45,488 nucleotides of DNA from assembly GCA_036759485.1 (NCBI GenBank), contig DAIOUO010000001.1, forward strand, positions 1 through 45,488, in the 5' to 3' direction. How positions within the stretch are numbered: the stretch's first letter is position 1; every line of letters begins with the position of its first letter. Under the pieces are notes generated by a model. It searched no databases and was not told where the DNA came from. It worked only from the letters and a program-made list of their open reading frames with translations. The stretch comes from Geminicoccaceae bacterium (GTDB lineage: Bacteria > Pseudomonadota > Alphaproteobacteria > Geminicoccales > Geminicoccaceae). This document shows, piece by piece, positions 1 through 45,488 of this stretch. The translations under genes were made by a program, and so were the position numbers.

Positions 1-1410
1 GCCCGATGCCGCCGCTTCGGCGTCGTGGGCTCGGGCGAGGATCGAAACCGCTCGGTGGTAAGGGAGGCCACTCGCCGGAACGACCTCGCCCGAGGCGAGG
101 ACGAGCGACGCGTAAGGCGCGAGGTCGGCCACGAGCTCGAGCTTGGCCATGAGGCAGGCATCGAAGATCACGAGGTCGAGCGGTGCTTCCTCCTCGAGCC
201 CGTCGCGTAGAGCGGCGAGCAGCTCGTCGATGTCGAGCGCGTCCGCGGAACCGTCGTCGGTCGCGATCCGCGTGCCTGCGCCGTGGCCCCACAGGAGGAG
301 AGCGCGGCGCCGTGCCGGAAAGGTCGAGCGACCCCAACGAAGGAGCTCGCGCAAGAGCGCCGGATCCCCCGTGTTGCGCGGCCCGCGCGGCTCGACCACG
401 AGGCGGGGGGATTCGCCGGACGGCTCCGAAGAGGTCGCCGGCAACACGGCGAATCGGCCGCAGAGAGCCGCGTCGCGCGAATCGAGCTCGCCCGCCACGT
501 GGAGCCGATCGAGTTCGGGCGCCGCCGAGAGCTCCGCGAGGTCGGCCCGCAGCTCGCCCGCCAGATCGTTGTCGGCGGCCGCTAGGGTCAGCACCGCCCA
601 GCGGCGCATCGGCTGCCGGCCCAGGCCCGAGAGGCCCCCGCCGACCGCCGCGAATGACCGCCCGTCCGTCGCCGCCGCGAGCCGCCGACGCATCTCGGCC
701 AGCAGACGGCGGAACGGCGCCGTTCGGCTCAGGACGAAGCGCCTCGGGGGCGGGCCGGGCTCGCCGTGCAGCCGGGCGCGCAGCCGCCGCAGCAGGCGCG
801 CGGCATCGGCCCGCTTGGCGTCGACCATCGAGCGCCGCGCCCACCGTACGACGGCGTCCGCCCGCCGTGGCCCGACCGTCTCGCACAACACGGCCTCGAA
901 TGCCGCGCGCGTGCGTTCCGGATAGAAGCGGGCGGCGAGGGCGCGCGCGGCCGCCTCCGCTTCGCCGGCGCCGATCAGCCCGAGCCGCTCCAGGCGCGCG
1001 AGTGTGGCCCGGAGGTTCACCATGGGCTCGCTCAACGCCGGCCAGCCCAGTTCGGCCGGACCGTGCAGGAGCGCCACCTCGTCGTCGGCATCGAGGAGGC
1101 CGTCGCGGTAGGCGGCGAAGATCGTCCCCACCCCCTCCATGCCGAAGGGATGCAGCTCGGCCGCCCGCAACGCCCCCATGCTGGCGGCGCCGAGCACCGG
1201 GATGCCCGACTCGAGTGCCGCGAGTATCTCCTTGTGCCAGACCGCCGGCTCGTGGCCGAACACACCGTCGACGAGCCCGATCAGTCGTGCTCCCTCGCCG
1301 ACCGCGCGCAGCACGTCTCCTTGGGCGGCCGGCGGCAGCACGCGGATGCCGGGCAGCTCCAGGCGATGAAGGCGCGGGAAGCTCGGTCCGACGAACAGCA
1401 CGGCGCTCAC
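1..1410 (-). CDS. TfuA-like domain fused to a clostripain-like (peptidase C11) domain; partial, the C-terminus lies beyond the left window edge
   Basis: This minus-strand frame is open from 1410 to position 1 (470 codons) and is not in the supplied ORF track because it has no stop inside the window. GTG at 1410..1408 overlaps the YcaO TGA at 1409..1407. My translation starts VSAVLFVGPSFPRLHRLELPGIRVLPPAAQGDVLRAVGEGARLIGLVDGVFGHEPAVWHKEILAALESGIPVLGAASMGALRAAELHPFGMEGVGTIFAAYRDGLLDADDEVALLHGP, which matches TfuA hallmark stretches as I recall them. From about aa 266 it reads RRWAVLTLAAADNDLAGELRADLAEL...RRALLLWGHGAG...APLDLVIFDACLMAKLELVADLAPYA. These match the C11 N-terminal motif and the His/Cys dyad motifs (His codon about 285..283, Cys codon about 156..154). 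Confidence 0.8.
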   Translation of the reverse strand, partial: MSAVLFVGPSFPRLHRLELPGIRVLPPAAQGDVLRAVGEGARLIGLVDGVFGHEPAVWHKEILAALESGIPVLGAASMGALRAAELHPFGMEGVGTIFAAYRDGLLDADDEVALLHGPAELGWPALSEPMVNLRATLARLERLGLIGAGEAEAAARALAARFYPERTRAAFEAVLCETVGPRRADAVVRWARRSMVDAKRADAARLLRRLRARLHGEPGPPPRRFVLSRTAPFRRLLAEMRRRLAAATDGRSFAAVGGGLSGLGRQPMRRWAVLTLAAADNDLAGELRADLAELSAAPELDRLHVAGELDSRDAALCGRFAVLPATSSEPSGESPRLVVEPRGPRNTGDPALLRELLRWGRSTFPARRRALLLWGHGAGTRIATDDGSADALDIDELLAALRDGLEEEAPLDLVIFDACLMAKLELVADLAPYASLVLASGEVVPASGLPYHRAVSILARAHDAEAAASG

Positions 1411-2612
1411 GGCCGGGCTCCGAGCGCGCGAGCCCTGGGCCCCGGGACCCAACCCTCGAGGTCGAGCCCGTCCTCGAGGCCGGGCAGGAGGAGCTTGACG
1501 ACCGGCACGCCGACGTCGGGACGAGAGAGATCGACCAGGACCGGGCCGGGGATTCCCCGCCGTCCGAGGCGGTCGAGAAGCCTGGCCAGCTGGTCGACGG
1601 CCGGCAGAGCCGGATCCCAGGCTGGTGCCGACAGAAGCCGCCCACCCGGCCGTCGCAGGAGGTTGCGATGGTGGGCGAGCCGAGCCGGGTCGATCGCGGC
1701 GTAGCGATCGCGACCGATGTCGTCGCGCGAGCCCGTGATCTGCGTGAGCCTCGCCTGGACGGCCTCGAGGAGGGCGGCCAGAAGAGCGGCCTCCGGATCG
1801 GCCCGGCAGGCGCTGCCGAACTCCCAGCCGCCCGGATCGTGTGCGCGCGGGCGGTCGGCCACGAGATGGCAGAGGCAGACCGGCACGCCGAGGTCGGAGG
1901 TGACGTCCCAAGCACCCACGAGCATCTCGGCGTCCCGCAGCCGAGCGAGGAGGTCGCGAAGGTCCGCCCGGCGGACGGTCGCGAGGTCGATTCGGGTCGA
2001 GGCCCGATCGAAGGGATCGCGCAGGCCCCAAAGCGTCACCGCGTCCCGCTCGACCAGCTCGAGGAGGGCGTGCAGGGCCGCTTCCGCCGGTGTGCGGCCA
2101 CTCGCGAGGCCGCTCGTCGTGAGCGTGAAGCAGCCGCGCCCCGCCGGCGCAGGGAGTGTCGTGTCGAGCTCGACGAGCTCGGCCGGCACCATGATCGGGC
2201 GACCGCTCGCGAGATCGCGACCCGCGACCCAGGGGATCGGCAGGTCCGGCCGCAGACGGCTGCCGCGCGGTGGGCTCAACGCCGAAAGATCGAGGAACCC
2301 GGGATCGCCCGCGACCCGCGCCGGAGCGGCACGGAGCTCGGCCAGCCCCGGGGTCTCGGCATGCCAGGTCTCGATGCTCTCCATGAGCGCACCGGCGCGG
2401 GCCTGCTCCCGGGTGAGACCTTTGCCTTGGCTCACCGAGAGAGCCCGCCCGTTGGGCCGGCAGCAGACCGCCACGGGCACGCCCAGATGGTCGAGGCCGG
2501 TGACGTCCGCGAGGCGAGTGATGCCGAAGAGACCGAGGCGCGGCCGCAGCCAGCGGACGAGATCCTCGGCCGAGCCCACCGGCAGCGCGGGCCCGTCGGG
2601 AAGGCCGAGCAA
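1407..2612 (-). CDS. YcaO-domain protein (TfuA-associated type, ATP-dependent peptide backbone-modifying enzyme family)
   Basis: 401-aa ORF containing GITRLADVTGLDHLGVPVAVCCRPNGRALSVSQGKGLTREQARAGALMESIETWHAE (a YcaO-type S-x-GKG ... E-x-x-E stretch) and a proline-rich C-terminal region (GVPVVKLLLPGLE). The stop overlaps the downstream TfuA-like start as GTGA. The start is uncertain: TTG at 2612 or GTG at 2579, and neither has a strong SD. Confidence 0.9.
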   Translation of the reverse strand: MLGLPDGPALPVGSAEDLVRWLRPRLGLFGITRLADVTGLDHLGVPVAVCCRPNGRALSVSQGKGLTREQARAGALMESIETWHAETPGLAELRAAPARVAGDPGFLDLSALSPPRGSRLRPDLPIPWVAGRDLASGRPIMVPAELVELDTTLPAPAGRGCFTLTTSGLASGRTPAEAALHALLELVERDAVTLWGLRDPFDRASTRIDLATVRRADLRDLLARLRDAEMLVGAWDVTSDLGVPVCLCHLVADRPRAHDPGGWEFGSACRADPEAALLAALLEAVQARLTQITGSRDDIGRDRYAAIDPARLAHHRNLLRRPGGRLLSAPAWDPALPAVDQLARLLDRLGRRGIPGPVLVDLSRPDVGVPVVKLLLPGLEDGLDLEGWVPGPRARALGARP

Positions 2613-2656
2613 GGGATGGAGCGGGCGCCCCGGTCCCGGCCGGGGCGCCCACGCGC

Positions 2657-3058
2657 TCAGGCGCCGTCCGGACCGGCGGCGAAGCGCTGCTTGCCGGCGG
2701 TGGGGCCGACCGGCTCGGGCGCGTCGAACAGGCCGGCGGCGAAGCGCTGCTTGCCGCCCGCCGGCGCCGTGGGTTCGACCGCCTCGAGGAGACCCGGGGC
2801 GAAACGCTGCTTGCCACCCGAGGGGCTCCCGGCGTCGGCCTCGACGACCATCAGCCGGTCGCTCAGGAGAGCGCTCTTGAGCCCGGCGAGCGCCGGGGCG
2901 TTGTCGAGTGCGGCGATCACGCCGTCACCGGTCGGGCTGCCGCGCTGCTGATCGTCGGGCAGCCGGTAGCGGTCGACGAGATCGGCCAGCGGGACGAAGA
3001 ACAGGCTGTCGTCGCGGGCGCGCAGGAGCACGCCCGGCTGGTTGGGGAGATCGTTCAT
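2657..3058 (-). CDS. Candidate RiPP precursor peptide, 133 aa, with an ~80-aa leader-like N-terminus and three tandem C-terminal repeats
   Basis: ATG at 3058 is preceded by GGAG (plus-strand ctcc at 3065-3068) with a 6-nt spacer. Third-codon-position G+C is very high by hand count, unlike the overlapping plus-strand shadow ORF. The C-terminus reads SGGKQRFAPGLLEAVEPTAPA/GGKQRFAAGLFDAPEPVGPT/AGKQRFAAGPDGA. The gene lies 44 nt upstream of the YcaO gene on the same strand. Confidence 0.7.
   Translation of the reverse strand: MNDLPNQPGVLLRARDDSLFFVPLADLVDRYRLPDDQQRGSPTGDGVIAALDNAPALAGLKSALLSDRLMVVEADAGSPSGGKQRFAPGLLEAVEPTAPAGGKQRFAAGLFDAPEPVGPTAGKQRFAAGPDGA
2660..2818 (-). repeat. Three in-frame tandem repeats with an exact 60-nt (20-aa) period inside the precursor ORF
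   Basis: The identical 21-mer ggcggcgaagcgctgcttgcc occurs at 2675-2695 and 2735-2755. A third copy, cggggcgaaacgctgcttgcc, lies at 2795-2815 and matches 18 of 21 positions. The spacing is exactly 60 nt. The conserved peptide core is GKQRFA[AP]G, and the inter-core segments are more diverged. Confidence 0.85.
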
Positions 3059-3131
3059 CGGGCGCTCCGGTTGGGGGAGCTGGACGCGTCGCGGCCTCGG
3101 CCGCGAAGGCCTTATGGCCTATTATAGGACA
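3059..3131 (-). promoter_or_regulatory. Intergenic region upstream of the precursor gene: a perfect TATAAT, two short GC hairpins and the precursor SD
   Basis: On the minus strand, TATAAT corresponds to plus-strand attata at 3121-3126, in a locally AT-rich patch. Inverted repeats are aggcc-ttat-ggcct (3107-3120) and cgcggcc-tc-ggccgcg (3090-3105). No good -35 lies at 17 nt; the TTGACT that overlaps the bpt stop is only 7 nt away. The hairpins could equally be a weak bpt terminator. Confidence 0.35.
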
Positions 3132-3893
3132 TTAGTCAAGATCCTTCCTCGGATCTCGGTCGGAGCCATCGACCTCGGACTCGTCCAATGGCCGCCACAC
3201 CCAGCCCTCGAGCGCCTCGAGCGGCCGGAAACGCCGCTTGTAGGCCATCTTGCGACAATCGGCGATCCAATAGCCCAGATAGACGTAGGGCAACCCGAGC
3301 TCGCGCGCGCGCTGGACGTGCCAGAGAATGAGCAAGGTTCCGAGCGAGCGGTCCGGCTCCTCCGGCTCGAAGAACTTGTAGACGCCCGAGAGACCGGAGG
3401 CGACATAGTCGGTGAGGCTCACCGCCATCAGCCGCCCGTCGGTTCGCCGCAGCTCGATCAGCCGGGTCGAGCGCCCGGTCTCCTCGACCATCTCGACGAA
3501 ATCGCGCCAGCCCATCTCGGCCATGCCACCGTCGCCGTGGCGCGCCTGGATGTAGCGGCGGAACAAGAGGAACTGCTCGTCGGTCGCCCGAGCCGGCCGC
3601 TCGCTCGGCCGGAGGTCGGCGTTCCTCTTGAGAATCTTGCGGAACGTTCGCCTCGGTACGAAGTCCGCCACCCTGATGCGCGTCGGTATACAGGCCCGGC
3701 AGTCGGGGCAAGCGGGCTTGTAGAGGAAGCGCTGGCTACGGCGGAAGCCGGCCGCGGTGAGCTGGTCGAGCAGCGTCTCCTCTTCCGCCGGGTCGAGGAC
3801 CGTGACGAGCCGGCGCTCGAGAAGCCCCGGTCGATAGGGACAGGGCGAGAGCTCGGTCGCATAGAACCGGCGGTTCGGGGTCGAGCCGTCCAA
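3132..3893 (-). CDS. bpt: Arginyl/leucyl-tRNA--protein transferase of the Bpt (bacterial Ate1-like) family
   Basis: The sequence RRFYATELSPCPYRPGLLERRLVTVL...GFRRSQRFLYKPACPDCRACIPTRIRV...LGTLLILWHVQRARELGLPYVYLGYWIADCRKMAYKRRF is typical of Bpt. The listed 353-aa ORF over-extends at the N-terminus. I place the start at the in-frame TTG at 3893 (codon 101 of the listed ORF), preceded by GAGGA. The start is uncertain. Confidence 0.8.
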   Translation of the reverse strand: MDGSTPNRRFYATELSPCPYRPGLLERRLVTVLDPAEEETLLDQLTAAGFRRSQRFLYKPACPDCRACIPTRIRVADFVPRRTFRKILKRNADLRPSERPARATDEQFLLFRRYIQARHGDGGMAEMGWRDFVEMVEETGRSTRLIELRRTDGRLMAVSLTDYVASGLSGVYKFFEPEEPDRSLGTLLILWHVQRARELGLPYVYLGYWIADCRKMAYKRRFRPLEALEGWVWRPLDESEVDGSDRDPRKDLD

Positions 3894-3951
3894 GCGGTCC
3901 TCGTCACGCTGCGGCGACGATGGAGCCGGATGCGGGATCGCCGGCCGCTCG

Positions 3952-4161
3952 TCAATGGCCGCGCGACAGACGCAGGAGGGCGCGGGCGACGGCGAGCGAG
4001 CGTTCGACCAGCACGAGCGGTGGCACGAACACCACGAGCCACGCGAACACCGCCTCGACGGCGAGCGCCGAGGGATCCGTGCTGCGGCCGGCGCAGAGGA
4101 GGTAGAGCAGCCCCACGAGCGTGGCCGAAGCGAGAAGGTAGAGCAGAACCAGGCGTCGCAC
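3952..4161 (-). CDS. Small hydrophobic membrane protein (69 aa), function unknown
   Basis: GTG start at 4161 is preceded by GGAGG. GC3 is high. Two hydrophobic segments are present (LVLLYLLASATLVGLLYLLCA and AVFAWLVVFVPPLVLV). Confidence 0.5.
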   Translation of the reverse strand: MRRLVLLYLLASATLVGLLYLLCAGRSTDPSALAVEAVFAWLVVFVPPLVLVERSLAVARALLRLSRGH

Positions 4162-4226
4162 GGCACCTCCGTTGACGACAGCTTGTCAGACAACTATCCT
4201 AGGAACGTCAGCAGACGAGAGCCGCG

Positions 4227-4520
4227 ATGAAGGAGCTGCTCGGGACCCTAGTCCGCGCCGCCCGGCGCTTCGCCGGCTACGGAGGGAGCCGGATCGTCCT
4301 GCGCGCGACCGGCGAGCCGGTCCGCATCTTGGGCGTTCGAAGCCCTGCCGACCCGGAGGATCGCGCCTGCCTCGTCGAGACGTCGAGCGGCGAGATCCGC
4401 CTCGTTCGCCCCGAGGAGCTCGCCGGCGACGGCCCGGCCCCGATCGAGGCCGTCCTTCTCCAGCTGGCGCTGGCCCTTGCCGCCGGTGTGGCTACCCTGG
4501 CCACGCTCGGCGCTCGCTGA
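4227..4520 (+). CDS. Hypothetical protein (97 aa) with a C-terminal hydrophobic segment
   Basis: ATG ORF with high GC3 and no recognisable family. Confidence 0.45.
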   Translation: MKELLGTLVRAARRFAGYGGSRIVLRATGEPVRILGVRSPADPEDRACLVETSSGEIRLVRPEELAGDGPAPIEAVLLQLALALAAGVATLATLGAR

Positions 4521-4536
4521 GCGGTCTCGGCCTCGC

Positions 4537-4761
4537 TCAGCCCACGAGCCCGTGCAGGATCGCCCGCAACAGGCCCCAGAGCCGCCCGTCCTCGAACAGA
4601 CGCTGCACCAGCAGGGTGAGCGTGGCACCGAGGCAGGCGGCAGCCGCGATGCCCGTCGGCCCCACCCCGGCACGGGGCGGCCGCGGCGGTCGCGCGACGG
4701 CGTCCTCGGGAGCCTCGCGTCCGCCGATGTTCACCGCGAAGCGTTCGACGGGTCGAATCAT
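4537..4761 (-). CDS. Hypothetical small membrane protein (74 aa)
   Basis: ATG is preceded by GGAGAC. GC3 is high. One hydrophobic segment is present (GIAAAACLGATLTLLV). Confidence 0.4.
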   Translation of the reverse strand: MIRPVERFAVNIGGREAPEDAVARPPRPPRAGVGPTGIAAAACLGATLTLLVQRLFEDGRLWGLLRAILHGLVG

Positions 4762-4891
4762 GGTCCGTCTCCGGCGCGTCTCGTCGCGCGAGAAAAGACC
4801 ACGACCGGCCGCGGACAGAGTTAAAGATTCGTGAAGAAGGTCGAGCAGCCGTCCCCGGTTACGCCTCGCCGTTCACGATTCGTCACCGCCC

Positions 4892-6883
4892 TCAGACGTC
4901 GAGCCCGGTGACCTGGAGCGCATGTTCCTGGATGTAGGCGAGCCGCAGCTCCGGCCGCCGGCCCATCAGCCGCTCGACCAGCTCGGCCGGTGAGCGACCC
5001 GCCACGTCCTCGAGCCGGACCCGCAGGAGCTGACGACGCGCCGGGTCCATCGTGGTCTCGCGCAGTTGCGCAGGGTTCATCTCGCCGAGGCCCTTGAACC
5101 GACCGACCTCGACGTTGCGTTTGCCCTTGAAAACGGTGGCGAGGAGCCGCTCACGGTCGCGCTCGTCGCGGGCATAGGCGACGAGCCCGCCGGCGGAGAG
5201 GCGGTAAAGGGGAGGTTGGGCCAGGAACAGATGGCCGTGCTCGATGAGCGGCCGCATCTCGCGAAAGAAGAAGGTCAAGAGGAGTGCCGCGATGTGCGCT
5301 CCGTCGACGTCCGCGTCGGTCATCACGATGACACGCTCGTAGCGCAGATCGTCGAGCTTCAGCCGCGCACCCGTGCCACAACCGAGCGCGGTCACGAGGT
5401 CCTGCAGTTCGCGGTTGGCGGCGAGCTTGTCGGTGGTCGCCGCGGCGACGTTCAGGATCTTGCCGCGGAGCGGCAGGATCGCCTGGGTTTCCCGGTCGCG
5501 GGCCTGCTTGGCCGAGCCGCCCGCCGAATCGCCCTCGACGATGAAGAGCTCGGTGCCCTCGCGACCCTCGCGCGCACAGTCGGCGAGCTTGCCCGGCAGT
5601 CGGAGCTTGCGAGTGGTGCTCTTGCGGCCGACCTCCTCCTTCGCCTTGCGGCGCGCGAGCCGTTCCTCGGCGCGGCTGACGAGCACGTCGAGCAGCCGGC
5701 CCGCCTCGGCCGGATGACCGGCGAGCCACAGCTCGAAGCGGTCCTTGAGCGCAGCCTCGACCAGCCGGCCGGCATCCGGGCTCACCAGGCGCTCCTTGGT
5801 CTGCCCCTGGAACTGGGGCTCGCGGACGAACAGCGAGAGCAGAACCGCCGCGCCGCCGAGCACGTCCTCGCCGGTCAGGAGCTGGGCCTTCTTGAGCCCG
5901 GCCCGCTCGGCGTGCGCCTTGAGGCCCTTGAGCAGTGCTGCGCGAAGCCCGGCCTCGTGGGTGCCGCCCAAGGGCGTGGGAACGGTGTTGCAGTACCAGC
6001 CGGCATAGCCCTCCTCGTCGGCCGGCCAGGCCACCGCCCACTCGACCCGACCGCCCCCCTCGAGCTCGGCCTCGCCGGTGAACGGCTCGTCGATGACCCG
6101 AGGGCGGCCGGCGAGCAGGCTCTCGAGAAAGTCGCCGAGGCCCCTCGGGAAGTGGAATACCTCCTCGGCCGGAACCGCGTCCCCGGGCTGCAGCAACGCC
6201 GGGTCGCAGCGCCAGCGGATCTCGACTCCACGGAAGAGATAGGCCTTCGAGCGGGCCATGCGGTGCAGCAGGACCGGCCGGAAGCGCACCGAGGCCGGGA
6301 AGATCGTCCGATCGGGTACGAAGCTCACGGCGGTGCCGCGGCGGTTCGGGGCGGCACCGACCCGCTCGACCGGGCCGAGCGGCTGTCCGCGCCGGTAACG
6401 CTGACGGAAGAGCTCGCGGTTGCGTGCGACCTCGACCTCGAGCTCCTCGGCGAGCGCGTTGACCACCGAGACACCCACCCCGTGCAGCCCGCCCGCGGTG
6501 GCGTAGGCCTTGCCCGAGAACTTGCCGCCCGAATGCAGGGTGGTGAGGATGACCTCGAGTGCGCTCTTGTCGGGAAAGCGCGGGTGCGGCTCGACCGGGA
6601 TACCGCGGCCGTTGTCGCGGACCGTGACGCGCTCGCCCGGCCCGAGTTCGAGCTCGATGCCTGTGGCGTGGCCGGCCACGGCTTCGTCCATCGCGTTGTC
6701 GAGGAGCTCGGCGACGAGGTGGTGCAGCGCCCGCTCGTCGGTCCCGCCCACATACATGCCCGGCCGGCGGCGGACCGGCTCGAGGCCTTCGAGGACCTCG
6801 ATGTCGTGCGCCGTGTAGCTGTCCTTGGCGACGGCCGGTCCGGCATCCCGGCCGGCCTCGACGCCGTCGAGCAGGTCTCCCAT
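4892..6883 (-). CDS. parE: DNA topoisomerase IV subunit B
   Basis: From the internal ATG at 6883 the sequence reads MGDLLDG...YTAHDIEVLEGLEPVRRRPGMYVGGTDERALHHLVAELLDNAMDEAVAGHA...RDNGRGIPV...LHGVG...ELFIVEGDSAGGSAKQARDR...QAILPLRGKILNV. This is a type IIA topoisomerase B subunit of 663 aa, a length that fits ParE rather than GyrB. The 601 codons upstream in the listed ORF are antisense to the TPP-enzyme gene and are rejected. Confidence 0.9.
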   Translation of the reverse strand: MGDLLDGVEAGRDAGPAVAKDSYTAHDIEVLEGLEPVRRRPGMYVGGTDERALHHLVAELLDNAMDEAVAGHATGIELELGPGERVTVRDNGRGIPVEPHPRFPDKSALEVILTTLHSGGKFSGKAYATAGGLHGVGVSVVNALAEELEVEVARNRELFRQRYRRGQPLGPVERVGAAPNRRGTAVSFVPDRTIFPASVRFRPVLLHRMARSKAYLFRGVEIRWRCDPALLQPGDAVPAEEVFHFPRGLGDFLESLLAGRPRVIDEPFTGEAELEGGGRVEWAVAWPADEEGYAGWYCNTVPTPLGGTHEAGLRAALLKGLKAHAERAGLKKAQLLTGEDVLGGAAVLLSLFVREPQFQGQTKERLVSPDAGRLVEAALKDRFELWLAGHPAEAGRLLDVLVSRAEERLARRKAKEEVGRKSTTRKLRLPGKLADCAREGREGTELFIVEGDSAGGSAKQARDRETQAILPLRGKILNVAAATTDKLAANRELQDLVTALGCGTGARLKLDDLRYERVIVMTDADVDGAHIAALLLTFFFREMRPLIEHGHLFLAQPPLYRLSAGGLVAYARDERDRERLLATVFKGKRNVEVGRFKGLGEMNPAQLRETTMDPARRQLLRVRLEDVAGRSPAELVERLMGRRPELRLAYIQEHALQVTGLDV

Positions 6884-7012
6884 CCTCGGCTCCCGATCGG
6901 CGCGCCGGCGCCTCGCTTGACCGTGCCGGCCGGCCCGCCCACGATTCGGCGAGGTCCGTCTATCGCGACAGTCGAGCCGTGGCCAGGGCCCGCGCGCTCG
7001 CGGGGAGGAGGC

Positions 7013-8716
7013 ATGGGGGAACCCCGCGTCGAGACCGCCGCAGAGGCCCTCCTCGTCCGTCTGGCGCAGCGCGGGGTCGAGTTCGTCCTGGCCAACGCAG
7101 GGACCGATTTCGCCCCCTTGATCGAAGGGCTCTGCCGGCTCCGGTCGGTCGGCACGGCCGTGCCCGAGATGCTGGCGATCGCCCACGAGAGCGTCGCCGT
7201 GGCGATGGCGCACGGCTACTGGCTCGTCACCGGCCGACCGCAGGCGGTGATGCTGCACACCAATGTCGGGCTCGCCAACGCGGTCATGGGTCTGATCAAC
7301 GCCGCCGCCGACGAGGTCCCGATGCTGGCCCTTTCGGGGCGGACGCCCGTGACCGAGACGGGGCGCGTCGGTTCGCGCGACCTGCCGATCCACTGGGGCC
7401 AGGAGATGCGCGACCAAGCGGCGATGGTCCGCGAGCTCACCAAGTGGGACTACGAGCTGCGCTTTCCCGAGCAGGTCGCGGATCTCGTCGACCGGGCGCT
7501 CGCGATCGCGGCGAGCCCGCCCGGGGGTCCGGTCTATCTGAGCCTGCCGCGCGAGGTTCTGTGCGCGCCTCGCTCGGAGTTGCTCGATCCGACCCCGCGC
7601 CAGGTACCGGCCGCTTCCTCGCGGCCCGATCCAGCGGCGATCGCCGAGGCGGCCGAATGGCTCGCCCGGGCCGAGCGGCCGCTCGTGGTGGCTCAGCGCA
7701 GCGGGCGCGACGCCGCCGGCATGGCGGCCCTGGTCCGTCTCGCCGAAGCCGCCGCGCTGCCGGTCGTCGAGCATTGGCCCGTGCGGATCTCGTTCCCGGC
7801 CGATCACCCGCTGCACGCCGGTTTCGACCCGCATCCCTTGGTCCGCGAGGCGGATCTGATCATCGCCGTCGACGCACCGGTTCCCTGGCTGCCGGGGCGA
7901 GCGGCCCCGCCGCCCGACTGTCGGGTCGTCACGCTCGGCGCCGATCCCTTGCACGCGCGGATCCCCGTCCGCTTCTGGCCGGCCGATCTCGTGCTCGCCG
8001 GGGATCCGACGGCCACCCTCGAGGCGCTCGCCGATGCCGTGAGCGAACGGCTGGGCGACGAGCAGGAGCGCCTCGCGCGGCGCAGAGCGGGGATCGGCAC
8101 GCTGAACGCGGCCTGGCGGGCGGCCGCGGCCGAACAGGCCGAGCGCGGCTCCGGCACTCCCATGAGCCCCGCCTGGGTCGGCCGCTGCTTGGCCCGCGCG
8201 ATCGGCGAGGACGGTGTGGTGTTCGCGGAGCTCGGCGTCGATCCGGCCCAGCTCGGTCGCACCCGGCCGGGCAGCTGGTTCAACCACGCCCTCTCGGGCG
8301 GTCTCGGCTGGGCGTTGCCGGCGGCGCTCGGCGCACAGCTCGCCGACCGCGACCGGCTCGTCGTCGCCACCGTCGGCGACGGCTCCTACCTGTTCGCCAA
8401 CCCGGTGGCCTGTCACCAGGTCGCAGCGGCGAACCGGCTGCCCGTGCTCACGATCGTGCTCGACAACGGCATGTGGAACGCGGTCCGCAAATCGACCCTC
8501 GCGGTCTATCCCGAAGGCCAGGCCGCGCGCGCCAACCGCATGCCGCTCACCGCCCTCGAGCCGCGACCCGATCACGCCGCGGTCTGCAGCGCCTGCGGCG
8601 GCTGGGGTCGACGGGTACGGGAGGGCGAGGCCTTGCCGGATGCGCTCGCCCAAGCCCTCCGGGTCGTGCGCGAGGAACGCCGGCAAGCCCTGCTCCAGGT
8701 CGAGGTGACGCCGTGA
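7013..8716 (+). CDS. Thiamine pyrophosphate-binding enzyme (acetolactate synthase large-subunit-like family)
   Basis: ATG at 7013 follows GGGGAGGAGG. The N-terminal region reads AEALLVRLAQRGVEFVLANAGTDFAPLIEGL...HESVAVAMAHGYW. The C-terminal TPP motif reads GGLGWALPAALGAQLA...VATVGDGSYLFANP...LTIVLDNGMWNAV. The substrate is not determinable by eye. Confidence 0.85.
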   Translation: MGEPRVETAAEALLVRLAQRGVEFVLANAGTDFAPLIEGLCRLRSVGTAVPEMLAIAHESVAVAMAHGYWLVTGRPQAVMLHTNVGLANAVMGLINAAADEVPMLALSGRTPVTETGRVGSRDLPIHWGQEMRDQAAMVRELTKWDYELRFPEQVADLVDRALAIAASPPGGPVYLSLPREVLCAPRSELLDPTPRQVPAASSRPDPAAIAEAAEWLARAERPLVVAQRSGRDAAGMAALVRLAEAAALPVVEHWPVRISFPADHPLHAGFDPHPLVREADLIIAVDAPVPWLPGRAAPPPDCRVVTLGADPLHARIPVRFWPADLVLAGDPTATLEALADAVSERLGDEQERLARRRAGIGTLNAAWRAAAAEQAERGSGTPMSPAWVGRCLARAIGEDGVVFAELGVDPAQLGRTRPGSWFNHALSGGLGWALPAALGAQLADRDRLVVATVGDGSYLFANPVACHQVAAANRLPVLTIVLDNGMWNAVRKSTLAVYPEGQAARANRMPLTALEPRPDHAAVCSACGGWGRRVREGEALPDALAQALRVVREERRQALLQVEVTP

Positions 8717-9159
8717 GCGGTGCCGAAAGCCCTTCGCGGGCCGGCCGCGTCCCCGCGGTCCGCACCCTCGCCATGCCGGCCGACACCAATCCCTCGGGCG
8801 ACATCTTCGGCGGGTGGCTCTTGGCGCAGATGGACATCGCCGCCGGGACCGTGGCGCACGATCGGGCCCGTGGCCGGGTCGTCACCGTGGCACTCGACGC
8901 GATGGCCTTCCACGCGCCCGTCTATGTGGGCGATCTCGTGAGCTGCTACGCCGAGGTCGTGCGAGTGGGCCGGACGTCCCTCACCCTCCATGTCGAGGCC
9001 TGGGCGCGACGCGGCCGGACGGGCGAGGAGGTCAGGGTGACCGAGGGGCGGTTCACCATGGTCGCCGTCGACCGGGAGGGGCGACCGCGCCCCGTGCCAC
9101 CGGGGGAGGACCCGTCGGGCCCGGCGGAGGGAGAGCGGAACGCCCCTCAGAGACCGTAG
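8713..9159 (+). CDS. Acyl-CoA thioesterase, YciA-like hotdog fold
   Basis: GTG at 8713 overlaps the upstream TGA (GTGA). The sequence VRTLAMPADTNPSGDIFGGWLLAQMDIAAG...VVTVALDAMAFHAPVYVGDLVSCYAEVVRVGRTSL is typical of the family. Confidence 0.85.
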   Translation: MSGAESPSRAGRVPAVRTLAMPADTNPSGDIFGGWLLAQMDIAAGTVAHDRARGRVVTVALDAMAFHAPVYVGDLVSCYAEVVRVGRTSLTLHVEAWARRGRTGEEVRVTEGRFTMVAVDREGRPRPVPPGEDPSGPAEGERNAPQRP

Positions 9160-10556
9160 TAGAGCTGGAACTCGACCGGGTGCGGGGTGGTGTCGACGAG
9201 CTCGATCTCGCGCCGTTTCAAGGCGATGTACGCCCGAATGAGGTCGGCCGACATGACCTCCCCGGCGAGCAGGAACTCGTGGTCCTCCTCGAGCGCGGCG
9301 AGCGCCTCGTCGAGCGAGCGGGCCACGGTCGGCAGATCCTGGACCTCCTCGGGCCGCAGGTCGTAGACGTTGCGGTCCATGGCGTCGCCCGGCTCGAGCT
9401 TGCGCTCGACCCCGTCGAGACCCGCCATGAGGATCGCGGTGAAGGCGAGATAGGGGTTGGCCGAGGGGTCGGGAAAGCGGACTTCGATCCGCTTGCGCTC
9501 CGGCCGCGCGGCGTAGGGAATACGGATCGCGGCCGACCGGTTGTGTGCGGCGTAGGTCAGAAGCGTCGGCTCCTCCGCTCCGTGCCGCAGCCGCTTGTAG
9601 CTGTTGGTCGTGGGGTTCGTGAACGCGTTGAGCGCCCGGCCGTGCTGGATGATCCCGGCGATGAAGGAGAGGCAGGTCGGCGACAGATCGGCGTAGCCCT
9701 GACCCGCGAAGACCGGACGGTCGCCCCGCCAGAGTGCCTGGTGCACGGCGAGACCCGAGCCCGGCTCGTCGGCCAGTGGCCGCGGCATGAAGGTCGCCGA
9801 CTTGCCGTAGGAAGCGGCCACCTGGTGCGCGCAATATTTGAGGATCTGTACCCGGTCGGCGGTCGCGAGGAGCCCGGCGGCGGCGAAGCTCATCCGGTTC
9901 TGCAGGGTCGCCGCGCCATGGTCGTGCTGCACCCGGCCGAAGCCGAGGCTCACGAGGATGCTCGCGAGCTCGGCGCGGATGTCGCTCATGTGGTCGGAGG
10001 GCGGCAGAGCGAGCTGGGCGGCTCCCGGATGGGGTCGATGCCCCGGGTTGCCCGGATGATAGGCCTGCGCTCCGGCCGCCCGCCCTTCGCTCCCGGACAG
10101 GCGAAAGGCGGCCGCGCTCGACCCGACCTCGATCCGCACGTCGTCGAAGAGGAAGAAGAACAGCTCGGCACCGACCGTGACTCGGTCGGCGATCCGCTGG
10201 CGGGCGAGCCAGGCCTCGGCGCGCGCAGCGGCCGAGCGGGGGTCGCGCTCGTAGCCGGTCCCGGCCGCCGGGTCGGCGGCATCGCAGAGGATCACGAGGG
10301 TCGGCTGAGCAGCGAACGGATCGAGAAAGGTGGCCGAGAGATCGGGGCGCACGAGCAGATCCGCCTCGCTCACTTCCCGCCAGCCCGGCACCGCCGAGCC
10401 GTCGATCATCAAGCCGTGCTCGAGGATCTCGCGGTCGACGCTCGCGGCGTCGATCGTCGTGTGGCGCCAACGGCCGCCGAGGTCGGTGAAGCGGAGATCG
10501 ACCATCCGCACCCCTTCCCGGCCGATACGCTCCAGGACCGCCTCGACCTCGGCCAT
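9147..10556 (-). CDS. glnA: Glutamine synthetase type I
   Basis: 469 aa. The N-terminal beta-grasp region reads VRMVDLRFTDLGGRWRHTTI...MIDGSAVPGWR. The catalytic-domain motifs include KPLADEPGSGLAVHQAL and NSYKRL. Confidence 0.95.
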   Translation of the reverse strand: MAEVEAVLERIGREGVRMVDLRFTDLGGRWRHTTIDAASVDREILEHGLMIDGSAVPGWREVSEADLLVRPDLSATFLDPFAAQPTLVILCDAADPAAGTGYERDPRSAAARAEAWLARQRIADRVTVGAELFFFLFDDVRIEVGSSAAAFRLSGSEGRAAGAQAYHPGNPGHRPHPGAAQLALPPSDHMSDIRAELASILVSLGFGRVQHDHGAATLQNRMSFAAAGLLATADRVQILKYCAHQVAASYGKSATFMPRPLADEPGSGLAVHQALWRGDRPVFAGQGYADLSPTCLSFIAGIIQHGRALNAFTNPTTNSYKRLRHGAEEPTLLTYAAHNRSAAIRIPYAARPERKRIEVRFPDPSANPYLAFTAILMAGLDGVERKLEPGDAMDRNVYDLRPEEVQDLPTVARSLDEALAALEEDHEFLLAGEVMSADLIRAYIALKRREIELVDTTPHPVEFQLYYGL

Positions 10557-10709
10557 GAACCCTCCATCGCTTTCCCTCCGCTGTAGCGCACCCCCGGTAC
10601 GCGGTGGAAGGCCCGCTCGAGGGCTCGTTCACCGTCCTTCAACCGTGACCTCGGAGAACTGCTTCGACCGTCGCGGCGGGCGACCGCGCTTCGCATCGGA
10701 GACCAGCGC

Positions 10710-10934
10710 ATGGCGGACGCGATCGCCTATGCCCATGCCGGGTACGTGCTCTGCGCCGTGCCTTCGGGAAGGGGTTGGCAGGCGCGGGCGCTCCTCGGCG
10801 AGTGTACGATCGCCGGAGCCGAAGGACCCACCCCCGATCTGGCGCTCGAGCGGGTCAAGGCCGCGCTCGAGCGCCTACCGCGTCAGCCGGTGCCCGCTTC
10901 CCACGAGCGTGCCTCGAGCCAGGCGAGCAGCTGA
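10710..10934 (+). CDS. Hypothetical protein (74 aa)
   Basis: ATG ORF with moderately high GC3. Its 3' end overlaps the convergent hydrolase gene by about 50 nt. No recognisable family. Confidence 0.3.
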   Translation: MADAIAYAHAGYVLCAVPSGRGWQARALLGECTIAGAEGPTPDLALERVKAALERLPRQPVPASHERASSQASS

Positions 10935-11596
10935 GCCGTCACCGCCTCGGGCCGCTCGAGGGGTGCGAGGTGGCCGCAGTTCGGCAACACGACGAGCGTG
11001 GCCTCCGGAATCGCTGCTGCCATCTCCTCGTGCAGCGAGGGCGGCGTCAGCCGATCCTGACGGCCGCACAACACGAGCGTCGGGCAGCGGATGGACGCGA
11101 GCAGCGGTCGGCTGTCGGGCCGCTCCAGGATCGCCCGCTGCTGGCGCAGGAACGCCTCTTTGCCGACCGCCGCCGCCATCGCGGTCACGACCGGTCCGAG
11201 CCGCTCGAGGTGGTCCGGGTGCAGGAACAAGGGCAGGAGGCGCGGCGCCACGCCCAGGAACTCGCCGCGCTCGGCGAGCGCCACGAGGTCCCGGCGGCGC
11301 TGCGCGGCCTCGGTCGTGTCGCCGCGGGCTTGCGTGTCGAGAAGAGCGAGCCGGGTGACCCGGTCGGGTGCCCGACGCACCACCTCGAAGCAGACATAGC
11401 CCCCCATGGAGAGGCCGGCGAGGGCGAACCGTTCCGGTGCCGCGGCCAAGAGCCGCTCCGCCATCGCCCCTAGGCTGTCGTCGAGCCGCGTCTGCGCGAC
11501 ACTGACCGCCGTGCGGGCGGCGAGCGCCGGGAGCTGTGGAGCGAAGAGACGCTCGTCGCACAGCAGGCCCGGCACCAGGATCAGAGGCTCGCTCAC
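10883..11596 (-). CDS. Alpha/beta-fold hydrolase
   Basis: GTG at 11596 overlaps the upstream TGA (GTGA). The sequence reads VSEPLILVPGLLCDERLF..., with the nucleophile elbow GLSMGG and a C-terminal NCGHLAPLERPE. The longer listed ORF (to 12055) overlaps the isochorismatase gene out of frame. Confidence 0.8.
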   Translation of the reverse strand: MSEPLILVPGLLCDERLFAPQLPALAARTAVSVAQTRLDDSLGAMAERLLAAAPERFALAGLSMGGYVCFEVVRRAPDRVTRLALLDTQARGDTTEAAQRRRDLVALAERGEFLGVAPRLLPLFLHPDHLERLGPVVTAMAAAVGKEAFLRQQRAILERPDSRPLLASIRCPTLVLCGRQDRLTPPSLHEEMAAAIPEATLVVLPNCGHLAPLERPEAVTAQLLAWLEARSWEAGTG

Positions 11597-12156
11597 GACG
11601 GCCGTCCCTCGCGGATCCAAGGGGCGATGGTCCGGAACTCCTCGGTGCCGGCGCGCTCCAGCCACTCGAAGAGCACCATCTCGACATCGACGACGTCGCA
11701 GCCTCCCGCACGCATGCGCTCCAACGCGAGCGCTCGGCTCTCCGGGCGGCGCGAGCCGACGGCGTCGGCGACGACGGCGACCCGGAAACCTTCGGTACGG
11801 AAGCCGAGCGCGCTCTGCAGCACGCAGACATGGGCTTCCATCCCCGTGAGCAGGACGGTGCGCCGACCGGTGGTCCGGACGGCCTCGAGGATCCCCGGGT
11901 CCCGGGCGCAGGAGAACGCGGTCTTGGCGAGCCTCGGGGCGTTGCCGAGGCTCTTCTTCAAGGCCTCGACCGTTTCGCCCAGGCCCCTCGGATACTGCTC
12001 CGACGCGACCACCGGCACGGCCAGCCGGCGCGCCGCTTCGACCAGCAGCCGGCAACGGTCGATCACCATCGGACCGTCGGCGATCACCGGGGCCAGGCGT
12101 TCCTGAACATCGACCACGAGCACGAGGCAGTCGCCGCGCGCGAGCAGCTCGGACAT
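11593..12156 (-). CDS. Isochorismatase-family cysteine hydrolase
   Basis: The internal ATG at 12156 is preceded by GGAGGAGGGG. The sequence MSELLARGDCLVLVVDVQERL...VVASEQYP...VLLTGMEAHVCVLQSAL is typical of the family. Confidence 0.85.
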   Translation of the reverse strand: MSELLARGDCLVLVVDVQERLAPVIADGPMVIDRCRLLVEAARRLAVPVVASEQYPRGLGETVEALKKSLGNAPRLAKTAFSCARDPGILEAVRTTGRRTVLLTGMEAHVCVLQSALGFRTEGFRVAVVADAVGSRRPESRALALERMRAGGCDVVDVEMVLFEWLERAGTEEFRTIAPWIREGRPS

Positions 12157-12297
12157 CGTCCCCTCCTCCGCTCCCGACGCGAGAAGGGTCCGGCCGCGGC
12201 GGTTTGTCAAACGGCTCGCCCGTTCGTTGACAAGTGCAAAGCGGTGACTACCTAGAAGGTCGGACCACCAGATCAACGAGATCGGAACAACCGTACT

Positions 12298-13773
12298 TTG
12301 TCAGAGACCAACGCTCCCCGCTTCGAGGATCTCGGCCTGCGCGACGAGATTCTCCGGGCGGTGGCGGAGGCCGGCTACGTGGAGCCGACCCCCATCCAGG
12401 CGCGGGCGATCCCCGCGATCCTCGCCCGCCGCGACGTGATCGGGATCGCCCAGACGGGCACCGGCAAGACCGCGTCCTTCGTCCTGCCGATGCTCCACAT
12501 CCTGGCCTCGGGCCGAGGCCGAGCGCGGATGCCGCGCTCGCTGATCCTCTCCCCGACGCGCGAGCTCGCAACCCAGACCGCCCGCAATTTCGAGATCTAC
12601 GGCAAGCATCTCAACCTTTCCATGGCGCTCTTGATCGGCGGGGTCGGCATGGGCGATCAGGAGCGACTCTTGGACAAGGGCGTGGACGTCCTGATCGTCA
12701 CGCCCGGTCGCCTCCTCGACTGGTACGAGCGAGGCCGGATCCTACTGGGAGGTGTCGAGATCCTGGTGATCGACGAAGCCGACCGGATGTTCGACATGGG
12801 GTTCATGCCCGATGTCGAACGAATCGTCTCGCTCCTCCTCGGCCGCAAGCAGACGCTTCTGTTCTCGGCGACGATGCCGCCGGAAGTGCGCCGGCTGGCC
12901 GAGCGATTCCTGCACGATCCGGTCGAGATCCAGGTGGCCCGGCCGGCCAGCAAGGCCGAGAACGTCGAGGACTTCGTGGTGGAAGTCTCGCGCGACCACA
13001 AGCGCGCCGTGCTCGTCCAGCTCATCCGCAGTCAGGCCGTGCCGAAGGCGATCGTGTTCTGCAACCGAAAGCGCGATATCGGCGCGGTGATGCGACATCT
13101 GCAACGAGCCGGCCTGAACGCCCGTGATCTCCATGGCGACCTCGAGCAGGTCCATCGCCAACAGACCCTCGACCAGTTCACCTCCGGTGCGATCGATTTT
13201 CTCGTCGCCACGGATGTCGCTGGCCGCGGCCTCGACATCTCCGACATGCCGGTCGTGATCAACTTCGACGTGCCGATGAACCCGGAGGACTATGTCCACC
13301 GGATCGGCCGCACCGGCAGGGCGGGCCGCAAGGGCCGGGCCTTCACGCTCGTGACACCGGAGGACGCCCGTTACCTGGTCGCGATCGAGAAGCTCACGAA
13401 GCGGGCGATCCCGCGCCTGAGCCTGGGCGAGGATCGGGCGGCGAAGGAGACGGAGGCGGTCGCCGAGCGGTCCGGAGCCGAGCGCGGGCCGGCATCCGCT
13501 TCCGCCGGCTCCGACGGGCGCCGGCGTCGGGCTCCGGCCACACAGCGCGCGGCACCCGCGGCGCCTGCGGCGCGCGAGCCCGCGGCGGCCCACCAGGCAG
13601 CCGAGAGCAGGCCGGCCCCGGCGAGGCGCGAGCCGGCACGTCGCCTCGAGGTGGCGGCGCGGCGACGGCCCGAGGCGCGGCGGGAGGTCGGCGAGGAGCG
13701 TCCGGTCGTGGCGTTCGGCGAGCACGTGCCGCGCTTTTTGATGACCGAGCCGCGGCTTCGAAAGTCGGCTTGA
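12298..13773 (+). CDS. rhlE: DEAD-box ATP-dependent RNA helicase with an Arg/Ala-rich C-terminal tail
   Basis: The sequence contains a Q-motif region (FEDLGL...PTPIQARAIP), Walker A (AQTGTGKT), DEAD (VIDEADRM), SAT, and HRIGRTGRAG. Confidence 0.92.
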   Translation: MSETNAPRFEDLGLRDEILRAVAEAGYVEPTPIQARAIPAILARRDVIGIAQTGTGKTASFVLPMLHILASGRGRARMPRSLILSPTRELATQTARNFEIYGKHLNLSMALLIGGVGMGDQERLLDKGVDVLIVTPGRLLDWYERGRILLGGVEILVIDEADRMFDMGFMPDVERIVSLLLGRKQTLLFSATMPPEVRRLAERFLHDPVEIQVARPASKAENVEDFVVEVSRDHKRAVLVQLIRSQAVPKAIVFCNRKRDIGAVMRHLQRAGLNARDLHGDLEQVHRQQTLDQFTSGAIDFLVATDVAGRGLDISDMPVVINFDVPMNPEDYVHRIGRTGRAGRKGRAFTLVTPEDARYLVAIEKLTKRAIPRLSLGEDRAAKETEAVAERSGAERGPASASAGSDGRRRRAPATQRAAPAAPAAREPAAAHQAAESRPAPARREPARRLEVAARRRPEARREVGEERPVVAFGEHVPRFLMTEPRLRKSA

Positions 13774-13782
13774 GGTGCGCCC

Positions 13783-14025
13783 ATGCAGACCATCTTCGTT
13801 CTCGTCAAGTGCGACCTCGGCCGCGCCTACGAGGTCGCGGATGCCGCCGTGCAGTCGATCGAGGAAGTGTCCGAAGTCTACTCGATTTCGGGCCAGTACG
13901 ATCTTCTCATGAAGTTTCATCTGCCGGGAGGCACCGATATCGGCCGCTTCGTGACGAGCCGCGTCCAGACCCTCGACGGCGTGAAGGACACCTTCACGCT
14001 GATCACCTTCAAGGCCTTCAGCTGA
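13783..14025 (+). CDS. Stand-alone Lrp/AsnC ligand-binding (RAM) domain protein
   Basis: 80 aa. The sequence MQTIFVLVKCDLGRAYEVADA...VSEVYSISGQYDLLMKF...TFTLITFKAF shows the typical small AsnC-type domain pattern. Confidence 0.8.
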   Translation: MQTIFVLVKCDLGRAYEVADAAVQSIEEVSEVYSISGQYDLLMKFHLPGGTDIGRFVTSRVQTLDGVKDTFTLITFKAFS

Positions 14026-14045
14026 GCCGCGACGGGCGCACCACC

Positions 14046-14672
14046 GTGGCGGAAGGCCGGCAGGCGGTCGAGATTCTCGCCCGCGAGCGTCTGCATCAAG
14101 GCTTCTACACGCTCGAACGGCTCGTCCTGCGCCACCGTCGCTTCGACGGTGGCTGGACCCGTCCTCTCCGACGCGAGCTCCTCCGCCAGCGCGACGCCGT
14201 CGCGGCACTGCCCTACGACCCCGACACGGATCGGGTGCTGCTCGTCGAACAGTTCAGGGTCGGCGCCCTCGAGGCGCCCGACGGCGCGTGGCTCCTCGAG
14301 GCCCCGGCGGGCCTCCTCGAGCCGGGCGAGAGCGTCGAGGACTGCGCCCGCCGCGAGCTCCGCGAGGAGTGTGGGCTCGCGGTCGGCCGCCTCGAGCGGG
14401 CGCTGATCTATCGCTCGAGCCCCGGGGGCACGAGCGAAAGCGTCACGGTCCTCGTGGCCGAGGCCCGTCTCGATGGGATCGGCGGGCCGTTCGGCGCCGC
14501 GCACGAGGACGAGGACATCCGCGTGTTGGTGATGTCGGCGGCGGAGGCCTTCGCGCTCGTCGGAGCCGGCCGGATCGTCGCCACCACCGGTTTGGTGCCG
14601 CTCCTCTGGCTCCAGCTCCATCGGGAACGGTTGCGCAGCGCGTGGCGCCCGGCCGCGGCGGCCGGTGCTTGA
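14046..14672 (+). CDS. nudF: ADP-ribose pyrophosphatase (NUDIX hydrolase)
   Basis: In-frame GTG at 14046 follows the AsnC-like gene. The sequence reads LRHRRFDGGWTRPLRRELLRQRDAVAALPYDPDTDRVLLVEQFR, with the Nudix box GLLEPGESVEDCARRELREECG. The start is uncertain and the SD is weak. Confidence 0.78.
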   Translation: MAEGRQAVEILARERLHQGFYTLERLVLRHRRFDGGWTRPLRRELLRQRDAVAALPYDPDTDRVLLVEQFRVGALEAPDGAWLLEAPAGLLEPGESVEDCARRELREECGLAVGRLERALIYRSSPGGTSESVTVLVAEARLDGIGGPFGAAHEDEDIRVLVMSAAEAFALVGAGRIVATTGLVPLLWLQLHRERLRSAWRPAAAAGA

Positions 14673-14734
14673 AAGCTGGCGCCGGCGGGCCTAGGTCGCG
14701 AGCGGCGAGGTCACCGATCGGTGCGGGAAGCTGC

Positions 14735-15022
14735 ATGCAGGCGCGCATCTATCAACCGGCCAAGACGGCGGTGCAGTCCGGCCGGTTCAAGACCCGGACC
14801 TGGGTGGTCGAGTACGAACCCCGCTCGCCCAAGGTGCCCGATCGGCTGATCGGCTGGGTCGGCTCCGACGACACGGCCCAGCAGGTGCGGCTCCAGTTCC
14901 CCACCAAAGAGGCGGCCATCGCTTGGTGCGAGCGCAACGGGCTCGACTACACCCTGAGCGAGCCGCATCCGCGCATCGTGCGGCCGAAGTCCTACGCCGA
15001 CAACTTCATTCGCCGCGTCTGA
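14735..15022 (+). CDS. ETC complex I subunit conserved-region protein (NDUFS4-like)
   Basis: Internal ATG at 14735. The sequence MQARIYQPAKTAVQSGRFKTRTWVVEYEP...LIGWVGSDDTAQQVRLQFPTKEAAIAWCERNGLDY...KSYADNF shows the pattern typical of the alphaproteobacterial NDUFS4-like protein. Confidence 0.85.
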   Translation: MQARIYQPAKTAVQSGRFKTRTWVVEYEPRSPKVPDRLIGWVGSDDTAQQVRLQFPTKEAAIAWCERNGLDYTLSEPHPRIVRPKSYADNFIRRV

Positions 15023-15112
15023 GCGGAGCTCCGAGGGGGGTCGTCAGCGCCACGATCCGGCTTGCGGGCTCCGCCCGGCCGGCCGATCCTCGGGCGTGAA
15101 CCGAGAGACGGG

Positions 15113-16654
15113 ATGGCGAAGGGCGCGTTCGATCTCGCGATCGTGGGCGGTGGCGTGAACGGCTGCGCGATCGCGCGCGACGCGGCCGGGCGGGGTCTCT
15201 CCGTCGTCCTGATCGAGCAAGGCGATCTGGCCTCGGCCACCTCCTCGGCCTCTACCAAGCTGATCCACGGCGGACTCCGGTATCTCGAACATTTCGAGTT
15301 CCGCCTCGTCCGCGAGGCGCTCGTCGAGCGCGAGATTCTGTTGCGCTCTGCCCCCCATTTCATTTGGCCCCTGCGGTTCGTCTTACCGCACCGACCCGGA
15401 CTTCGGCCGGCATGGGTCGTTCGCGTCGGTCTTTTCCTTTACGATCACTTGGGGGGCAGAGAGATCCTCCCCGCCTGCCGCAGCCTCGATCTGCGGAGCG
15501 ACCCGGCCGGAGCCCCGCTCCGCCCGGACCTTCGCCGTGCCTTCGAATATTCGGACTGTTGGGTGGAGGACGCGCGTCTCGTGATCATGTGCGCCCGCGA
15601 CGCCGCCCGGCTCGGGGCCGACATTCGCCCACGGACCCGCTGTACGAAGGCCCTGAGCACCGACGGCCGATGGCGGCTCCGGCTCGAGGACCGGTCGCGC
15701 GGGGGGGTCGAGGAGGTCGTTGCGCGGGCGCTCGTGAACGCGACCGGTCCCTGGGCCGCACGGTTCCTCGAGCAGGTGGTGAGCACACGGCCACCCGCCC
15801 GCGTCCGGCTCGTCCAAGGCAGCCACATCGTCACCCGGCGGCTCTTCGATCACGATCGCGCCTACATCTTCCAGAACGAGGACGGCCGGGTCTGTTTCGC
15901 GATCCCTTACGAGGGCGACTTCACGCTGATCGGTACGACCGACCGGGACATCGAGGGCGATCCCGGCGAGGCTCGGATCAGCGAGGACGAAACGGACTAC
16001 CTCCTCGCTGCGGTCAATCGCTGGTTCCGGCGACCGGTGGGGCGCGGTGACATCGTCTGGAGCTATACCGGGGTTCGGCCGCTCTACGACGACGGCGCGA
16101 GTGCCGCGCAGGAGGCGACCCGCGACTATGTGCTCCATCTCGACGACGGCAGCGGAACCGCGCCTCTGCTTTCCGTCTTCGGCGGCAAGATCACGACCTG
16201 CCGCCGACTCGCCGAAGCGGCGTTGGCGCGGCTCGCGCGGTTCTTCCCGGGGCTGGGTCCTCCTTGGACGGCCGGCGCGCCGCTTCCGGGCGGCGATTTT
16301 CCCTGGGACGGCTTCGAGGCGCTCGTCGGCGATCTGCGACACCGCTATCCGTTCCTGGGCGAGGCGCTGGCACGCCGTCTCGCTCGCTATCACGGTACCC
16401 GAACGTTCGCGCTGCTCGGCGACGCACGCTCTCTCGAGGATCTGGGCGAGGCCTTCGGCGCGGGCCTCTACGAACGCGAGGTGGACTGGATGGTCCGCGA
16501 GGAGTGGGCCGAGGCGGTCGACGACATTCTCTGGCGGCGAAGCAAGCTCGGCCTGCGTATCGATCCTGCCGGCCGCGAGCGGCTCGCCGCCCGGCTGGCG
16601 GGGGTCAGGGGTTCGCGCACCGGTGCCGTAGTCGACGGCGCCGCACCCGCTTGA
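15113..16654 (+). CDS. glpD: Aerobic glycerol-3-phosphate dehydrogenase (FAD-dependent)
   Basis: From the ATG at 15113 the sequence reads MAKGAFDLAIVGGGVNGCAIARDAAGRGLSVVLIEQGDLASATSSASTKLIHGGLRYLEHFEFRLVREAL. Confidence 0.9.
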   Translation: MAKGAFDLAIVGGGVNGCAIARDAAGRGLSVVLIEQGDLASATSSASTKLIHGGLRYLEHFEFRLVREALVEREILLRSAPHFIWPLRFVLPHRPGLRPAWVVRVGLFLYDHLGGREILPACRSLDLRSDPAGAPLRPDLRRAFEYSDCWVEDARLVIMCARDAARLGADIRPRTRCTKALSTDGRWRLRLEDRSRGGVEEVVARALVNATGPWAARFLEQVVSTRPPARVRLVQGSHIVTRRLFDHDRAYIFQNEDGRVCFAIPYEGDFTLIGTTDRDIEGDPGEARISEDETDYLLAAVNRWFRRPVGRGDIVWSYTGVRPLYDDGASAAQEATRDYVLHLDDGSGTAPLLSVFGGKITTCRRLAEAALARLARFFPGLGPPWTAGAPLPGGDFPWDGFEALVGDLRHRYPFLGEALARRLARYHGTRTFALLGDARSLEDLGEAFGAGLYEREVDWMVREEWAEAVDDILWRRSKLGLRIDPAGRERLAARLAGVRGSRTGAVVDGAAPA

Positions 16655-16671
16655 TAGAGGAAGGGGCACGG

Positions 16672-16748
16672 GCGCCCGTAGCTCAGCCGGATAGAGCATC
16701 CGCCTTCTAAGCGGAGGGTCGCAGGTTCGAGCCCTGCCGGGCGCACCA
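16672..16748 (+). tRNA. tRNA-Arg, anticodon TCT
   Basis: The cloverleaf was folded by hand. The acceptor stem is gcgcccg/cgggcgc. The anticodon stem is tccgc/gcgga with loop cttctaa (anticodon at 16706-16708). The T arm is gcagg-ttcgagc-cctgc. The discriminator is A, and CCA is encoded. Confidence 0.95.
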
Positions 16749-16831
16749 GCTCCGCGAGGTTCCGTGCACCGCACCCGGGCTTTCCACGCGCGTGCCGGCC
16801 TCGCGATGCGATCCAGGGTCGGAACGGACCG

Positions 16832-17155
16832 ATGACCGACCTCGCCTGGTTCCTCCTCGCGGCTTTCGCCGAGATCGCCGGTTGCTTCGCCTTCTGGGCC
16901 TGGTCGCGTGGTGGCGCCTCGCCCGCCTGGATCGCGCCGGGCATCGCCTCTCTCCTGGTCTTCGCCCTCGCCCTCACGCGGGTCGACGCGGCCTTCGCCG
17001 GTCGCGCCTATGCGGCCTATGGCGGGATCTACATCGGCGCCTCGCTGCTCTGGCTCTGGGCGGTCGAGCACCAGCCGCCCGATCGCTTCGACCTCCTGGG
17101 CTCCGCCGTGGCGGTCGCCGGGGCGCTGATCGTGCTCTGGGGGCCGCGGCCCTAG
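16832..17155 (+). CDS. ynfA: YnfA-family (UPF0060) small membrane protein
   Basis: 107 aa. The sequence [18 protein letters not shown]...[22 protein letters not shown] is typical of the family. Confidence 0.85.
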
Positions 17156-17985
17156 GCCGTCGGCTCGAGGCGAGGCGCGCAGCGGCCGTGTCGTTCGACC
17201 CAGTCGCGGACGAAAGCCGCGTCGTCGCCGGCGAGGATGTCGATCAGCCCCTCGGCCAAGGCAGGAGCGAGCCGCGCCTCGAGGTCGAGACCGTGCAGCC
17301 GGCGGCGCTCGATCACGGCAGGGCGCGGGATCGTGACGCGAACCGCCACGCCGGCGGCGTGCAGGCTCGCCGCGTCTTCCGGTGCGAACATGTCCCCCTC
17401 GATCGCCACAGAGGCGGCCGCGGCCCGCTCGGCCAGCGCCACCGGGTCGACGTGCCGGGCGTGGGTGACGAGCTCGGTCCGCAAGCCCGGGATCCGGGAC
17501 CGGGCACGGAGGAGCGAGGGGTGGTCGAAGGAGATCACGAGCACGTGGTCGAGCGCGCCGGCAGCCAGTGGGCTCTCGCCCAGCCGGTCGATCAGCGCAT
17601 CCGTTCGCTCGTGCTCCTTGATCTCGAGCAGAAGGCCGAGCCCCACCCGTGCCGCGGTCTCGAGCGCGTCCTCGAGCGTCGCGATGGGCGTTCCGGCGAA
17701 GTGCGGGTCGAACCAGCTGCCGGCGTCGAGCCGTCGCAACTCGGCCAGTGTCGCCTCGCCCACTCGGCCCGAGCCGTCGTCGCTCCGGCCCAGGAGTTCG
17801 TCGTGCCGCAGCACGATCCGCTCGTCGCGCGTGAGCAGGAGGTCGACCTCGCGACAGGTGGCCCCCAGCGCCGCCGCGGCCTCGAGCGCCGGGAGGGTGT
17901 TCTCCGGCGCGCCGATCGAGTGCCCGCGATGGCCACGGACGTGGGTGCCGCCGGCTTCGAGCGCACGCGGCAGGAACTGCCTCAT
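17152..17985 (-). CDS. Glycerophosphodiester phosphodiesterase family protein
   Basis: The internal ATG at 17985 overlaps the upstream stop (ATGA). The sequence reads [49 protein letters not shown]...LLLEIK. The rest of the listed 765-aa ORF is a chimera across upstream genes. Confidence 0.85.
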
Positions 17986-18887
17986 CGGCCCTCTCCGCCG
18001 AGCGGGCGTACCTTCACTGCCAGCGCCTCGTGATCCGAGATCGCGACACCTCGGGCATCCACGGCCGGAAGCACCCGGGGATCCCGACAGTCGAGCCCCC
18101 GGGCCAGAGACCAGTCGATCTTGCCGAACGGCTCTCGAGGCGTGCCGTCGGGGCGGGTGCGCTGCGTGGGCACGGCGGGGAGGTTGCATTCCCGCCAGCC
18201 ATAGCCGCGGGCGGCGGCGAACGCGAACAGCGGTTCGAAGGGTTCGGGCTCCACGAGGCGCCGCGGCTCGGCGGCGAGCGCCGCCGTCACGGCCGGCTCG
18301 TCGCGTTCGGTCGCGAGATCGAAGGTGGAGGTGTTGAGATCGCCGCCGGTCAGCACCGGGCGGCCCGGGGCGTGCGCGTCGATCGCATCGAGCAGCAGGC
18401 GGGTCGACTCGAGCCTGTCGGCGGGGTCGGTACGGCTCTCGTAGTGGGCGGCTGCCAGGAGCACGGGCCCGCCGATGGCCCGCACCTCGGCGAGAAGCGC
18501 GATCCGACCTCCCACGCGACGCTCGCCGAAGCTGCCGTCGAACCAGCGGCCGGAGGCCTCGAGGCGAACCAGGGCCGGCCGCTCCAGCGGGAGCCGGGAT
18601 AGGATCGCCGCGCCGTGCAGCCCCGCCTCGTTGCTCGAACCCGCGTGCCGGTTCCGCTCGCGGGCATCGCCCAGATCGAGCTCGACGAATTCGACCGCGA
18701 AGCGCCAGCCCGCGCCGAGCCGCTCGGCCAGATCCCGCACCGTGTGACGATTGCCCGAGCGCGCCATGCCGACATCGACCTCGACCAGCAGCACGTCCGC
18801 ACGGGCCGCTTCGAGAAAAGCGGCCGACTCCCCGACGAACTCGAGGCGCTCGGCGTTCCAGAACACGACCCCGAGCGCCGCCGGCAC
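17982..18887 (-). CDS. Endonuclease/exonuclease/phosphatase (EEP) family protein
   Basis: 301 aa. The sequence reads VVFWNAERL...ADVLLVEVD...GLHGAAILSRLPL...LLAAAHYES...LTGGDLN...DWSLARG...ISDHEAL. Confidence 0.8.
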   Translation of the reverse strand: MPAALGVVFWNAERLEFVGESAAFLEAARADVLLVEVDVGMARSGNRHTVRDLAERLGAGWRFAVEFVELDLGDARERNRHAGSSNEAGLHGAAILSRLPLERPALVRLEASGRWFDGSFGERRVGGRIALLAEVRAIGGPVLLAAAHYESRTDPADRLESTRLLLDAIDAHAPGRPVLTGGDLNTSTFDLATERDEPAVTAALAAEPRRLVEPEPFEPLFAFAAARGYGWRECNLPAVPTQRTRPDGTPREPFGKIDWSLARGLDCRDPRVLPAVDARGVAISDHEALAVKVRPLGGEGR

Positions 18888-19049
18888 CGGCGGAACGGGA
18901 TCCGGTGGCGCTCGCCGCTCGATCGCGTGCAGGCACTCGAATGACGCGTATGCGTTGCGAAACGCGGTCGCGTCGGTCGGACCCTCGCGGAGTGCGGCAC
19001 GGAGGGCCGCCGGCGGCGGCTCGAGCCGAGCGCGTGGCCGTGATCGGGG

Positions 19050-19871
19050 TCAACGTCGCCCCTCCCAGAGCTCCTGGAGTTCCAGCGGGTCGTTGCTCGT
19101 GATCTGATCGCAACCGAGCCGGGCGAGTTCGTCGAGGGTCGCGAGGAGACCCGGTCGATCGGCATCGATGGTCCACGCATCGACGAGCGCTCCGCCTCGC
19201 TTCACGAGGGTCGGTAACACCACGCCCGCCCGAGCGGCCGCCAGCACGAGCCGCGCCTCGAGACAGAAGATCGCGGCATCCGGCATCGCGGCGAAGGTCG
19301 CTTCGCCGAGCTGCCGAAAGGCCTCGGCCGTCCCGGGAAGGCTCCCGGCCTCGTAAGCCCGCAGCGGGTCGAAGCCTTTGGCGATCCCCGGTGCCGCCCG
19401 GGCCAGCGCCTCGATCAACGCCGCCTCGCTGCCGCTCACGGTGAAGCAAGGCGCGATGCCGGCGAGCGGTCCGGCGAAGGCCGACAGGAGTGGTCCGTCA
19501 AGCCGTGCGAGCGGCTCCTTGACATCGAGCTGGACCACACCGAGCGGACGGGCGCCGTGCCGCCGGACCGCGGCGGCGAGCTCGTCGAGGAACAGGGGCG
19601 GTTCGCCGAGGAGGCTGCCGTCCTCCGCCCGCTGGCTCAGCCGCTCGAGCTCGCTGCACCGGCGCGCGGCGACCGGACCTTCGCCGCTGGTCTCCCGCTC
19701 GAGGGTGGCATCGTGCAGGCAGACCCAATGACCGTCGGCCGTCGCCCGCAGATCGACCTCGAGGCAAGCAGCGGCGGAGAGACCGGCCTCGAGGTTGGCG
19801 CGCCGGAAGGGCGGGTCGCTCCGTCGCCGCTTCAGACGGTGCCACTTGAAGCGGAGCGGCGGCCGGCTCAC
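19050..19871 (-). CDS. Second glycerophosphodiester phosphodiesterase-like protein
   Basis: GTG at 19871 overlaps the upstream TGA (GTGA). The sequence [27 protein letters not shown]...VQLDVK...VDAWTID...[10 protein letters not shown] is a divergent GDPD pattern. Confidence 0.7.
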
Positions 19872-20386
19872 GCGACGTCCGCCCGGACGGCGCCCTCGAG
19901 GCGCCGGCCGGAGCCGGCCCCGAACGGGAGGCTGTGTTCCCAACGGAGATCCACGGCATCGCCCGTGCGGAAACGCGGTGTCGCACCCGGTTCGACCACC
20001 CGCAGGGCCCCGATCTCGGTCTCGACCAGATAGAGCGTCTCACGGCCGTGCGGCTCGTTGTCGATCACCCGACCGCGAATCGGCCCGTTGCCGAGGGTCA
20101 GCTGCTCGGGACGGATCCCGACCGCGACCGGCCCCTCGATGCCGGGCGAGATCGCGACGGTGCGCTCGCCGAGACGGATCGCTCCCGCTTCGGCGTGTCC
20201 TTCGAGCAGGTTGATCGGTGGCGAGCCGATGAAGCTCGCAACGAACAGGCTCGCGGGCCGCTCGTAGAGATCGGCTGACGCGCCGACCTGCTCGATCCGG
20301 CCTTCGCTCATGCAGACGATCCGATCCGCCATGGTGATCGCCTCGACCTGATCGTGGCTGCGGCCGGCCCTCGGGGAGAACGAGCC
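19868..20386 (-). pseudogene. C-terminal remnant of a MalK/UgpC-type ABC transporter ATPase; Walker A, Q-loop, signature motif and Walker B are absent
   Basis: The frame reads ..[54 protein letters not shown].. and then a regulatory-domain-like tail. This corresponds to the H-loop onward. An in-frame TAA at 20387-20389 lies only 18 codons upstream of the listed ATG. Confidence 0.75.
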
Positions 20387-20644
20387 TTATCGCCGCCCAG
20401 ACCAGGAACGCCGGGAACGGTGCCGCGAGTGCCAGCCAGAGGACCGCGGTACTCGCCCCGGTCCGCCCGAGAAGGTGACCGTCAACAGCCACGGATAGGG
20501 AAGGAGGATCGGCAACGAGCCCACGACCAGAAAGGCCAAGAGCAGGAAGTCGGTCGCCCGTCGCCGGCGGCGTGCACGCTCGGCGAGGACCCGCCAATCC
20601 GGCAGAGCCTCGCTCACCTGCGGCGAGACCGAGGCGAGGCTCAC
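20387..20644 (-). pseudogene. N-terminal remnant of a second (MalG/UgpE-type) ABC permease
   Basis: GTG at 20644 overlaps the permease-1 TGA (GTGA). The sequence VSLASVSPQVSEALPDWRVLAERARRRRRATDFLLLAFLVVGSLPILLPYPWLLTVTFSG looks like a permease N-terminus with its first TM segment. It then degenerates into an Arg/Ser-rich sequence and stops at TAA 20387-20389. Only about 285 nt separate this start from the ATPase H-loop region. Confidence 0.55.
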
Positions 20645-21579
20645 GACACCTCGATCCGCGGCCGCTGGAGGAGTGCCCGCATGTCGCAGAACCGCCAGAG
20701 CAGGAGCGCGACGACCGTACCGACGACGACCAGCGCGAGCGCCAGCGCGGCCCCATAGGAGAATTGCCCGCTCAGGAAGGTGCGCTGGTAGACGTAGAGA
20801 GCCCACACCGGCGTGTCGTAGAACGGCCTGCCATCGGTTATCAGCCACATGTACTCGAAGCTCACGAGTAGCGACAGTGCCTGGTAGAGCGTGACCAAGG
20901 ACAGGTGCCAGCGGATCTGCGGCAAGGTGACGTGGCGGACGATCTGGAGCCCTCCGGCGCCGTCGACCCGGGCCGCGCGGAACAGGTGGATCGGGATCGA
21001 GCGGATGGCACTCGTGAAGATGATCATGCCGAACGAGGCACCGACGAAACCGTTGGCGAGTACGACGACGAGCATGGGCGCATCGCTCTTGAAGTCGAGG
21101 GGCGCGAAACCGACCGCCGCGCCGATCTGGTTCAAGAGCCCGTACTCGGTCGGAGCCACGACCCAGGTCCGAAGAAGAGCGCAGACCACGGACGGGCTCA
21201 TGCGCGGCAACGGCCAGACCGCACGGAAGAACGCCCCGCTTCGCTCGGGCAGGGCGGTCGTCACGAGCGCGAGTGGCAGACCCTAGCCGACATCGAAGAG
21301 GGCGAGCGTGCAGAGGACACAGACGAGGGTGTTGGCGAGCACCTGCGAGAGCCGACGGTCACCACCCAGCATCCGTTCGACGTTCTCGGTGGTGAAGTGG
21401 GCGACCTGCAGGTTCCGGCTCATGTCGGTGAAGGCGATGACGAGATCGACAAGCACCGGCGGAACGTAGAACAGAAGCAGCAACGCCGTCGCCGGCCCCG
21501 AGAAGAGCAGCCGGTCCGAGCGTGCCCGACGATCGGCTCTCATCGTGCTCGCGACCGCCAATGGAGCCGGAGGCGCCAA
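20641..21579 (-). pseudogene. MalF/UgpA-type ABC sugar permease interrupted by an in-frame TAG
   Basis: The listed ORFs 21283..21579 and 20641..21264 are in the same frame and are separated only by TAG (21285..21283): ..VLCTLALFDVG*GLPLALVTTALPERSGAFFR... Joined, they give about 312 aa with the EAA-type loop SAIRSIPIHLFRAARVDGAGGLQIVRHVTLPQIR. Confidence 0.75.
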
Positions 21580-21599
21580 GCCGACCCCGCTCCTTTCCG

Positions 21600-22978
21600 T
21601 CAGCCGATCGAATCGACGACCTTGATCCGATCCTTGAGCTCGCGGGTGGCCTCCTCCTCGAGGAACTCGATCGCCGCATCGACCTCGAGCCGGCCGGTCT
21701 CGACACCCTGCAACGCCTTGAAGATCAGGCCGTTGTAGCGACCGAACTCGGGATGGTTGGGGATGAAGGCCGACCAGGGAAGAAGCTTGGTCGCCTCCTG
21801 CGGGTACCAGGCCTCGGCATAGGCCGGCATACTCGCCTGACCGTGCAGAATCGCCGTGTGGCCCGAGCCGACGGCGTGCTTCGTATTGTAATAGTGGAGC
21901 GTGGCCTGAGCCACGATCATGGCCGCGAGGTCGGCGTACTTCGACTTCGGGTTGACCACGTAGACGATCGGATGCAAGAGATTCTCGGGCTTGCCGCCCT
22001 TCACGGCCGGCGGGGCCAGGATCCAGCCGATCTTTCTGAAGTAACCGTCCCGGTCCTTTGGCCAGGTGGCGCCTTTTGCGTCACCGAGCTGGAATTCGGG
22101 CAGGGTCCAGACACCGTGATGGTAGGCGAACGCCTTCTCCTGCTCGAAGGGGCTCTGGATCTCGCCCCAGGACACCTGCGTGTTGTTGGGCGGCGTGACG
22201 CCGTTGCGGGTGTTCCGATCGAACCAGGCGAGTGCCGCCGCCATCTGCTTTTTCGGCAAGAGCAACTTGCCCGAGGCTCCGACGAGGAACCGAACGCCGA
22301 AGGCAGCCATCGACATGAGACAGTCCGGCCCGGCGTTCGGGTGATGCAGGATGCCGAATCGAGCGGCACCCTTCCGAACGACTTCTTGTGCAAACCTGGA
22401 GAAGTCGTCCATCGTGAATTCGCCTTCGAAGACCTTGTCCGGCAGGCTTTCGATGAACGCCTCGTCCTTGTCGATCGTGCGCAGCATGTCCTTGTTGAAG
22501 AAGAACATGCGGGATTCCGAAACCTGCGGAATCGCGTAGATCTTCCCCTGATGCTTCACGGACTCCCAGAAGACGGGAATCATGTCGGCGAACGCCAAGG
22601 GGTGACGCTCGACGAAGTCGTCGAGCGCCATGGCGTAGCCGGATTTCGCGAACGCGCCGACCCATTCGTGCGCGGCGACGCAGAAGTCGGGACAGCGGTC
22701 GACGGCGCAGGCCTTCAGGAGCTCGAGAGCGTCGGCATCGTAGCCGGTCGCCGGGCTCTCGAAGACCTCGATCTTCACCGTTCGGTTGGAGTCGGCCGCC
22801 TCGAGCCACGCGTTCACCGCTTGGGCGGCGTCCACGATGTTCCCGGCCCGAAGCGGTCCCGATCGGTCGGCTCGGGACCAGACCCTGAGGACCACCTCGT
22901 CGGCCGAAGCGACCCCGGCCGACCCGTCGCGAGCATCGCGACCGCGCCCCGGAGCACGATCCGCCTGAGGTCCGGCAT
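21600..22978 (-). pseudogene. ABC transporter extracellular solute-binding protein (family 1-like) with an apparent 1-nt frameshift just after the signal peptide
   Basis: ATG at 22978 follows GAGGAGGGGA and encodes MPDLRRIVLRGAVAMLATG.., which is signal-peptide-like. That frame terminates after 54 codons. The long SBP frame is offset by 1 nt and picks up at ..GSAGVASADEVVLRVWSRADRSG.. A single extra G in the run around 22921-22925 would give MPDLRRIVLRGAVAMLATGSAGVASA/DEVVLRVW. This could be a real lesion or a homopolymer sequencing error. Confidence 0.7.
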
Positions 22979-23107
22979 CGTCCCCTCCTCCCGACGGGCC
23001 CTCTCGAACGCGGCGCCGCGCTCGGCCCGACCGACGGGTACCTAACCGGCGCGCGTGATAGGCCGACGACTTGCCGTCACTGCGACGCGGTCTCGAGGAA
23101 GGATGCC

Positions 23108-24715
23108 TCAGGCGGGCCCGGGCTCGGTACGCAACCACAGAAAGAGTTCGAGTTCGCCCCGATCCCACGCCCCCTCGAAGCGGGCGAGCGGCTCGAGCCG
23201 CCCGCTCCGCGCGAGCCGCGACAAGATCTCGCCGGGATCGCCGCCGCGACGTTTGTAGACCAGGAGCCAAGCGCGCGCTCGAAACTCCAAGAGGGAACCC
23301 AGCTCGTCGGGCCGAGCGAGCCGGAGCCCGCGATCCACGGGTTCGATGCGAGGCGCCTGCGGGGGCGGCGGCCCTCCGACCAGGAGGCCGACGGCTGCGC
23401 CGTCGAACCCCAGCCGAGCCGCATAGTAGGCCCACGGCCAGTGGTAGACGTGTGGCGCGATCAGGATCTCGTCGCCGGGCCGGAACGCCCGGGCGACGGT
23501 CCGGACCACCTCCGGCCAAGCGAGTTTCTGCGAACGCGCATGCAAGGCTACCGTATCGGCGGCGCGTGGCAGCAGCACAAGTGCGAGGAGGACCGGCACC
23601 GCACGCGGCCACCACTGTCGGCCGGCGAGACCGGCCGCGGCCAGAACCAGGGTCGCCGCGAGGTAGGGCAGCAACACCCGCTCGAGCCAGAGCGGCCGCA
23701 CGAGGAGCCCGAGCCCCAGGACAAGCAGCGGCCCCCCCACGGCGAAGGTCAGAAGAACGGCGGAGGCGGTGCCGGCTCGACGGAGGCCGAGCCCGGCGAG
23801 CAGGAGCACGGGCAGGCCGAACAGGGCCGCCACGACCGGCGGCAGTCCGAGGAAATGCGGGCCGAAGCCCCCCGCCCAAGAAACGAGCGCCCAACGCGGA
23901 CCGGGTTGCGTGATCCAGCCCACGTTCGAGGCCGCCGCTGCCTGCTCGACAAGCACGGGCAACCAGACGAGGCCGAGAAGGAGCGGAGGCCCGTTGGCGA
24001 ACAGGAACGGGCGCAAGGACGGTCGCTCCCCACGCCGGTACAGAAGCCAGCGGACGAACCCACCGAGAACGGTGAGCACGGGCACGAGCGAGCCGGTGTT
24101 GTGGGCGTAGACGGCGAGTGTCGTACCGGCTGCATAGGCCGTCCCCGCCACGAGGCTTCGGCGGGCCCGCATCTCTCGGCGCTCGCTGCGATCCGGATCG
24201 GCGAGGAGTTCCTGCGCGCCCCAGAGCGCCAGGAGCGCGCCGCAGACGAGAAGGGTGTAGCCACGGGCTTCTCGAGAATAGGCGACGAGGAGCGGATCGG
24301 TGGCGATCATCGATGCCGCGGCGAGCCCCGCGCCGTGCCCGGCGAGCGCCCGCCCGACGAGGAACGCGAGCGACACCGCGGCCACGCCCAGAATGGCCGC
24401 GGGAAGGCGGAGCGCCGCCTCGTCGTCGCCCAGAGCGAGCATCACCCACCGCTCGAGCGTGAACCACAGGGGCGGGTTGGTCTCGGTCCGGGCGGCCGCT
24501 CCCCACAATTCCTCGAGCGGCAGATGCGCCCACCGCCAGGAAAAGGCTTCGTCGAGCCAGAGCGGCTCGGCGCCGAGCCCCAACAGGCGCAGAGTGGCCC
24601 CGACCAATACGATCGCGGTGAGCGCGCGTCGAACGGCCCCGCCTTCCGAGCGACCGCTCGGGGCAGCAGCCGGCCCCTCCTCGACGATGTCGGTGCTCGC
24701 GGAGTGTCCGTTCAA
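23108..24715 (-). CDS. ArnT/PMT-like (GT39/GT83-type) membrane glycosyltransferase
   Basis: The protein is polytopic and starts ..LRLLGLGAEPLWLDEAFSWRWAHLP..NPPLWFTLERW.. The likely start is the in-frame TTG at 24715, which overlaps the upstream TGA (TTGA). The start is uncertain. Confidence 0.78.
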   Translation of the reverse strand: MNGHSASTDIVEEGPAAAPSGRSEGGAVRRALTAIVLVGATLRLLGLGAEPLWLDEAFSWRWAHLPLEELWGAAARTETNPPLWFTLERWVMLALGDDEAALRLPAAILGVAAVSLAFLVGRALAGHGAGLAAASMIATDPLLVAYSREARGYTLLVCGALLALWGAQELLADPDRSERREMRARRSLVAGTAYAAGTTLAVYAHNTGSLVPVLTVLGGFVRWLLYRRGERPSLRPFLFANGPPLLLGLVWLPVLVEQAAAASNVGWITQPGPRWALVSWAGGFGPHFLGLPPVVAALFGLPVLLLAGLGLRRAGTASAVLLTFAVGGPLLVLGLGLLVRPLWLERVLLPYLAATLVLAAAGLAGRQWWPRAVPVLLALVLLPRAADTVALHARSQKLAWPEVVRTVARAFRPGDEILIAPHVYHWPWAYYAARLGFDGAAVGLLVGGPPPPQAPRIEPVDRGLRLARPDELGSLLEFRARAWLLVYKRRGGDPGEILSRLARSGRLEPLARFEGAWDRGELELFLWLRTEPGPA

Positions 24716-25878
24716 TCCCGGCTTCTCCGCCCCCAGGTGTAGAAGCCGGTCACCGCATAGTTCCACACCGCCCCCACGAGGATCCCGCCGATCGCCGCGA
24801 GCAGCCAGGAAGCCTCGTGGCCGAACAGGAACGCCGCGACGCCGACATTCGCGAACGCGCCCAACGAGCAGGCGATCGAGAAGCTCGCCCAACCGGCCAG
24901 CCAGTCGACGCCTCTGAGCCTCCGATCGCTGTAAGTGAGCTCGTTGTTCAGAGCGAAGTTGAACGTCATCGCCACCAGGGTCGCCAGAACCTGGGCGGCG
25001 AGGAAATCCACGGCGAGCGCTCGATGGACGACCGCGAGGACGGCGAGATGGACGATCACCCCGAGCCCCCCGACGGCGGCGAACACGAGGAAGCGGGCGG
25101 GCAGCCAGGCACCCAGGAGCTTGTCCAGCAGCAGGGTGAGGAATTCTACGACGACCCGCATGTCGAGCTTGGAGCGGCCGAGCAGGCGCTCACGAAAACG
25201 GTAAGGCAGCTCGACGACCCGCAGCGGGTGCGGGGCGGACAACAGGATGTCGAGCAGGAGCTTGAAGCCGACCGCCGAGAGACGGCGCACGGAACCTTCG
25301 AACGCCTCCCGGGTCAACATGAAGAAGCCGCTCAGGGGATCGCTGAGGCCGCGCAGCCGCGGGATAGTCACGACCAGCCGGGTCGCGAGGCGGCTCGCGA
25401 GGCGACGCTCCTCGGCCCAGCCCGGAACTTCGGTCCCCTCGAGGTAGCGGCTCGCGACCACGACGTCGGCCCGGCCGGAACGGAGCACCTCGAGCATCCG
25501 GGAGAGCAGCCGCTCGTCGTGCTGCAGGTCGGCGTCGATGACCGCGACGAACGGCGCCGCGGTTGCAAGGATGCCTTCGATGCAGGCCGAAGCGAGGCCG
25601 CGTCGCCCGATCCGGTGGAGGCAGCGGAACCGCGGGTCGTGCAGCGAGAGTTCGCGCACGAGCTCGGCCGTTCCGTCGGGAGAGTCGTCGTCCACCACCA
25701 CGACCTCGAAGGCGATACCCTCGAGTGCGCGGGCGAGCCGGGCGGCGAGCTCGAGCACATTGTCACGCTCGTTGAAGGTGGGGACGATCACCGCGAGCTC
25801 CGGCGGCACGAGCGCGCGCCCGATCGACCGGCCGGCCTCCCCGGTTCTCAGCCGCCCCCCGTCGTGAATCGCTCGCAC
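24712..25878 (-). CDS. GT2 polyprenol-phosphate glycosyltransferase with a C-terminal GtrA-like domain
   Basis: GTG start at 25878. The sequence reads LAVIVPTFNERDNV...VVVVDDDSPDGT...AVIDADLQHD..., followed by four C-terminal TM segments of GtrA type (FLVFAAVGGLGVIVHLAVL...NNELTY). Confidence 0.85.
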   Translation of the reverse strand: MRAIHDGGRLRTGEAGRSIGRALVPPELAVIVPTFNERDNVLELAARLARALEGIAFEVVVVDDDSPDGTAELVRELSLHDPRFRCLHRIGRRGLASACIEGILATAAPFVAVIDADLQHDERLLSRMLEVLRSGRADVVVASRYLEGTEVPGWAEERRLASRLATRLVVTIPRLRGLSDPLSGFFMLTREAFEGSVRRLSAVGFKLLLDILLSAPHPLRVVELPYRFRERLLGRSKLDMRVVVEFLTLLLDKLLGAWLPARFLVFAAVGGLGVIVHLAVLAVVHRALAVDFLAAQVLATLVAMTFNFALNNELTYSDRRLRGVDWLAGWASFSIACSLGAFANVGVAAFLFGHEASWLLAAIGGILVGAVWNYAVTGFYTWGRRSRD

Positions 25879-26130
25879 GCAAACCGCTCCTCGACCACGG
25901 TCGGTCCTCCGCGGTCATCATCGAAGGGAAAGGTTAACAGAAGACCAAGGACGCAGCGACCGGCGCCTGTCGGTCGCGCTGCGGCCCGCCTACAACGAAT
26001 GGCAGCCACGCGTCGCTCGGCGTCTCGCACGTCTTCGCAAGGATGCCGAGCGGTCGAGACCTTTGACGGGTCGGGGGACGCCGGCTAAGCGCCACCGGTC
26101 GAGCCCGGCGGCTCGGGCGGAGGAGGCGGA

Positions 26131-27206
26131 ATGCGGGTCGCGGTGGCGCCGCTCAGACGGCTCGTGAGCGCGTGTTTCGTTCGGGCCGGCTGTCCGGCCG
26201 ACGAGGCCGAACGGATCGCGCTCTACCTCAGCAAGGCGAACCTCACCGGCCACGACAGCCACGGGGTCATCCGAGTGCCCCGCTACCTCGAGTGGCTGCA
26301 GCAAGGCCGTGTCCGTGCCGGTCAACATGCCGAGCTGGTCCTGGACGGCCCCTCCATCGCCGTCGTCGAGGGTCGGCACGGGTTCGGTCAGACCATCGGC
26401 CCGGAAGCCTGCCGGATCGGGATCGAGAAGGCGAAAGCGAGCGGCCTCGCTCTCGTCGCCATCCGCCGCTCGGGGCATCTCGGCCGGATCGGCGATTTCG
26501 CGGAGATGGCGATCGAGGAAGGGATCGTCTCGCTCCACTTCGTGAACGCCTACAATTCGCTCCTGGTCGCGCCCTTCGGGTCGCGGGCCCGGCGCTTTTC
26601 CACCAACCCGATCTGCATCGGCGTGCCGACGGGCCGTTCGTTCTCGACTTCGCGACCTCGCTGGTCGCCGAAGGCAAATGTCTCGTGGCCCATCAAGGCG
26701 GCAAGCCGATCCCGCCCGACTCCCTGGTCGGCCCGGACGGCCGACTGACCGGAGACACGAGTGTCCTGTACGGCCCCTCCGAAGGGGGCGGCTACCCTGA
26801 TCCCAGGAAGGGGCCCGGGGCGATGCGGGCGTTCGGCGAGCACAAGGGCTCCGGCTTGGCCCTCGCCTGCGAGCTCTTGGCGGGTGCGCTCGGCGGCTCG
26901 GGGATCAACGCCGATCCGGACGGCCCGTTCCACAACGGCATGCTTTCCTTCTACGTCGATCCGAAGGCCCTCGGTCACGGCGACGGCTTCCTCCAAGAGG
27001 TCCGGCGGTTCCTCGAGTGGATCCGTGCCGCGGCTCCGATCGACCCGGAGGCGGGCGTGCTCGTCCCCGGTGACAAGGAACGGATGACCGCCGCCGAACG
27101 GATGGCAAACGGCATCCCGCTGCCGGCCGAGACCTGGGGCGCCATCCTGGCTGCGGCGCATCGGGTCGGCCTCGAACAGGCCGAGATCGACCGCCTGCTC
27201 GCCTGA
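26131..27206 (+). pseudogene. Malate/L-lactate dehydrogenase family (Ldh_2) gene with an apparent 1-nt frameshift
   Basis: ORF 26131..26748 is family-like up to ..RRFSTNPICIGVPTG and then becomes Arg/Ser-rich. The overlapping frame (listed ORF 26172..27206) becomes family-like from ..GPFVLDFATSLVAEGKCLVAHQGGKPIP.. onward. One extra G in the ggg run at 26631-26633 restores ..GVPTGPFVLDFATS.. and gives about 358 aa. This could be a real lesion or a sequencing error. Confidence 0.75.
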
Positions 27207-27240
27207 GCCGCCGGCCGCGCACCGCCCCGGGAGAACCTCC

Positions 27241-27942
27241 ATGACCCTGACCGCCGAGCTTCTCGCCAAACTCGCCGAGGCCGACACCCCGACCGTGTGC
27301 AACGCGCTCGAGCTCGTCGTACCGCAACGCCGCGCGGTCGGCTTCACCACTCGCCCGTTCGTGGTCGCCTTCCCCGAGCTGAAGCCGATCGTCGGGGTCG
27401 CCCGGACCGCGACCATCCGGGCCCGCGAGCCCTCCTCCCGCAAACCGGCCGAGGCCAAGGCGTTGCGTCTCGACTATTACCGCTACGTGGCCGCCGGGAC
27501 CGGTTTGCCGACCATCGTCGTGATCCAGGATCTCGATCCCGAGCCGGGGTTCGGCGCCTTCTGGGGCGAGGTCAACAGCGCGGTCCACAAGGGGCTGGGT
27601 TGCCTCGGCTGCGTCACCAACGGCTCGATCCGCGACCTCGACCTGCTCGCCCCGGGCTTCCAGCTCCTCGCAGGCTCGGTCGGCCCGAGCCACGCCTGGG
27701 TGCACGTCGAGGCGTTCGGCTGCGACGTCAATGTCCACGGCATGACGGTCCGGCACGGCGACCTCGTGCATGCCGACCGCCACGGCGCGGTCGTGATCCC
27801 GGCCGAGGCGGCAGCCCGGCTCCCGGAGGCGATCGATCTCTGCGCTCGTCGAGAAGCGCCGATCCTCGCCGCGGCCCGCGCTCCCGGCTTCAGCGTCGAG
27901 AAGCTCGTGACCGCCTGGGCTGCGGCCGAAGACATCCATTGA
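27241..27942 (+). CDS. RraA-family protein (RraA / HMG aldolase-like fold)
   Basis: 233 aa. The sequence reads TPTVCNALE...GAFWGEVNSAVHKGLGCLGCVTNGSIRD...GDLVHADRHGAVVIP. Confidence 0.85.
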   Translation: MTLTAELLAKLAEADTPTVCNALELVVPQRRAVGFTTRPFVVAFPELKPIVGVARTATIRAREPSSRKPAEAKALRLDYYRYVAAGTGLPTIVVIQDLDPEPGFGAFWGEVNSAVHKGLGCLGCVTNGSIRDLDLLAPGFQLLAGSVGPSHAWVHVEAFGCDVNVHGMTVRHGDLVHADRHGAVVIPAEAAARLPEAIDLCARREAPILAAARAPGFSVEKLVTAWAAAEDIH

Positions 27943-27970
27943 GCCGTCGGAAGGCGCGGGCGCTCGGTCG

Positions 27971-28171
27971 ATGGCGCGTTTCCTGATCGGCCTGGGGTTC
28001 GTTCTGATCCTTCTGGGGCTTCTGTGGCCCTGGCTCGGCAAGCTCGGGCTCGGGCGCTTGCCCGGCGACATCGTCGTCGAGCGCGAGGGGTTCACGCTCT
28101 ATCTGCCGATCACCACCTCCTTGCTCGCGAGCCTGCTTTTGAGCCTGCTGCTCTGGCTGCTGCAGCGTTGA
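27971..28171 (+). CDS. DUF2905-like small membrane protein
   Basis: 66 aa. The sequence MARFLIGLGFVLILLGLLWPWLGKLGLGRLPGDIVVEREGFTLYLPITTSLL.. is typical of the family. Confidence 0.75.
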   Translation: MARFLIGLGFVLILLGLLWPWLGKLGLGRLPGDIVVEREGFTLYLPITTSLLASLLLSLLLWLLQR

Positions 28172-28197
28172 GCGGCGCGGTCGGGACCGGCGCGGGA

Positions 28198-28731
28198 TCA
28201 GAACGGGATATCGTCGTCGAGCTCCTCGGCGAGCGACGGCTTGCCCCGCGCGGGCCCGGCGGCCCCGGGGCCGCCGCCCGTGACCGCGGTGCGCGGGGGG
28301 ACCTGACGCGGCGGCGGGCGATCCTCGGGCTCGAGCATCGGCTCCTCGTCGGCCGGACCGATCTCGGCGGGACCTTCGCCACGGCCGCCCAACAGTACGA
28401 GTTCGCCCCGGAAGCGCTGGAGAACGATCTCGGTCGTGTAACGTTCCTGGCCCGTCTGGTCCTGCCATTTGCGGGTCTGCAGGCTACCCTCGATGTACAC
28501 CGTGCGCCCCTTCGAGAGGTACCGCTCGGCGACCTCGGCCAGGTTCTCGTTGAAGATGACCACCCGGTGCCACTCGGTCCGCTCCTTGGTCTCGCCCGAA
28601 ACGCGGTCCTTCCAACGCTCCGAAGTGGCGATCGAGAGATGCACGATCTTCTGGTTGTTCTGGGTGTAGCGAACCTCGGGGTCACGGCCGAGATTGCCTA
28701 CGAGGATCACCTTGTTGACGCTCCCGGCCAT
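28198..28731 (-). CDS. ssb: Single-stranded DNA-binding protein
   Basis: The sequence reads [23 protein letters not shown]...TEWHRVVIF...[14 protein letters not shown]..., with a Gly/Pro-rich linker and an acidic tail ending DDDIPF. Confidence 0.95.
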
Positions 28732-28820
28732 CGTTCCCTGCCCTCCGAGCGCGATCCGGCGCCGCCAAATTAAAGCCGATCGTCGCTTCCTTCGCCAGCG
28801 CGGCCGCGACGCATTTCGGA

Positions 28821-30560
28821 TCAGAGCGGAGGAACCCCCGGGGAGTCTGCCGCGGCCGGAGGCTCACCCCAGGTCAGGCTCGCGGGATCCGGCCCATCGA
28901 GGCACCCCAAGAGCGTCCAGCGTGGCCCGGGCGGGTCGAAGCCGGTGCCATCCCAATGTTTCATCCGAAGGCAGCGGTCGCTGCCGATCACCGCCACGTC
29001 GATACCGCCCGCTGCGGGCACGACGATCGGCGGCCCGACCTCACCGCCGAGCTCGTGCCAGCGTGCGTCGCCGTCACCCGGACAACCGGGACGCCAGCGT
29101 CGCCAAACGAGCCCGCCGCCCGAGCGACCGGCGACCACGAGACCGTCGTCCGATGCCGTGATGCCGCCTGCCACCGGCCCTTCGACCCCGCCGCCGAGAT
29201 CGGTCCAGTCGGAGTGGGTCGGCATCCCACCCGTCGGCGCCAGCTGCAGGTGGCGAACGTGGCCGTCCACGCCGAGAGCCAGAACGTGGAGCACCTCCTC
29301 GCTGCCCTCCGCGAGCGCGGTATCGGCAGCCACGAACCCGCTCCCCAACTCGAGCCAGGACGGGGGCCGGCCGAGCTCCGGACGGTCCCCGACCACGGCG
29401 TGCACGACGCTGCCGCCCTCGTCGACGCCGAGCAGGTGCACCCCATCCGTCATGGCCCGGGCCGTCAGCCCGCCCCGCAGCCGCCGATTCAGCGGAACCC
29501 AGCTCGACCACCGGCGCTCGCCGCGCCTTCCCGTGGAGAGAAGCTGATACAACGCGCCTTCCGGCCCGAGGCAGAAGGTGACGCTGCGCCCATGCCAGGC
29601 AACGGTGGCCGGCGCACCGGGTCCAACTGCGCGCGCCATCGCCGCGTCGCGTCCGCTACGGGCCCCACCCGGTGTGCTGCCGGTCGAGAACATCACCGGC
29701 GGCGCAGCGAGCGTGATGTCGCCCGAGAGCAGGATCGTCGCCTTGTAGTGGACAGCCCACCGGCCAGAATCGAGAATTTGTCGATCGGAGAACGGGCCCA
29801 CCGCTTCGGGAAGCTGCACGCGTTGGTAGGCGTTCGCGAAGGCGAAGTCGCAGGTCTCGCCGTGCGAGGGTCCGAGCGGATCCTGATCCGGGACCCCTCG
29901 TCCCATCAGCGGCAGAGGTCCCCAGCACACGATGCTGGCGTCGTCGTCGTAGCCCTGGACGAGTAGTGCGATCTCGCTGGGTGCGCGGGCTATGTCAATA
30001 CGGCCACCACGGAGAGAGACGATCTTGCCGTCGCAAATCGTTTCCTCGCCGCTCGCCGGGTACCGCAAGGACCCGCCGATCCTCGGCCCCGCGCTCTCGT
30101 AGACTGCGAACTCGAACCACATATCGCCGCACGAGGCGGGATCACCGTCGAGGAAGACAGCGACGTCGTGTGGCACGATCGTCAGCGACCGTCGTGCCGT
30201 CACGAACCGGCCCACTCGAACGGCGGGCGGGCGGCCCGGGACGACGTCGGCCGCCGTGATCTGTAGCCAATATCGGGTGTTCTGCTGAAGATTGTGGACG
30301 CGCAGGCGATGCTTGGATCTTGGATAAAAGCTGAAGGCAACGCCACGGCGATTGGCAGGCACCATGTCCTGCGTGGCGCGCCCAGTCGGCGCGGCAAACA
30401 CTTCTACTAAGGGCTGTACGCCATGCGCGAGCGTAAAATCGACGTCGACTGCTTCAGGTGTCGGCTGGATCCTAACGTCGAAAATATCCTGAACCACTCG
30501 CAAGGCCCGGATCGGTCCTCGGATTTGGTCGTACTTTTCGAGCCCCGCCGCCGTAGCCAT
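28821..30560 (-). CDS. Orphan 579-aa protein: an unknown N-terminal half (one Fn3-like stretch) and C-terminal propeller-like W-x-x-LGG repeats
   Basis: This is a long ORF whose C-terminal half has repeats of roughly 40-45 aa: [16 protein letters not shown].., [10 protein letters not shown].., [12 protein letters not shown].., [11 protein letters not shown].., PRWTLLG... No signal peptide is visible. The 5' third has noticeably lower G+C than the rest of the window. Confidence 0.7.
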
Positions 30561-30958
30561 TCATGCCTCCCTGAGCTACAAACGGTTGCCGAATCAACGA
30601 GGGTTCCATTATTAAAACTGAACTGGGTCCTGTCAAGGTGGTGATTCCGATGAAAGGGTGGATTGGCCCACCTGTTCGATCGAGGCCGACCCTTCGATAC
30701 TCGCTGCTCTCCGAAGACGACCCCATGCCCGCGTCGCGCAGCGACCCGACCAGCGTCTGTCGGTGGACAAGACGAGAATCCGACTTCGGCGAGCAACGTC
30801 GGACGCCCGCTGGCCAAGTCTTCCCGTTGTCCTAGCTGTGACGCTGACGCTCCCTGTTGCTTCCGGATGGGAAGAGATCCTCCAAAGGTGCCGAGCTGCC
30901 GTCGAAGAGCGTGCTCTTTCTTGCCGGGCGTAGCGAGCCCAGCCAACATAGCGAGGTC

Positions 30959-31906
30959 ATGGCTGGACGTCTTGCCCTCCTTCTGACCGTTCTCGCGTTG
31001 GCAGGCTGCGCCCGGGCCCAGCTCCTCGATGCCATCACGCCCGAGCAGGGCTACCGCCTCGAGGCCGCCGTCGGCTACGGGTCCGGCCCTCGGCAGCGGC
31101 TCGATTTGTACCTTCCGGAGCGGCCGCGCGGCGACGGCGCTATCGTCGTGTTCTTCTACGGTGGCAGCTGGCGGTCGGGAGAACGGCGCCTCTACCGTTT
31201 CGTGGGCCAGGGGCTCGCCGCCCGGGGTTATACAGTGGCGATCCCCGATTATCGGCTGTTTCCGGAAGCGCGCTGGCGAGAGATCCTGGAAGACGGCGCG
31301 GCAGCGGTGATGCGCACTCGGGCCGTGGTCGATCCGCACCGGCGACGGCCGCTCGTGCTGGCCGGCCACTCGGCCGGTGCCTGGATCGCGGCCATGCTCG
31401 CCCTCGAGCCGTGCCGCCTCCCCGACCGGCCGGATGCGCTCCTGGGGCTCGCCGGCCCCTACGACTTCCTGCCGCTGCGCGATCCCGTGCTGGTCGAGGT
31501 CTTCGGCCCGGGCGAGCCGACGCCCGAAAGCCAGCCCGTCGCCTATGTCGACGGTCCGGAGCCCCCCGCCTTGCTCGTCCACGGCAGCCGCGACCTCACG
31601 GTCCTGCCCGGCAACAGCCGCCGGCTCGCGGCGATGCTGCGGGCGGTCGGCACCCGGGTCGAGCTCGTCGAGCTCGAGGGCGAACACGTCCTGCCGTTGC
31701 TCGGGCTCTCCAGTCGCTTCGGTCATCTGGCTCCGGTGGTGGATCGCCTGGACGCCCTCCTCGCGGAGCCCCGCCCGGGTGGCCCGGGGGCCGGCTCGGC
31801 GGTCTGCCAGAGGGATCCGTCCGGTACCCGGTTCCGGTCGTTCGACCCGCGATGGGCGCGTGTTTCGGACGACGCGAGCGGCAACGGCGATACCAGGAGA
31901 CGCTGA
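30959..31906 (+). CDS. Alpha/beta hydrolase (esterase/lipase-like), probable lipoprotein
   Basis: The internal ATG at 30959 gives MAGRLALLLTVLALAGC, a lipobox-like signal. The sequence continues VVFFYGGSW.., with the nucleophile elbow GHSAGA and ..LLVHGSRD.. The listed ORF start at 30857 is rejected. Confidence 0.8.
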   Translation: MAGRLALLLTVLALAGCARAQLLDAITPEQGYRLEAAVGYGSGPRQRLDLYLPERPRGDGAIVVFFYGGSWRSGERRLYRFVGQGLAARGYTVAIPDYRLFPEARWREILEDGAAAVMRTRAVVDPHRRRPLVLAGHSAGAWIAAMLALEPCRLPDRPDALLGLAGPYDFLPLRDPVLVEVFGPGEPTPESQPVAYVDGPEPPALLVHGSRDLTVLPGNSRRLAAMLRAVGTRVELVELEGEHVLPLLGLSSRFGHLAPVVDRLDALLAEPRPGGPGAGSAVCQRDPSGTRFRSFDPRWARVSDDASGNGDTRRR

Positions 31907-32352
31907 TGGGATCACGGCTCGATTACTGGGAGGTGGTGCCCGAGCTGTTCGGCGAACTCATGACGATCACGCGGCGTCTCAAAGCCGGAAGACTCGCGGG
32001 CACCTTGATCGAGCTCGTGTTCCTGCGCTGCTCGCAGATCAACGGTTGCGCGCATTGCATCGACAATCACGCCCGGGCGCTGCGGGCGCTCGGCGAGAGC
32101 GAGCAGCGGCTCGACTGTCTGGTCGCCTGGCGCGATGCTCCTTTCTTCGACGCGCGCGAGCGGGCGGCTCTCGCCTTCGCCGAGGCGATGACGCGGATCG
32201 GGGAGGCGGGTGTTCCGGAGCCCGTGTGGCAGGAGGCCCGGGCGCGGTTCGACGACCAGGAGCTCGCCGAACTCGCCTTCGCGGTCGTGGTCATCAACGC
32301 CTGGAACCGGCTCTCGATCGGCTTCGCCCAAGCGCCGAAGCCCCGAGGATGA
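31906..32352 (+). CDS. Carboxymuconolactone decarboxylase-family (AhpD-like) protein
   Basis: ATG at 31906 follows AGGAGA and overlaps the upstream TGA by 1 nt. The sequence reads [26 protein letters not shown]...[10 protein letters not shown]...[10 protein letters not shown], with the CxxC-type motif of the family. Confidence 0.85.
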
Positions 32353-32454
32353 GGGGGCCCGGACCGTGCAGGCCCTCTTGCCGGGGCGATCCGAGCGGCG
32401 CATGAACCCGTATCCCGTGCGGGCGCCGGCGGCGCCGCGCTCTCCCGGTGGGCC

Positions 32455-35313
32455 ATGGACGAGTTCATCCGCATCCGTGGTGCCCGCGAGCACAATCTCA
32501 AGGGCATCGACGTCGACATTCCGCGCCACAAGCTCGTAGTGATCACGGGCCTTTCCGGCTCGGGCAAGTCCTCGCTCGCCTTCGACACCATCTATGCCGA
32601 GGGCCAGCGCCGCTACGTCGAATCGCTCTCGGCTTACGCTCGCCAGTTCCTCGAGCTCATGCAAAAGCCGGATGTCGACCTGATCACCGGCCTTTCACCC
32701 GCTATCTCGATCGAACAAAAGACCACATCGAAAAACCCTCGGTCGACGGTTGCCACTGTCACAGAAATTTACGACTATATGCGGCTTCTTTGGGCTCGCG
32801 TCGGCGTGCCCTACTCACCGGCCACGGGGCTCCCGATCGAGGCGCAGACCGTCTCGCAGATGGTCGACCGGATCCTGGCGATGCCCGAGGGCACCCGGCT
32901 CTACCTGCTCGCCCCCATCGTGCGCGGCCGCAAGGGCGAGTACCGCAAGGAGCTGCAGGAGCTGCAGCGGCGCGGCTTCGAGCGGGTCAAAGTCGACGGC
33001 GAACTCCTGGAAATCGAGGAGGTACCGGCTCTCGACAAGAAGAAGAAGCACGAGATCGAGGTCGTGGTCGACCGGATCGTCGTCGGTCCCGATCTCGCGC
33101 AGCGGCTCGCCGACAGCCTGGAGACCGCGCTCGAGCTCGCGGATCGGATCGCGATCGTCGAGAACGCCGATACGGGCGAGCGGACCGTGCTGTCGGCCAA
33201 GTTCGCTTGTCCGGTCTCGGGCTTCACCCTGCCCGAGATCGAGCCGCGGCTCTTCAGCTTCAACAATCCTTACGGCGCCTGCCCGGCCTGCGACGGCCTC
33301 GGCAAGCTCCTGCGGGTCGATCCCGAACTCGTCGTCCCAGACCCCGAGAAGTCGATCGCCCAGGGCGCGGTCGAGCCCTGGGCGTCGCAGACCATGATGT
33401 ACTATCCACAAGCTCTGCTCTCGATCTGCCGACATCTGGGCGCCGATCCGACGACGCCCTGGAAGCGGCTGCCGAAGCGGGTGCGGGATGTCGTCTTGTT
33501 CGGATCGGGCGACGAACCGATCCCCCTCGAATTCGAGGACGGCCTTCGGACCATCAAGACCAACAAGCCGTTCGAGGGCGTGGTCAACAATCTCCAGCGG
33601 CGCTGGCGGGAGACCGAATCCGCCTGGATGCGCGAGGAGCTCGAGCGCTACATGGCGCAGAGCCCGTGCGAAGCCTGCAAGGGCTACCGCCTCAAGCCCG
33701 AGGCCCTGTGCGTCAAGATCGACGGCCGGCACATCGGCGAGGTGGCCGAGCTGTCGATCCGCGCGGCGGCCGACTGGTTCGCCGGCCTCCCGGGCAAACT
33801 CACGGCGAAACAGAACGAGATCGCGGTGCGGATCCTCAAGGAAATCCGCGAGCGGCTCGGCTTCCTGGTCGATGTCGGGCTGGACTACCTGACGCTCGCA
33901 CGTGATTCGGGCACGCTCTCGGGCGGCGAGAGCCAGCGGATCCGGCTCGCCTCGCAGATCGGCAGCGGGCTCACGGGTGTACTCTACGTGCTCGACGAGC
34001 CTTCGATCGGGCTGCACCAGCGCGACAACGACCGGCTCCTCGCGACCCTCGAACGCCTCAGGGACCTCGGCAACACGGTGATCGTCGTCGAGCACGACGA
34101 GGATGCGATCCGCCGGGCGGACCACGTGATCGACATGGGACCGGGCGCGGGCGTGCACGGCGGCATGATCGTGGCGCAGGGCACGCCCGAGCAGATCATG
34201 CGCGAGCCGGCCTCGCTCACCGGCCAATATCTCTCGGGTCGGCGCCAAGTGCCGCTGCCGGCGCGCCGCCGCCGGCCGGTGCCCGGCCGGTTCCTCGAAC
34301 TCGAGGGCTGTAGAGCCAACAACCTCAAGGACGTCACTGCCCGCTTCCCGCTCGGCCTCTTCGTCTGCGTGACGGGTGTCTCGGGCTCGGGCAAATCGTC
34401 GCTGGTCGTCGACACGCTCTACCCGGCGCTCGCCAAGCGCCTTCTCGGGGCGCGCGCCGTGCCGGGCGAGCATAGGGCGCTACGCGGCATCGAGTTGGTC
34501 GACAAAGTCGTGGACATCGACCAGTCACCGATCGGCCGGACGCCGCGCTCCAACCCGGCTACCTATACCGGCGCCTTCACCCCGATCCGCGACTGGTTCA
34601 CCGGGCTGCCCGAGGCACGGGCCCGTGGCTACAAGGCCGGCCGGTTCAGCTTCAACGTCAAGGGCGGTCGCTGCGAGGCCTGCCAGGGCGACGGCGTCAT
34701 CAAGATCGAGATGCACTTCTTGCCCGACGTCTTCGTCACCTGCGACGTCTGCAAAGGCAAGCGCTTCAACCGCGAGACGCTCGAGGTGACTTATCGCGGC
34801 AAGTCGATCGCAGACGTTCTCGACATGACGGTCGACACCGCGGTGGAATTCTTCGAGGGCGTGCCGGCCGTTCGCCACAAATGCCTCACCCTGCAGAAGG
34901 TCGGCCTCGGCTACATCCGCCTCGGACAGCAGGCTACGACTTTGAGCGGCGGGGAGGCGCAGCGGGTCAAGCTCGCCAAGGAGCTGTCGCGGCGGGCCAC
35001 GGGGCAGACCGTCTACATCCTCGACGAGCCGACCACGGGGCTGCATTTCGAGGACGTCCGCAAGCTCCTCGAGGTGCTGCACGCCCTCGTCGATCAGGGC
35101 AACACGGTCGTCGTGATCGAGCACAATCTCGAGGTCATCAAGACGGCCGACTGGCTGATCGATCTCGGTCCCGAGGGCGGGGACGGCGGCGGCCGGATCG
35201 TCGCCGAGGGCCCGCCCGAGCTCGTGGCGAGGGTCGAGGCGAGCCACACCGGTCGTTACCTCGCCCAGCACCTCCCCGACCTGCAGCCGGCCCGTCGCCG
35301 CGGGAGGGCATGA
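32455..35313 (+). CDS. uvrA: Excinuclease ABC subunit A
   Basis: 952 aa. The sequence reads [62 protein letters not shown]. Both ABC modules and the zinc-finger Cys clusters are present. Confidence 0.97.
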
Positions 35314-35583
35314 GCCGAGCGAAGGTCGGTGCCGGCTGCGGCGGCCCCGAGGCTCGGCGCGGCGGCGGGCCAGACGATCCGCCGCATCTCCTTCGGGAAG
35401 CAGGAAGGGGCTCGTATCCCGGAGGCTGCCGTGCCGCGGGGACGAGCTCGCCGTTCGGGACCCCGACGCGGCGCGACCGCCGCAGGTGTCTCGATCGGCC
35501 CCGAGCCTCTGGCCGGAGCGGCTCTTTTCATCGGCCGATGCCGGGTGCACGCTCCCGATGCGCGAGAACTTCTACGGGCCGAG

Positions 35584-36279
35584 ATGCCAGAGGAACTTGT
35601 CGGCTGGACCGCGCGGCCGATGCCGCCACGCACGGGGTTGCAGGGCCGCCTCGTGCGGCTCGAACCGCTCGACCCGCAGCGCCACGGGGCGGCCCTGTTC
35701 CGCGCCGCCGAGGGCCCGGGGGCGGATCCGCGCCTGTGGGACTGGATGGCGGTCGGACCGTTCGGAGACGAGCGGGCGTTTCGGATCTGGCTCGACACCC
35801 TACCGGCCTCCGAGGACCCGCTTTACTTCACGGTCGTCACCGAACCGGACGGAACACCACGCGGCATGGCGAGCTTCATGCGGATCACCCCTGCCCACGG
35901 CGTGATCGAGATCGGCAACATCTGGTTCGGGGTCGGCCTGCAGCGGACGCCGGCGGCGACCGAGGCGATCCACCTGCTCGCCCACCGTACCTTCGCTGAG
36001 CTCGGCTATCGGCGACTCGAGTGGAAATGCGATGCTCGCAACGAGCGCTCGCGGCGCGCCGCGCTCAGACTGGGCTTCACCTTCGAAGGGGTCTTCCGCC
36101 AGCACCTGGTGATCAAGGGACGGAACCGCGACACCGCCTGGTTCGCCATGCTCGACCGCGATTGGCCGATCGTCGACGCCGCGTTGCGTGCCTGGCTCGA
36201 TCCCTCCAATCTCGGACCGGACGGGCGCCAACTGCGACGTCTCGAGGAGATCCGCGCCGGCCTCGTGGGCGCCCCGTGA
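35584..36279 (+). CDS. GNAT-family N-acetyltransferase (RimJ/RimL-like)
   Basis: Internal ATG at 35584. The sequence reads LQGRLVRLEPLDPQRHGAAL...GNIWFGVGLQRTPAATEAIHLLAHRTFAELGYRRLEWKCDARNERSRRAALRLGFTFEGVFR. The start is uncertain. Confidence 0.8.
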   Translation: MPEELVGWTARPMPPRTGLQGRLVRLEPLDPQRHGAALFRAAEGPGADPRLWDWMAVGPFGDERAFRIWLDTLPASEDPLYFTVVTEPDGTPRGMASFMRITPAHGVIEIGNIWFGVGLQRTPAATEAIHLLAHRTFAELGYRRLEWKCDARNERSRRAALRLGFTFEGVFRQHLVIKGRNRDTAWFAMLDRDWPIVDAALRAWLDPSNLGPDGRQLRRLEEIRAGLVGAP

Positions 36280-37169
36280 GCCTGGCGGAGGGCGGCCGAG
36301 CCGCCGTCCTCTCGGTTCCCCTCCTGGGCGTCCTCTGGGGTCTCAACTGGCCGGCCGTGCGGCTCTGTCTCGTCGAGATTCCGCCTTGGACCCTGAGGAC
36401 GACCGGCATGGCGGCTGCCGGCCTCTCTCTCCTCGCGACCGCCCTCGCAACCGGGCGACCATTCGCCGTCCCGCGCACCCACTGGCCGCAGCTCGTGGCG
36501 AGCGGCATCCTCCAACTCGCCGCCTTCAACGTGCTGCTGGCGTTCGCCCAGCTCCACGCCGCCACCTCGCGGGCCGCGATCGTGGCCTTCACCATGCCGG
36601 TGTGGACCGCTCTGCTCGCCTGGCCGGTGCTCGGCGAGCGACCGGACCGGCGCCGCCTGATGGGTCTCGCCCTCGGCCTCGGCGGCCTCGCCGCACTCGG
36701 GCTACCCCTGTTGCGGGCCGACGCCCTCACGATCGGCCTCCTCTGGGCGCTCTTGGGTGGAATGAGCTGGGCGGCCGGCACGGTCGTCACCAAGCGCTGG
36801 CCCGTAGATGCCCCCGCACTCACGGTCGCCGCTTGGCAGCTCGTGATCGGCGGCATGGCTGCCGGCGTCGGCATGCTCGCCATGGAAGGGCCGCCTCGTC
36901 TCGGGCCGCTGGCACCGGTCACCTTGGCGGCGCTCGCCTACCACGTGCTCCTCGCCCAGGCGCTGGCCTACCTCCTCTGGTTCGCGATCCTGCCTCGCCT
37001 GCCGGCAGGGGTCGCCACGCTCGGCACACTCCCGGTACCCGCCGTGGGCGTGCTCGGCGCCACCGCCCTTCTCGGCGAACGGCCGACTGCCGGTGATCTC
37101 GTGGGGCTCGTCCTGGTGATCGCGGCGGCCGCGACGATCCTTTCGCCCCGAAGCGCCGCGCGGCGGTGA
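36276..37169 (+). CDS. DMT-superfamily (EamA-like) transporter
   Basis: GTG at 36276 overlaps the upstream TGA (GTGA). The protein has about 10 hydrophobic segments, with duplicated EamA-like halves. Confidence 0.85.
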   Translation: MSLAEGGRAAVLSVPLLGVLWGLNWPAVRLCLVEIPPWTLRTTGMAAAGLSLLATALATGRPFAVPRTHWPQLVASGILQLAAFNVLLAFAQLHAATSRAAIVAFTMPVWTALLAWPVLGERPDRRRLMGLALGLGGLAALGLPLLRADALTIGLLWALLGGMSWAAGTVVTKRWPVDAPALTVAAWQLVIGGMAAGVGMLAMEGPPRLGPLAPVTLAALAYHVLLAQALAYLLWFAILPRLPAGVATLGTLPVPAVGVLGATALLGERPTAGDLVGLVLVIAAAATILSPRSAARR

Positions 37170-37235
37170 TCCGCGACACTGCGTCGCGCGTCATGTGCGC
37201 GCACGATGGCACCTCGTCGACACGGAGAGGGTGTC

Positions 37236-37346
37236 ATGCACGAGGGAATCGTGCGGGAGCAGGAGCTGCAGGTTCATCGGCCGGGCCAAGCCTTCGCCGG
37301 TTGGATCGTCGTCGCCGTCCTGTTCCTGCTTTTGAGCCTTGCCTGA
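37236..37346 (+). CDS. Possible 36-aa small membrane protein
   Basis: ATG at 37236 follows GGAGAGGG. The sequence is MHEGIVREQELQVHRPGQAFAGWIVVAVLFLLLSLA. GC3 is about 80 percent by hand count. The ORF is below the ORF-track length cutoff and no family is recognised. Confidence 0.3.
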   Translation: MHEGIVREQELQVHRPGQAFAGWIVVAVLFLLLSLA

Positions 37347-37360
37347 GACCGCGCCTCGCA

Positions 37361-37394
37361 CCGATCCTCGCCCCGTAACCGGGGCGAGGATCGG
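37361..37394 (+). promoter_or_regulatory. Perfect 15-bp stem / 4-nt loop hairpin abutting the cupin start codon
   Basis: The arms are ccgatcctcgccccg (37361-37375) and cggggcgaggatcgg (37380-37394), with loop taac. The right arm contains the only SD-like GAGGA for the ATG at 37395. No T-run follows on either strand. Confidence 0.6.
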
Positions 37395-37790
37395 ATGCCG
37401 GATCTCCCGTTCGCGACCAGGAGCCTGCCGGACGTCGCCGATACGATCGCGCCGGACGGCTCCGAGATCCGAATCCTTCCGCAGCTCGCGCGGGGAAGCA
37501 TGGTGCACGCCCGGCTGGCCCCCGGGAAGACGTCGAAGGCCGTCGTCCATCGCACCGTCGAGGAACTCTGGTTCGTGGTCGCCGGAACGGGCGAGATGTG
37601 GCGGCGCCAGGACGAGCGGGAGGAGATCGTCGTCCTGCGACCCGGGGTCGCCCTGAGCATTCCCGCCGGGACGGTGTTCCAGTTCCGCAATCTCGGGGAG
37701 TGCCCGCTCGACGTCGTGCTCGTCACCATGCCGCCTTGGCCGGGCGAGGAGGAGGCCGTCCCGGCCGCCGGACCGTGGCCTCCGGACTGA
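37395..37790 (+). CDS. Cupin-domain protein
   Basis: 131 aa. The sequence G..H.H.. is replaced here by ..MVHARLAPGKTSKAVVHRTVEELWFVVAGTGEMW...GVALSIPAGTVFQFRN, a single cupin barrel pattern. Confidence 0.8.
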   Translation: MPDLPFATRSLPDVADTIAPDGSEIRILPQLARGSMVHARLAPGKTSKAVVHRTVEELWFVVAGTGEMWRRQDEREEIVVLRPGVALSIPAGTVFQFRNLGECPLDVVLVTMPPWPGEEEAVPAAGPWPPD

Positions 37791-37806
37791 CCTCGGCGCC
37801 GCGGGC

Positions 37807-37917
37807 TCAGAGAAGAAGCAGATTGCTCGCGAGCACCACGACCAGCGAGCCGCCGAGGAGGGCGGCCACGAGGAGCCGCTCCTTGAGCTGGCGCGTGAAA
37901 CGCACGCTTCTCGCCAT
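37807..37917 (-). CDS. Possible 36-aa small membrane protein
   Basis: The internal ATG at 37917 is preceded by GGAGAG. The sequence is MARSVRFTRQLKERLLVAALLGGSLVVVLASNLLLL. GC3 is high. The longer listed ORF (to 38052) has an implausible N-terminus. Confidence 0.3.
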   Translation of the reverse strand: MARSVRFTRQLKERLLVAALLGGSLVVVLASNLLLL

Positions 37918-38137
37918 CGACGCTCTCCGCGGAGAAAGGCTGGGCCGGTCGCTCCCGACGCGCCCAGGATCGCCGGATCCGGTTTCCGGGAGATGACGGG
38001 CGTCACACCCGATGTCGTATTCGTTTCGCATGGTGCGCCGAGGTCGTATCATCGGATGAGGTCAGCGCCGTCTGGCAATCGGCGCATCCGGCGCCAATCT
38101 GTGCCGGGCGAGAGAAGACAGGAGGGCAGCATCGGCA

Positions 38138-39478
38138 GTGACGGCGCCAAGGGTCACGATCATCGGCGGCGGGCTGGCGGGGTCCGAAGCAGCCTGGCAG
38201 CTCGCCAATGCGGGCGTCGCGGTGCGGCTCGTCGAGATGCGGCCAGTCGCACCCACACCGGCCCACAAAACCGACCGCCTGGCCGAGCTCGTCTGCTCGA
38301 ACTCGTTCCGCTCCGACGACGCTTTCGGCAACGCGGTCGGCCTGTTGCACGAGGAGATGCGGCGACTCGGCTCGCTCGTGATGGCGATGGGCGACCGCCA
38401 CAAACTTCCGGCCGGCAGCGCCCTCGCGGTCGATCGCGAAGGGTTCTCCGAGGCGGTCAGCCAGGCGCTCCTTCGTCACCCGCTCGTCACCGTCGAGCGC
38501 CGCGTGGTGGAGCGGCTGCCGCCGCGAGAGGAGGGGCCGACGATCGTGGCGACGGGCCCGCTCACCCACACCGCCCTGGCGGAGGACATCCGTCGGCGCG
38601 GAGGCGAGAGGGAGCTCGCCTTCTTCGATGCCATCGCACCCATCGTCTACCGGGACTCGATCGACTTCTCGAAGGCTTGGATGCAGTCGCGCTGGGACGA
38701 AGCGGGACCGGGCGGCACCGGCTCGGACTACATCAATTGCCCGCTCGACAGGCAGGAGTACGAAGCCTTCGTGGACGCCCTCCTCGCCGCGGAGAAGACG
38801 GAGTTCCGCGAGTGGGAGAAGGAAACACCCTATTTCGAGGGTTGCTTGCCGATCGAGGTGATGGCGGAGCGGGGCCGCGACACCCTTCGCTTCGGGCCGA
38901 TGAAGCCCGTCGGGCTCACCGACCCGCGGACCGGGAAACGGCCCTGGGCGGTGGTCCAGCTCCGGCAGGACAACGCCCTCGGCACACTCTGGAACATGGT
39001 CGGCTTCCAGACCAAGCTGAAGCACGGCGAGCAGGTTCGTGTGTTCCGGACGATACCCGGGCTCGAGCGGGCCGAGTTCGCCCGGCTCGGCGGTCTGCAC
39101 CGCAACACCTTCATCAACGGCCCGCGCTTGTTGGACCGGACCTTGCGCTTCAAGGCGATGCCCTGGATCCGCTTCGCCGGGCAGATCACGGGCTGCGAGG
39201 GCTATGTCGAGAGTGCCGCCCTCGGCCTCCTCGCCGGGCGCTTCTGGGCCGCCGAGCTCGCCGGGCGCGAACCGGTTCCACCGCCCGCCGAGACCGCCCA
39301 CGGAGCCCTACTCGCGCACGTGACCGGTGGCGCCCGGGCGGACAGCTATCAGCCGATGAACGTCAACTTCGGCTTGTTTCCGCCGCTCGAGGCGACCGTG
39401 CCCAAGGCCGAGCGGAAGCGGGCGCTCGCGGAGCGAGCGCTGCGCGTGCTCGACCAATGGATCGCAACCGCGGGGTGA
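38138..39478 (+). CDS. trmFO: Methylenetetrahydrofolate--tRNA-(uracil-5-)-methyltransferase
   Basis: GTG start follows CAGGAGGG. The sequence reads [18 protein letters not shown]...[20 protein letters not shown]...FFDAIAPIV...VVQLRQDN...[16 protein letters not shown]. Confidence 0.93.
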
Positions 39479-39617
39479 CCGCAGCCTTCGGCTTGTCAAT
39501 CGAGGAAATTCGGCTAGAAGCACCGGATCGAGGAGGCCGGGTCGAAGCTGCCGACCGGTCCGGCACCCGCGCCGCCCGACGTTCGCTTGCCCACGCCGGC
39601 CGGAAAGAAGCGACACG

Positions 39618-40364
39618 GTGGAACGCCCCGCGACCGTGACGACCGCTCCCGATCCGAGACCCGCGCCCTTTCAGGTCCGGGGCTCGGTGCAGACGCTCTT
39701 GAGCCTGCGCCTTCTCGCGCCAGCCGATCCCGATCTTTTCCCCCTCCTGCGGGACAAGATCGCGCACAATCCGGACTTCTATCGCGACGCGCCGGTGGTC
39801 ATCGACGTGGCGCCGGTCGCCGATAGCGCGCCGATCGATCTCGAGGGGTTCGCAGCCGAACTGCGCCGACTGCGCCTCGTGCCCGTGGGCGTGCAGAACG
39901 CTGGACCGGCCTGGCAGGCGGCGGCACGGAGCGCCGGCCTCGCGGTGCTCGCCGGCGGCGGTCGGCCTGCGACCAACAACACGTCGGCGCGCCCGGAATT
40001 CGTGCGCAGCCGGCCTTCGCCACATCCGCCCCGAGGTGCCGGCCTCGTGATCGCCGAGCCGGTCCGCGGAGGCCAGCAGGTGACTTGCCCGGACGGCGAT
40101 CTCACGGTGTTGGCCTCGGTCAGTCACGGTGCGGAGCTGGTCGCCGCCGGCCACATCCACGTCTACGGGCCGCTTCGAGGGCGGGCGTTCGCCGGGGCGA
40201 GCGGCGACGAGCGGGCGATGATCTTCTGCGACCAGCTCGAAGCCGAGCTCGTCTCGATCGCCGGCGTCTACCTCGTGAGCGAGGATGTCGACCCGCGGCT
40301 GCGCGGCAAGCGCGTGCGGGTCTGGTGCGACGGCGAGCGGCTGTCGATCGGACCGGTTCCCTGA
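39618..40364 (+). CDS. minC: Septum site-determining protein MinC
   Basis: The N-terminus reads FQVRGSVQTLLSLRL. The C-terminal beta-helix region reads GGQQVTCPDGDLTVLASVSHGAELVAAGHIHVYGPLRGRAFAG...IFC. minD and minE follow. The start is uncertain. Confidence 0.85.
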   Translation: MERPATVTTAPDPRPAPFQVRGSVQTLLSLRLLAPADPDLFPLLRDKIAHNPDFYRDAPVVIDVAPVADSAPIDLEGFAAELRRLRLVPVGVQNAGPAWQAAARSAGLAVLAGGGRPATNNTSARPEFVRSRPSPHPPRGAGLVIAEPVRGGQQVTCPDGDLTVLASVSHGAELVAAGHIHVYGPLRGRAFAGASGDERAMIFCDQLEAELVSIAGVYLVSEDVDPRLRGKRVRVWCDGERLSIGPVP

Positions 40365-40408
40365 GGCGGGTGGCGCGCCCGTCTCGCTGATTGCCCGGGA
40401 GGAGGCTC

Positions 40409-41224
40409 TTGTCGCAGGTCATCGTCGTCACGTCGGGCAAGGGCGGGGTCGGCAAGACCACGAGCGCTGCGGCCATCGCCGCCGGCCTCGCCATGAAAGG
40501 CAAGAAAGTCTGCGTGATCGACTTCGACGTCGGCTTGCGCAACCTCGACCTGATCATGGGCGTCGAGCGGCGGGTCGTGTTCGACTTCATCAACGTGATC
40601 AACGACGGGATTCGCCTCAACCAGGCGCTCATCAAGGACAAGCGGGTCGAGGGCCTCTACATCCTGCCGACGTCGCAGACTCGGGACAAGGACGCCTTGT
40701 CGCGAGAAGGCGTCGAGCGGGTGATCGAAGAGCTGCGCCAGGACTTCGACTACGTCATCTGCGACAGTCCGGCGGGGATCGAGAAGGGGGCCTATATGGC
40801 CCTGTACTTCGCCGACGAGGCGATCGTGGTGACCAATCCGGAGGTGAGCTCGGTCCGCGACAGTGATCGCATACTCGGTATTCTCAATTCGAAGTCGCGA
40901 CGCGCCGAGAAGGGCGAAGCGCCGATGAAGCAGCATCTGCTGCTGACCCGCTACGATCTCGATCGGGTGGCACGCGGCGAGATGCTGAAGCTCGAAGACG
41001 TGCTCGAGATCCTCGCCATTCCGGTCCTCGGCGTGATCCCGCAGGACGATCTCGTCCTGCAGTGCTCGAATCTCGGCATGCCGGTCGTGCTCGAGCCGAA
41101 GTCGATCGCGGGCCAGGCCTATATGGACGCGGTCCGGCGGCTCGTGGGAGAGACGGTCGAGCTCCGGTTCACCACGCCACCCAAGAAGAGCTTCGTCAAC
41201 TGGCTCCTGCGGAGGACGGCGTGA
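40409..41224 (+). CDS. minD: Septum site-determining ATPase MinD
   Basis: The in-frame TTG at 40409 is preceded by GGGAGGAGG and gives (M)SQVIVVTSGKGGVGKTTSAAAIAAGLA... The protein is 271 aa with a C-terminal amphipathic helix (KKSFVNWLLRR). The listed start at 40391 is less likely. Confidence 0.95.
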   Translation: MSQVIVVTSGKGGVGKTTSAAAIAAGLAMKGKKVCVIDFDVGLRNLDLIMGVERRVVFDFINVINDGIRLNQALIKDKRVEGLYILPTSQTRDKDALSREGVERVIEELRQDFDYVICDSPAGIEKGAYMALYFADEAIVVTNPEVSSVRDSDRILGILNSKSRRAEKGEAPMKQHLLLTRYDLDRVARGEMLKLEDVLEILAIPVLGVIPQDDLVLQCSNLGMPVVLEPKSIAGQAYMDAVRRLVGETVELRFTTPPKKSFVNWLLRRTA

Positions 41225-41508
41225 GGCTCAAGGACCTCTTCGCCCTCTTCCGCGGTCCGACCCGCACCGAGGGCAGCGCCTCGGCCGCCAAGCAGCGCCT
41301 GCAGGTCATCCTCGCCGTCGAGCGCCCCCTGACGCGCGGTCAGCCCGACTTCCTGCCGTTGATGCAGCGCGAGATCCTCGACGTGATCCGCAAATACGTG
41401 CCGATCGACGAACGCAAGCTCAAGATCGAGGTCGAGCGCGAGGCGGACATGTCACTGCTCGCGGTCTCGATCGAGCTGCCGAACGCCGTGCTCACCCGGG
41501 CGATCTGA
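41221..41508 (+). CDS. minE: Cell division topological specificity factor MinE
   Basis: GTG at 41221 overlaps the minD TGA (GTGA). The sequence reads LFALFRGPTRTEGSASAAKQRLQVILAVER...LMQREILDVIRKYV. The protein is 95 aa. Confidence 0.9.
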   Translation: MRLKDLFALFRGPTRTEGSASAAKQRLQVILAVERPLTRGQPDFLPLMQREILDVIRKYVPIDERKLKIEVEREADMSLLAVSIELPNAVLTRAI

Positions 41509-41658
41509 GGTCGGGCCCGAACCCACGCCGGACCTCCGACGCCGGTTCCGCGCGAGCACACGCGCCGATTCCTGGTCCGCTGGACACTTCGCCTGGGCGT
41601 CCCGGGCCCGGTCGCGCTCGTCGGTTTTCTCGCTGCCCGTGCATGGTACGCTCTCCTC

Positions 41659-41991
41659 TTGCAGCCGCTCGAGCGCTGGCACACCCCGGTGCCCGCCGAG
41701 CCCGACCTCGCGACCCTCGAGCGCCTCGACTGGCAGGGCCGGCTCGAGGCAGAGGCCCACTCGATGGCCGAGGTCGAGCGCGAGGTGGGGCGCGCCCGGC
41801 CGTCCGAAGGTCTGGCACGCCTCGATCGTTGCGTCCGCTCGACGCCTGTCTGGCCCGGTCGGTTCACATCGAATTGGCACCGCACCGACCTGCTCGAGCC
41901 GGAAGGCGCCCCGGAGGGCTCGATCGAGCCGCTGCACGGGCTTCTGCGGGCCCGGCTGCGCCGCATGGGGCCTGGGGTTCGCTCGTGGTGA
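41659..41991 (+). CDS. Hypothetical protein; the true start may lie upstream
   Basis: GC3 is about 85-90 percent by hand count in this frame. The same frame upstream of the TTG at 41659 encodes a signal-anchor-like stretch (RRFLVRWTLRLGVPGPVALVGFLAARAWYALLL), but it has only CTG codons as possible starts. No family is recognised. Confidence 0.4.
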   Translation: MQPLERWHTPVPAEPDLATLERLDWQGRLEAEAHSMAEVEREVGRARPSEGLARLDRCVRSTPVWPGRFTSNWHRTDLLEPEGAPEGSIEPLHGLLRARLRRMGPGVRSW

Positions 41992-42046
41992 CGATCCCGG
42001 GTCCCGACGACCCGAACGCCGTGCCGAGGATCGTCTGCCCGGTTCC

Positions 42047-42364
42047 GTGGACGAGCGCCTCCAACCGCTGTCGATCCCCTGGCCGAGCGAGCTCCGCTCC
42101 TCGAGCTACGTCGCACTGCCCTTCCCGCCGGGTGATGCCCCGTGCGGCTCGGCTCCGGACGGCAGCGATGACTTCGGGATCGAGCTCGGAACGGTCGCCG
42201 CACGCGGGGAGGTCGGCGTCCCGATCTCGCCCTTGGACGCGACGTTGCGCGCCTCCTCGAGCCCTTTCTTCCCCTGCTTCGTCGAACGCGTCGGGGCCGG
42301 CATCGACGATCCCGCCCCTCGCCGCCGAGGAGGTTCAAGGTCTCGGGTCGAGCTCCATCGGTAG
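42047..42364 (+). CDS. Hypothetical coding segment, possibly the frameshifted continuation of the preceding ORF
   Basis: From the GTG at 42047 this frame has a hand-counted GC3 of about 88 percent, with position-1 and position-2 values typical of coding sequence. The sequence is VDERLQPLSIPWPSELRSSSYVALPFPPGDAPCGSAPDGSDDFGIELGTV.. It overlaps the mltA 3' end convergently by 30 nt. No family is recognised. Confidence 0.3.
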   Translation: MDERLQPLSIPWPSELRSSSYVALPFPPGDAPCGSAPDGSDDFGIELGTVAARGEVGVPISPLDATLRASSSPFFPCFVERVGAGIDDPAPRRRGGSRSRVELHR

Positions 42365-43534
42365 GAGGAGCCAGTAGCGTCCGCGGCTTTTCATGTGCCC
42401 GGCGGCGTGCTCGGCCTCGGGCCCCGAGCCCCAGAAGAGATCGCCGCGGACGGGGCCGCGGATCGCGCCCCCGGTGTCCTGGGCGACCACGAGCCGCCGG
42501 ACCGCCCGCTCGCCCTCGGGCAGTGGTGCGGAGGTATCGAGCCAGAGTGGTAGGCCCAGGGGAACGAAACGGCGATCGACGGCGAGCGAGCGGCCGGGTG
42601 TCAGGGGCACTCCCTGCGCTCCGGGCGGGCCGGGCGCATCCTCGGGCAGCGCCAGTTCCCGGAAGAACACGTAGGACGGGTTGCGGTGGAGGATCTCGAG
42701 GGCACGGTCCGGGTTGGCCGCGAGCCAGGCTTTGATGCTCTGCATCGACACGGCCTCGCGGGACAGCGCACCCATCTCGACGAGGTCCCTTCCGATCGCC
42801 CGGTAAGGGTGGCCGTTCTGATCGGCGTAACCGACCCGTAAGGTGCCGCCTTCGACGAGCGCGATCCGGCCGGACCCCTGCACGTGCAGAAAGAAGAGTG
42901 CCACGGGATCGGCGATCCAGGCGAGCTCGAGACCGCGACCGGCGAGCGCACCGGCATCGATCTCGGCACGCGTCGGATAGGGCACGAGACGTCCGTTCTG
43001 CACGCGTCCGGCGATCCGCCGCCCCTCGAGCGCCGGGTCGAAGCGGCCGAGCTCGACCGTCACGAGATCGGCCGGGCGACGGTAGATCGGATGGCGAAAG
43101 CGCCCTTCCGGCTTGCGGGAGCCTTCGAGGAGCGGCTCGAAATAGCCGGTGAAGAGCCCATCGGGATCGCCTCGATCGCTCGCGAGCCACGGACGCAACG
43201 CGGCTTCGATCCGCTCCCGGGCCTCTTCCGCACTCGGCAGCGGCACGCTCAGGGTGGTGCAAGCCGCACGCCAGTCCCCGACCCGCCCGAAGCGGGGGTC
43301 GCGCGCGAACGGTTCCTCCGAGCGGCGAGCCGCCAGAAGCGCGCAGGAGCGAGCGAACGCCTCGATTGCCGGGCGCGGGTCGTCCTCCCTCCAGCCCGGG
43401 AGATCGGCGTAACGTGCGGGTCCCAGTACGAGGACGGCCTCGCCCGGTGGCGTCGGTCGCAACCACCACCAGAAGCCGACCCCGAGGCCGGCTGCGAGTA
43501 GGGCGGCGAGGACGGCGAGGAGACGGGCCCTCAC
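42335..43534 (-). CDS. mltA: Membrane-bound lytic murein transglycosylase A
   Basis: The GTG start overlaps the upstream TGA. The protein has an N-terminal signal anchor. The sequence reads LFTGYFEP...FFLHVQGSGRI...YADQNGHPYRAIGR...NPSYVFFRE...GVPLTPGRSLAVD...AQDTGGAIRGPVRGDLFWG. Confidence 0.9.
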   Translation of the reverse strand: MRARLLAVLAALLAAGLGVGFWWWLRPTPPGEAVLVLGPARYADLPGWREDDPRPAIEAFARSCALLAARRSEEPFARDPRFGRVGDWRAACTTLSVPLPSAEEARERIEAALRPWLASDRGDPDGLFTGYFEPLLEGSRKPEGRFRHPIYRRPADLVTVELGRFDPALEGRRIAGRVQNGRLVPYPTRAEIDAGALAGRGLELAWIADPVALFFLHVQGSGRIALVEGGTLRVGYADQNGHPYRAIGRDLVEMGALSREAVSMQSIKAWLAANPDRALEILHRNPSYVFFRELALPEDAPGPPGAQGVPLTPGRSLAVDRRFVPLGLPLWLDTSAPLPEGERAVRRLVVAQDTGGAIRGPVRGDLFWGSGPEAEHAAGHMKSRGRYWLLLPMELDPRP

Positions 43535-44220
43535 GCCCCGGAGCGGGTTTCGACGAGTACCCAGTTCGGGTCCCGCGAGGTGACGTCGCGCTGGAACGTC
43601 CAGACGTCGATCACCGTCTCCACCGTCGAAGGATCACCCTCGACCACCGCCCCCGAGGCGTCGCGCGTGCAGTTGATCTGTTCGCTCGTGAAGCGGACCG
43701 TGACACGGGCCGACCGTCCGTCCAGGGCGGCACCCACGATCTCCGCGCCACGCAGGGCCACGAGTTCGGTCTCGAGGGTGCGGCCCCGCCGCTGCCGCTC
43801 GTCGATCGCTGCAGCGAAACTGGCGAAAACCGGTGGTGCGAGCAGCGGCTCGAGGGTGGCTTTGTCGCCCCTGGCGAAGGCTTCGACGATCATGGCGAAG
43901 GCCGCTTTGGCGCCCTGCAGGAAGGCGTCGAGGTCGAAGCTCGGATCGGCGAGCCGAATGCGCGTGAGTCCGTCCTTGAGAGCCGGTCCCGCTTCGGCCG
44001 CGATCGGCGCTTCCTCGACCGAGGTCCGCCGACGGTCGGGAAGCGGTACGACCTTGTCCGCGGCCTCGCCGCCGGCCGGGGCCGGTTGTGGCTGGATCCG
44101 CGGTGGCCGCTGGCGCTCGTGGCCCGTTCGGCGCCCGAGCACGGAACGCAGTCGGACCGCGATGAACACGGCGACCGCCGCGAAGAAGATGATGTCGAGG
44201 AGCGCGTAACCGTCGGACAT
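43531..44220 (-). CDS. Tim44-like domain protein
   Basis: The protein has an N-terminal TM segment (LLDIIFFAAVAVFIAV). The C-terminal domain reads FDLDAFLQGAKAAFAMIVEAFARGD...VTVRFTSEQIN...VIDVWTFQRD..SRDPNWVLV. It sits in the classic alphaproteobacterial position between secB and mltA. Confidence 0.85.
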   Translation of the reverse strand: MSDGYALLDIIFFAAVAVFIAVRLRSVLGRRTGHERQRPPRIQPQPAPAGGEAADKVVPLPDRRRTSVEEAPIAAEAGPALKDGLTRIRLADPSFDLDAFLQGAKAAFAMIVEAFARGDKATLEPLLAPPVFASFAAAIDERQRRGRTLETELVALRGAEIVGAALDGRSARVTVRFTSEQINCTRDASGAVVEGDPSTVETVIDVWTFQRDVTSRDPNWVLVETRSGA

Positions 44221-44373
44221 CGAGGATGGTCGGGCCTGCTCGACCGGCGGATGAACCGGCGCAGCCGCGCCGGTGGCATGCAGCGCCGCCCTGCATCATA
44301 TAAGCCGCGCCGAGCAAAAACAAACCGCCCGGCCCCGCGATCGGCGGCGGGGCGTCCCTCGGGGATCGTCGCG

Positions 44374-44916
44374 ATGCTCCTCGTGCGTCATGCCCAATCG
44401 GAGTGGAATCGCCGTTTCGGGGCGAGCCGGATCGACCCCGGGCTGCCCGACCCGCCGCTCACCGAGCAGGGCATCGCCGAGGCGCGGGCCGCCGCCGACC
44501 TGCTGCGCCGCGAGGGGATCCGGCGGATCCTCGCGAGCCCCTATCGGCGGGCCTTGCAGACCGCGCAGATCCTCGCCGAGGAGCTCGGATTGCCGGTCGT
44601 CGTCGAACCGCTCGTCCGGGAGCGGTGTGCCTTCTCTTGCGATCAAGGCGCTCCACCGGAGCGGCTGCGGGCCGAATGGCCCGGCTTCGACTTCGCCGAC
44701 CTCGAGCCGGTCTGGTGGGGTGGTGTCATCGAGAGCATCGCGAGCCTCGAGGCCCGGGCCCGGCGCTTCCTCGCGATGGCGGCGAGCCTCGAGGAGCCGC
44801 AGACCGTGGCCGTGATCACGCACTGGGGCTTCATCCGTTGCCTCACGGGCCAGGAAGTGGGAAACCTCGGCGCCGTCCGACTGCGGTTCGACCGCCCGGC
44901 CGGGTGGGCCGGGTAG
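44374..44916 (+). CDS. Histidine phosphatase (phosphoglycerate mutase-like) family protein
   Basis: Internal ATG at 44374. The sequence MLLVRHAQSEWN contains the RHG-type motif. It continues ..ILASPYRRALQTAQIL.. and ..VITHWGFIR. Confidence 0.8.
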   Translation: MLLVRHAQSEWNRRFGASRIDPGLPDPPLTEQGIAEARAAADLLRREGIRRILASPYRRALQTAQILAEELGLPVVVEPLVRERCAFSCDQGAPPERLRAEWPGFDFADLEPVWWGGVIESIASLEARARRFLAMAASLEEPQTVAVITHWGFIRCLTGQEVGNLGAVRLRFDRPAGWAG

Positions 44917-44949
44917 GGCCGGCGGTCCGAATCAGACGAGGAGCGGAAG

Positions 44950-45453
44950 ATGAGTGAGCCGGGCGCGCCCGCGGGCACGACCGATGAAGGGCAGGCACAG
45001 GCGGCACAGCCGCGCCTGTCGATCCTGACCCAGTACGTCAAGGACCTGTCGTTCGAGAATCCGCGCGCGCCGATGGGCATCGCACCCGGTCAGCCGCGCC
45101 CCGAGATCCAGATCGCGGTGGACGTCAACGCCCGCCAGGTCGGGGAGCAACACTACGAGGTCGTGCTTCAGACCAACATCGAGGCGAAGTCCGGGGACAC
45201 GCCCTTCTTCCTCATGGAGCTCGCCTATGGTGGCGTGTTCGCCCTCGCCAACATTCCGGAGGACACGCTGCAGCCGCTGCTCCTGATCGAGTGCCCGCGG
45301 ATCCTGTTCCCCTTCGCGCGGCGGATCGTCGCGGACGTGACCCGGGACGGCGGGTTGCCGCCGCTTCTCCTCGATCCCATCGACTTCGCTACACTCTATC
45401 GTCGCCGGCTCGCGCAACGGGCGCAGCAGGAAGGCACCGCCGGCAACGCCTGA
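44950..45453 (+). CDS. secB: Protein-export chaperone SecB
   Basis: The sequence reads LSILTQYVKDLSFENPRAP...FLMELAYGGVFAL...LLIECPRILFPFARRIVADVTRDGGLPPLLLDPIDF. Confidence 0.93.
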   Translation: MSEPGAPAGTTDEGQAQAAQPRLSILTQYVKDLSFENPRAPMGIAPGQPRPEIQIAVDVNARQVGEQHYEVVLQTNIEAKSGDTPFFLMELAYGGVFALANIPEDTLQPLLLIECPRILFPFARRIVADVTRDGGLPPLLLDPIDFATLYRRRLAQRAQQEGTAGNA

Positions 45454-45488
45454 GCTCCGGTGCGGCGGGCGCCCGCGGATCGGCGGAC

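Follow-up and report, generated by a model that had tools for sequence, protein, structure and literature searches.

We propose that three tightly linked minus-strand genes at positions 1–3058 of the window (the whole 45,488-nt stretch analyzed), in the order precursor ORF, YcaO and TfuA::Peptidase_C11 (Table 1), probably form a leader-guided, multi-core thioamide RiPP operon that includes a dedicated C11 protease for maturation. The observed basis of this proposal comprises the gene order, the coupling, the domains, the catalytic dyad and S1 Asp of the protease, the purifying selection on the precursor and the co-conservation of the components across divergent organisms. The close packing of the genes noted in the original prediction was found again, with a 44-nt gap between the precursor ORF and the YcaO gene and with translational coupling through a GTGA overlap of the GTG start of the fusion gene with the TGA stop of the YcaO gene. 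The YcaO, TfuA and C11 assignments made in that prediction all scored above the curated Pfam thresholds in profile HMM searches, and the fusion gene indeed runs open to the window edge without a stop.

Table 1. Features of the cassette and its upstream region (window coordinates).
Feature	Coordinates	Strand	Evidence
TfuA::Peptidase_C11 fusion gene	1..1410	-	Frame open for 470 codons of ~650; GTG start
Peptidase_C11, N-terminal part, residues ~272-470	1..597	-	PF03415 E 2.7e-20, residues 339-463
Asp417-Ala-Cys419 (FDAC), S1 specificity Asp and catalytic Cys	154..162	-	D417 and C419 invariant in alignment A3
Catalytic His376 codon (WGHG)	283..285	-	Invariant in A3; aligned to HG of 6n9j
TfuA domain, residues 3-211	778..1404	-	NF033432 covers 3-211; PF07812 E 3.9e-44, residues 48-167
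YcaO gene, 401 aa from TTG start	1407..2612	-	PF02624 E 2.3e-72, whole model matched
Precursor-peptide gene, 133 aa	2657..3058	-	ORF; stop codon 2657-2659
Three tandem 60-nt (20-aa) units, core region	2671..2850	-	Repeat search: 3 copies, 72% identity, spacing 60
Core motif 3, AGKQRF, residues 121-126	2681..2698	-	Translation; missing in 2-repeat relatives
Core motif 2, GGKQRF, residues 101-106	2741..2758	-	G101, K103 and F106 invariant in alignment A1
Core motif 1, GGKQRF, residues 81-86	2801..2818	-	G81, K83 and F86 invariant, R85 nearly so, in A1
Leader-like region, residues 1-76	2831..3058	-	Conserved across the whole wider family
GGAG ribosome-binding site	3065..3068	-	6 nt 5' of precursor ATG; CGGAGCCGCCGATG conserved in type I loci
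TATAAT-like box, possible -10	3121..3126	-	In 73-nt bpt-precursor spacer; TCCTATAA partly conserved in 9 loci

The window edge is essentially the end of the contig: an ENA contig that is 100% identical to window positions 1–13058 continues past the edge for only 4 nt, and the C-terminal ~180 aa of the fusion protein fall beyond it. A full-length relative of 650 aa (P0025) is 87% identical to the fusion over all 470 aa, and both Pfam domains were found in one protein in 22 protein clusters. No canonical −35 element was found at 17 nt from the TATAAT-like box, which was not called in a sigma-70 scan. Neither a ThiS-like gene nor a dedicated exporter was found in the cassette. Three small ORFs of the window were considered as candidates for ThiS and proved not to be ThiS. 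An EamA gene lies downstream of the cassette in locus L001 and is absent downstream in L005.

Judged from its sequence, the small ORF represents a genuine gene under purifying selection. There were 17 homologues of the 133-aa peptide at E≤0.01, and homologues occurred in at least 9 species of Geminicoccaceae, the cultured Geminicoccus harenae among them; in alignment A1 of the homologues, YRL..DQQ.G and G-K-..F were invariant. Pairwise dN/dS was 0.15–0.44, variable columns per codon position were 38/34/80, and the GC contents of the three codon positions (0.80/0.52/0.91) displayed the coding signature of this genome. Residues 1–76 of the product are leader-like and residues 77–133 form a disordered multi-core region. 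AF2 predicted, with moderate confidence, a beta-hairpin (residues 9–23) and two helices (24–30 and 42–53), while most of residues 62–133 had low confidence and no regular structure. The peptide contains no Cys over its full length, and the described lack of Ser in the repeat region is borne out from G81 on, as S78 and S80 lie just ahead of repeat 1; the only two Thr of the repeat region are T97 and T120.

The three predicted tandem C-terminal repeats follow one another at intervals of exactly 20 aa (GGKQRF, GGKQRF and AGKQRF), although the 60-nt repeat was not picked up by a TRF run. Two or three copies were found among the A1 homologues. In the wider family, a [KR]-x-[KR] motif of three flavours (GGK[QDE][RK][FY], F[KR]P[KR]V and SGTGx[KR]xK) was present in 37 of the 41 tabulated members, with one to three copies in nearly all; such variable copy number is typical of multi-core precursors. 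The inter-motif spacers (FAPGLLEAVEP...) are also fairly conserved, and in the Geminicoccaceae-like subfamily the second basic residue is always followed by Phe, so that the released product could be longer than the motif.

The YcaO protein is predicted to be an ATP-dependent enzyme that activates backbone amides. Its best PDB match was MJ1094 (6pe3, E 5e-21), and it scored 182 bits against TIGR03266, for which the equivalog cut-off is 365; both of these nearest solved or curated relatives are thioamide-forming YcaOs. Similarly, the TfuA domain matched PDB 6xp8 (E 5.6e-32; TM 0.79 for the AF2 model) and scored 177 bits against NF033432, for which the cut-off is 235. With both scores below the NCBIfam McrA equivalog cut-offs, the two proteins are relatives, not orthologues, of a proven thioamidase. 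Neither an E1-like/Ocin-ThiF partner nor an azoline dehydrogenase was present in any of the loci examined. Given this absence and the thioamide-forming closest relatives of the YcaO, thioamidation, as originally guessed, is the natural inference from sequence. Other YcaO chemistry, in which an amidine would form with a Lys epsilon-amine or the N-terminus, or an azoline at a Ser/Thr before GG, with TfuA in a non-sulfur or auxiliary role, is very unlikely. YcaO enzymes make azolines and amidines besides thioamides, a conserved Lys is found in every motif and many repeats have Ser/Thr ahead of GG, all of which would suit such chemistry. The residue before GG is not conserved, however, and can also be A, G, R, V or Q. 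The full-length TfuA domain in the operon, with its good matches to a structurally characterized thioamidation TfuA, and the missing partner enzymes also argue against such chemistry, and in the literature consulted every characterized YcaO-TfuA pair makes thioamides (PMC6511847, PMC8120280).

In the peptidase part of the fusion, ADNDL (279–283), WGHG (374–377) and FDAC (416–419) were invariant in alignment A3, and the AF2 model of a full-length relative matched clostripain (9cip, E 2e-16) and the Bacteroides C11 protease 6n9j. In PmC11, the corresponding residues are His133 and Asp177/Cys179, and the preference for Arg/Lys at P1 comes from the C11 S1 Asp (PMC4850288). With the Cys/His dyad and the S1 Asp intact, the sequence of the C11 domain is compatible with cutting of the precursor at its conserved basic residues. 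It should be noted that among the close relatives that are standalone C11 proteins, 73 of the 80 best metagenome loci had no YcaO/TfuA neighbor, so a C11 domain does not by itself mark a RiPP locus.

The AF2 model also gave weak matches to structures of clan CD legumain and peptide asparaginyl ligase. In another reading, the enzymes of the cassette could release the ~20-residue inter-site segments FAPGLLEAVEPTAPAGGKQR and FAAGLFDAPEPVGPTAGKQR, either as linear peptides or after head-to-tail cyclisation, with the clan-CD C11 domain as the transpeptidase; legumain-type enzymes act in this way on plant cyclotides made from multi-core precursors. We regard this as unlikely, although the exact 20-aa period, the moderately conserved spacers and the invariant P1' Phe would agree with it. 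In many family members, [KR]-x-[KR] occurs just once (P0154, P0162–P0168) or once per leader unit (P0145–P0146), which leaves no inter-site segment, and it is the motif, not the spacer, that is kept family-wide. Moreover, we know of no C11 enzyme that acts as a ligase, and no evidence of cyclisation was found for the cassette here.

Release of short peptides by a dedicated C11 protease, the reading we prefer, is consistent with the distribution of the cassette. An exhaustive profile search revealed a rare wider precursor family of ~26 clusters at 50% identity, known mostly from metagenomes, whose members have in common the ~70-aa N-terminal region and, towards the C-terminus, from one to a few [KR]-x-[KR] motifs. 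Its distant members were found mainly via the leader region, and the leader HMM matched only ORFs adjoining YcaO/TfuA/C11 genes. YcaO, TfuA and the C11 peptidase were identified on every longer contig examined (GC 52–73%), while outside Geminicoccaceae TfuA and C11 are separate genes; thus the protease belongs to the conserved components, and the fusion is the variant seen in Geminicoccaceae. The type I Geminicoccaceae loci (L001–L007 and L010–L019) have the order precursor-YcaO-TfuA::C11. The type II loci (L008, L009 and L020) have the same order, but their fusions are only 37–40% identical and their motif is GGKDKF, in which the second basic residue is changed from R to K and remains basic. 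In the distant loci L021, L023, L050 and L107, TfuA and C11 are encoded by separate genes beside YcaO and a precursor homologue. A repeat-bearing small ORF upstream of YcaO, for which the original prediction suggested a comparison of homologous loci, is conserved in all Geminicoccaceae loci examined and in the distant separate-gene loci. The description of the cassette as minimal does not extend to the family, as most relatives outside the window add a neighboring TPR sensor/regulator that the window lacks.

The 133-aa product could instead be a stable small protein that works uncut after thioamidation, or one with an accessory or regulatory role, with C11 serving, for example, autoprocessing or turnover. 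The unusually conserved and partly structured N-terminal 70 aa and the lack of an exporter in the cassette would be in keeping with this possibility, as would the thioamidation of full-size proteins by YcaO enzymes, which is known for McrA and is described for ribosomal protein uL16 in PMC13063428. It is nevertheless quite improbable, given the predicted disorder of the C-terminal half, the short repeats of variable number whose sole invariant is a dibasic motif fitting the specificity of the co-conserved protease, and the duplication of whole leader-core units in some relatives, which is a precursor-like trait.

Judged from the description of the var system, the closest precedent of the cassette is thiovarsolin (varA/varY/varT) of Streptomyces varsoviensis (Santos-Aberturas et al., 2019; PMC6511847). 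Both have a YcaO-TfuA pair and a precursor whose C-terminal part consists of imperfect repeats, with 1–5 copies among the thiovarsolin relatives. Precursor, YcaO and TfuA suffice there for the thioamidated product, an Arg-ended xPR tripeptide with the thioamide on the Pro-Arg bond (PMC6511847); the x-[R/K] of the motif here is analogous to this Pro-Arg, and one subfamily has F-R-P-R. In contrast to the cassette, with C11 as a conserved member, the var cluster of its actinobacterial host has no protease, and housekeeping peptidases are invoked; it encodes in addition a heme-oxygenase-like protein, an ATP-grasp ligase, an amidinotransferase and an MFS transporter. For both enzymes, the curated models and solved structures that scored best are those of the McrA thioglycine system (6pe3, 6xp8), which resembles the cassette in its YcaO without an E1-like partner and in a plausible Gly-rich target. 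It differs in that the scores here fall well below the equivalog cut-offs, its substrate is a large enzyme subunit rather than an adjacent small ORF, no protease is involved, and it belongs to methanogens, whereas the cassette is found in aerobic Alphaproteobacteria.

Thioamitides (thioviridamide, thioholgamide) and thioamidated thiopeptides likewise acquire YcaO-TfuA backbone thioamides on a ribosomal precursor, but they need Cys/Ser/Thr-rich cores and many enzymes for dehydration, AviMeCys formation, methylation and other steps; the extra thioamitide enzymes are missing here and the core has no Cys. The protease shares with clostripain and PmC11 (MEROPS C11, clan CD) the fold, the His/Cys dyad, the D-x-C S1 aspartate, the N-terminal ADN motif and, in full-length relatives, the C-terminal domain. 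However, the matched clostripain and Bacteroides C11 enzymes are digestive or processing proteases that are secreted or located at the cell surface, whereas the fusion protein has no signal peptide, its N-terminus being the TfuA domain, and C11 is either joined to RiPP tailoring enzymes in a fusion or encoded next to them. The cysteine families in a 2023 review of RiPP proteases include C39, C1A, C96 and C75, but not C11 (PMC10885120). In cyanobactins and cyclotides/orbitides, too, several cores per precursor are freed by a pathway protease that reads a short flanking motif, and the cyclotide proteases (asparaginyl endopeptidases) belong to clan CD as C11 does; the protease families (S8 subtilisin-like PatA/G and C13 legumain, respectively) and the modification chemistry differ from those here.

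In the proposed pathway, the conserved ~70-aa leader of the 133-aa precursor would dock onto the YcaO/TfuA::C11 machinery, and the disordered tail would display the three copies of the short core G-G-K-Q-R-F. YcaO would use ATP to activate a backbone amide in or beside each core, and the TfuA domain would supply the sulfide that turns it into a thioamide; in characterized systems, TfuA delivers sulfide by hydrolysing thiocarboxylated ThiS (discussion of PMC13063428, citing Liu et al., 2021). If the analogy with thiovarsolin, Ac-Ala-Pro(CS-NH)Arg, extends to the modified position, the x-[R/K] bond, which is Gln-Arg in this cassette, may carry the thioamide. Tethered to TfuA, the C11 domain would be kept at the modification complex and would cut after Arg85 (core motif 1 being a predicted site of both modification and cleavage), Arg105 and Arg125, possibly also after the Lys that lies two positions ahead of each Arg. 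Each precursor would thus give rise to several copies of a short, basic peptide with a thioamide. What we infer here is the thioamide and where it is placed, the sites of cleavage, and how large the product is and which biological role it has.

No paper describing this cassette family was found in the literature searched, in agreement with the original view of the locus as uncharacterized. YcaO-TfuA enzymology and the multi-core precursor logic exemplified by thiovarsolin are already known. The cassette looks like a member of an uncharacterized but conserved family of modified-peptide gene clusters, and its value is that of a good lead for natural-product research, not of a new principle.

The original prediction had placed three co-directional ORFs on the minus strand within positions 1-3131 of the window, and ORF calls and Pfam searches recovered them there: a small ORF for a putative precursor peptide, a YcaO gene, and a gene in which a TfuA domain is followed in a single frame by a Peptidase_C11 domain (see the table). 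The YcaO protein matched the full length of PF02624 (E 2.3e-72, 244 bits vs. a cutoff of 25.7 bits), and the fusion protein matched PF07812 (E 3.9e-44) and PF03415 (E 2.7e-20, 73.7 bits vs. a cutoff of 25.8 bits). The precursor and YcaO ORFs are separated by 44 nt, while the TGA stop codon of YcaO and the GTG start codon of the fusion share the 4-nt overlap GTGA, as had also been proposed. The cassette of three genes is ~3.6 kb in size. The independent ENA contig NODE_380 (L010, 26.6 kb) covers window 1-13058 at 100% identity and stops 4 nt past window position 1, and the Logan contig L011 likewise breaks within the fusion gene. Thus, the fusion is truncated because the assembly breaks off inside the C11 domain, and not merely because the window ends there. 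The closest full-length version is found on L012, a 184-kb MAG contig with 90% DNA identity. Plus-strand ORFs antisense to the cassette (window 143-2951, the longest being 922 aa at 183-2951) were rejected as artefacts, as they are Arg/Pro/Ala-rich and lie on a stop-poor strand in a 70% GC genome.

Coordinates of the cassette, its neighbors and the sensor-module genes of related loci (window positions unless a locus is named)
Feature	Position	Strand	Remarks
TfuA::Peptidase_C11 fusion	up to window edge	-	470 open codons; TfuA first, then Peptidase_C11
Asp417 and Cys419 codons	within 154-162	-	S1 Asp two residues before catalytic Cys
His376 codon	283-285	-	C11 catalytic His
YcaO ORF	1407-2612	-	complete Pfam YcaO model matched
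Precursor ORF	2657-3058	-	133 aa; GGAG 6 nt 5' of ATG
Two short GC-rich palindromes after TATAAT box	3081-3120	-	AGGCC-ATAA-GGCCT and TCGCGGCC-GA-GGCCGCGA
TATAAT box	3121-3126	-	bpt-precursor spacer; unusual in 70% GC DNA
bpt/ATE-family aminoacyl-tRNA-protein transferase	3132-3896	-	ATE_N + ATE_C; N-degron enzyme; 73 nt upstream of precursor, co-directional
Small ORF between parE and bpt	3952-4161	-	69 aa
Small ORF between parE and bpt	4227-4520	+	97 aa
Small ORF between parE and bpt	4537-4761	-	74 aa
tRNA-Arg(TCT) gene	16672-16748	+	sole Rfam or ARAGORN match in window
Sensor-module gene, L008	4578-6335	-	adjoins precursor
Sensor-module gene, L020	4014-5795	-	adjoins precursor
Sensor-module gene, L022	2-1618	+	adjoins precursor
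Sensor-module gene, L023	5666-7747	-	adjoins precursor
Sensor-module gene, L050	~7818-9812	+	adjoins precursor
Sensor-module gene, L107	4740-6488	-	adjoins precursor
Sensor-module gene, L108	5354-6790	-	adjoins precursor

The GC contents of the precursor ORF at the three codon positions (0.80/0.52/0.91) match the coding signature of this genome. Among six orthologous precursor loci, the numbers of variable columns per codon position were 38/34/80, and the pairwise dN/dS values ranged from 0.15 to 0.44 and were alike in the leader and core halves. Codon composition and substitution pattern together indicate that this ORF is a genuine gene. A search of 5.8 billion proteins gave 17 homologues. 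When one genome of each species was scanned, the precursor was identified in nine species. These comprise Geminicoccaceae or MAGs of unclassified Alphaproteobacteria/Pseudomonadota, together with the cultured strain Geminicoccus harenae CPCC 101083. In the alignment of the 17 homologues, the N-terminal block LFFVPL..L..RYRLPDDQQRG is invariant or near-invariant, and G, K and F are invariant in every repeat. Neither Pfam nor NCBIfam contained a family that matched the precursor or nine distant homologues, and an annotated leader domain of the NHLP/Nif11 type was rejected on this ground. The AlphaFold2 model of the precursor (pLDDT 58) includes a moderately confident beta-hairpin (residues 9-23) and helices (24-30 and 42-53); from about residue 62 on, it is of low confidence and has no regular structure. 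The predicted combination of an ordered N-terminal part and an unstructured tail is what would be expected of a leader that precedes a core.

The repeats foreseen in this tail are evident at the DNA level as three 60-nt units (2671-2850) with 72% identity in a repeat search; TRF missed them and reported just an irrelevant 8-nt array. The corresponding core motifs are GGKQRF, GGKQRF and AGKQRF at residues 81-86, 101-106 and 121-126, respectively. The 60-nt period could also be read to mean that 20-mers lying between the repeats are the products, and these may be cyclised. This alternative is weakened by the existence of family members with a single motif, and we regard it as unlikely.

The YcaO protein is most similar to the curated model of the McrA-glycine thioamidation YcaO (TIGR03266, 182.1 bits vs. 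a cutoff of 365 bits) and, among solved structures, to Methanocaldococcus jannaschii MJ1094 (6pe3, E 5e-21). The TfuA domain adjoining YcaO scored 177.3 bits vs. a cutoff of 235.2 bits with NF033432, and it resembles the crystallised TfuA 6xp8 in sequence (E 5.6e-32) and, in a structure model, in fold (TM 0.79). Given that both YcaO and TfuA fall below the NCBIfam equivalog cutoffs, the cassette is not an orthologue of the McrA system. TfuA is described, in the part of PMC13063428 that cites Liu et al. (2021), as a hydrolase that supplies YcaOs forming thioamides with sulfide equivalents, the donors being thiocarboxylated ThiS-like carriers. No ThiS was found among three small candidate ORFs of the window, of which one carries DUF2905, one has an AsnC-type domain and one has no Pfam match. 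Pfam domains of an E1-like/Ocin-ThiF partner or an azoline dehydrogenase were likewise absent from the called neighbors at every locus examined. Together with the domain assignments and the co-conservation described below, this absence supports thioamide-type RiPP biosynthesis as a candidate function, in line with the original prediction; chemistry other than thioamidation by the same YcaO seems very unlikely.

The C11 assignment is reinforced by P0025, a full-length fusion relative with 87% identity that also scores above the Pfam cutoff. Its AlphaFold2 model (pLDDT 80) matches the C11 structures 9cip, 6n9j, 6mzo and 3uws of clostripain and Bacteroides/Parabacteroides proteins (E 1e-5 to 2e-16), and comprises the caspase-like alpha/beta/alpha fold and the C-terminal domain, the latter lying beyond the cut in the window. 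The motifs ADNDL, WGHG and FDAC occur without variation in fused as well as unfused C11 versions, and H376, D417 and C419 are likewise invariant in both C11 alignments. The reference residues in PmC11 are H133, D177 and C179; Asp177 is the S1 residue of this enzyme, which accepts Arg or Lys at P1 (PMC4850288). The only residues conserved across all cores are a pair of basic ones separated by one position, which fits this Arg/Lys specificity. The S1 Asp and the covariation of Arg to Lys at the motif lead us to infer that the C11 domain would cut the precursor after Arg/Lys. That the precursor is instead a small protein that is modified yet not cut up is quite improbable in our judgment. No signal peptide was found in the fusion, and thus processing would be intracellular.

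The window-like (type I) loci of Geminicoccaceae have the gene order parE, small ORFs, bpt, precursor, YcaO, TfuA::C11 (637-651 aa) and TPP enzyme. In the divergent type II loci (L008, L009 and L020, the last from G. harenae, with the cassette at 5962-9327), the fusion shares just 37-40% identity, and different flanks surround the cassette. The order small ORF, YcaO, fusion is retained there, and the precursors keep the leader and have the motif GGKDKF, in which the second basic residue is changed from Arg to Lys. When 1.84 billion cluster representatives were searched exhaustively with a profile, a wider precursor family of 26 matches emerged. Its members have the leader in common, and their dibasic cores are of other kinds (GGKEKF, GAFKPK, (G)AFRPRV and SGTGxRxKT). 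The GC contents of their longer contigs range from 52 to 73%, so these contigs belong to different organisms. Gene contexts on longer contigs were available for P0145, P0149, P0168 and P0154, and for L050 from the C11 scan. In the first three of these contexts and in L050, YcaO, TfuA and C11 are encoded by separate genes, arranged in L021 as precursor, YcaO, TfuA (263 aa), C11 (404 aa) and ATP-grasp, and in L023, L050 and L107 as YcaO, TfuA and C11, convergent with the precursor; L108 ends inside the gene adjoining the precursor. A repeat-bearing small ORF beside YcaO and TfuA, the conservation of which had been proposed as a check, was thus found in type I, type II and distant loci, and a small ORF with a conserved leader and a variable core co-occurs with the enzymes, as is expected of RiPP clusters.

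Several features of the wider family were noted in addition. P0142 and P0145-P0148 (e.g., L021 82-849) are proteins of 247-263 aa, each a tandem pair of complete leader-core units. Many members outside Geminicoccaceae have an extra conserved C-terminal "follower" motif, approximately [ST]P..RS.RAW[ST] or FDE..SY.A[YF], which the window precursor lacks. A DUF2336 gene lies directly beside the YcaO end in L023 (11968-13077), L107 (10935-12056) and L050 (2644-3624), with 35-47% mutual identity, and is not found in the Geminicoccaceae loci.

When 80 loci of C11 relatives were searched with the leader HMM, only ORFs beside YcaO, TfuA and C11 were matched. YcaO/TfuA were absent beside the C11 relative in 73 of the 80 loci, which had no conserved neighbor. 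The association leads from the precursor and YcaO/TfuA to C11 and does not hold for C11 in general. The C11 protease is part of the conserved cassette, apparently as an obligatory partner of the precursor family. Standalone C11 peptidases of ~380 aa (L032-L106), 25-35% identical to the cassette C11 domain, were also observed (362 tblastn-confirmed matches). All-vs-all BLAST of the ORFs flanking the closest of them (L032-L052) revealed no conserved partners; all clusters obtained overlap the C11 gene itself and were dismissed as frame or antisense artefacts.

The closest precedent is the thiovarsolin system, which like the cassette has a repeat precursor next to YcaO and TfuA. In that system, YcaO and TfuA suffice, and a tripeptide is made that has Arg as its last residue and the thioamide at the Pro-Arg bond (PMC6511847). 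Precedent therefore exists for the core enzymology and the multi-core logic. The thiovarsolin pathway, however, has no protease of its own and a different set of accessory proteins, whereas C11 is present here. No heme-oxygenase-like VarO, ATP-grasp or amidinotransferase gene flanks the cassette in the window or in the full-length relatives, and an ATP-grasp gene was found only in L021. Thioamitides are characterized by Cys/Ser/Thr-containing cores and by dehydration and AviMeCys enzymes; since the precursor here contains no Cys and such enzymes are missing from the neighborhood, the cassette does not encode a thioamitide.

We propose that the leader docks the precursor onto a YcaO/TfuA::C11 complex, in which YcaO would phosphorylate a backbone amide in each core and sulfide supplied by TfuA would turn the activated amide into a thioamide. 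The tethered C11 domain would then cut after basic residues, so that several short thioamide peptides may be released from each precursor. By analogy to the Pro-Arg bond of thiovarsolin, our best guess for the position of the thioamide is the x-[R/K] bond. We consider it fairly probable that the cassette directs the synthesis of such a thioamide multi-core RiPP with its own C11 protease.

The gene beside the precursor in the type II loci and in L022, L023, L025, L050, L107 and L108 encodes a shared sensor module of ~320 aa (TolB-like/TPR; L020 vs. L023, 33% identical, E 1e-49), whose fusion partner is either an adenylate/guanylate-cyclase domain or a BTAD domain (transcriptional activator). 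This adjacency suggests pathway-specific regulation or peptide sensing. No homologue of the sensor module was detected by tblastn in the whole 45-kb window, where bpt occupies its position. The synteny of bpt, a member of the arginyl/leucyl-tRNA protein transferase family, with the precursor is limited to the type I Geminicoccaceae loci, and bpt was rejected as a fourth component given its absence from type II and distant loci. An N-terminal Phe is a primary bacterial N-degron. Cleavage by C11 after Arg would expose such a Phe on each downstream fragment, beside bpt, which is probably a coincidence. A link to zinc uptake/Zur (i.e., a metallophore), genes for which lie downstream in L001 and L005, was also rejected as mere synteny: the type II loci retain just a Fur-family gene at a distance of several kb, and none was found in L021, L023 and L107.

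Scans for sigma-70 promoters and terminators on the minus strand of 1-4300 found nothing. The bpt-precursor spacer contains a TATAAT box followed by two palindromes, which could be a promoter/operator or the terminator of bpt; across the type I loci, its TCCTATAA part is conserved, and the palindromes are less so. None of the three small ORFs between parE and bpt has a Pfam match. The first two have coding-like GC3, the 69-aa ORF looks like a membrane peptide, and matching small genes were called in L001, L005 and L010.

The suspicion that the combination of genes was uncharacterised agrees with the literature searched, in which no paper was found that combines TfuA and YcaO with clostripain/C11, or TfuA with Geminicoccus. 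In Malit et al. (2021), two Geminicoccus TfuA accessions appear just in a supplementary input table; a TfuA gene is listed for G. roseus DSM 18922. The locus has thus probably been flagged generically as "TfuA-related" yet not described. A 2023 review of RiPP proteases names C39, C1A, C96 and C75 as cysteine protease families (PMC10885120), and the C11 family of the cassette is not among them. As judged from the sequences compared, the new elements would be the precursor family, marked by a conserved leader of ~70 aa and by [KR]-x-[KR] cores, and a C11 protease that is dedicated to a YcaO-TfuA RiPP system.

Few natural products with backbone thioamides are known, and several of them are bioactive. 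The cassette is experimentally tractable, as it is compact and occurs in the cultured G. harenae CPCC 101083. That TfuA and C11 are fused suggests a single complex for sulfur delivery and proteolysis, which bears on how TfuA engages YcaO and the substrate. The TPR sensor found in most relatives hints at signaling or autoregulation rather than a simple antibiotic. More speculatively, and with considerable doubt on our part, precursor, YcaO, TfuA, C11 and TPR sensor may form an undescribed signaling or autoregulated system, in which a dibasic thioamidated peptide released by C11 is perceived by the TolB-like/TPR module. If so, the sensor would have become unlinked from the locus in the lineage of the window, where the protease would also have become joined to TfuA, and C11 would be a new class of RiPP maturation protease.

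What the first reader, a model, noticed from the sequence alone, without database searches (positions are those of the whole stretch)
2660..2818. Exact 60-nt-phase triple repeat encoding GKQRFA[AP]G: a multi-core precursor architecture
The precursor C-terminus is GGKQRFAPGLLEAVEPTAPA / GGKQRFAAGLFDAPEPVGPT / AGKQRFAAGPDGA.

At the DNA level an identical 21-mer recurs at 2675-2695 and 2735-2755. An 18/21 copy lies at 2795-2815, always exactly 60 nt apart. The repeat is therefore maintained in frame.

The octapeptide core is conserved while the spacers drift (LLEAVEPTAPA versus LFDAPEPVGPT). That pattern is expected if selection acts on a repeated core or recognition motif, as in cyanobactin-type, thiovarsolin-type and other multi-core RiPP precursors. 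The last copy ends the protein 5 residues after the motif.
Basis: seen in the sequence. Interest (0 to 1): 0.8.

Follow-up and report, generated by a model that had tools for sequence, protein, structure and literature searches.

The report
Repeat-bearing precursor of a YcaO-TfuA-clostripain pathway
A small gene with three in-frame copies of a short motif (P-x-G-G-K-Q-R-F-A) is most likely the substrate peptide of an undescribed sulfur-inserting (YcaO/TfuA) pathway whose arginine/lysine-specific protease is fused to TfuA, which makes it a credible new family of modified peptides, although no product has been seen.

Summary
ORF 2657-3058 (-) encodes 133 aa. Its last 53 residues are three 60-nt in-phase units with an exact 21-mer at 2675-2695 and 2735-2755 and an 18/21 copy at 2795-2815.

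The ORF is a real, conserved gene: GC3 is 0.91 and 17 homologues were found. The motif P-x-G-G-K-[QDE]-[RK]-F-A is kept at 1-3 copies across subfamilies that are otherwise divergent, usually exactly 20 residues apart. dN/dS is 0.03 in GGKQRF, 0.29 in the spacers and about 1 in the tail.

In every locus examined the gene sits beside a YcaO, a TfuA and a clostripain-family (C11) peptidase. This holds in three gene arrangements and in unrelated neighbourhoods. In this window TfuA and C11 are one protein.

AlphaFold2 gives a folded 60-residue N-terminal domain of no known family, followed by a disordered repeat tail.

Best reading: a multi-site RiPP-type precursor. Each motif would be thioamidated by YcaO/TfuA and cut after the basic residue by C11. 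The product is unknown.

I found no paper linking YcaO or TfuA with C11. I rate it a new variant of the YcaO-TfuA thioamide RiPP kind. A cultured carrier exists: Geminicoccus harenae CPCC 101083.

The parts
2657..3058 (-). Small ORF (133 aa), the putative precursor or substrate protein. Start is ATG 3058-3056 and stop is TGA 2659-2657.
   Evidence: - ORF list.
- GC by codon position is 0.80/0.52/0.91.
- 17 homologues at 48-94% identity.
- No Pfam or NCBIfam family matches.
2861..3034 (-). Conserved N-terminal domain (residues 9-66), predicted fold beta-beta-alpha-alpha-beta. It is leader-like. Family signature: G-[VIL]-L-[IL]-R-x2-D-x-T-L-[FY]-F-[VI]-P ... [YF]-[RK]-L-P-x3-Q-x-G ... L-[DN] ... 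[KR]-N-A.
   Evidence: - AlphaFold2 on a 29-sequence alignment gives pLDDT 87-90 for residues 10-50.
- Alignments A1-A4.
- The profile search recovers the domain in about 20 clusters, some with two copies per protein.
- No PDB fold match at E <= 0.001.
2660..2824 (-). Repeat array of three 20-residue units. The P-x-G-G-K-Q-R-F-A motifs lie at 2798-2824 (aa 79-87), 2738-2764 (aa 99-107) and 2678-2704 (aa 119-127). The unconstrained tail GPDGA follows.
   Evidence: - Repeat calls.
- Motif frequency table over 86 units from 33 proteins.
- Spacing table.
- dN/dS by region.
- Predicted disordered, pLDDT about 50.
3065..3068 (-). Shine-Dalgarno-like GGAG, 6 nt before the ATG.
   Evidence: Read directly from the sequence. 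GGAG sits at the same place in most Geminicoccaceae-type orthologues; L018 has GGAAG and the more distant loci lack it.
3111..3140 (-). Conserved upstream element: CTTGAC (3140-3135), then the palindrome CCTAT-A-ATAGG (3128-3118), then an A/T-rich hexamer CATAAG (3116-3111) 17 nt after the TTGAC hexamer. It looks like a promoter with an operator in its spacer.
   Evidence: - The upstream regions of 10 orthologues share CTTG[AC].. and a TCCT..AGGA-type inverted repeat, although the upstream gene's stop codon falls in different positions.
- The strict sigma-70 scan found nothing, so the function is inferred only.
2621..2652 (-). G+C-rich stem-loop (13 bp in the window) between the precursor stop codon and the YcaO start, with no U-tract.
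   Evidence: - Fold energy -38.6 kcal/mol, z-score only -1.8 in this G+C-rich context.
- Present in 8 of 10 orthologous loci. On the 11 aligned pairs, 90% of cells are paired, 3 pairs show changes on both sides, and 1 of 500 shuffles reaches the covariation score.
1407..2612 (-). YcaO-domain enzyme (401 aa).
   Evidence: - Pfam PF02624, 2.3e-72, full length.
- The best NCBIfam match is TIGR03266, the McrA-glycine thioamidation YcaO, at 182 bits. That is below its equivalog cut-off of 365.
- The best PDB relative is MJ1094 (6pe3/6peu), 5e-21.
- 39-45% identical to the YcaOs of the distant module variants.
1..1410 (-). TfuA fused to a clostripain-family (C11) peptidase. Only the first 470 of about 648 residues are here, because the window starts inside the gene. 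The GTG start at 1410-1408 overlaps the YcaO stop codon (GTGA).
   Evidence: - Translation.
- Pfam on the window fragment: TfuA 3.9e-44 and Peptidase_C11 2.7e-20.
- The full-length orthologue is 647 aa.
- NCBIfam ThioGly_TfuA_rel, 2.5e-51. PDB 6xp8 TfuA, 8.5e-33. PDB 6n9j clostripain-related protein, 1.4e-5.
- WGHG His, FDAC Cys, the Asp two residues before the Cys, and ADN are invariant in 16 sequences.

Best explanation
The ORF at 2657-3058 (-) is the genetically encoded substrate, a RiPP-type precursor, of a three-part maturation module: YcaO (1407-2612), TfuA, and a clostripain-family C11 cysteine peptidase. In this window TfuA and C11 are one polypeptide (1-1410).

Proposed mechanism:
1. 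The folded N-terminal domain of about 60 residues acts as a large leader that docks the precursor on the enzymes (inferred).
2. The disordered C-terminal tail presents three copies of P-x-G-G-K-Q-R-F-A, 20 residues apart.
3. At each copy, YcaO activates a backbone amide with ATP and TfuA supplies sulfide, giving a thioamide. This is inferred from the established role of YcaO-TfuA pairs. The nearly invariant Gly before Lys is my preferred site, because both enzymes are closest to the pair that makes thioglycine in McrA.
4. The C11 domain keeps the His/Cys dyad and the S1 aspartate that specify Arg/Lys at P1. It would cut after the conserved basic residue (R85, R105, R125, and possibly K).
5. 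One precursor would therefore yield two or three thioamidated peptides.

Two product options remain open. One is short motif-derived peptides ending in ...GGKQR. The other is the 20-residue units F-A-x-G-...-G-G-K-Q-R.

Shown here: the gene, the repeats, their selective constraint, the co-inheritance of the four components, and intact catalytic motifs. Inferred: every chemical step and the product.
For: 1. The gene is real and constrained.
- GC3 is 0.91.
- 17 homologues were found.
- dN/dS is 0.027 for GGKQRF, 0.15 for P.GGKQRFA, 0.29 for spacers, 0.36 for the N-domain and about 1.0 for the tail.

2. The motif is conserved far beyond this lineage, while spacers and tails change completely.
- Variants are GGKDKF, and GGKEKF, GKQKF/Y, AFRPRV, GAFKPK and SGTG.R.KT.
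- All share a basic-x-basic pair followed by F/Y/T/V.
- Copy number is 1-3, and spacing is exactly 20 aa in four subfamilies and 19 in one.

3. The components are co-inherited.
- Small ORF, YcaO and TfuA::C11 fusion occur in Geminicoccaceae loci beside parE/bpt.
- The same trio occurs in a different neighbourhood (Crp, cyclase, FMN oxidoreductase) in L007, L008 and L020.
- Small ORF, YcaO, TfuA and C11 occur as separate genes in L009.
- The small ORF is convergent with C11-TfuA-YcaO in L023.
- The small ORF is also followed by a YcaO in L021, where the contig ends before any TfuA or C11 gene could be seen.
- By matching contig lengths, P0021/P0007, P0025/P0001, P0029/P0014 and P0031/P0009 appear to lie on the same contigs.

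4. The enzymes look competent.
- YcaO is full length.
- TfuA matches at 4e-44.
- The C11 His, Cys, S1 Asp and ADN Asn are invariant. They correspond to His133, Cys179, Asp177 and Asn50 of PmC11, which cleaves after basic residues (PMC4850288).

5. Azoline chemistry is unlikely. The precursor has no Cys, and its tail Ser/Thr are not conserved. YcaO with a TfuA partner is the thioamidation combination (PMC6511847, PMC8153245, PMC13174530).

6. The tail is predicted disordered and the N-domain folded. This is the usual leader/core division.

7. Operon features fit.
- The YcaO stop and TfuA start overlap.
- A conserved stem-loop follows the precursor gene directly.

8. There is a precedent. The thiovarsolin precursor VarA has 0-5 imperfect repeats, each giving a thioamidated A-P-R peptide.
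Against: - No product, thioamide or cleavage has been observed. Everything rests on comparative genomics and homology.
- No exporter, immunity gene or sulfur-carrier gene belongs to the conserved module.
- In Geminicoccaceae the module sits in a stable housekeeping neighbourhood. This fits a physiological protein-modification role as well as it fits a secreted natural product.
- The N-domain is more strongly conserved and more structured than most leader peptides.
- The YcaO and TfuA scores are below the NCBIfam equivalog cut-offs, so the site and the chemistry cannot be transferred from McrA.
- The family is rare: about 20 clusters at 50% identity among 1.84 billion representatives.
- One homologue, P0144, lies on a contig with no YcaO within 8 kb upstream.
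- The dN/dS values come from a simple pairwise Nei-Gojobori count on 7 related sequences.
Confidence: 0.68

Rival explanations
1. Cyanobactin-like logic. The repeated P-x-G-G-K-Q-R-F-A elements are only recognition and cleavage sequences, and the real products are the 20-residue stretches between consecutive R|F sites (FAPGLLEAVEPTAPAGGKQR and FAAGLFDAPEPVGPTAGKQR). These would be released, and perhaps joined head to tail, by the clan-CD C11 domain. This is a sub-variant of the precursor reading and differs only in what the product is.
For: - Spacing is exactly 20 residues in four subfamilies whose spacer sequences are unrelated, and 19 in a fifth.
- Spacers are under purifying selection (dN/dS 0.29) and keep G, L, E and P positions.
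- F-A after the basic residue is conserved even in the last copy, while the rest of the tail is free (dN/dS about 1). That is what a P1'-P2' requirement would produce.
Against: - Single-motif members (AFRPRVV subfamily, P0154 and P0162-P0165) have no second site to delimit a unit.
- In P0149 the motifs are 11 residues apart.
- The highest conservation lies in the motif, not the spacers.
- No evidence for transpeptidation by C11 enzymes was found or tested here.
Confidence: 0.2
2. The small protein is not a natural-product precursor. It is a functional protein, or an adaptor, regulator or pseudosubstrate, whose tail is thioamidated and trimmed in the cell. This would resemble YcaO acting on McrA or on ribosomal protein uL16.
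For: - The N-domain is folded and strongly conserved.
- The conserved module has no exporter.
- The location is stable and vertically inherited in Geminicoccaceae.
- Regulator genes (Crp with a cyclase/TPR protein, or a BTAD/TPR protein) flank other variants.
- YcaOs that modify proteins are known (PMC13063428).
Against: - The repeats lie in a disordered tail.
- Copy number varies from 1 to 3, including a clean one-unit deletion in P0013.
- A dedicated endopeptidase is always present.
- In the two-domain proteins each N-domain carries its own motif, like concatenated leader-core cassettes.
Confidence: 0.1
3. The N-terminal 82 residues ending in -S-G-G form a ThiS/MoaD-like sulfur-carrier protein. 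Its C-terminal Gly-Gly would be exposed by the C11 protease and thiocarboxylated to feed TfuA, so the thioamidation target would lie elsewhere.
For: - TfuA is reported to hydrolyse thiocarboxylated ThiS (discussion in PMC13063428 and PMC8153245).
- The domain is ThiS-sized and is followed by Gly-Gly.
Against: - The AlphaFold2 model is beta-beta-alpha-alpha-beta, and the Gly-Gly lies 15 residues into the disordered tail.
- Foldseek against the PDB gives no hit at E <= 0.001 and no ThiS, MoaD or ubiquitin fold among the top 50.
- There are no Pfam or NCBIfam ThiS hits.
- C11 enzymes cleave after Arg/Lys, not after Gly.
- Gly-Gly is absent from several subfamilies (AFRPRV, SGTG.R.K).
- Repeating the motif would serve no purpose in this scheme.
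Confidence: 0.02
4. The repeat is a neutral replication-slippage or duplication product in a spurious or unimportant ORF of a G+C-rich genome.
For: - High-GC DNA produces many long spurious ORFs; several overlap this region on the + strand.
- Copy-number changes do occur (P0013).
Against: - GC3 is 0.91 in this frame.
- Homologues exist down to 25-48% identity with the same motif.
- dN/dS in the motif is 0.03, with synonymous changes present.
- Spacers are orthologous by position.
- The ORF always co-occurs with the enzymes.
Confidence: 0.01

Closest known systems
Thiovarsolins (var cluster: VarA, VarY YcaO, VarT TfuA; Streptomyces varsoviensis; PMC6511847)
   Same: - A YcaO-TfuA pair sits next to a precursor whose C-terminal part is a series of imperfect repeats.
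- Copy number varies between species (0-5 there, 1-3 here).
- Each repeat there gives a short thioamidated peptide ending in Arg (A-P-R).
- One variant of the present family (L009) also has an ATP-grasp ligase gene next to the module, as var does.
   Different: - The precursor has a different motif (GGKQRF, not APR). Homology to VarA could not be tested here, because no VarA sequence was available.
- The present family has a folded 60-residue N-domain.
- var has no dedicated protease, whereas here a C11 peptidase is always present and is fused to TfuA.
- No heme-oxygenase-like, amidinotransferase or MFS genes are present.
- The hosts are Alphaproteobacteria (Geminicoccaceae), not Actinobacteria.
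McrA thioglycine formation by archaeal YcaO-TfuA (MJ1094 / TIGR03266; TfuA 6xp8 / NF033432)
   Same: These are the closest sequence relatives of both enzymes. The chemistry is presumed to be the same: ATP-dependent backbone thioamidation with TfuA-delivered sulfide.
   Different: - Scores are well below the equivalog cut-offs (182 vs 365 bits; 174 vs 235 bits).
- The substrate here is a small dedicated protein with repeated sites, not methyl-coenzyme M reductase.
- A protease is part of the module.
Cyanobactin precursors (PatE type) and other multi-core RiPP precursors
   Same: Several cassettes lie on one precursor, with conserved repeated elements at the protease sites. A YcaO-family enzyme and a dedicated protease are in the cluster.
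   Different: - The module has no subtilisin-like PatA/PatG protease genes; its protease is C11.
- The YcaO domain fills almost the whole 401-aa protein, leaving no room for a fused E1-like domain.
- The precursor has no Cys, and its tail Ser/Thr are not conserved, so azoline formation is not expected.
- Here the repeated element, not the intervening sequence, is the most conserved part.
Thioamitides (thioviridamide, thiostreptamide) and the std homocitrulline pathway
   Same: YcaO-TfuA thioamidation acts as the gatekeeping first step on a ribosomal precursor, and a protease is encoded in the cluster.
   Different: - Those precursors have a single core.
- The proteases are C1A (TsaK) or S8/S53 fused to a carbamoyltransferase (StdF), not C11.
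- Those clusters carry many further tailoring enzymes that are absent here.
Clostripain / PmC11 (MEROPS family C11, clan CD)
   Same: The catalytic His and Cys, the S1 Asp two residues before the Cys, and the ADN Asn are all conserved. Basic P1 specificity is therefore expected, which matches the K-x-R/K of the motif.
   Different: - This enzyme appears cytoplasmic and is fused to TfuA.
- No RiPP role for a C11 peptidase was found in the literature searched.
- Known C11 enzymes are mostly secreted proteases.
Long-leader precursor families (NHLP and Nif11 types)
   Same: A large, conserved N-terminal domain is followed by a short, variable core region.
   Different: There is no sequence match to any NCBIfam or Pfam model, including those families. 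The predicted fold has no PDB match.

Membership tests
YcaO-TfuA thioamide RiPP clusters (general kind) | A YcaO-domain protein is encoded next to the candidate precursor. | tested here: met
   PF02624, 2.3e-72, full-length match. The gene starts 44 nt after the precursor stop codon.
YcaO-TfuA thioamide RiPP clusters (general kind) | A TfuA protein is encoded next to the YcaO. | tested here: met
   PF07812, 3.9e-44 on window 1-1410 (-). Its start codon overlaps the YcaO stop codon. It matches PDB 6xp8 at 8.5e-33.
YcaO-TfuA thioamide RiPP clusters (general kind) | A small precursor gene co-occurs with the enzymes across genomes. | tested here: met
   The small ORF is present in all loci inspected, in three gene arrangements and at least three neighbourhoods.
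YcaO-TfuA thioamide RiPP clusters (general kind) | A backbone thioamide is present in the mature product. | not testable with these tools
   This needs MS (+15.977 Da per site) or UV absorbance near 270 nm on expressed material.
Thiovarsolin family | A VarA-type precursor with A-P-R/G-P-R repeat cores, plus VarO (heme-oxygenase-like), VarL (ATP-grasp) and VarS (amidinotransferase). | tested here: not met
   There is no APR or GPR in the tail. The genes flanking the module in the window's lineage are bpt and a TPP enzyme. Only the distant variant L009 has an ATP-grasp gene. The family definition is taken from PMC6511847.
Cyanobactins | PatA/PatG subtilisin-like proteases, and cores with Cys/Ser/Thr that are heterocyclised by a YcaO with a fused E1-like domain. 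| tested here: not met
   The protease is C11, not S8. The YcaO is 401 aa and consists of the YcaO domain only. The precursor has no Cys and no conserved Ser/Thr in the repeats.
Peptidase family C11 (clostripain) | A His/Cys catalytic dyad with the S1 Asp two residues before the Cys. | tested here: met
   W-G-H-G and F-D-A-C are invariant in 16 sequences. Both are present in the window fragment (LLLWGHGAG, VIFDACLMA). They align to 6n9j. Residue roles are from PMC4850288.
Peptidase family C11 (clostripain) | Cleavage after Arg/Lys, demonstrated on the substrate. | not testable with these tools
   This is inferred from the conserved S1 residues only.
ThiS/MoaD sulfur-carrier proteins | A beta-grasp fold ending directly in C-terminal Gly-Gly. 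| tested here: not met
   The AF2 topology is beta-beta-alpha-alpha-beta, with Gly-Gly in the disordered tail. There is no ThiS, MoaD or ubiquitin hit in Foldseek/PDB, and no Pfam or NCBIfam hit.
NHLP / Nif11 leader families | A match to the curated leader-domain models. | tested here: not met
   There are 0 NCBIfam and 0 Pfam families at E <= 1 for the window protein, and 0 NCBIfam families at E <= 0.01 for three distant members.
McrA-glycine thioamidation YcaO (TIGR03266) and TfuA (NF033432) equivalogs | A score above the curated equivalog cut-off. | tested here: not met
   182.1 bits against a cut-off of 365, and 174.1 bits against 235.2. These are the closest relatives, but the window's proteins are not members.

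The most novel reading that the evidence does not exclude
The module defines a new class of thioamidated ribosomal peptides, with three unusual features:
- A clan-CD clostripain-type protease is physically fused to the sulfur-delivery protein TfuA.
- It excises fixed-length (20-residue) units from a multi-cassette precursor that carries a folded leader domain.
- Like the clan-CD legumains that make plant cyclic peptides, it may join their ends into thioamide-containing macrocycles.

The module's stable place in Geminicoccaceae chromosomes would then point to a physiological role, such as metal binding or signalling, rather than an antibiotic one.
Probability: 0.12. Interest if true: 0.85.

Novelty: new variant of a known kind. 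Interest (0 to 1): 0.58.

Why it matters
Only a handful of classes of YcaO-TfuA peptide products have been characterised: thioviridamide-like, thiovarsolins, thioamidated thiopeptides, chimeric lanthipeptides and the 2026 std pathway (PMC13174530).

This locus would add several things:
- A precursor family with a folded leader domain of unknown fold.
- A short cationic motif repeated at a fixed pitch.
- A protease type, C11, that I could not find linked to YcaO or TfuA in the literature searched, and which is fused to TfuA.

The fusion predicts that sulfur insertion and cleavage are physically coupled, which is directly testable. The K-x-R/K motif together with the intact S1 pocket gives a specific cleavage prediction.

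The system is compact (three genes, about 3.6 kb). It occurs in thermophilic hot-spring lineages, which often give well-behaved proteins, and in one cultured strain, Geminicoccus harenae CPCC 101083. Reconstitution is therefore realistic.

If the product is instead an intracellular modified protein, the locus would extend the short list of protein substrates of YcaO enzymes (McrA, uL16).

Tried and rejected
- **ThiS-like sulfur carrier.** Tested with AlphaFold2 and Foldseek against the PDB. There was no beta-grasp and no hit at E <= 0.001, so it was rejected.
- **Curated family for the small protein.** Pfam and NCBIfam gave nothing for the window protein, and NCBIfam gave nothing for three distant members.
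- **Tandem Repeats Finder.** It did not score the 60-nt array. The repeat finder did.
- **Widening the family with an N-domain profile.** The word-indexed search gave only 8 hits, 4 of them new single-motif members. The earlier exhaustive profile search had given 26 hits, several of them spurious long repeat proteins (P0150, P0151, P0155, P0157, P0160, P0161).
- **Genome scan with the diverse alignment.** The close alignment found 9 loci.
- **Viral contigs.** No relative was found.
- **Phage origin for the odd P0144 contig.** PHROGs matched only a PAPS-reductase-like fragment, so there is no support.
- **bpt (N-end-rule aminoacyl transferase) as part of the pathway.** It lies just upstream, but it is absent from the module's other neighbourhoods, so it is a neighbour only.
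- **Strict sigma-70 and intrinsic-terminator scans of 2500-3300.** Nothing was found.
- **Literature.** No paper combines TfuA or YcaO with clostripain or C11, or with Geminicoccus. The uL16 and daptide YcaO papers describe unrelated systems.
Full report
**1. The observation**

The region was read on both strands.
- A 133-aa ORF lies at 2657..3058 on the minus strand. GGAG sits 6 nt before its ATG.
- Its last 53 residues are GGKQRFAPGLLEAVEPTAPA / GGKQRFAAGLFDAPEPVGPT / AGKQRFAAGPDGA.
- The repeat finder gives three in-register 60-nt copies (2671-2850), 72% identical.
- The 21-mer is exact at 2675-2695 and 2735-2755 and 18/21 at 2795-2815. No other match exists in 45.5 kb, against 0.01 expected by chance.
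- The description is therefore correct, apart from the tail length: 4 residues follow GKQRFAAG, not 5.
- The frame is coding. GC by codon position is 0.80/0.52/0.91. The long overlapping ORFs on the + strand are the usual antisense artefacts of 70% G+C DNA.

**2. Surroundings**

On the minus strand, downstream of the ORF:
- First comes a 44-nt spacer holding a strong stem-loop.
- Next comes a 401-aa YcaO (PF02624, 2.3e-72).
- Overlapping the YcaO stop codon by 4 nt is a gene that runs off the window start. Its 470 visible residues contain TfuA (3.9e-44) and Peptidase_C11, the clostripain family (2.7e-20).
- Full-length orthologues of this fusion are about 647 aa.

Upstream lie a bpt/ATE-type aminoacyl-tRNA-protein transferase and parE.

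**3. Is the small ORF conserved, and is the motif?**

- A search of 5.8 billion proteins found 17 homologues at 48-94% identity, none of them named.
- All carry G-G-K-Q-R-F (G-G-K-D-K-F in the most distant one), in two or three copies. They also share a very conserved N-terminal 70 residues.
- P0013 is a three-copy-type protein that lacks exactly one 20-residue unit.
- An exhaustive profile search of 1.84 billion representatives added further subfamilies:
  - 3 x GGKEKF;
  - 2 x GK[QE]K[FY];
  - AFRPRV, GAFKPK and SGTG.R.KT types;
  - single-motif proteins;
  - proteins of about 255 aa with two N-domains, each followed by its own motif.
- Over 86 units from 33 distinct proteins, the consensus is P(-4)-x-G-G-K-[Q/D/E]-[R/K]-F-A. 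Part of that signal is imposed by the pattern I used to collect the units.
- The pitch is exactly 20 residues in four subfamilies with unrelated spacers, 19 in the GGKDKF subfamily and 11 in one AFRPRV protein.

**4. Selection**

I ran a pairwise Nei-Gojobori count on seven ungapped three-copy orthologues.

| Region | dN/dS |
|---|---|
| GGKQRF | 0.027 |
| P.GGKQRFA | 0.15 |
| Spacers | 0.29 |
| N-domain | 0.36 |
| Six-residue tail | about 1.0 |

- Synonymous differences occur inside the cores (GGT/GGC/GGG, AAG/AAA, CGT/CGC, TTC/TTT). Protein-level selection, not recent duplication, therefore keeps them alike.
- Spacers are 76-77% identical between orthologues but 64% identical between the two spacers of one gene. 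The triplication therefore predates these species, and there is no sign of concerted evolution.
- The count is crude, because the pairs are not independent. The tenfold contrast is nonetheless large.

**5. Co-inheritance with the enzymes**

- In Geminicoccaceae genomes and metagenomic contigs the order is parE, bpt, small ORF, YcaO, TfuA::C11, TPP enzyme.
- TfuA::C11 fusions are rare: 22 clusters (P0018-P0039) among 1183 TfuA-containing hits.
- The distant fusions (36-40% identity) lie in another neighbourhood, with Crp and a cyclase/TPR gene upstream and an FMN oxidoreductase and ETF genes downstream. They are again preceded by a small ORF of this family and a YcaO.
- The cultured Geminicoccus harenae CPCC 101083 has this version.
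- In L009 a two-domain small protein is followed by YcaO, TfuA, C11 (as separate genes) and an ATP-grasp ligase.
- In L023 the small ORF is convergent with C11-TfuA-YcaO and sits next to a BTAD/TPR regulator.
- The YcaOs of these variants are 39-45% identical to the window's.
- The conserved unit is therefore the small protein plus YcaO, TfuA and C11. bpt and parE are only neighbours.

**6. The proteins**

- YcaO and TfuA are closest to the archaeal pair that makes thioglycine in McrA, but they score below the equivalog thresholds:
  - TIGR03266, 182 bits against a cut-off of 365;
  - MJ1094, 5e-21;
  - NF033432, 174 bits against 235;
  - 6xp8, 8.5e-33.
- In the C11 domain, W-G-H-G, F-D-A-C and A-D-N are invariant in 16 fused and stand-alone sequences. 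They align with a solved clostripain-related protein.
- In PmC11 the corresponding residues are the His133/Cys179 dyad, the S1 Asp177 and Asn50. That enzyme takes basic residues at P1 (PMC4850288).
- The one feature shared by every motif variant in the family is a basic-x-basic pair (K-Q-R, K-D-K, K-E-K, R-P-R, K-P-K, R-S-K). This is what such a pocket would recognise.
- AlphaFold2 on a 29-sequence alignment predicts a beta-beta-alpha-alpha-beta domain for residues 9-66 (pLDDT 87-90 over residues 10-50). The repeats are predicted disordered, with pLDDT about 50.
- Foldseek finds no PDB match at E <= 0.001.

**7. Mechanism proposed**

- The small protein is a precursor with a large folded leader and a tail carrying three processing sites.
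- YcaO/TfuA install a thioamide at or beside each motif. Azoline chemistry is unlikely, because the precursor has no Cys and its tail Ser/Thr are not conserved.
- YcaO with TfuA is the known thioamidation pair.
- The C11 domain then cuts after the basic residue.
- My preferred site is the nearly invariant Gly before Lys, by analogy with thioglycine. I give it about one chance in three.
- Two product options remain.
  - Short motif-derived peptides. This is the thiovarsolin logic, in which each VarA repeat gives thioamidated A-P-R. It is favoured by the single-motif members and by conservation peaking in the motif.
  - The 20-residue inter-site units. This is favoured by the fixed pitch, by the constrained spacers, and by F-A being kept after the last site while the tail beyond it is free.
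- All chemical steps are inferred.

**8. Regulation-related features (secondary)**

- A G+C-rich stem-loop directly after the precursor stop codon is present in 8 of 10 orthologous loci. On the 11 aligned pairs, 90% of cells are paired and three pairs change on both sides.
- It has no U-tract. A role in setting the precursor-to-enzyme transcript ratio is plausible but untested.
- Upstream, CTTGAC and an inverted repeat of TCCT..AGGA type (CCTAT-A-ATAGG in the window, 3128-3118) are conserved. This holds even though the neighbouring gene's stop codon falls at different positions.
- The GGKDKF subfamily instead has a GTGA-N6-TCAC box, with adjacent Crp and cyclase genes.

**9. Rivals**

- A ThiS-like carrier was tested and rejected.
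- A neutral slippage product is excluded by sections 3-5.
- An intracellular modified protein rather than a released peptide cannot be excluded. The module has no exporter, sits in a stable chromosomal position and has a well-folded N-domain. I give it about 0.1.

**10. Comparison and novelty**

- The kind is known: a YcaO-TfuA thioamide pathway with a repeat-bearing precursor. Thiovarsolins are the closest analogue.
- Membership of the thiovarsolin, cyanobactin, thioamitide and NHLP/Nif11 families fails on defining features (see the membership table).
- New here:
  - the precursor family and its leader fold;
  - the cationic motif at a fixed pitch;
  - a C11 protease that is always present and is often fused to TfuA.
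- Full-text searches found no paper linking YcaO or TfuA with clostripain or C11, or with Geminicoccus.
- A May 2026 preprint's list of characterised YcaO-TfuA RiPP classes contains nothing like it.
- The library does not cover most subscription journals, so prior description cannot be ruled out.

**11. Verdict**

- It is a credible, compact, experimentally tractable candidate for a new thioamide peptide family.
- Interest is moderate to good rather than exceptional. The chemistry class is expected, and many uncharacterised RiPP-like clusters exist.

Noticed in passing
window 2621-2652 (-): A 13-bp G+C-rich stem-loop lies between the precursor stop codon and the YcaO start, with no U-tract. 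It is conserved in 8 of 10 orthologous loci, with compensatory changes. The 8-nt 'tandem repeat' that TRF reported at 2644-2665 overlaps its 5' arm.
   Followed up: yes
window 3111-3140 (-): CTTGAC and the A/T-rich palindrome CCTAT-A-ATAGG are conserved upstream of the precursor gene in Geminicoccaceae orthologues. This is unusual in 70% G+C DNA and may be a promoter with an operator. The binding factor is unknown.
   Followed up: partly
L007:6394-6533, L008:416-555, L020:5822-5961: The GGKDKF subfamily has a conserved GTGA-N6-TCAC (CRP/FNR-like) box upstream of the small ORF. In L007 a Crp-family regulator gene and a cyclase/TPR gene lie immediately upstream, and L020 has a TPR gene there. 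This suggests control by a cyclic nucleotide.
   Followed up: partly
L011:8001-8405: P0144 is a homologue with 2 x GGKQRFA but a diverged N-domain with an insertion. It lies on a 9.4-kb contig of about 20 small ORFs with no Pfam hits and no YcaO in the 8 kb upstream. PHROGs matched only a PAPS-reductase-like fragment. It may be an orphan copy or part of a mobile element.
   Followed up: partly
P0142, P0145-P0148 (e.g. L009:82-849): Some family members are about 255 aa and have two tandem N-domains, each followed by its own motif (SGTG.R.KT...). The whole leader-plus-core cassette is duplicated, rather than the core alone.
   Followed up: partly
L009:4285-5313: A D-Ala-D-Ala-ligase-type ATP-grasp gene follows C11 in the variant where TfuA and C11 are separate genes. 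It recalls the ATP-grasp ligase of the thiovarsolin and pheganomycin clusters.
   Followed up: no
L012:6001-6402: In the closest genomic relative (92% identity), the third motif reads GKQCF: CGC has become TGC, giving Cys in place of the conserved Arg. This is the only substitution of that basic residue seen in 86 units.
   Followed up: no
window 3132-3941 (-), about 268 aa by comparison with orthologues: A bpt/ATE-type aminoacyl-tRNA-protein transferase gene (PF04376/PF04377) lies directly upstream of the precursor gene. It is syntenic in Geminicoccaceae but absent from the module's other neighbourhoods, so it is probably unrelated to the pathway.
   Followed up: yes
L001:16240-20402, L004:15404-18575: In orthologous loci, a znuA/znuC/znuB zinc-uptake cluster with a Fur-family regulator lies 2-3 genes downstream of TfuA::C11. 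A Fur-family gene is also downstream in L007 and L008. This part lies outside the window. Any link between thioamide peptides and metals is speculative.
   Followed up: no
window 16672-16748 (+): tRNA-Arg (anticodon TCT) is the only Rfam or ARAGORN hit in the window.
   Followed up: no
window 183-2951 (+) and 1717-2880 (+): Very long ORFs (922 and 387 aa) lie antisense to YcaO and the precursor. They are Arg/Pro/Ala-rich and typical of high-G+C antisense frames, so I treated them as spurious.
   Followed up: partly
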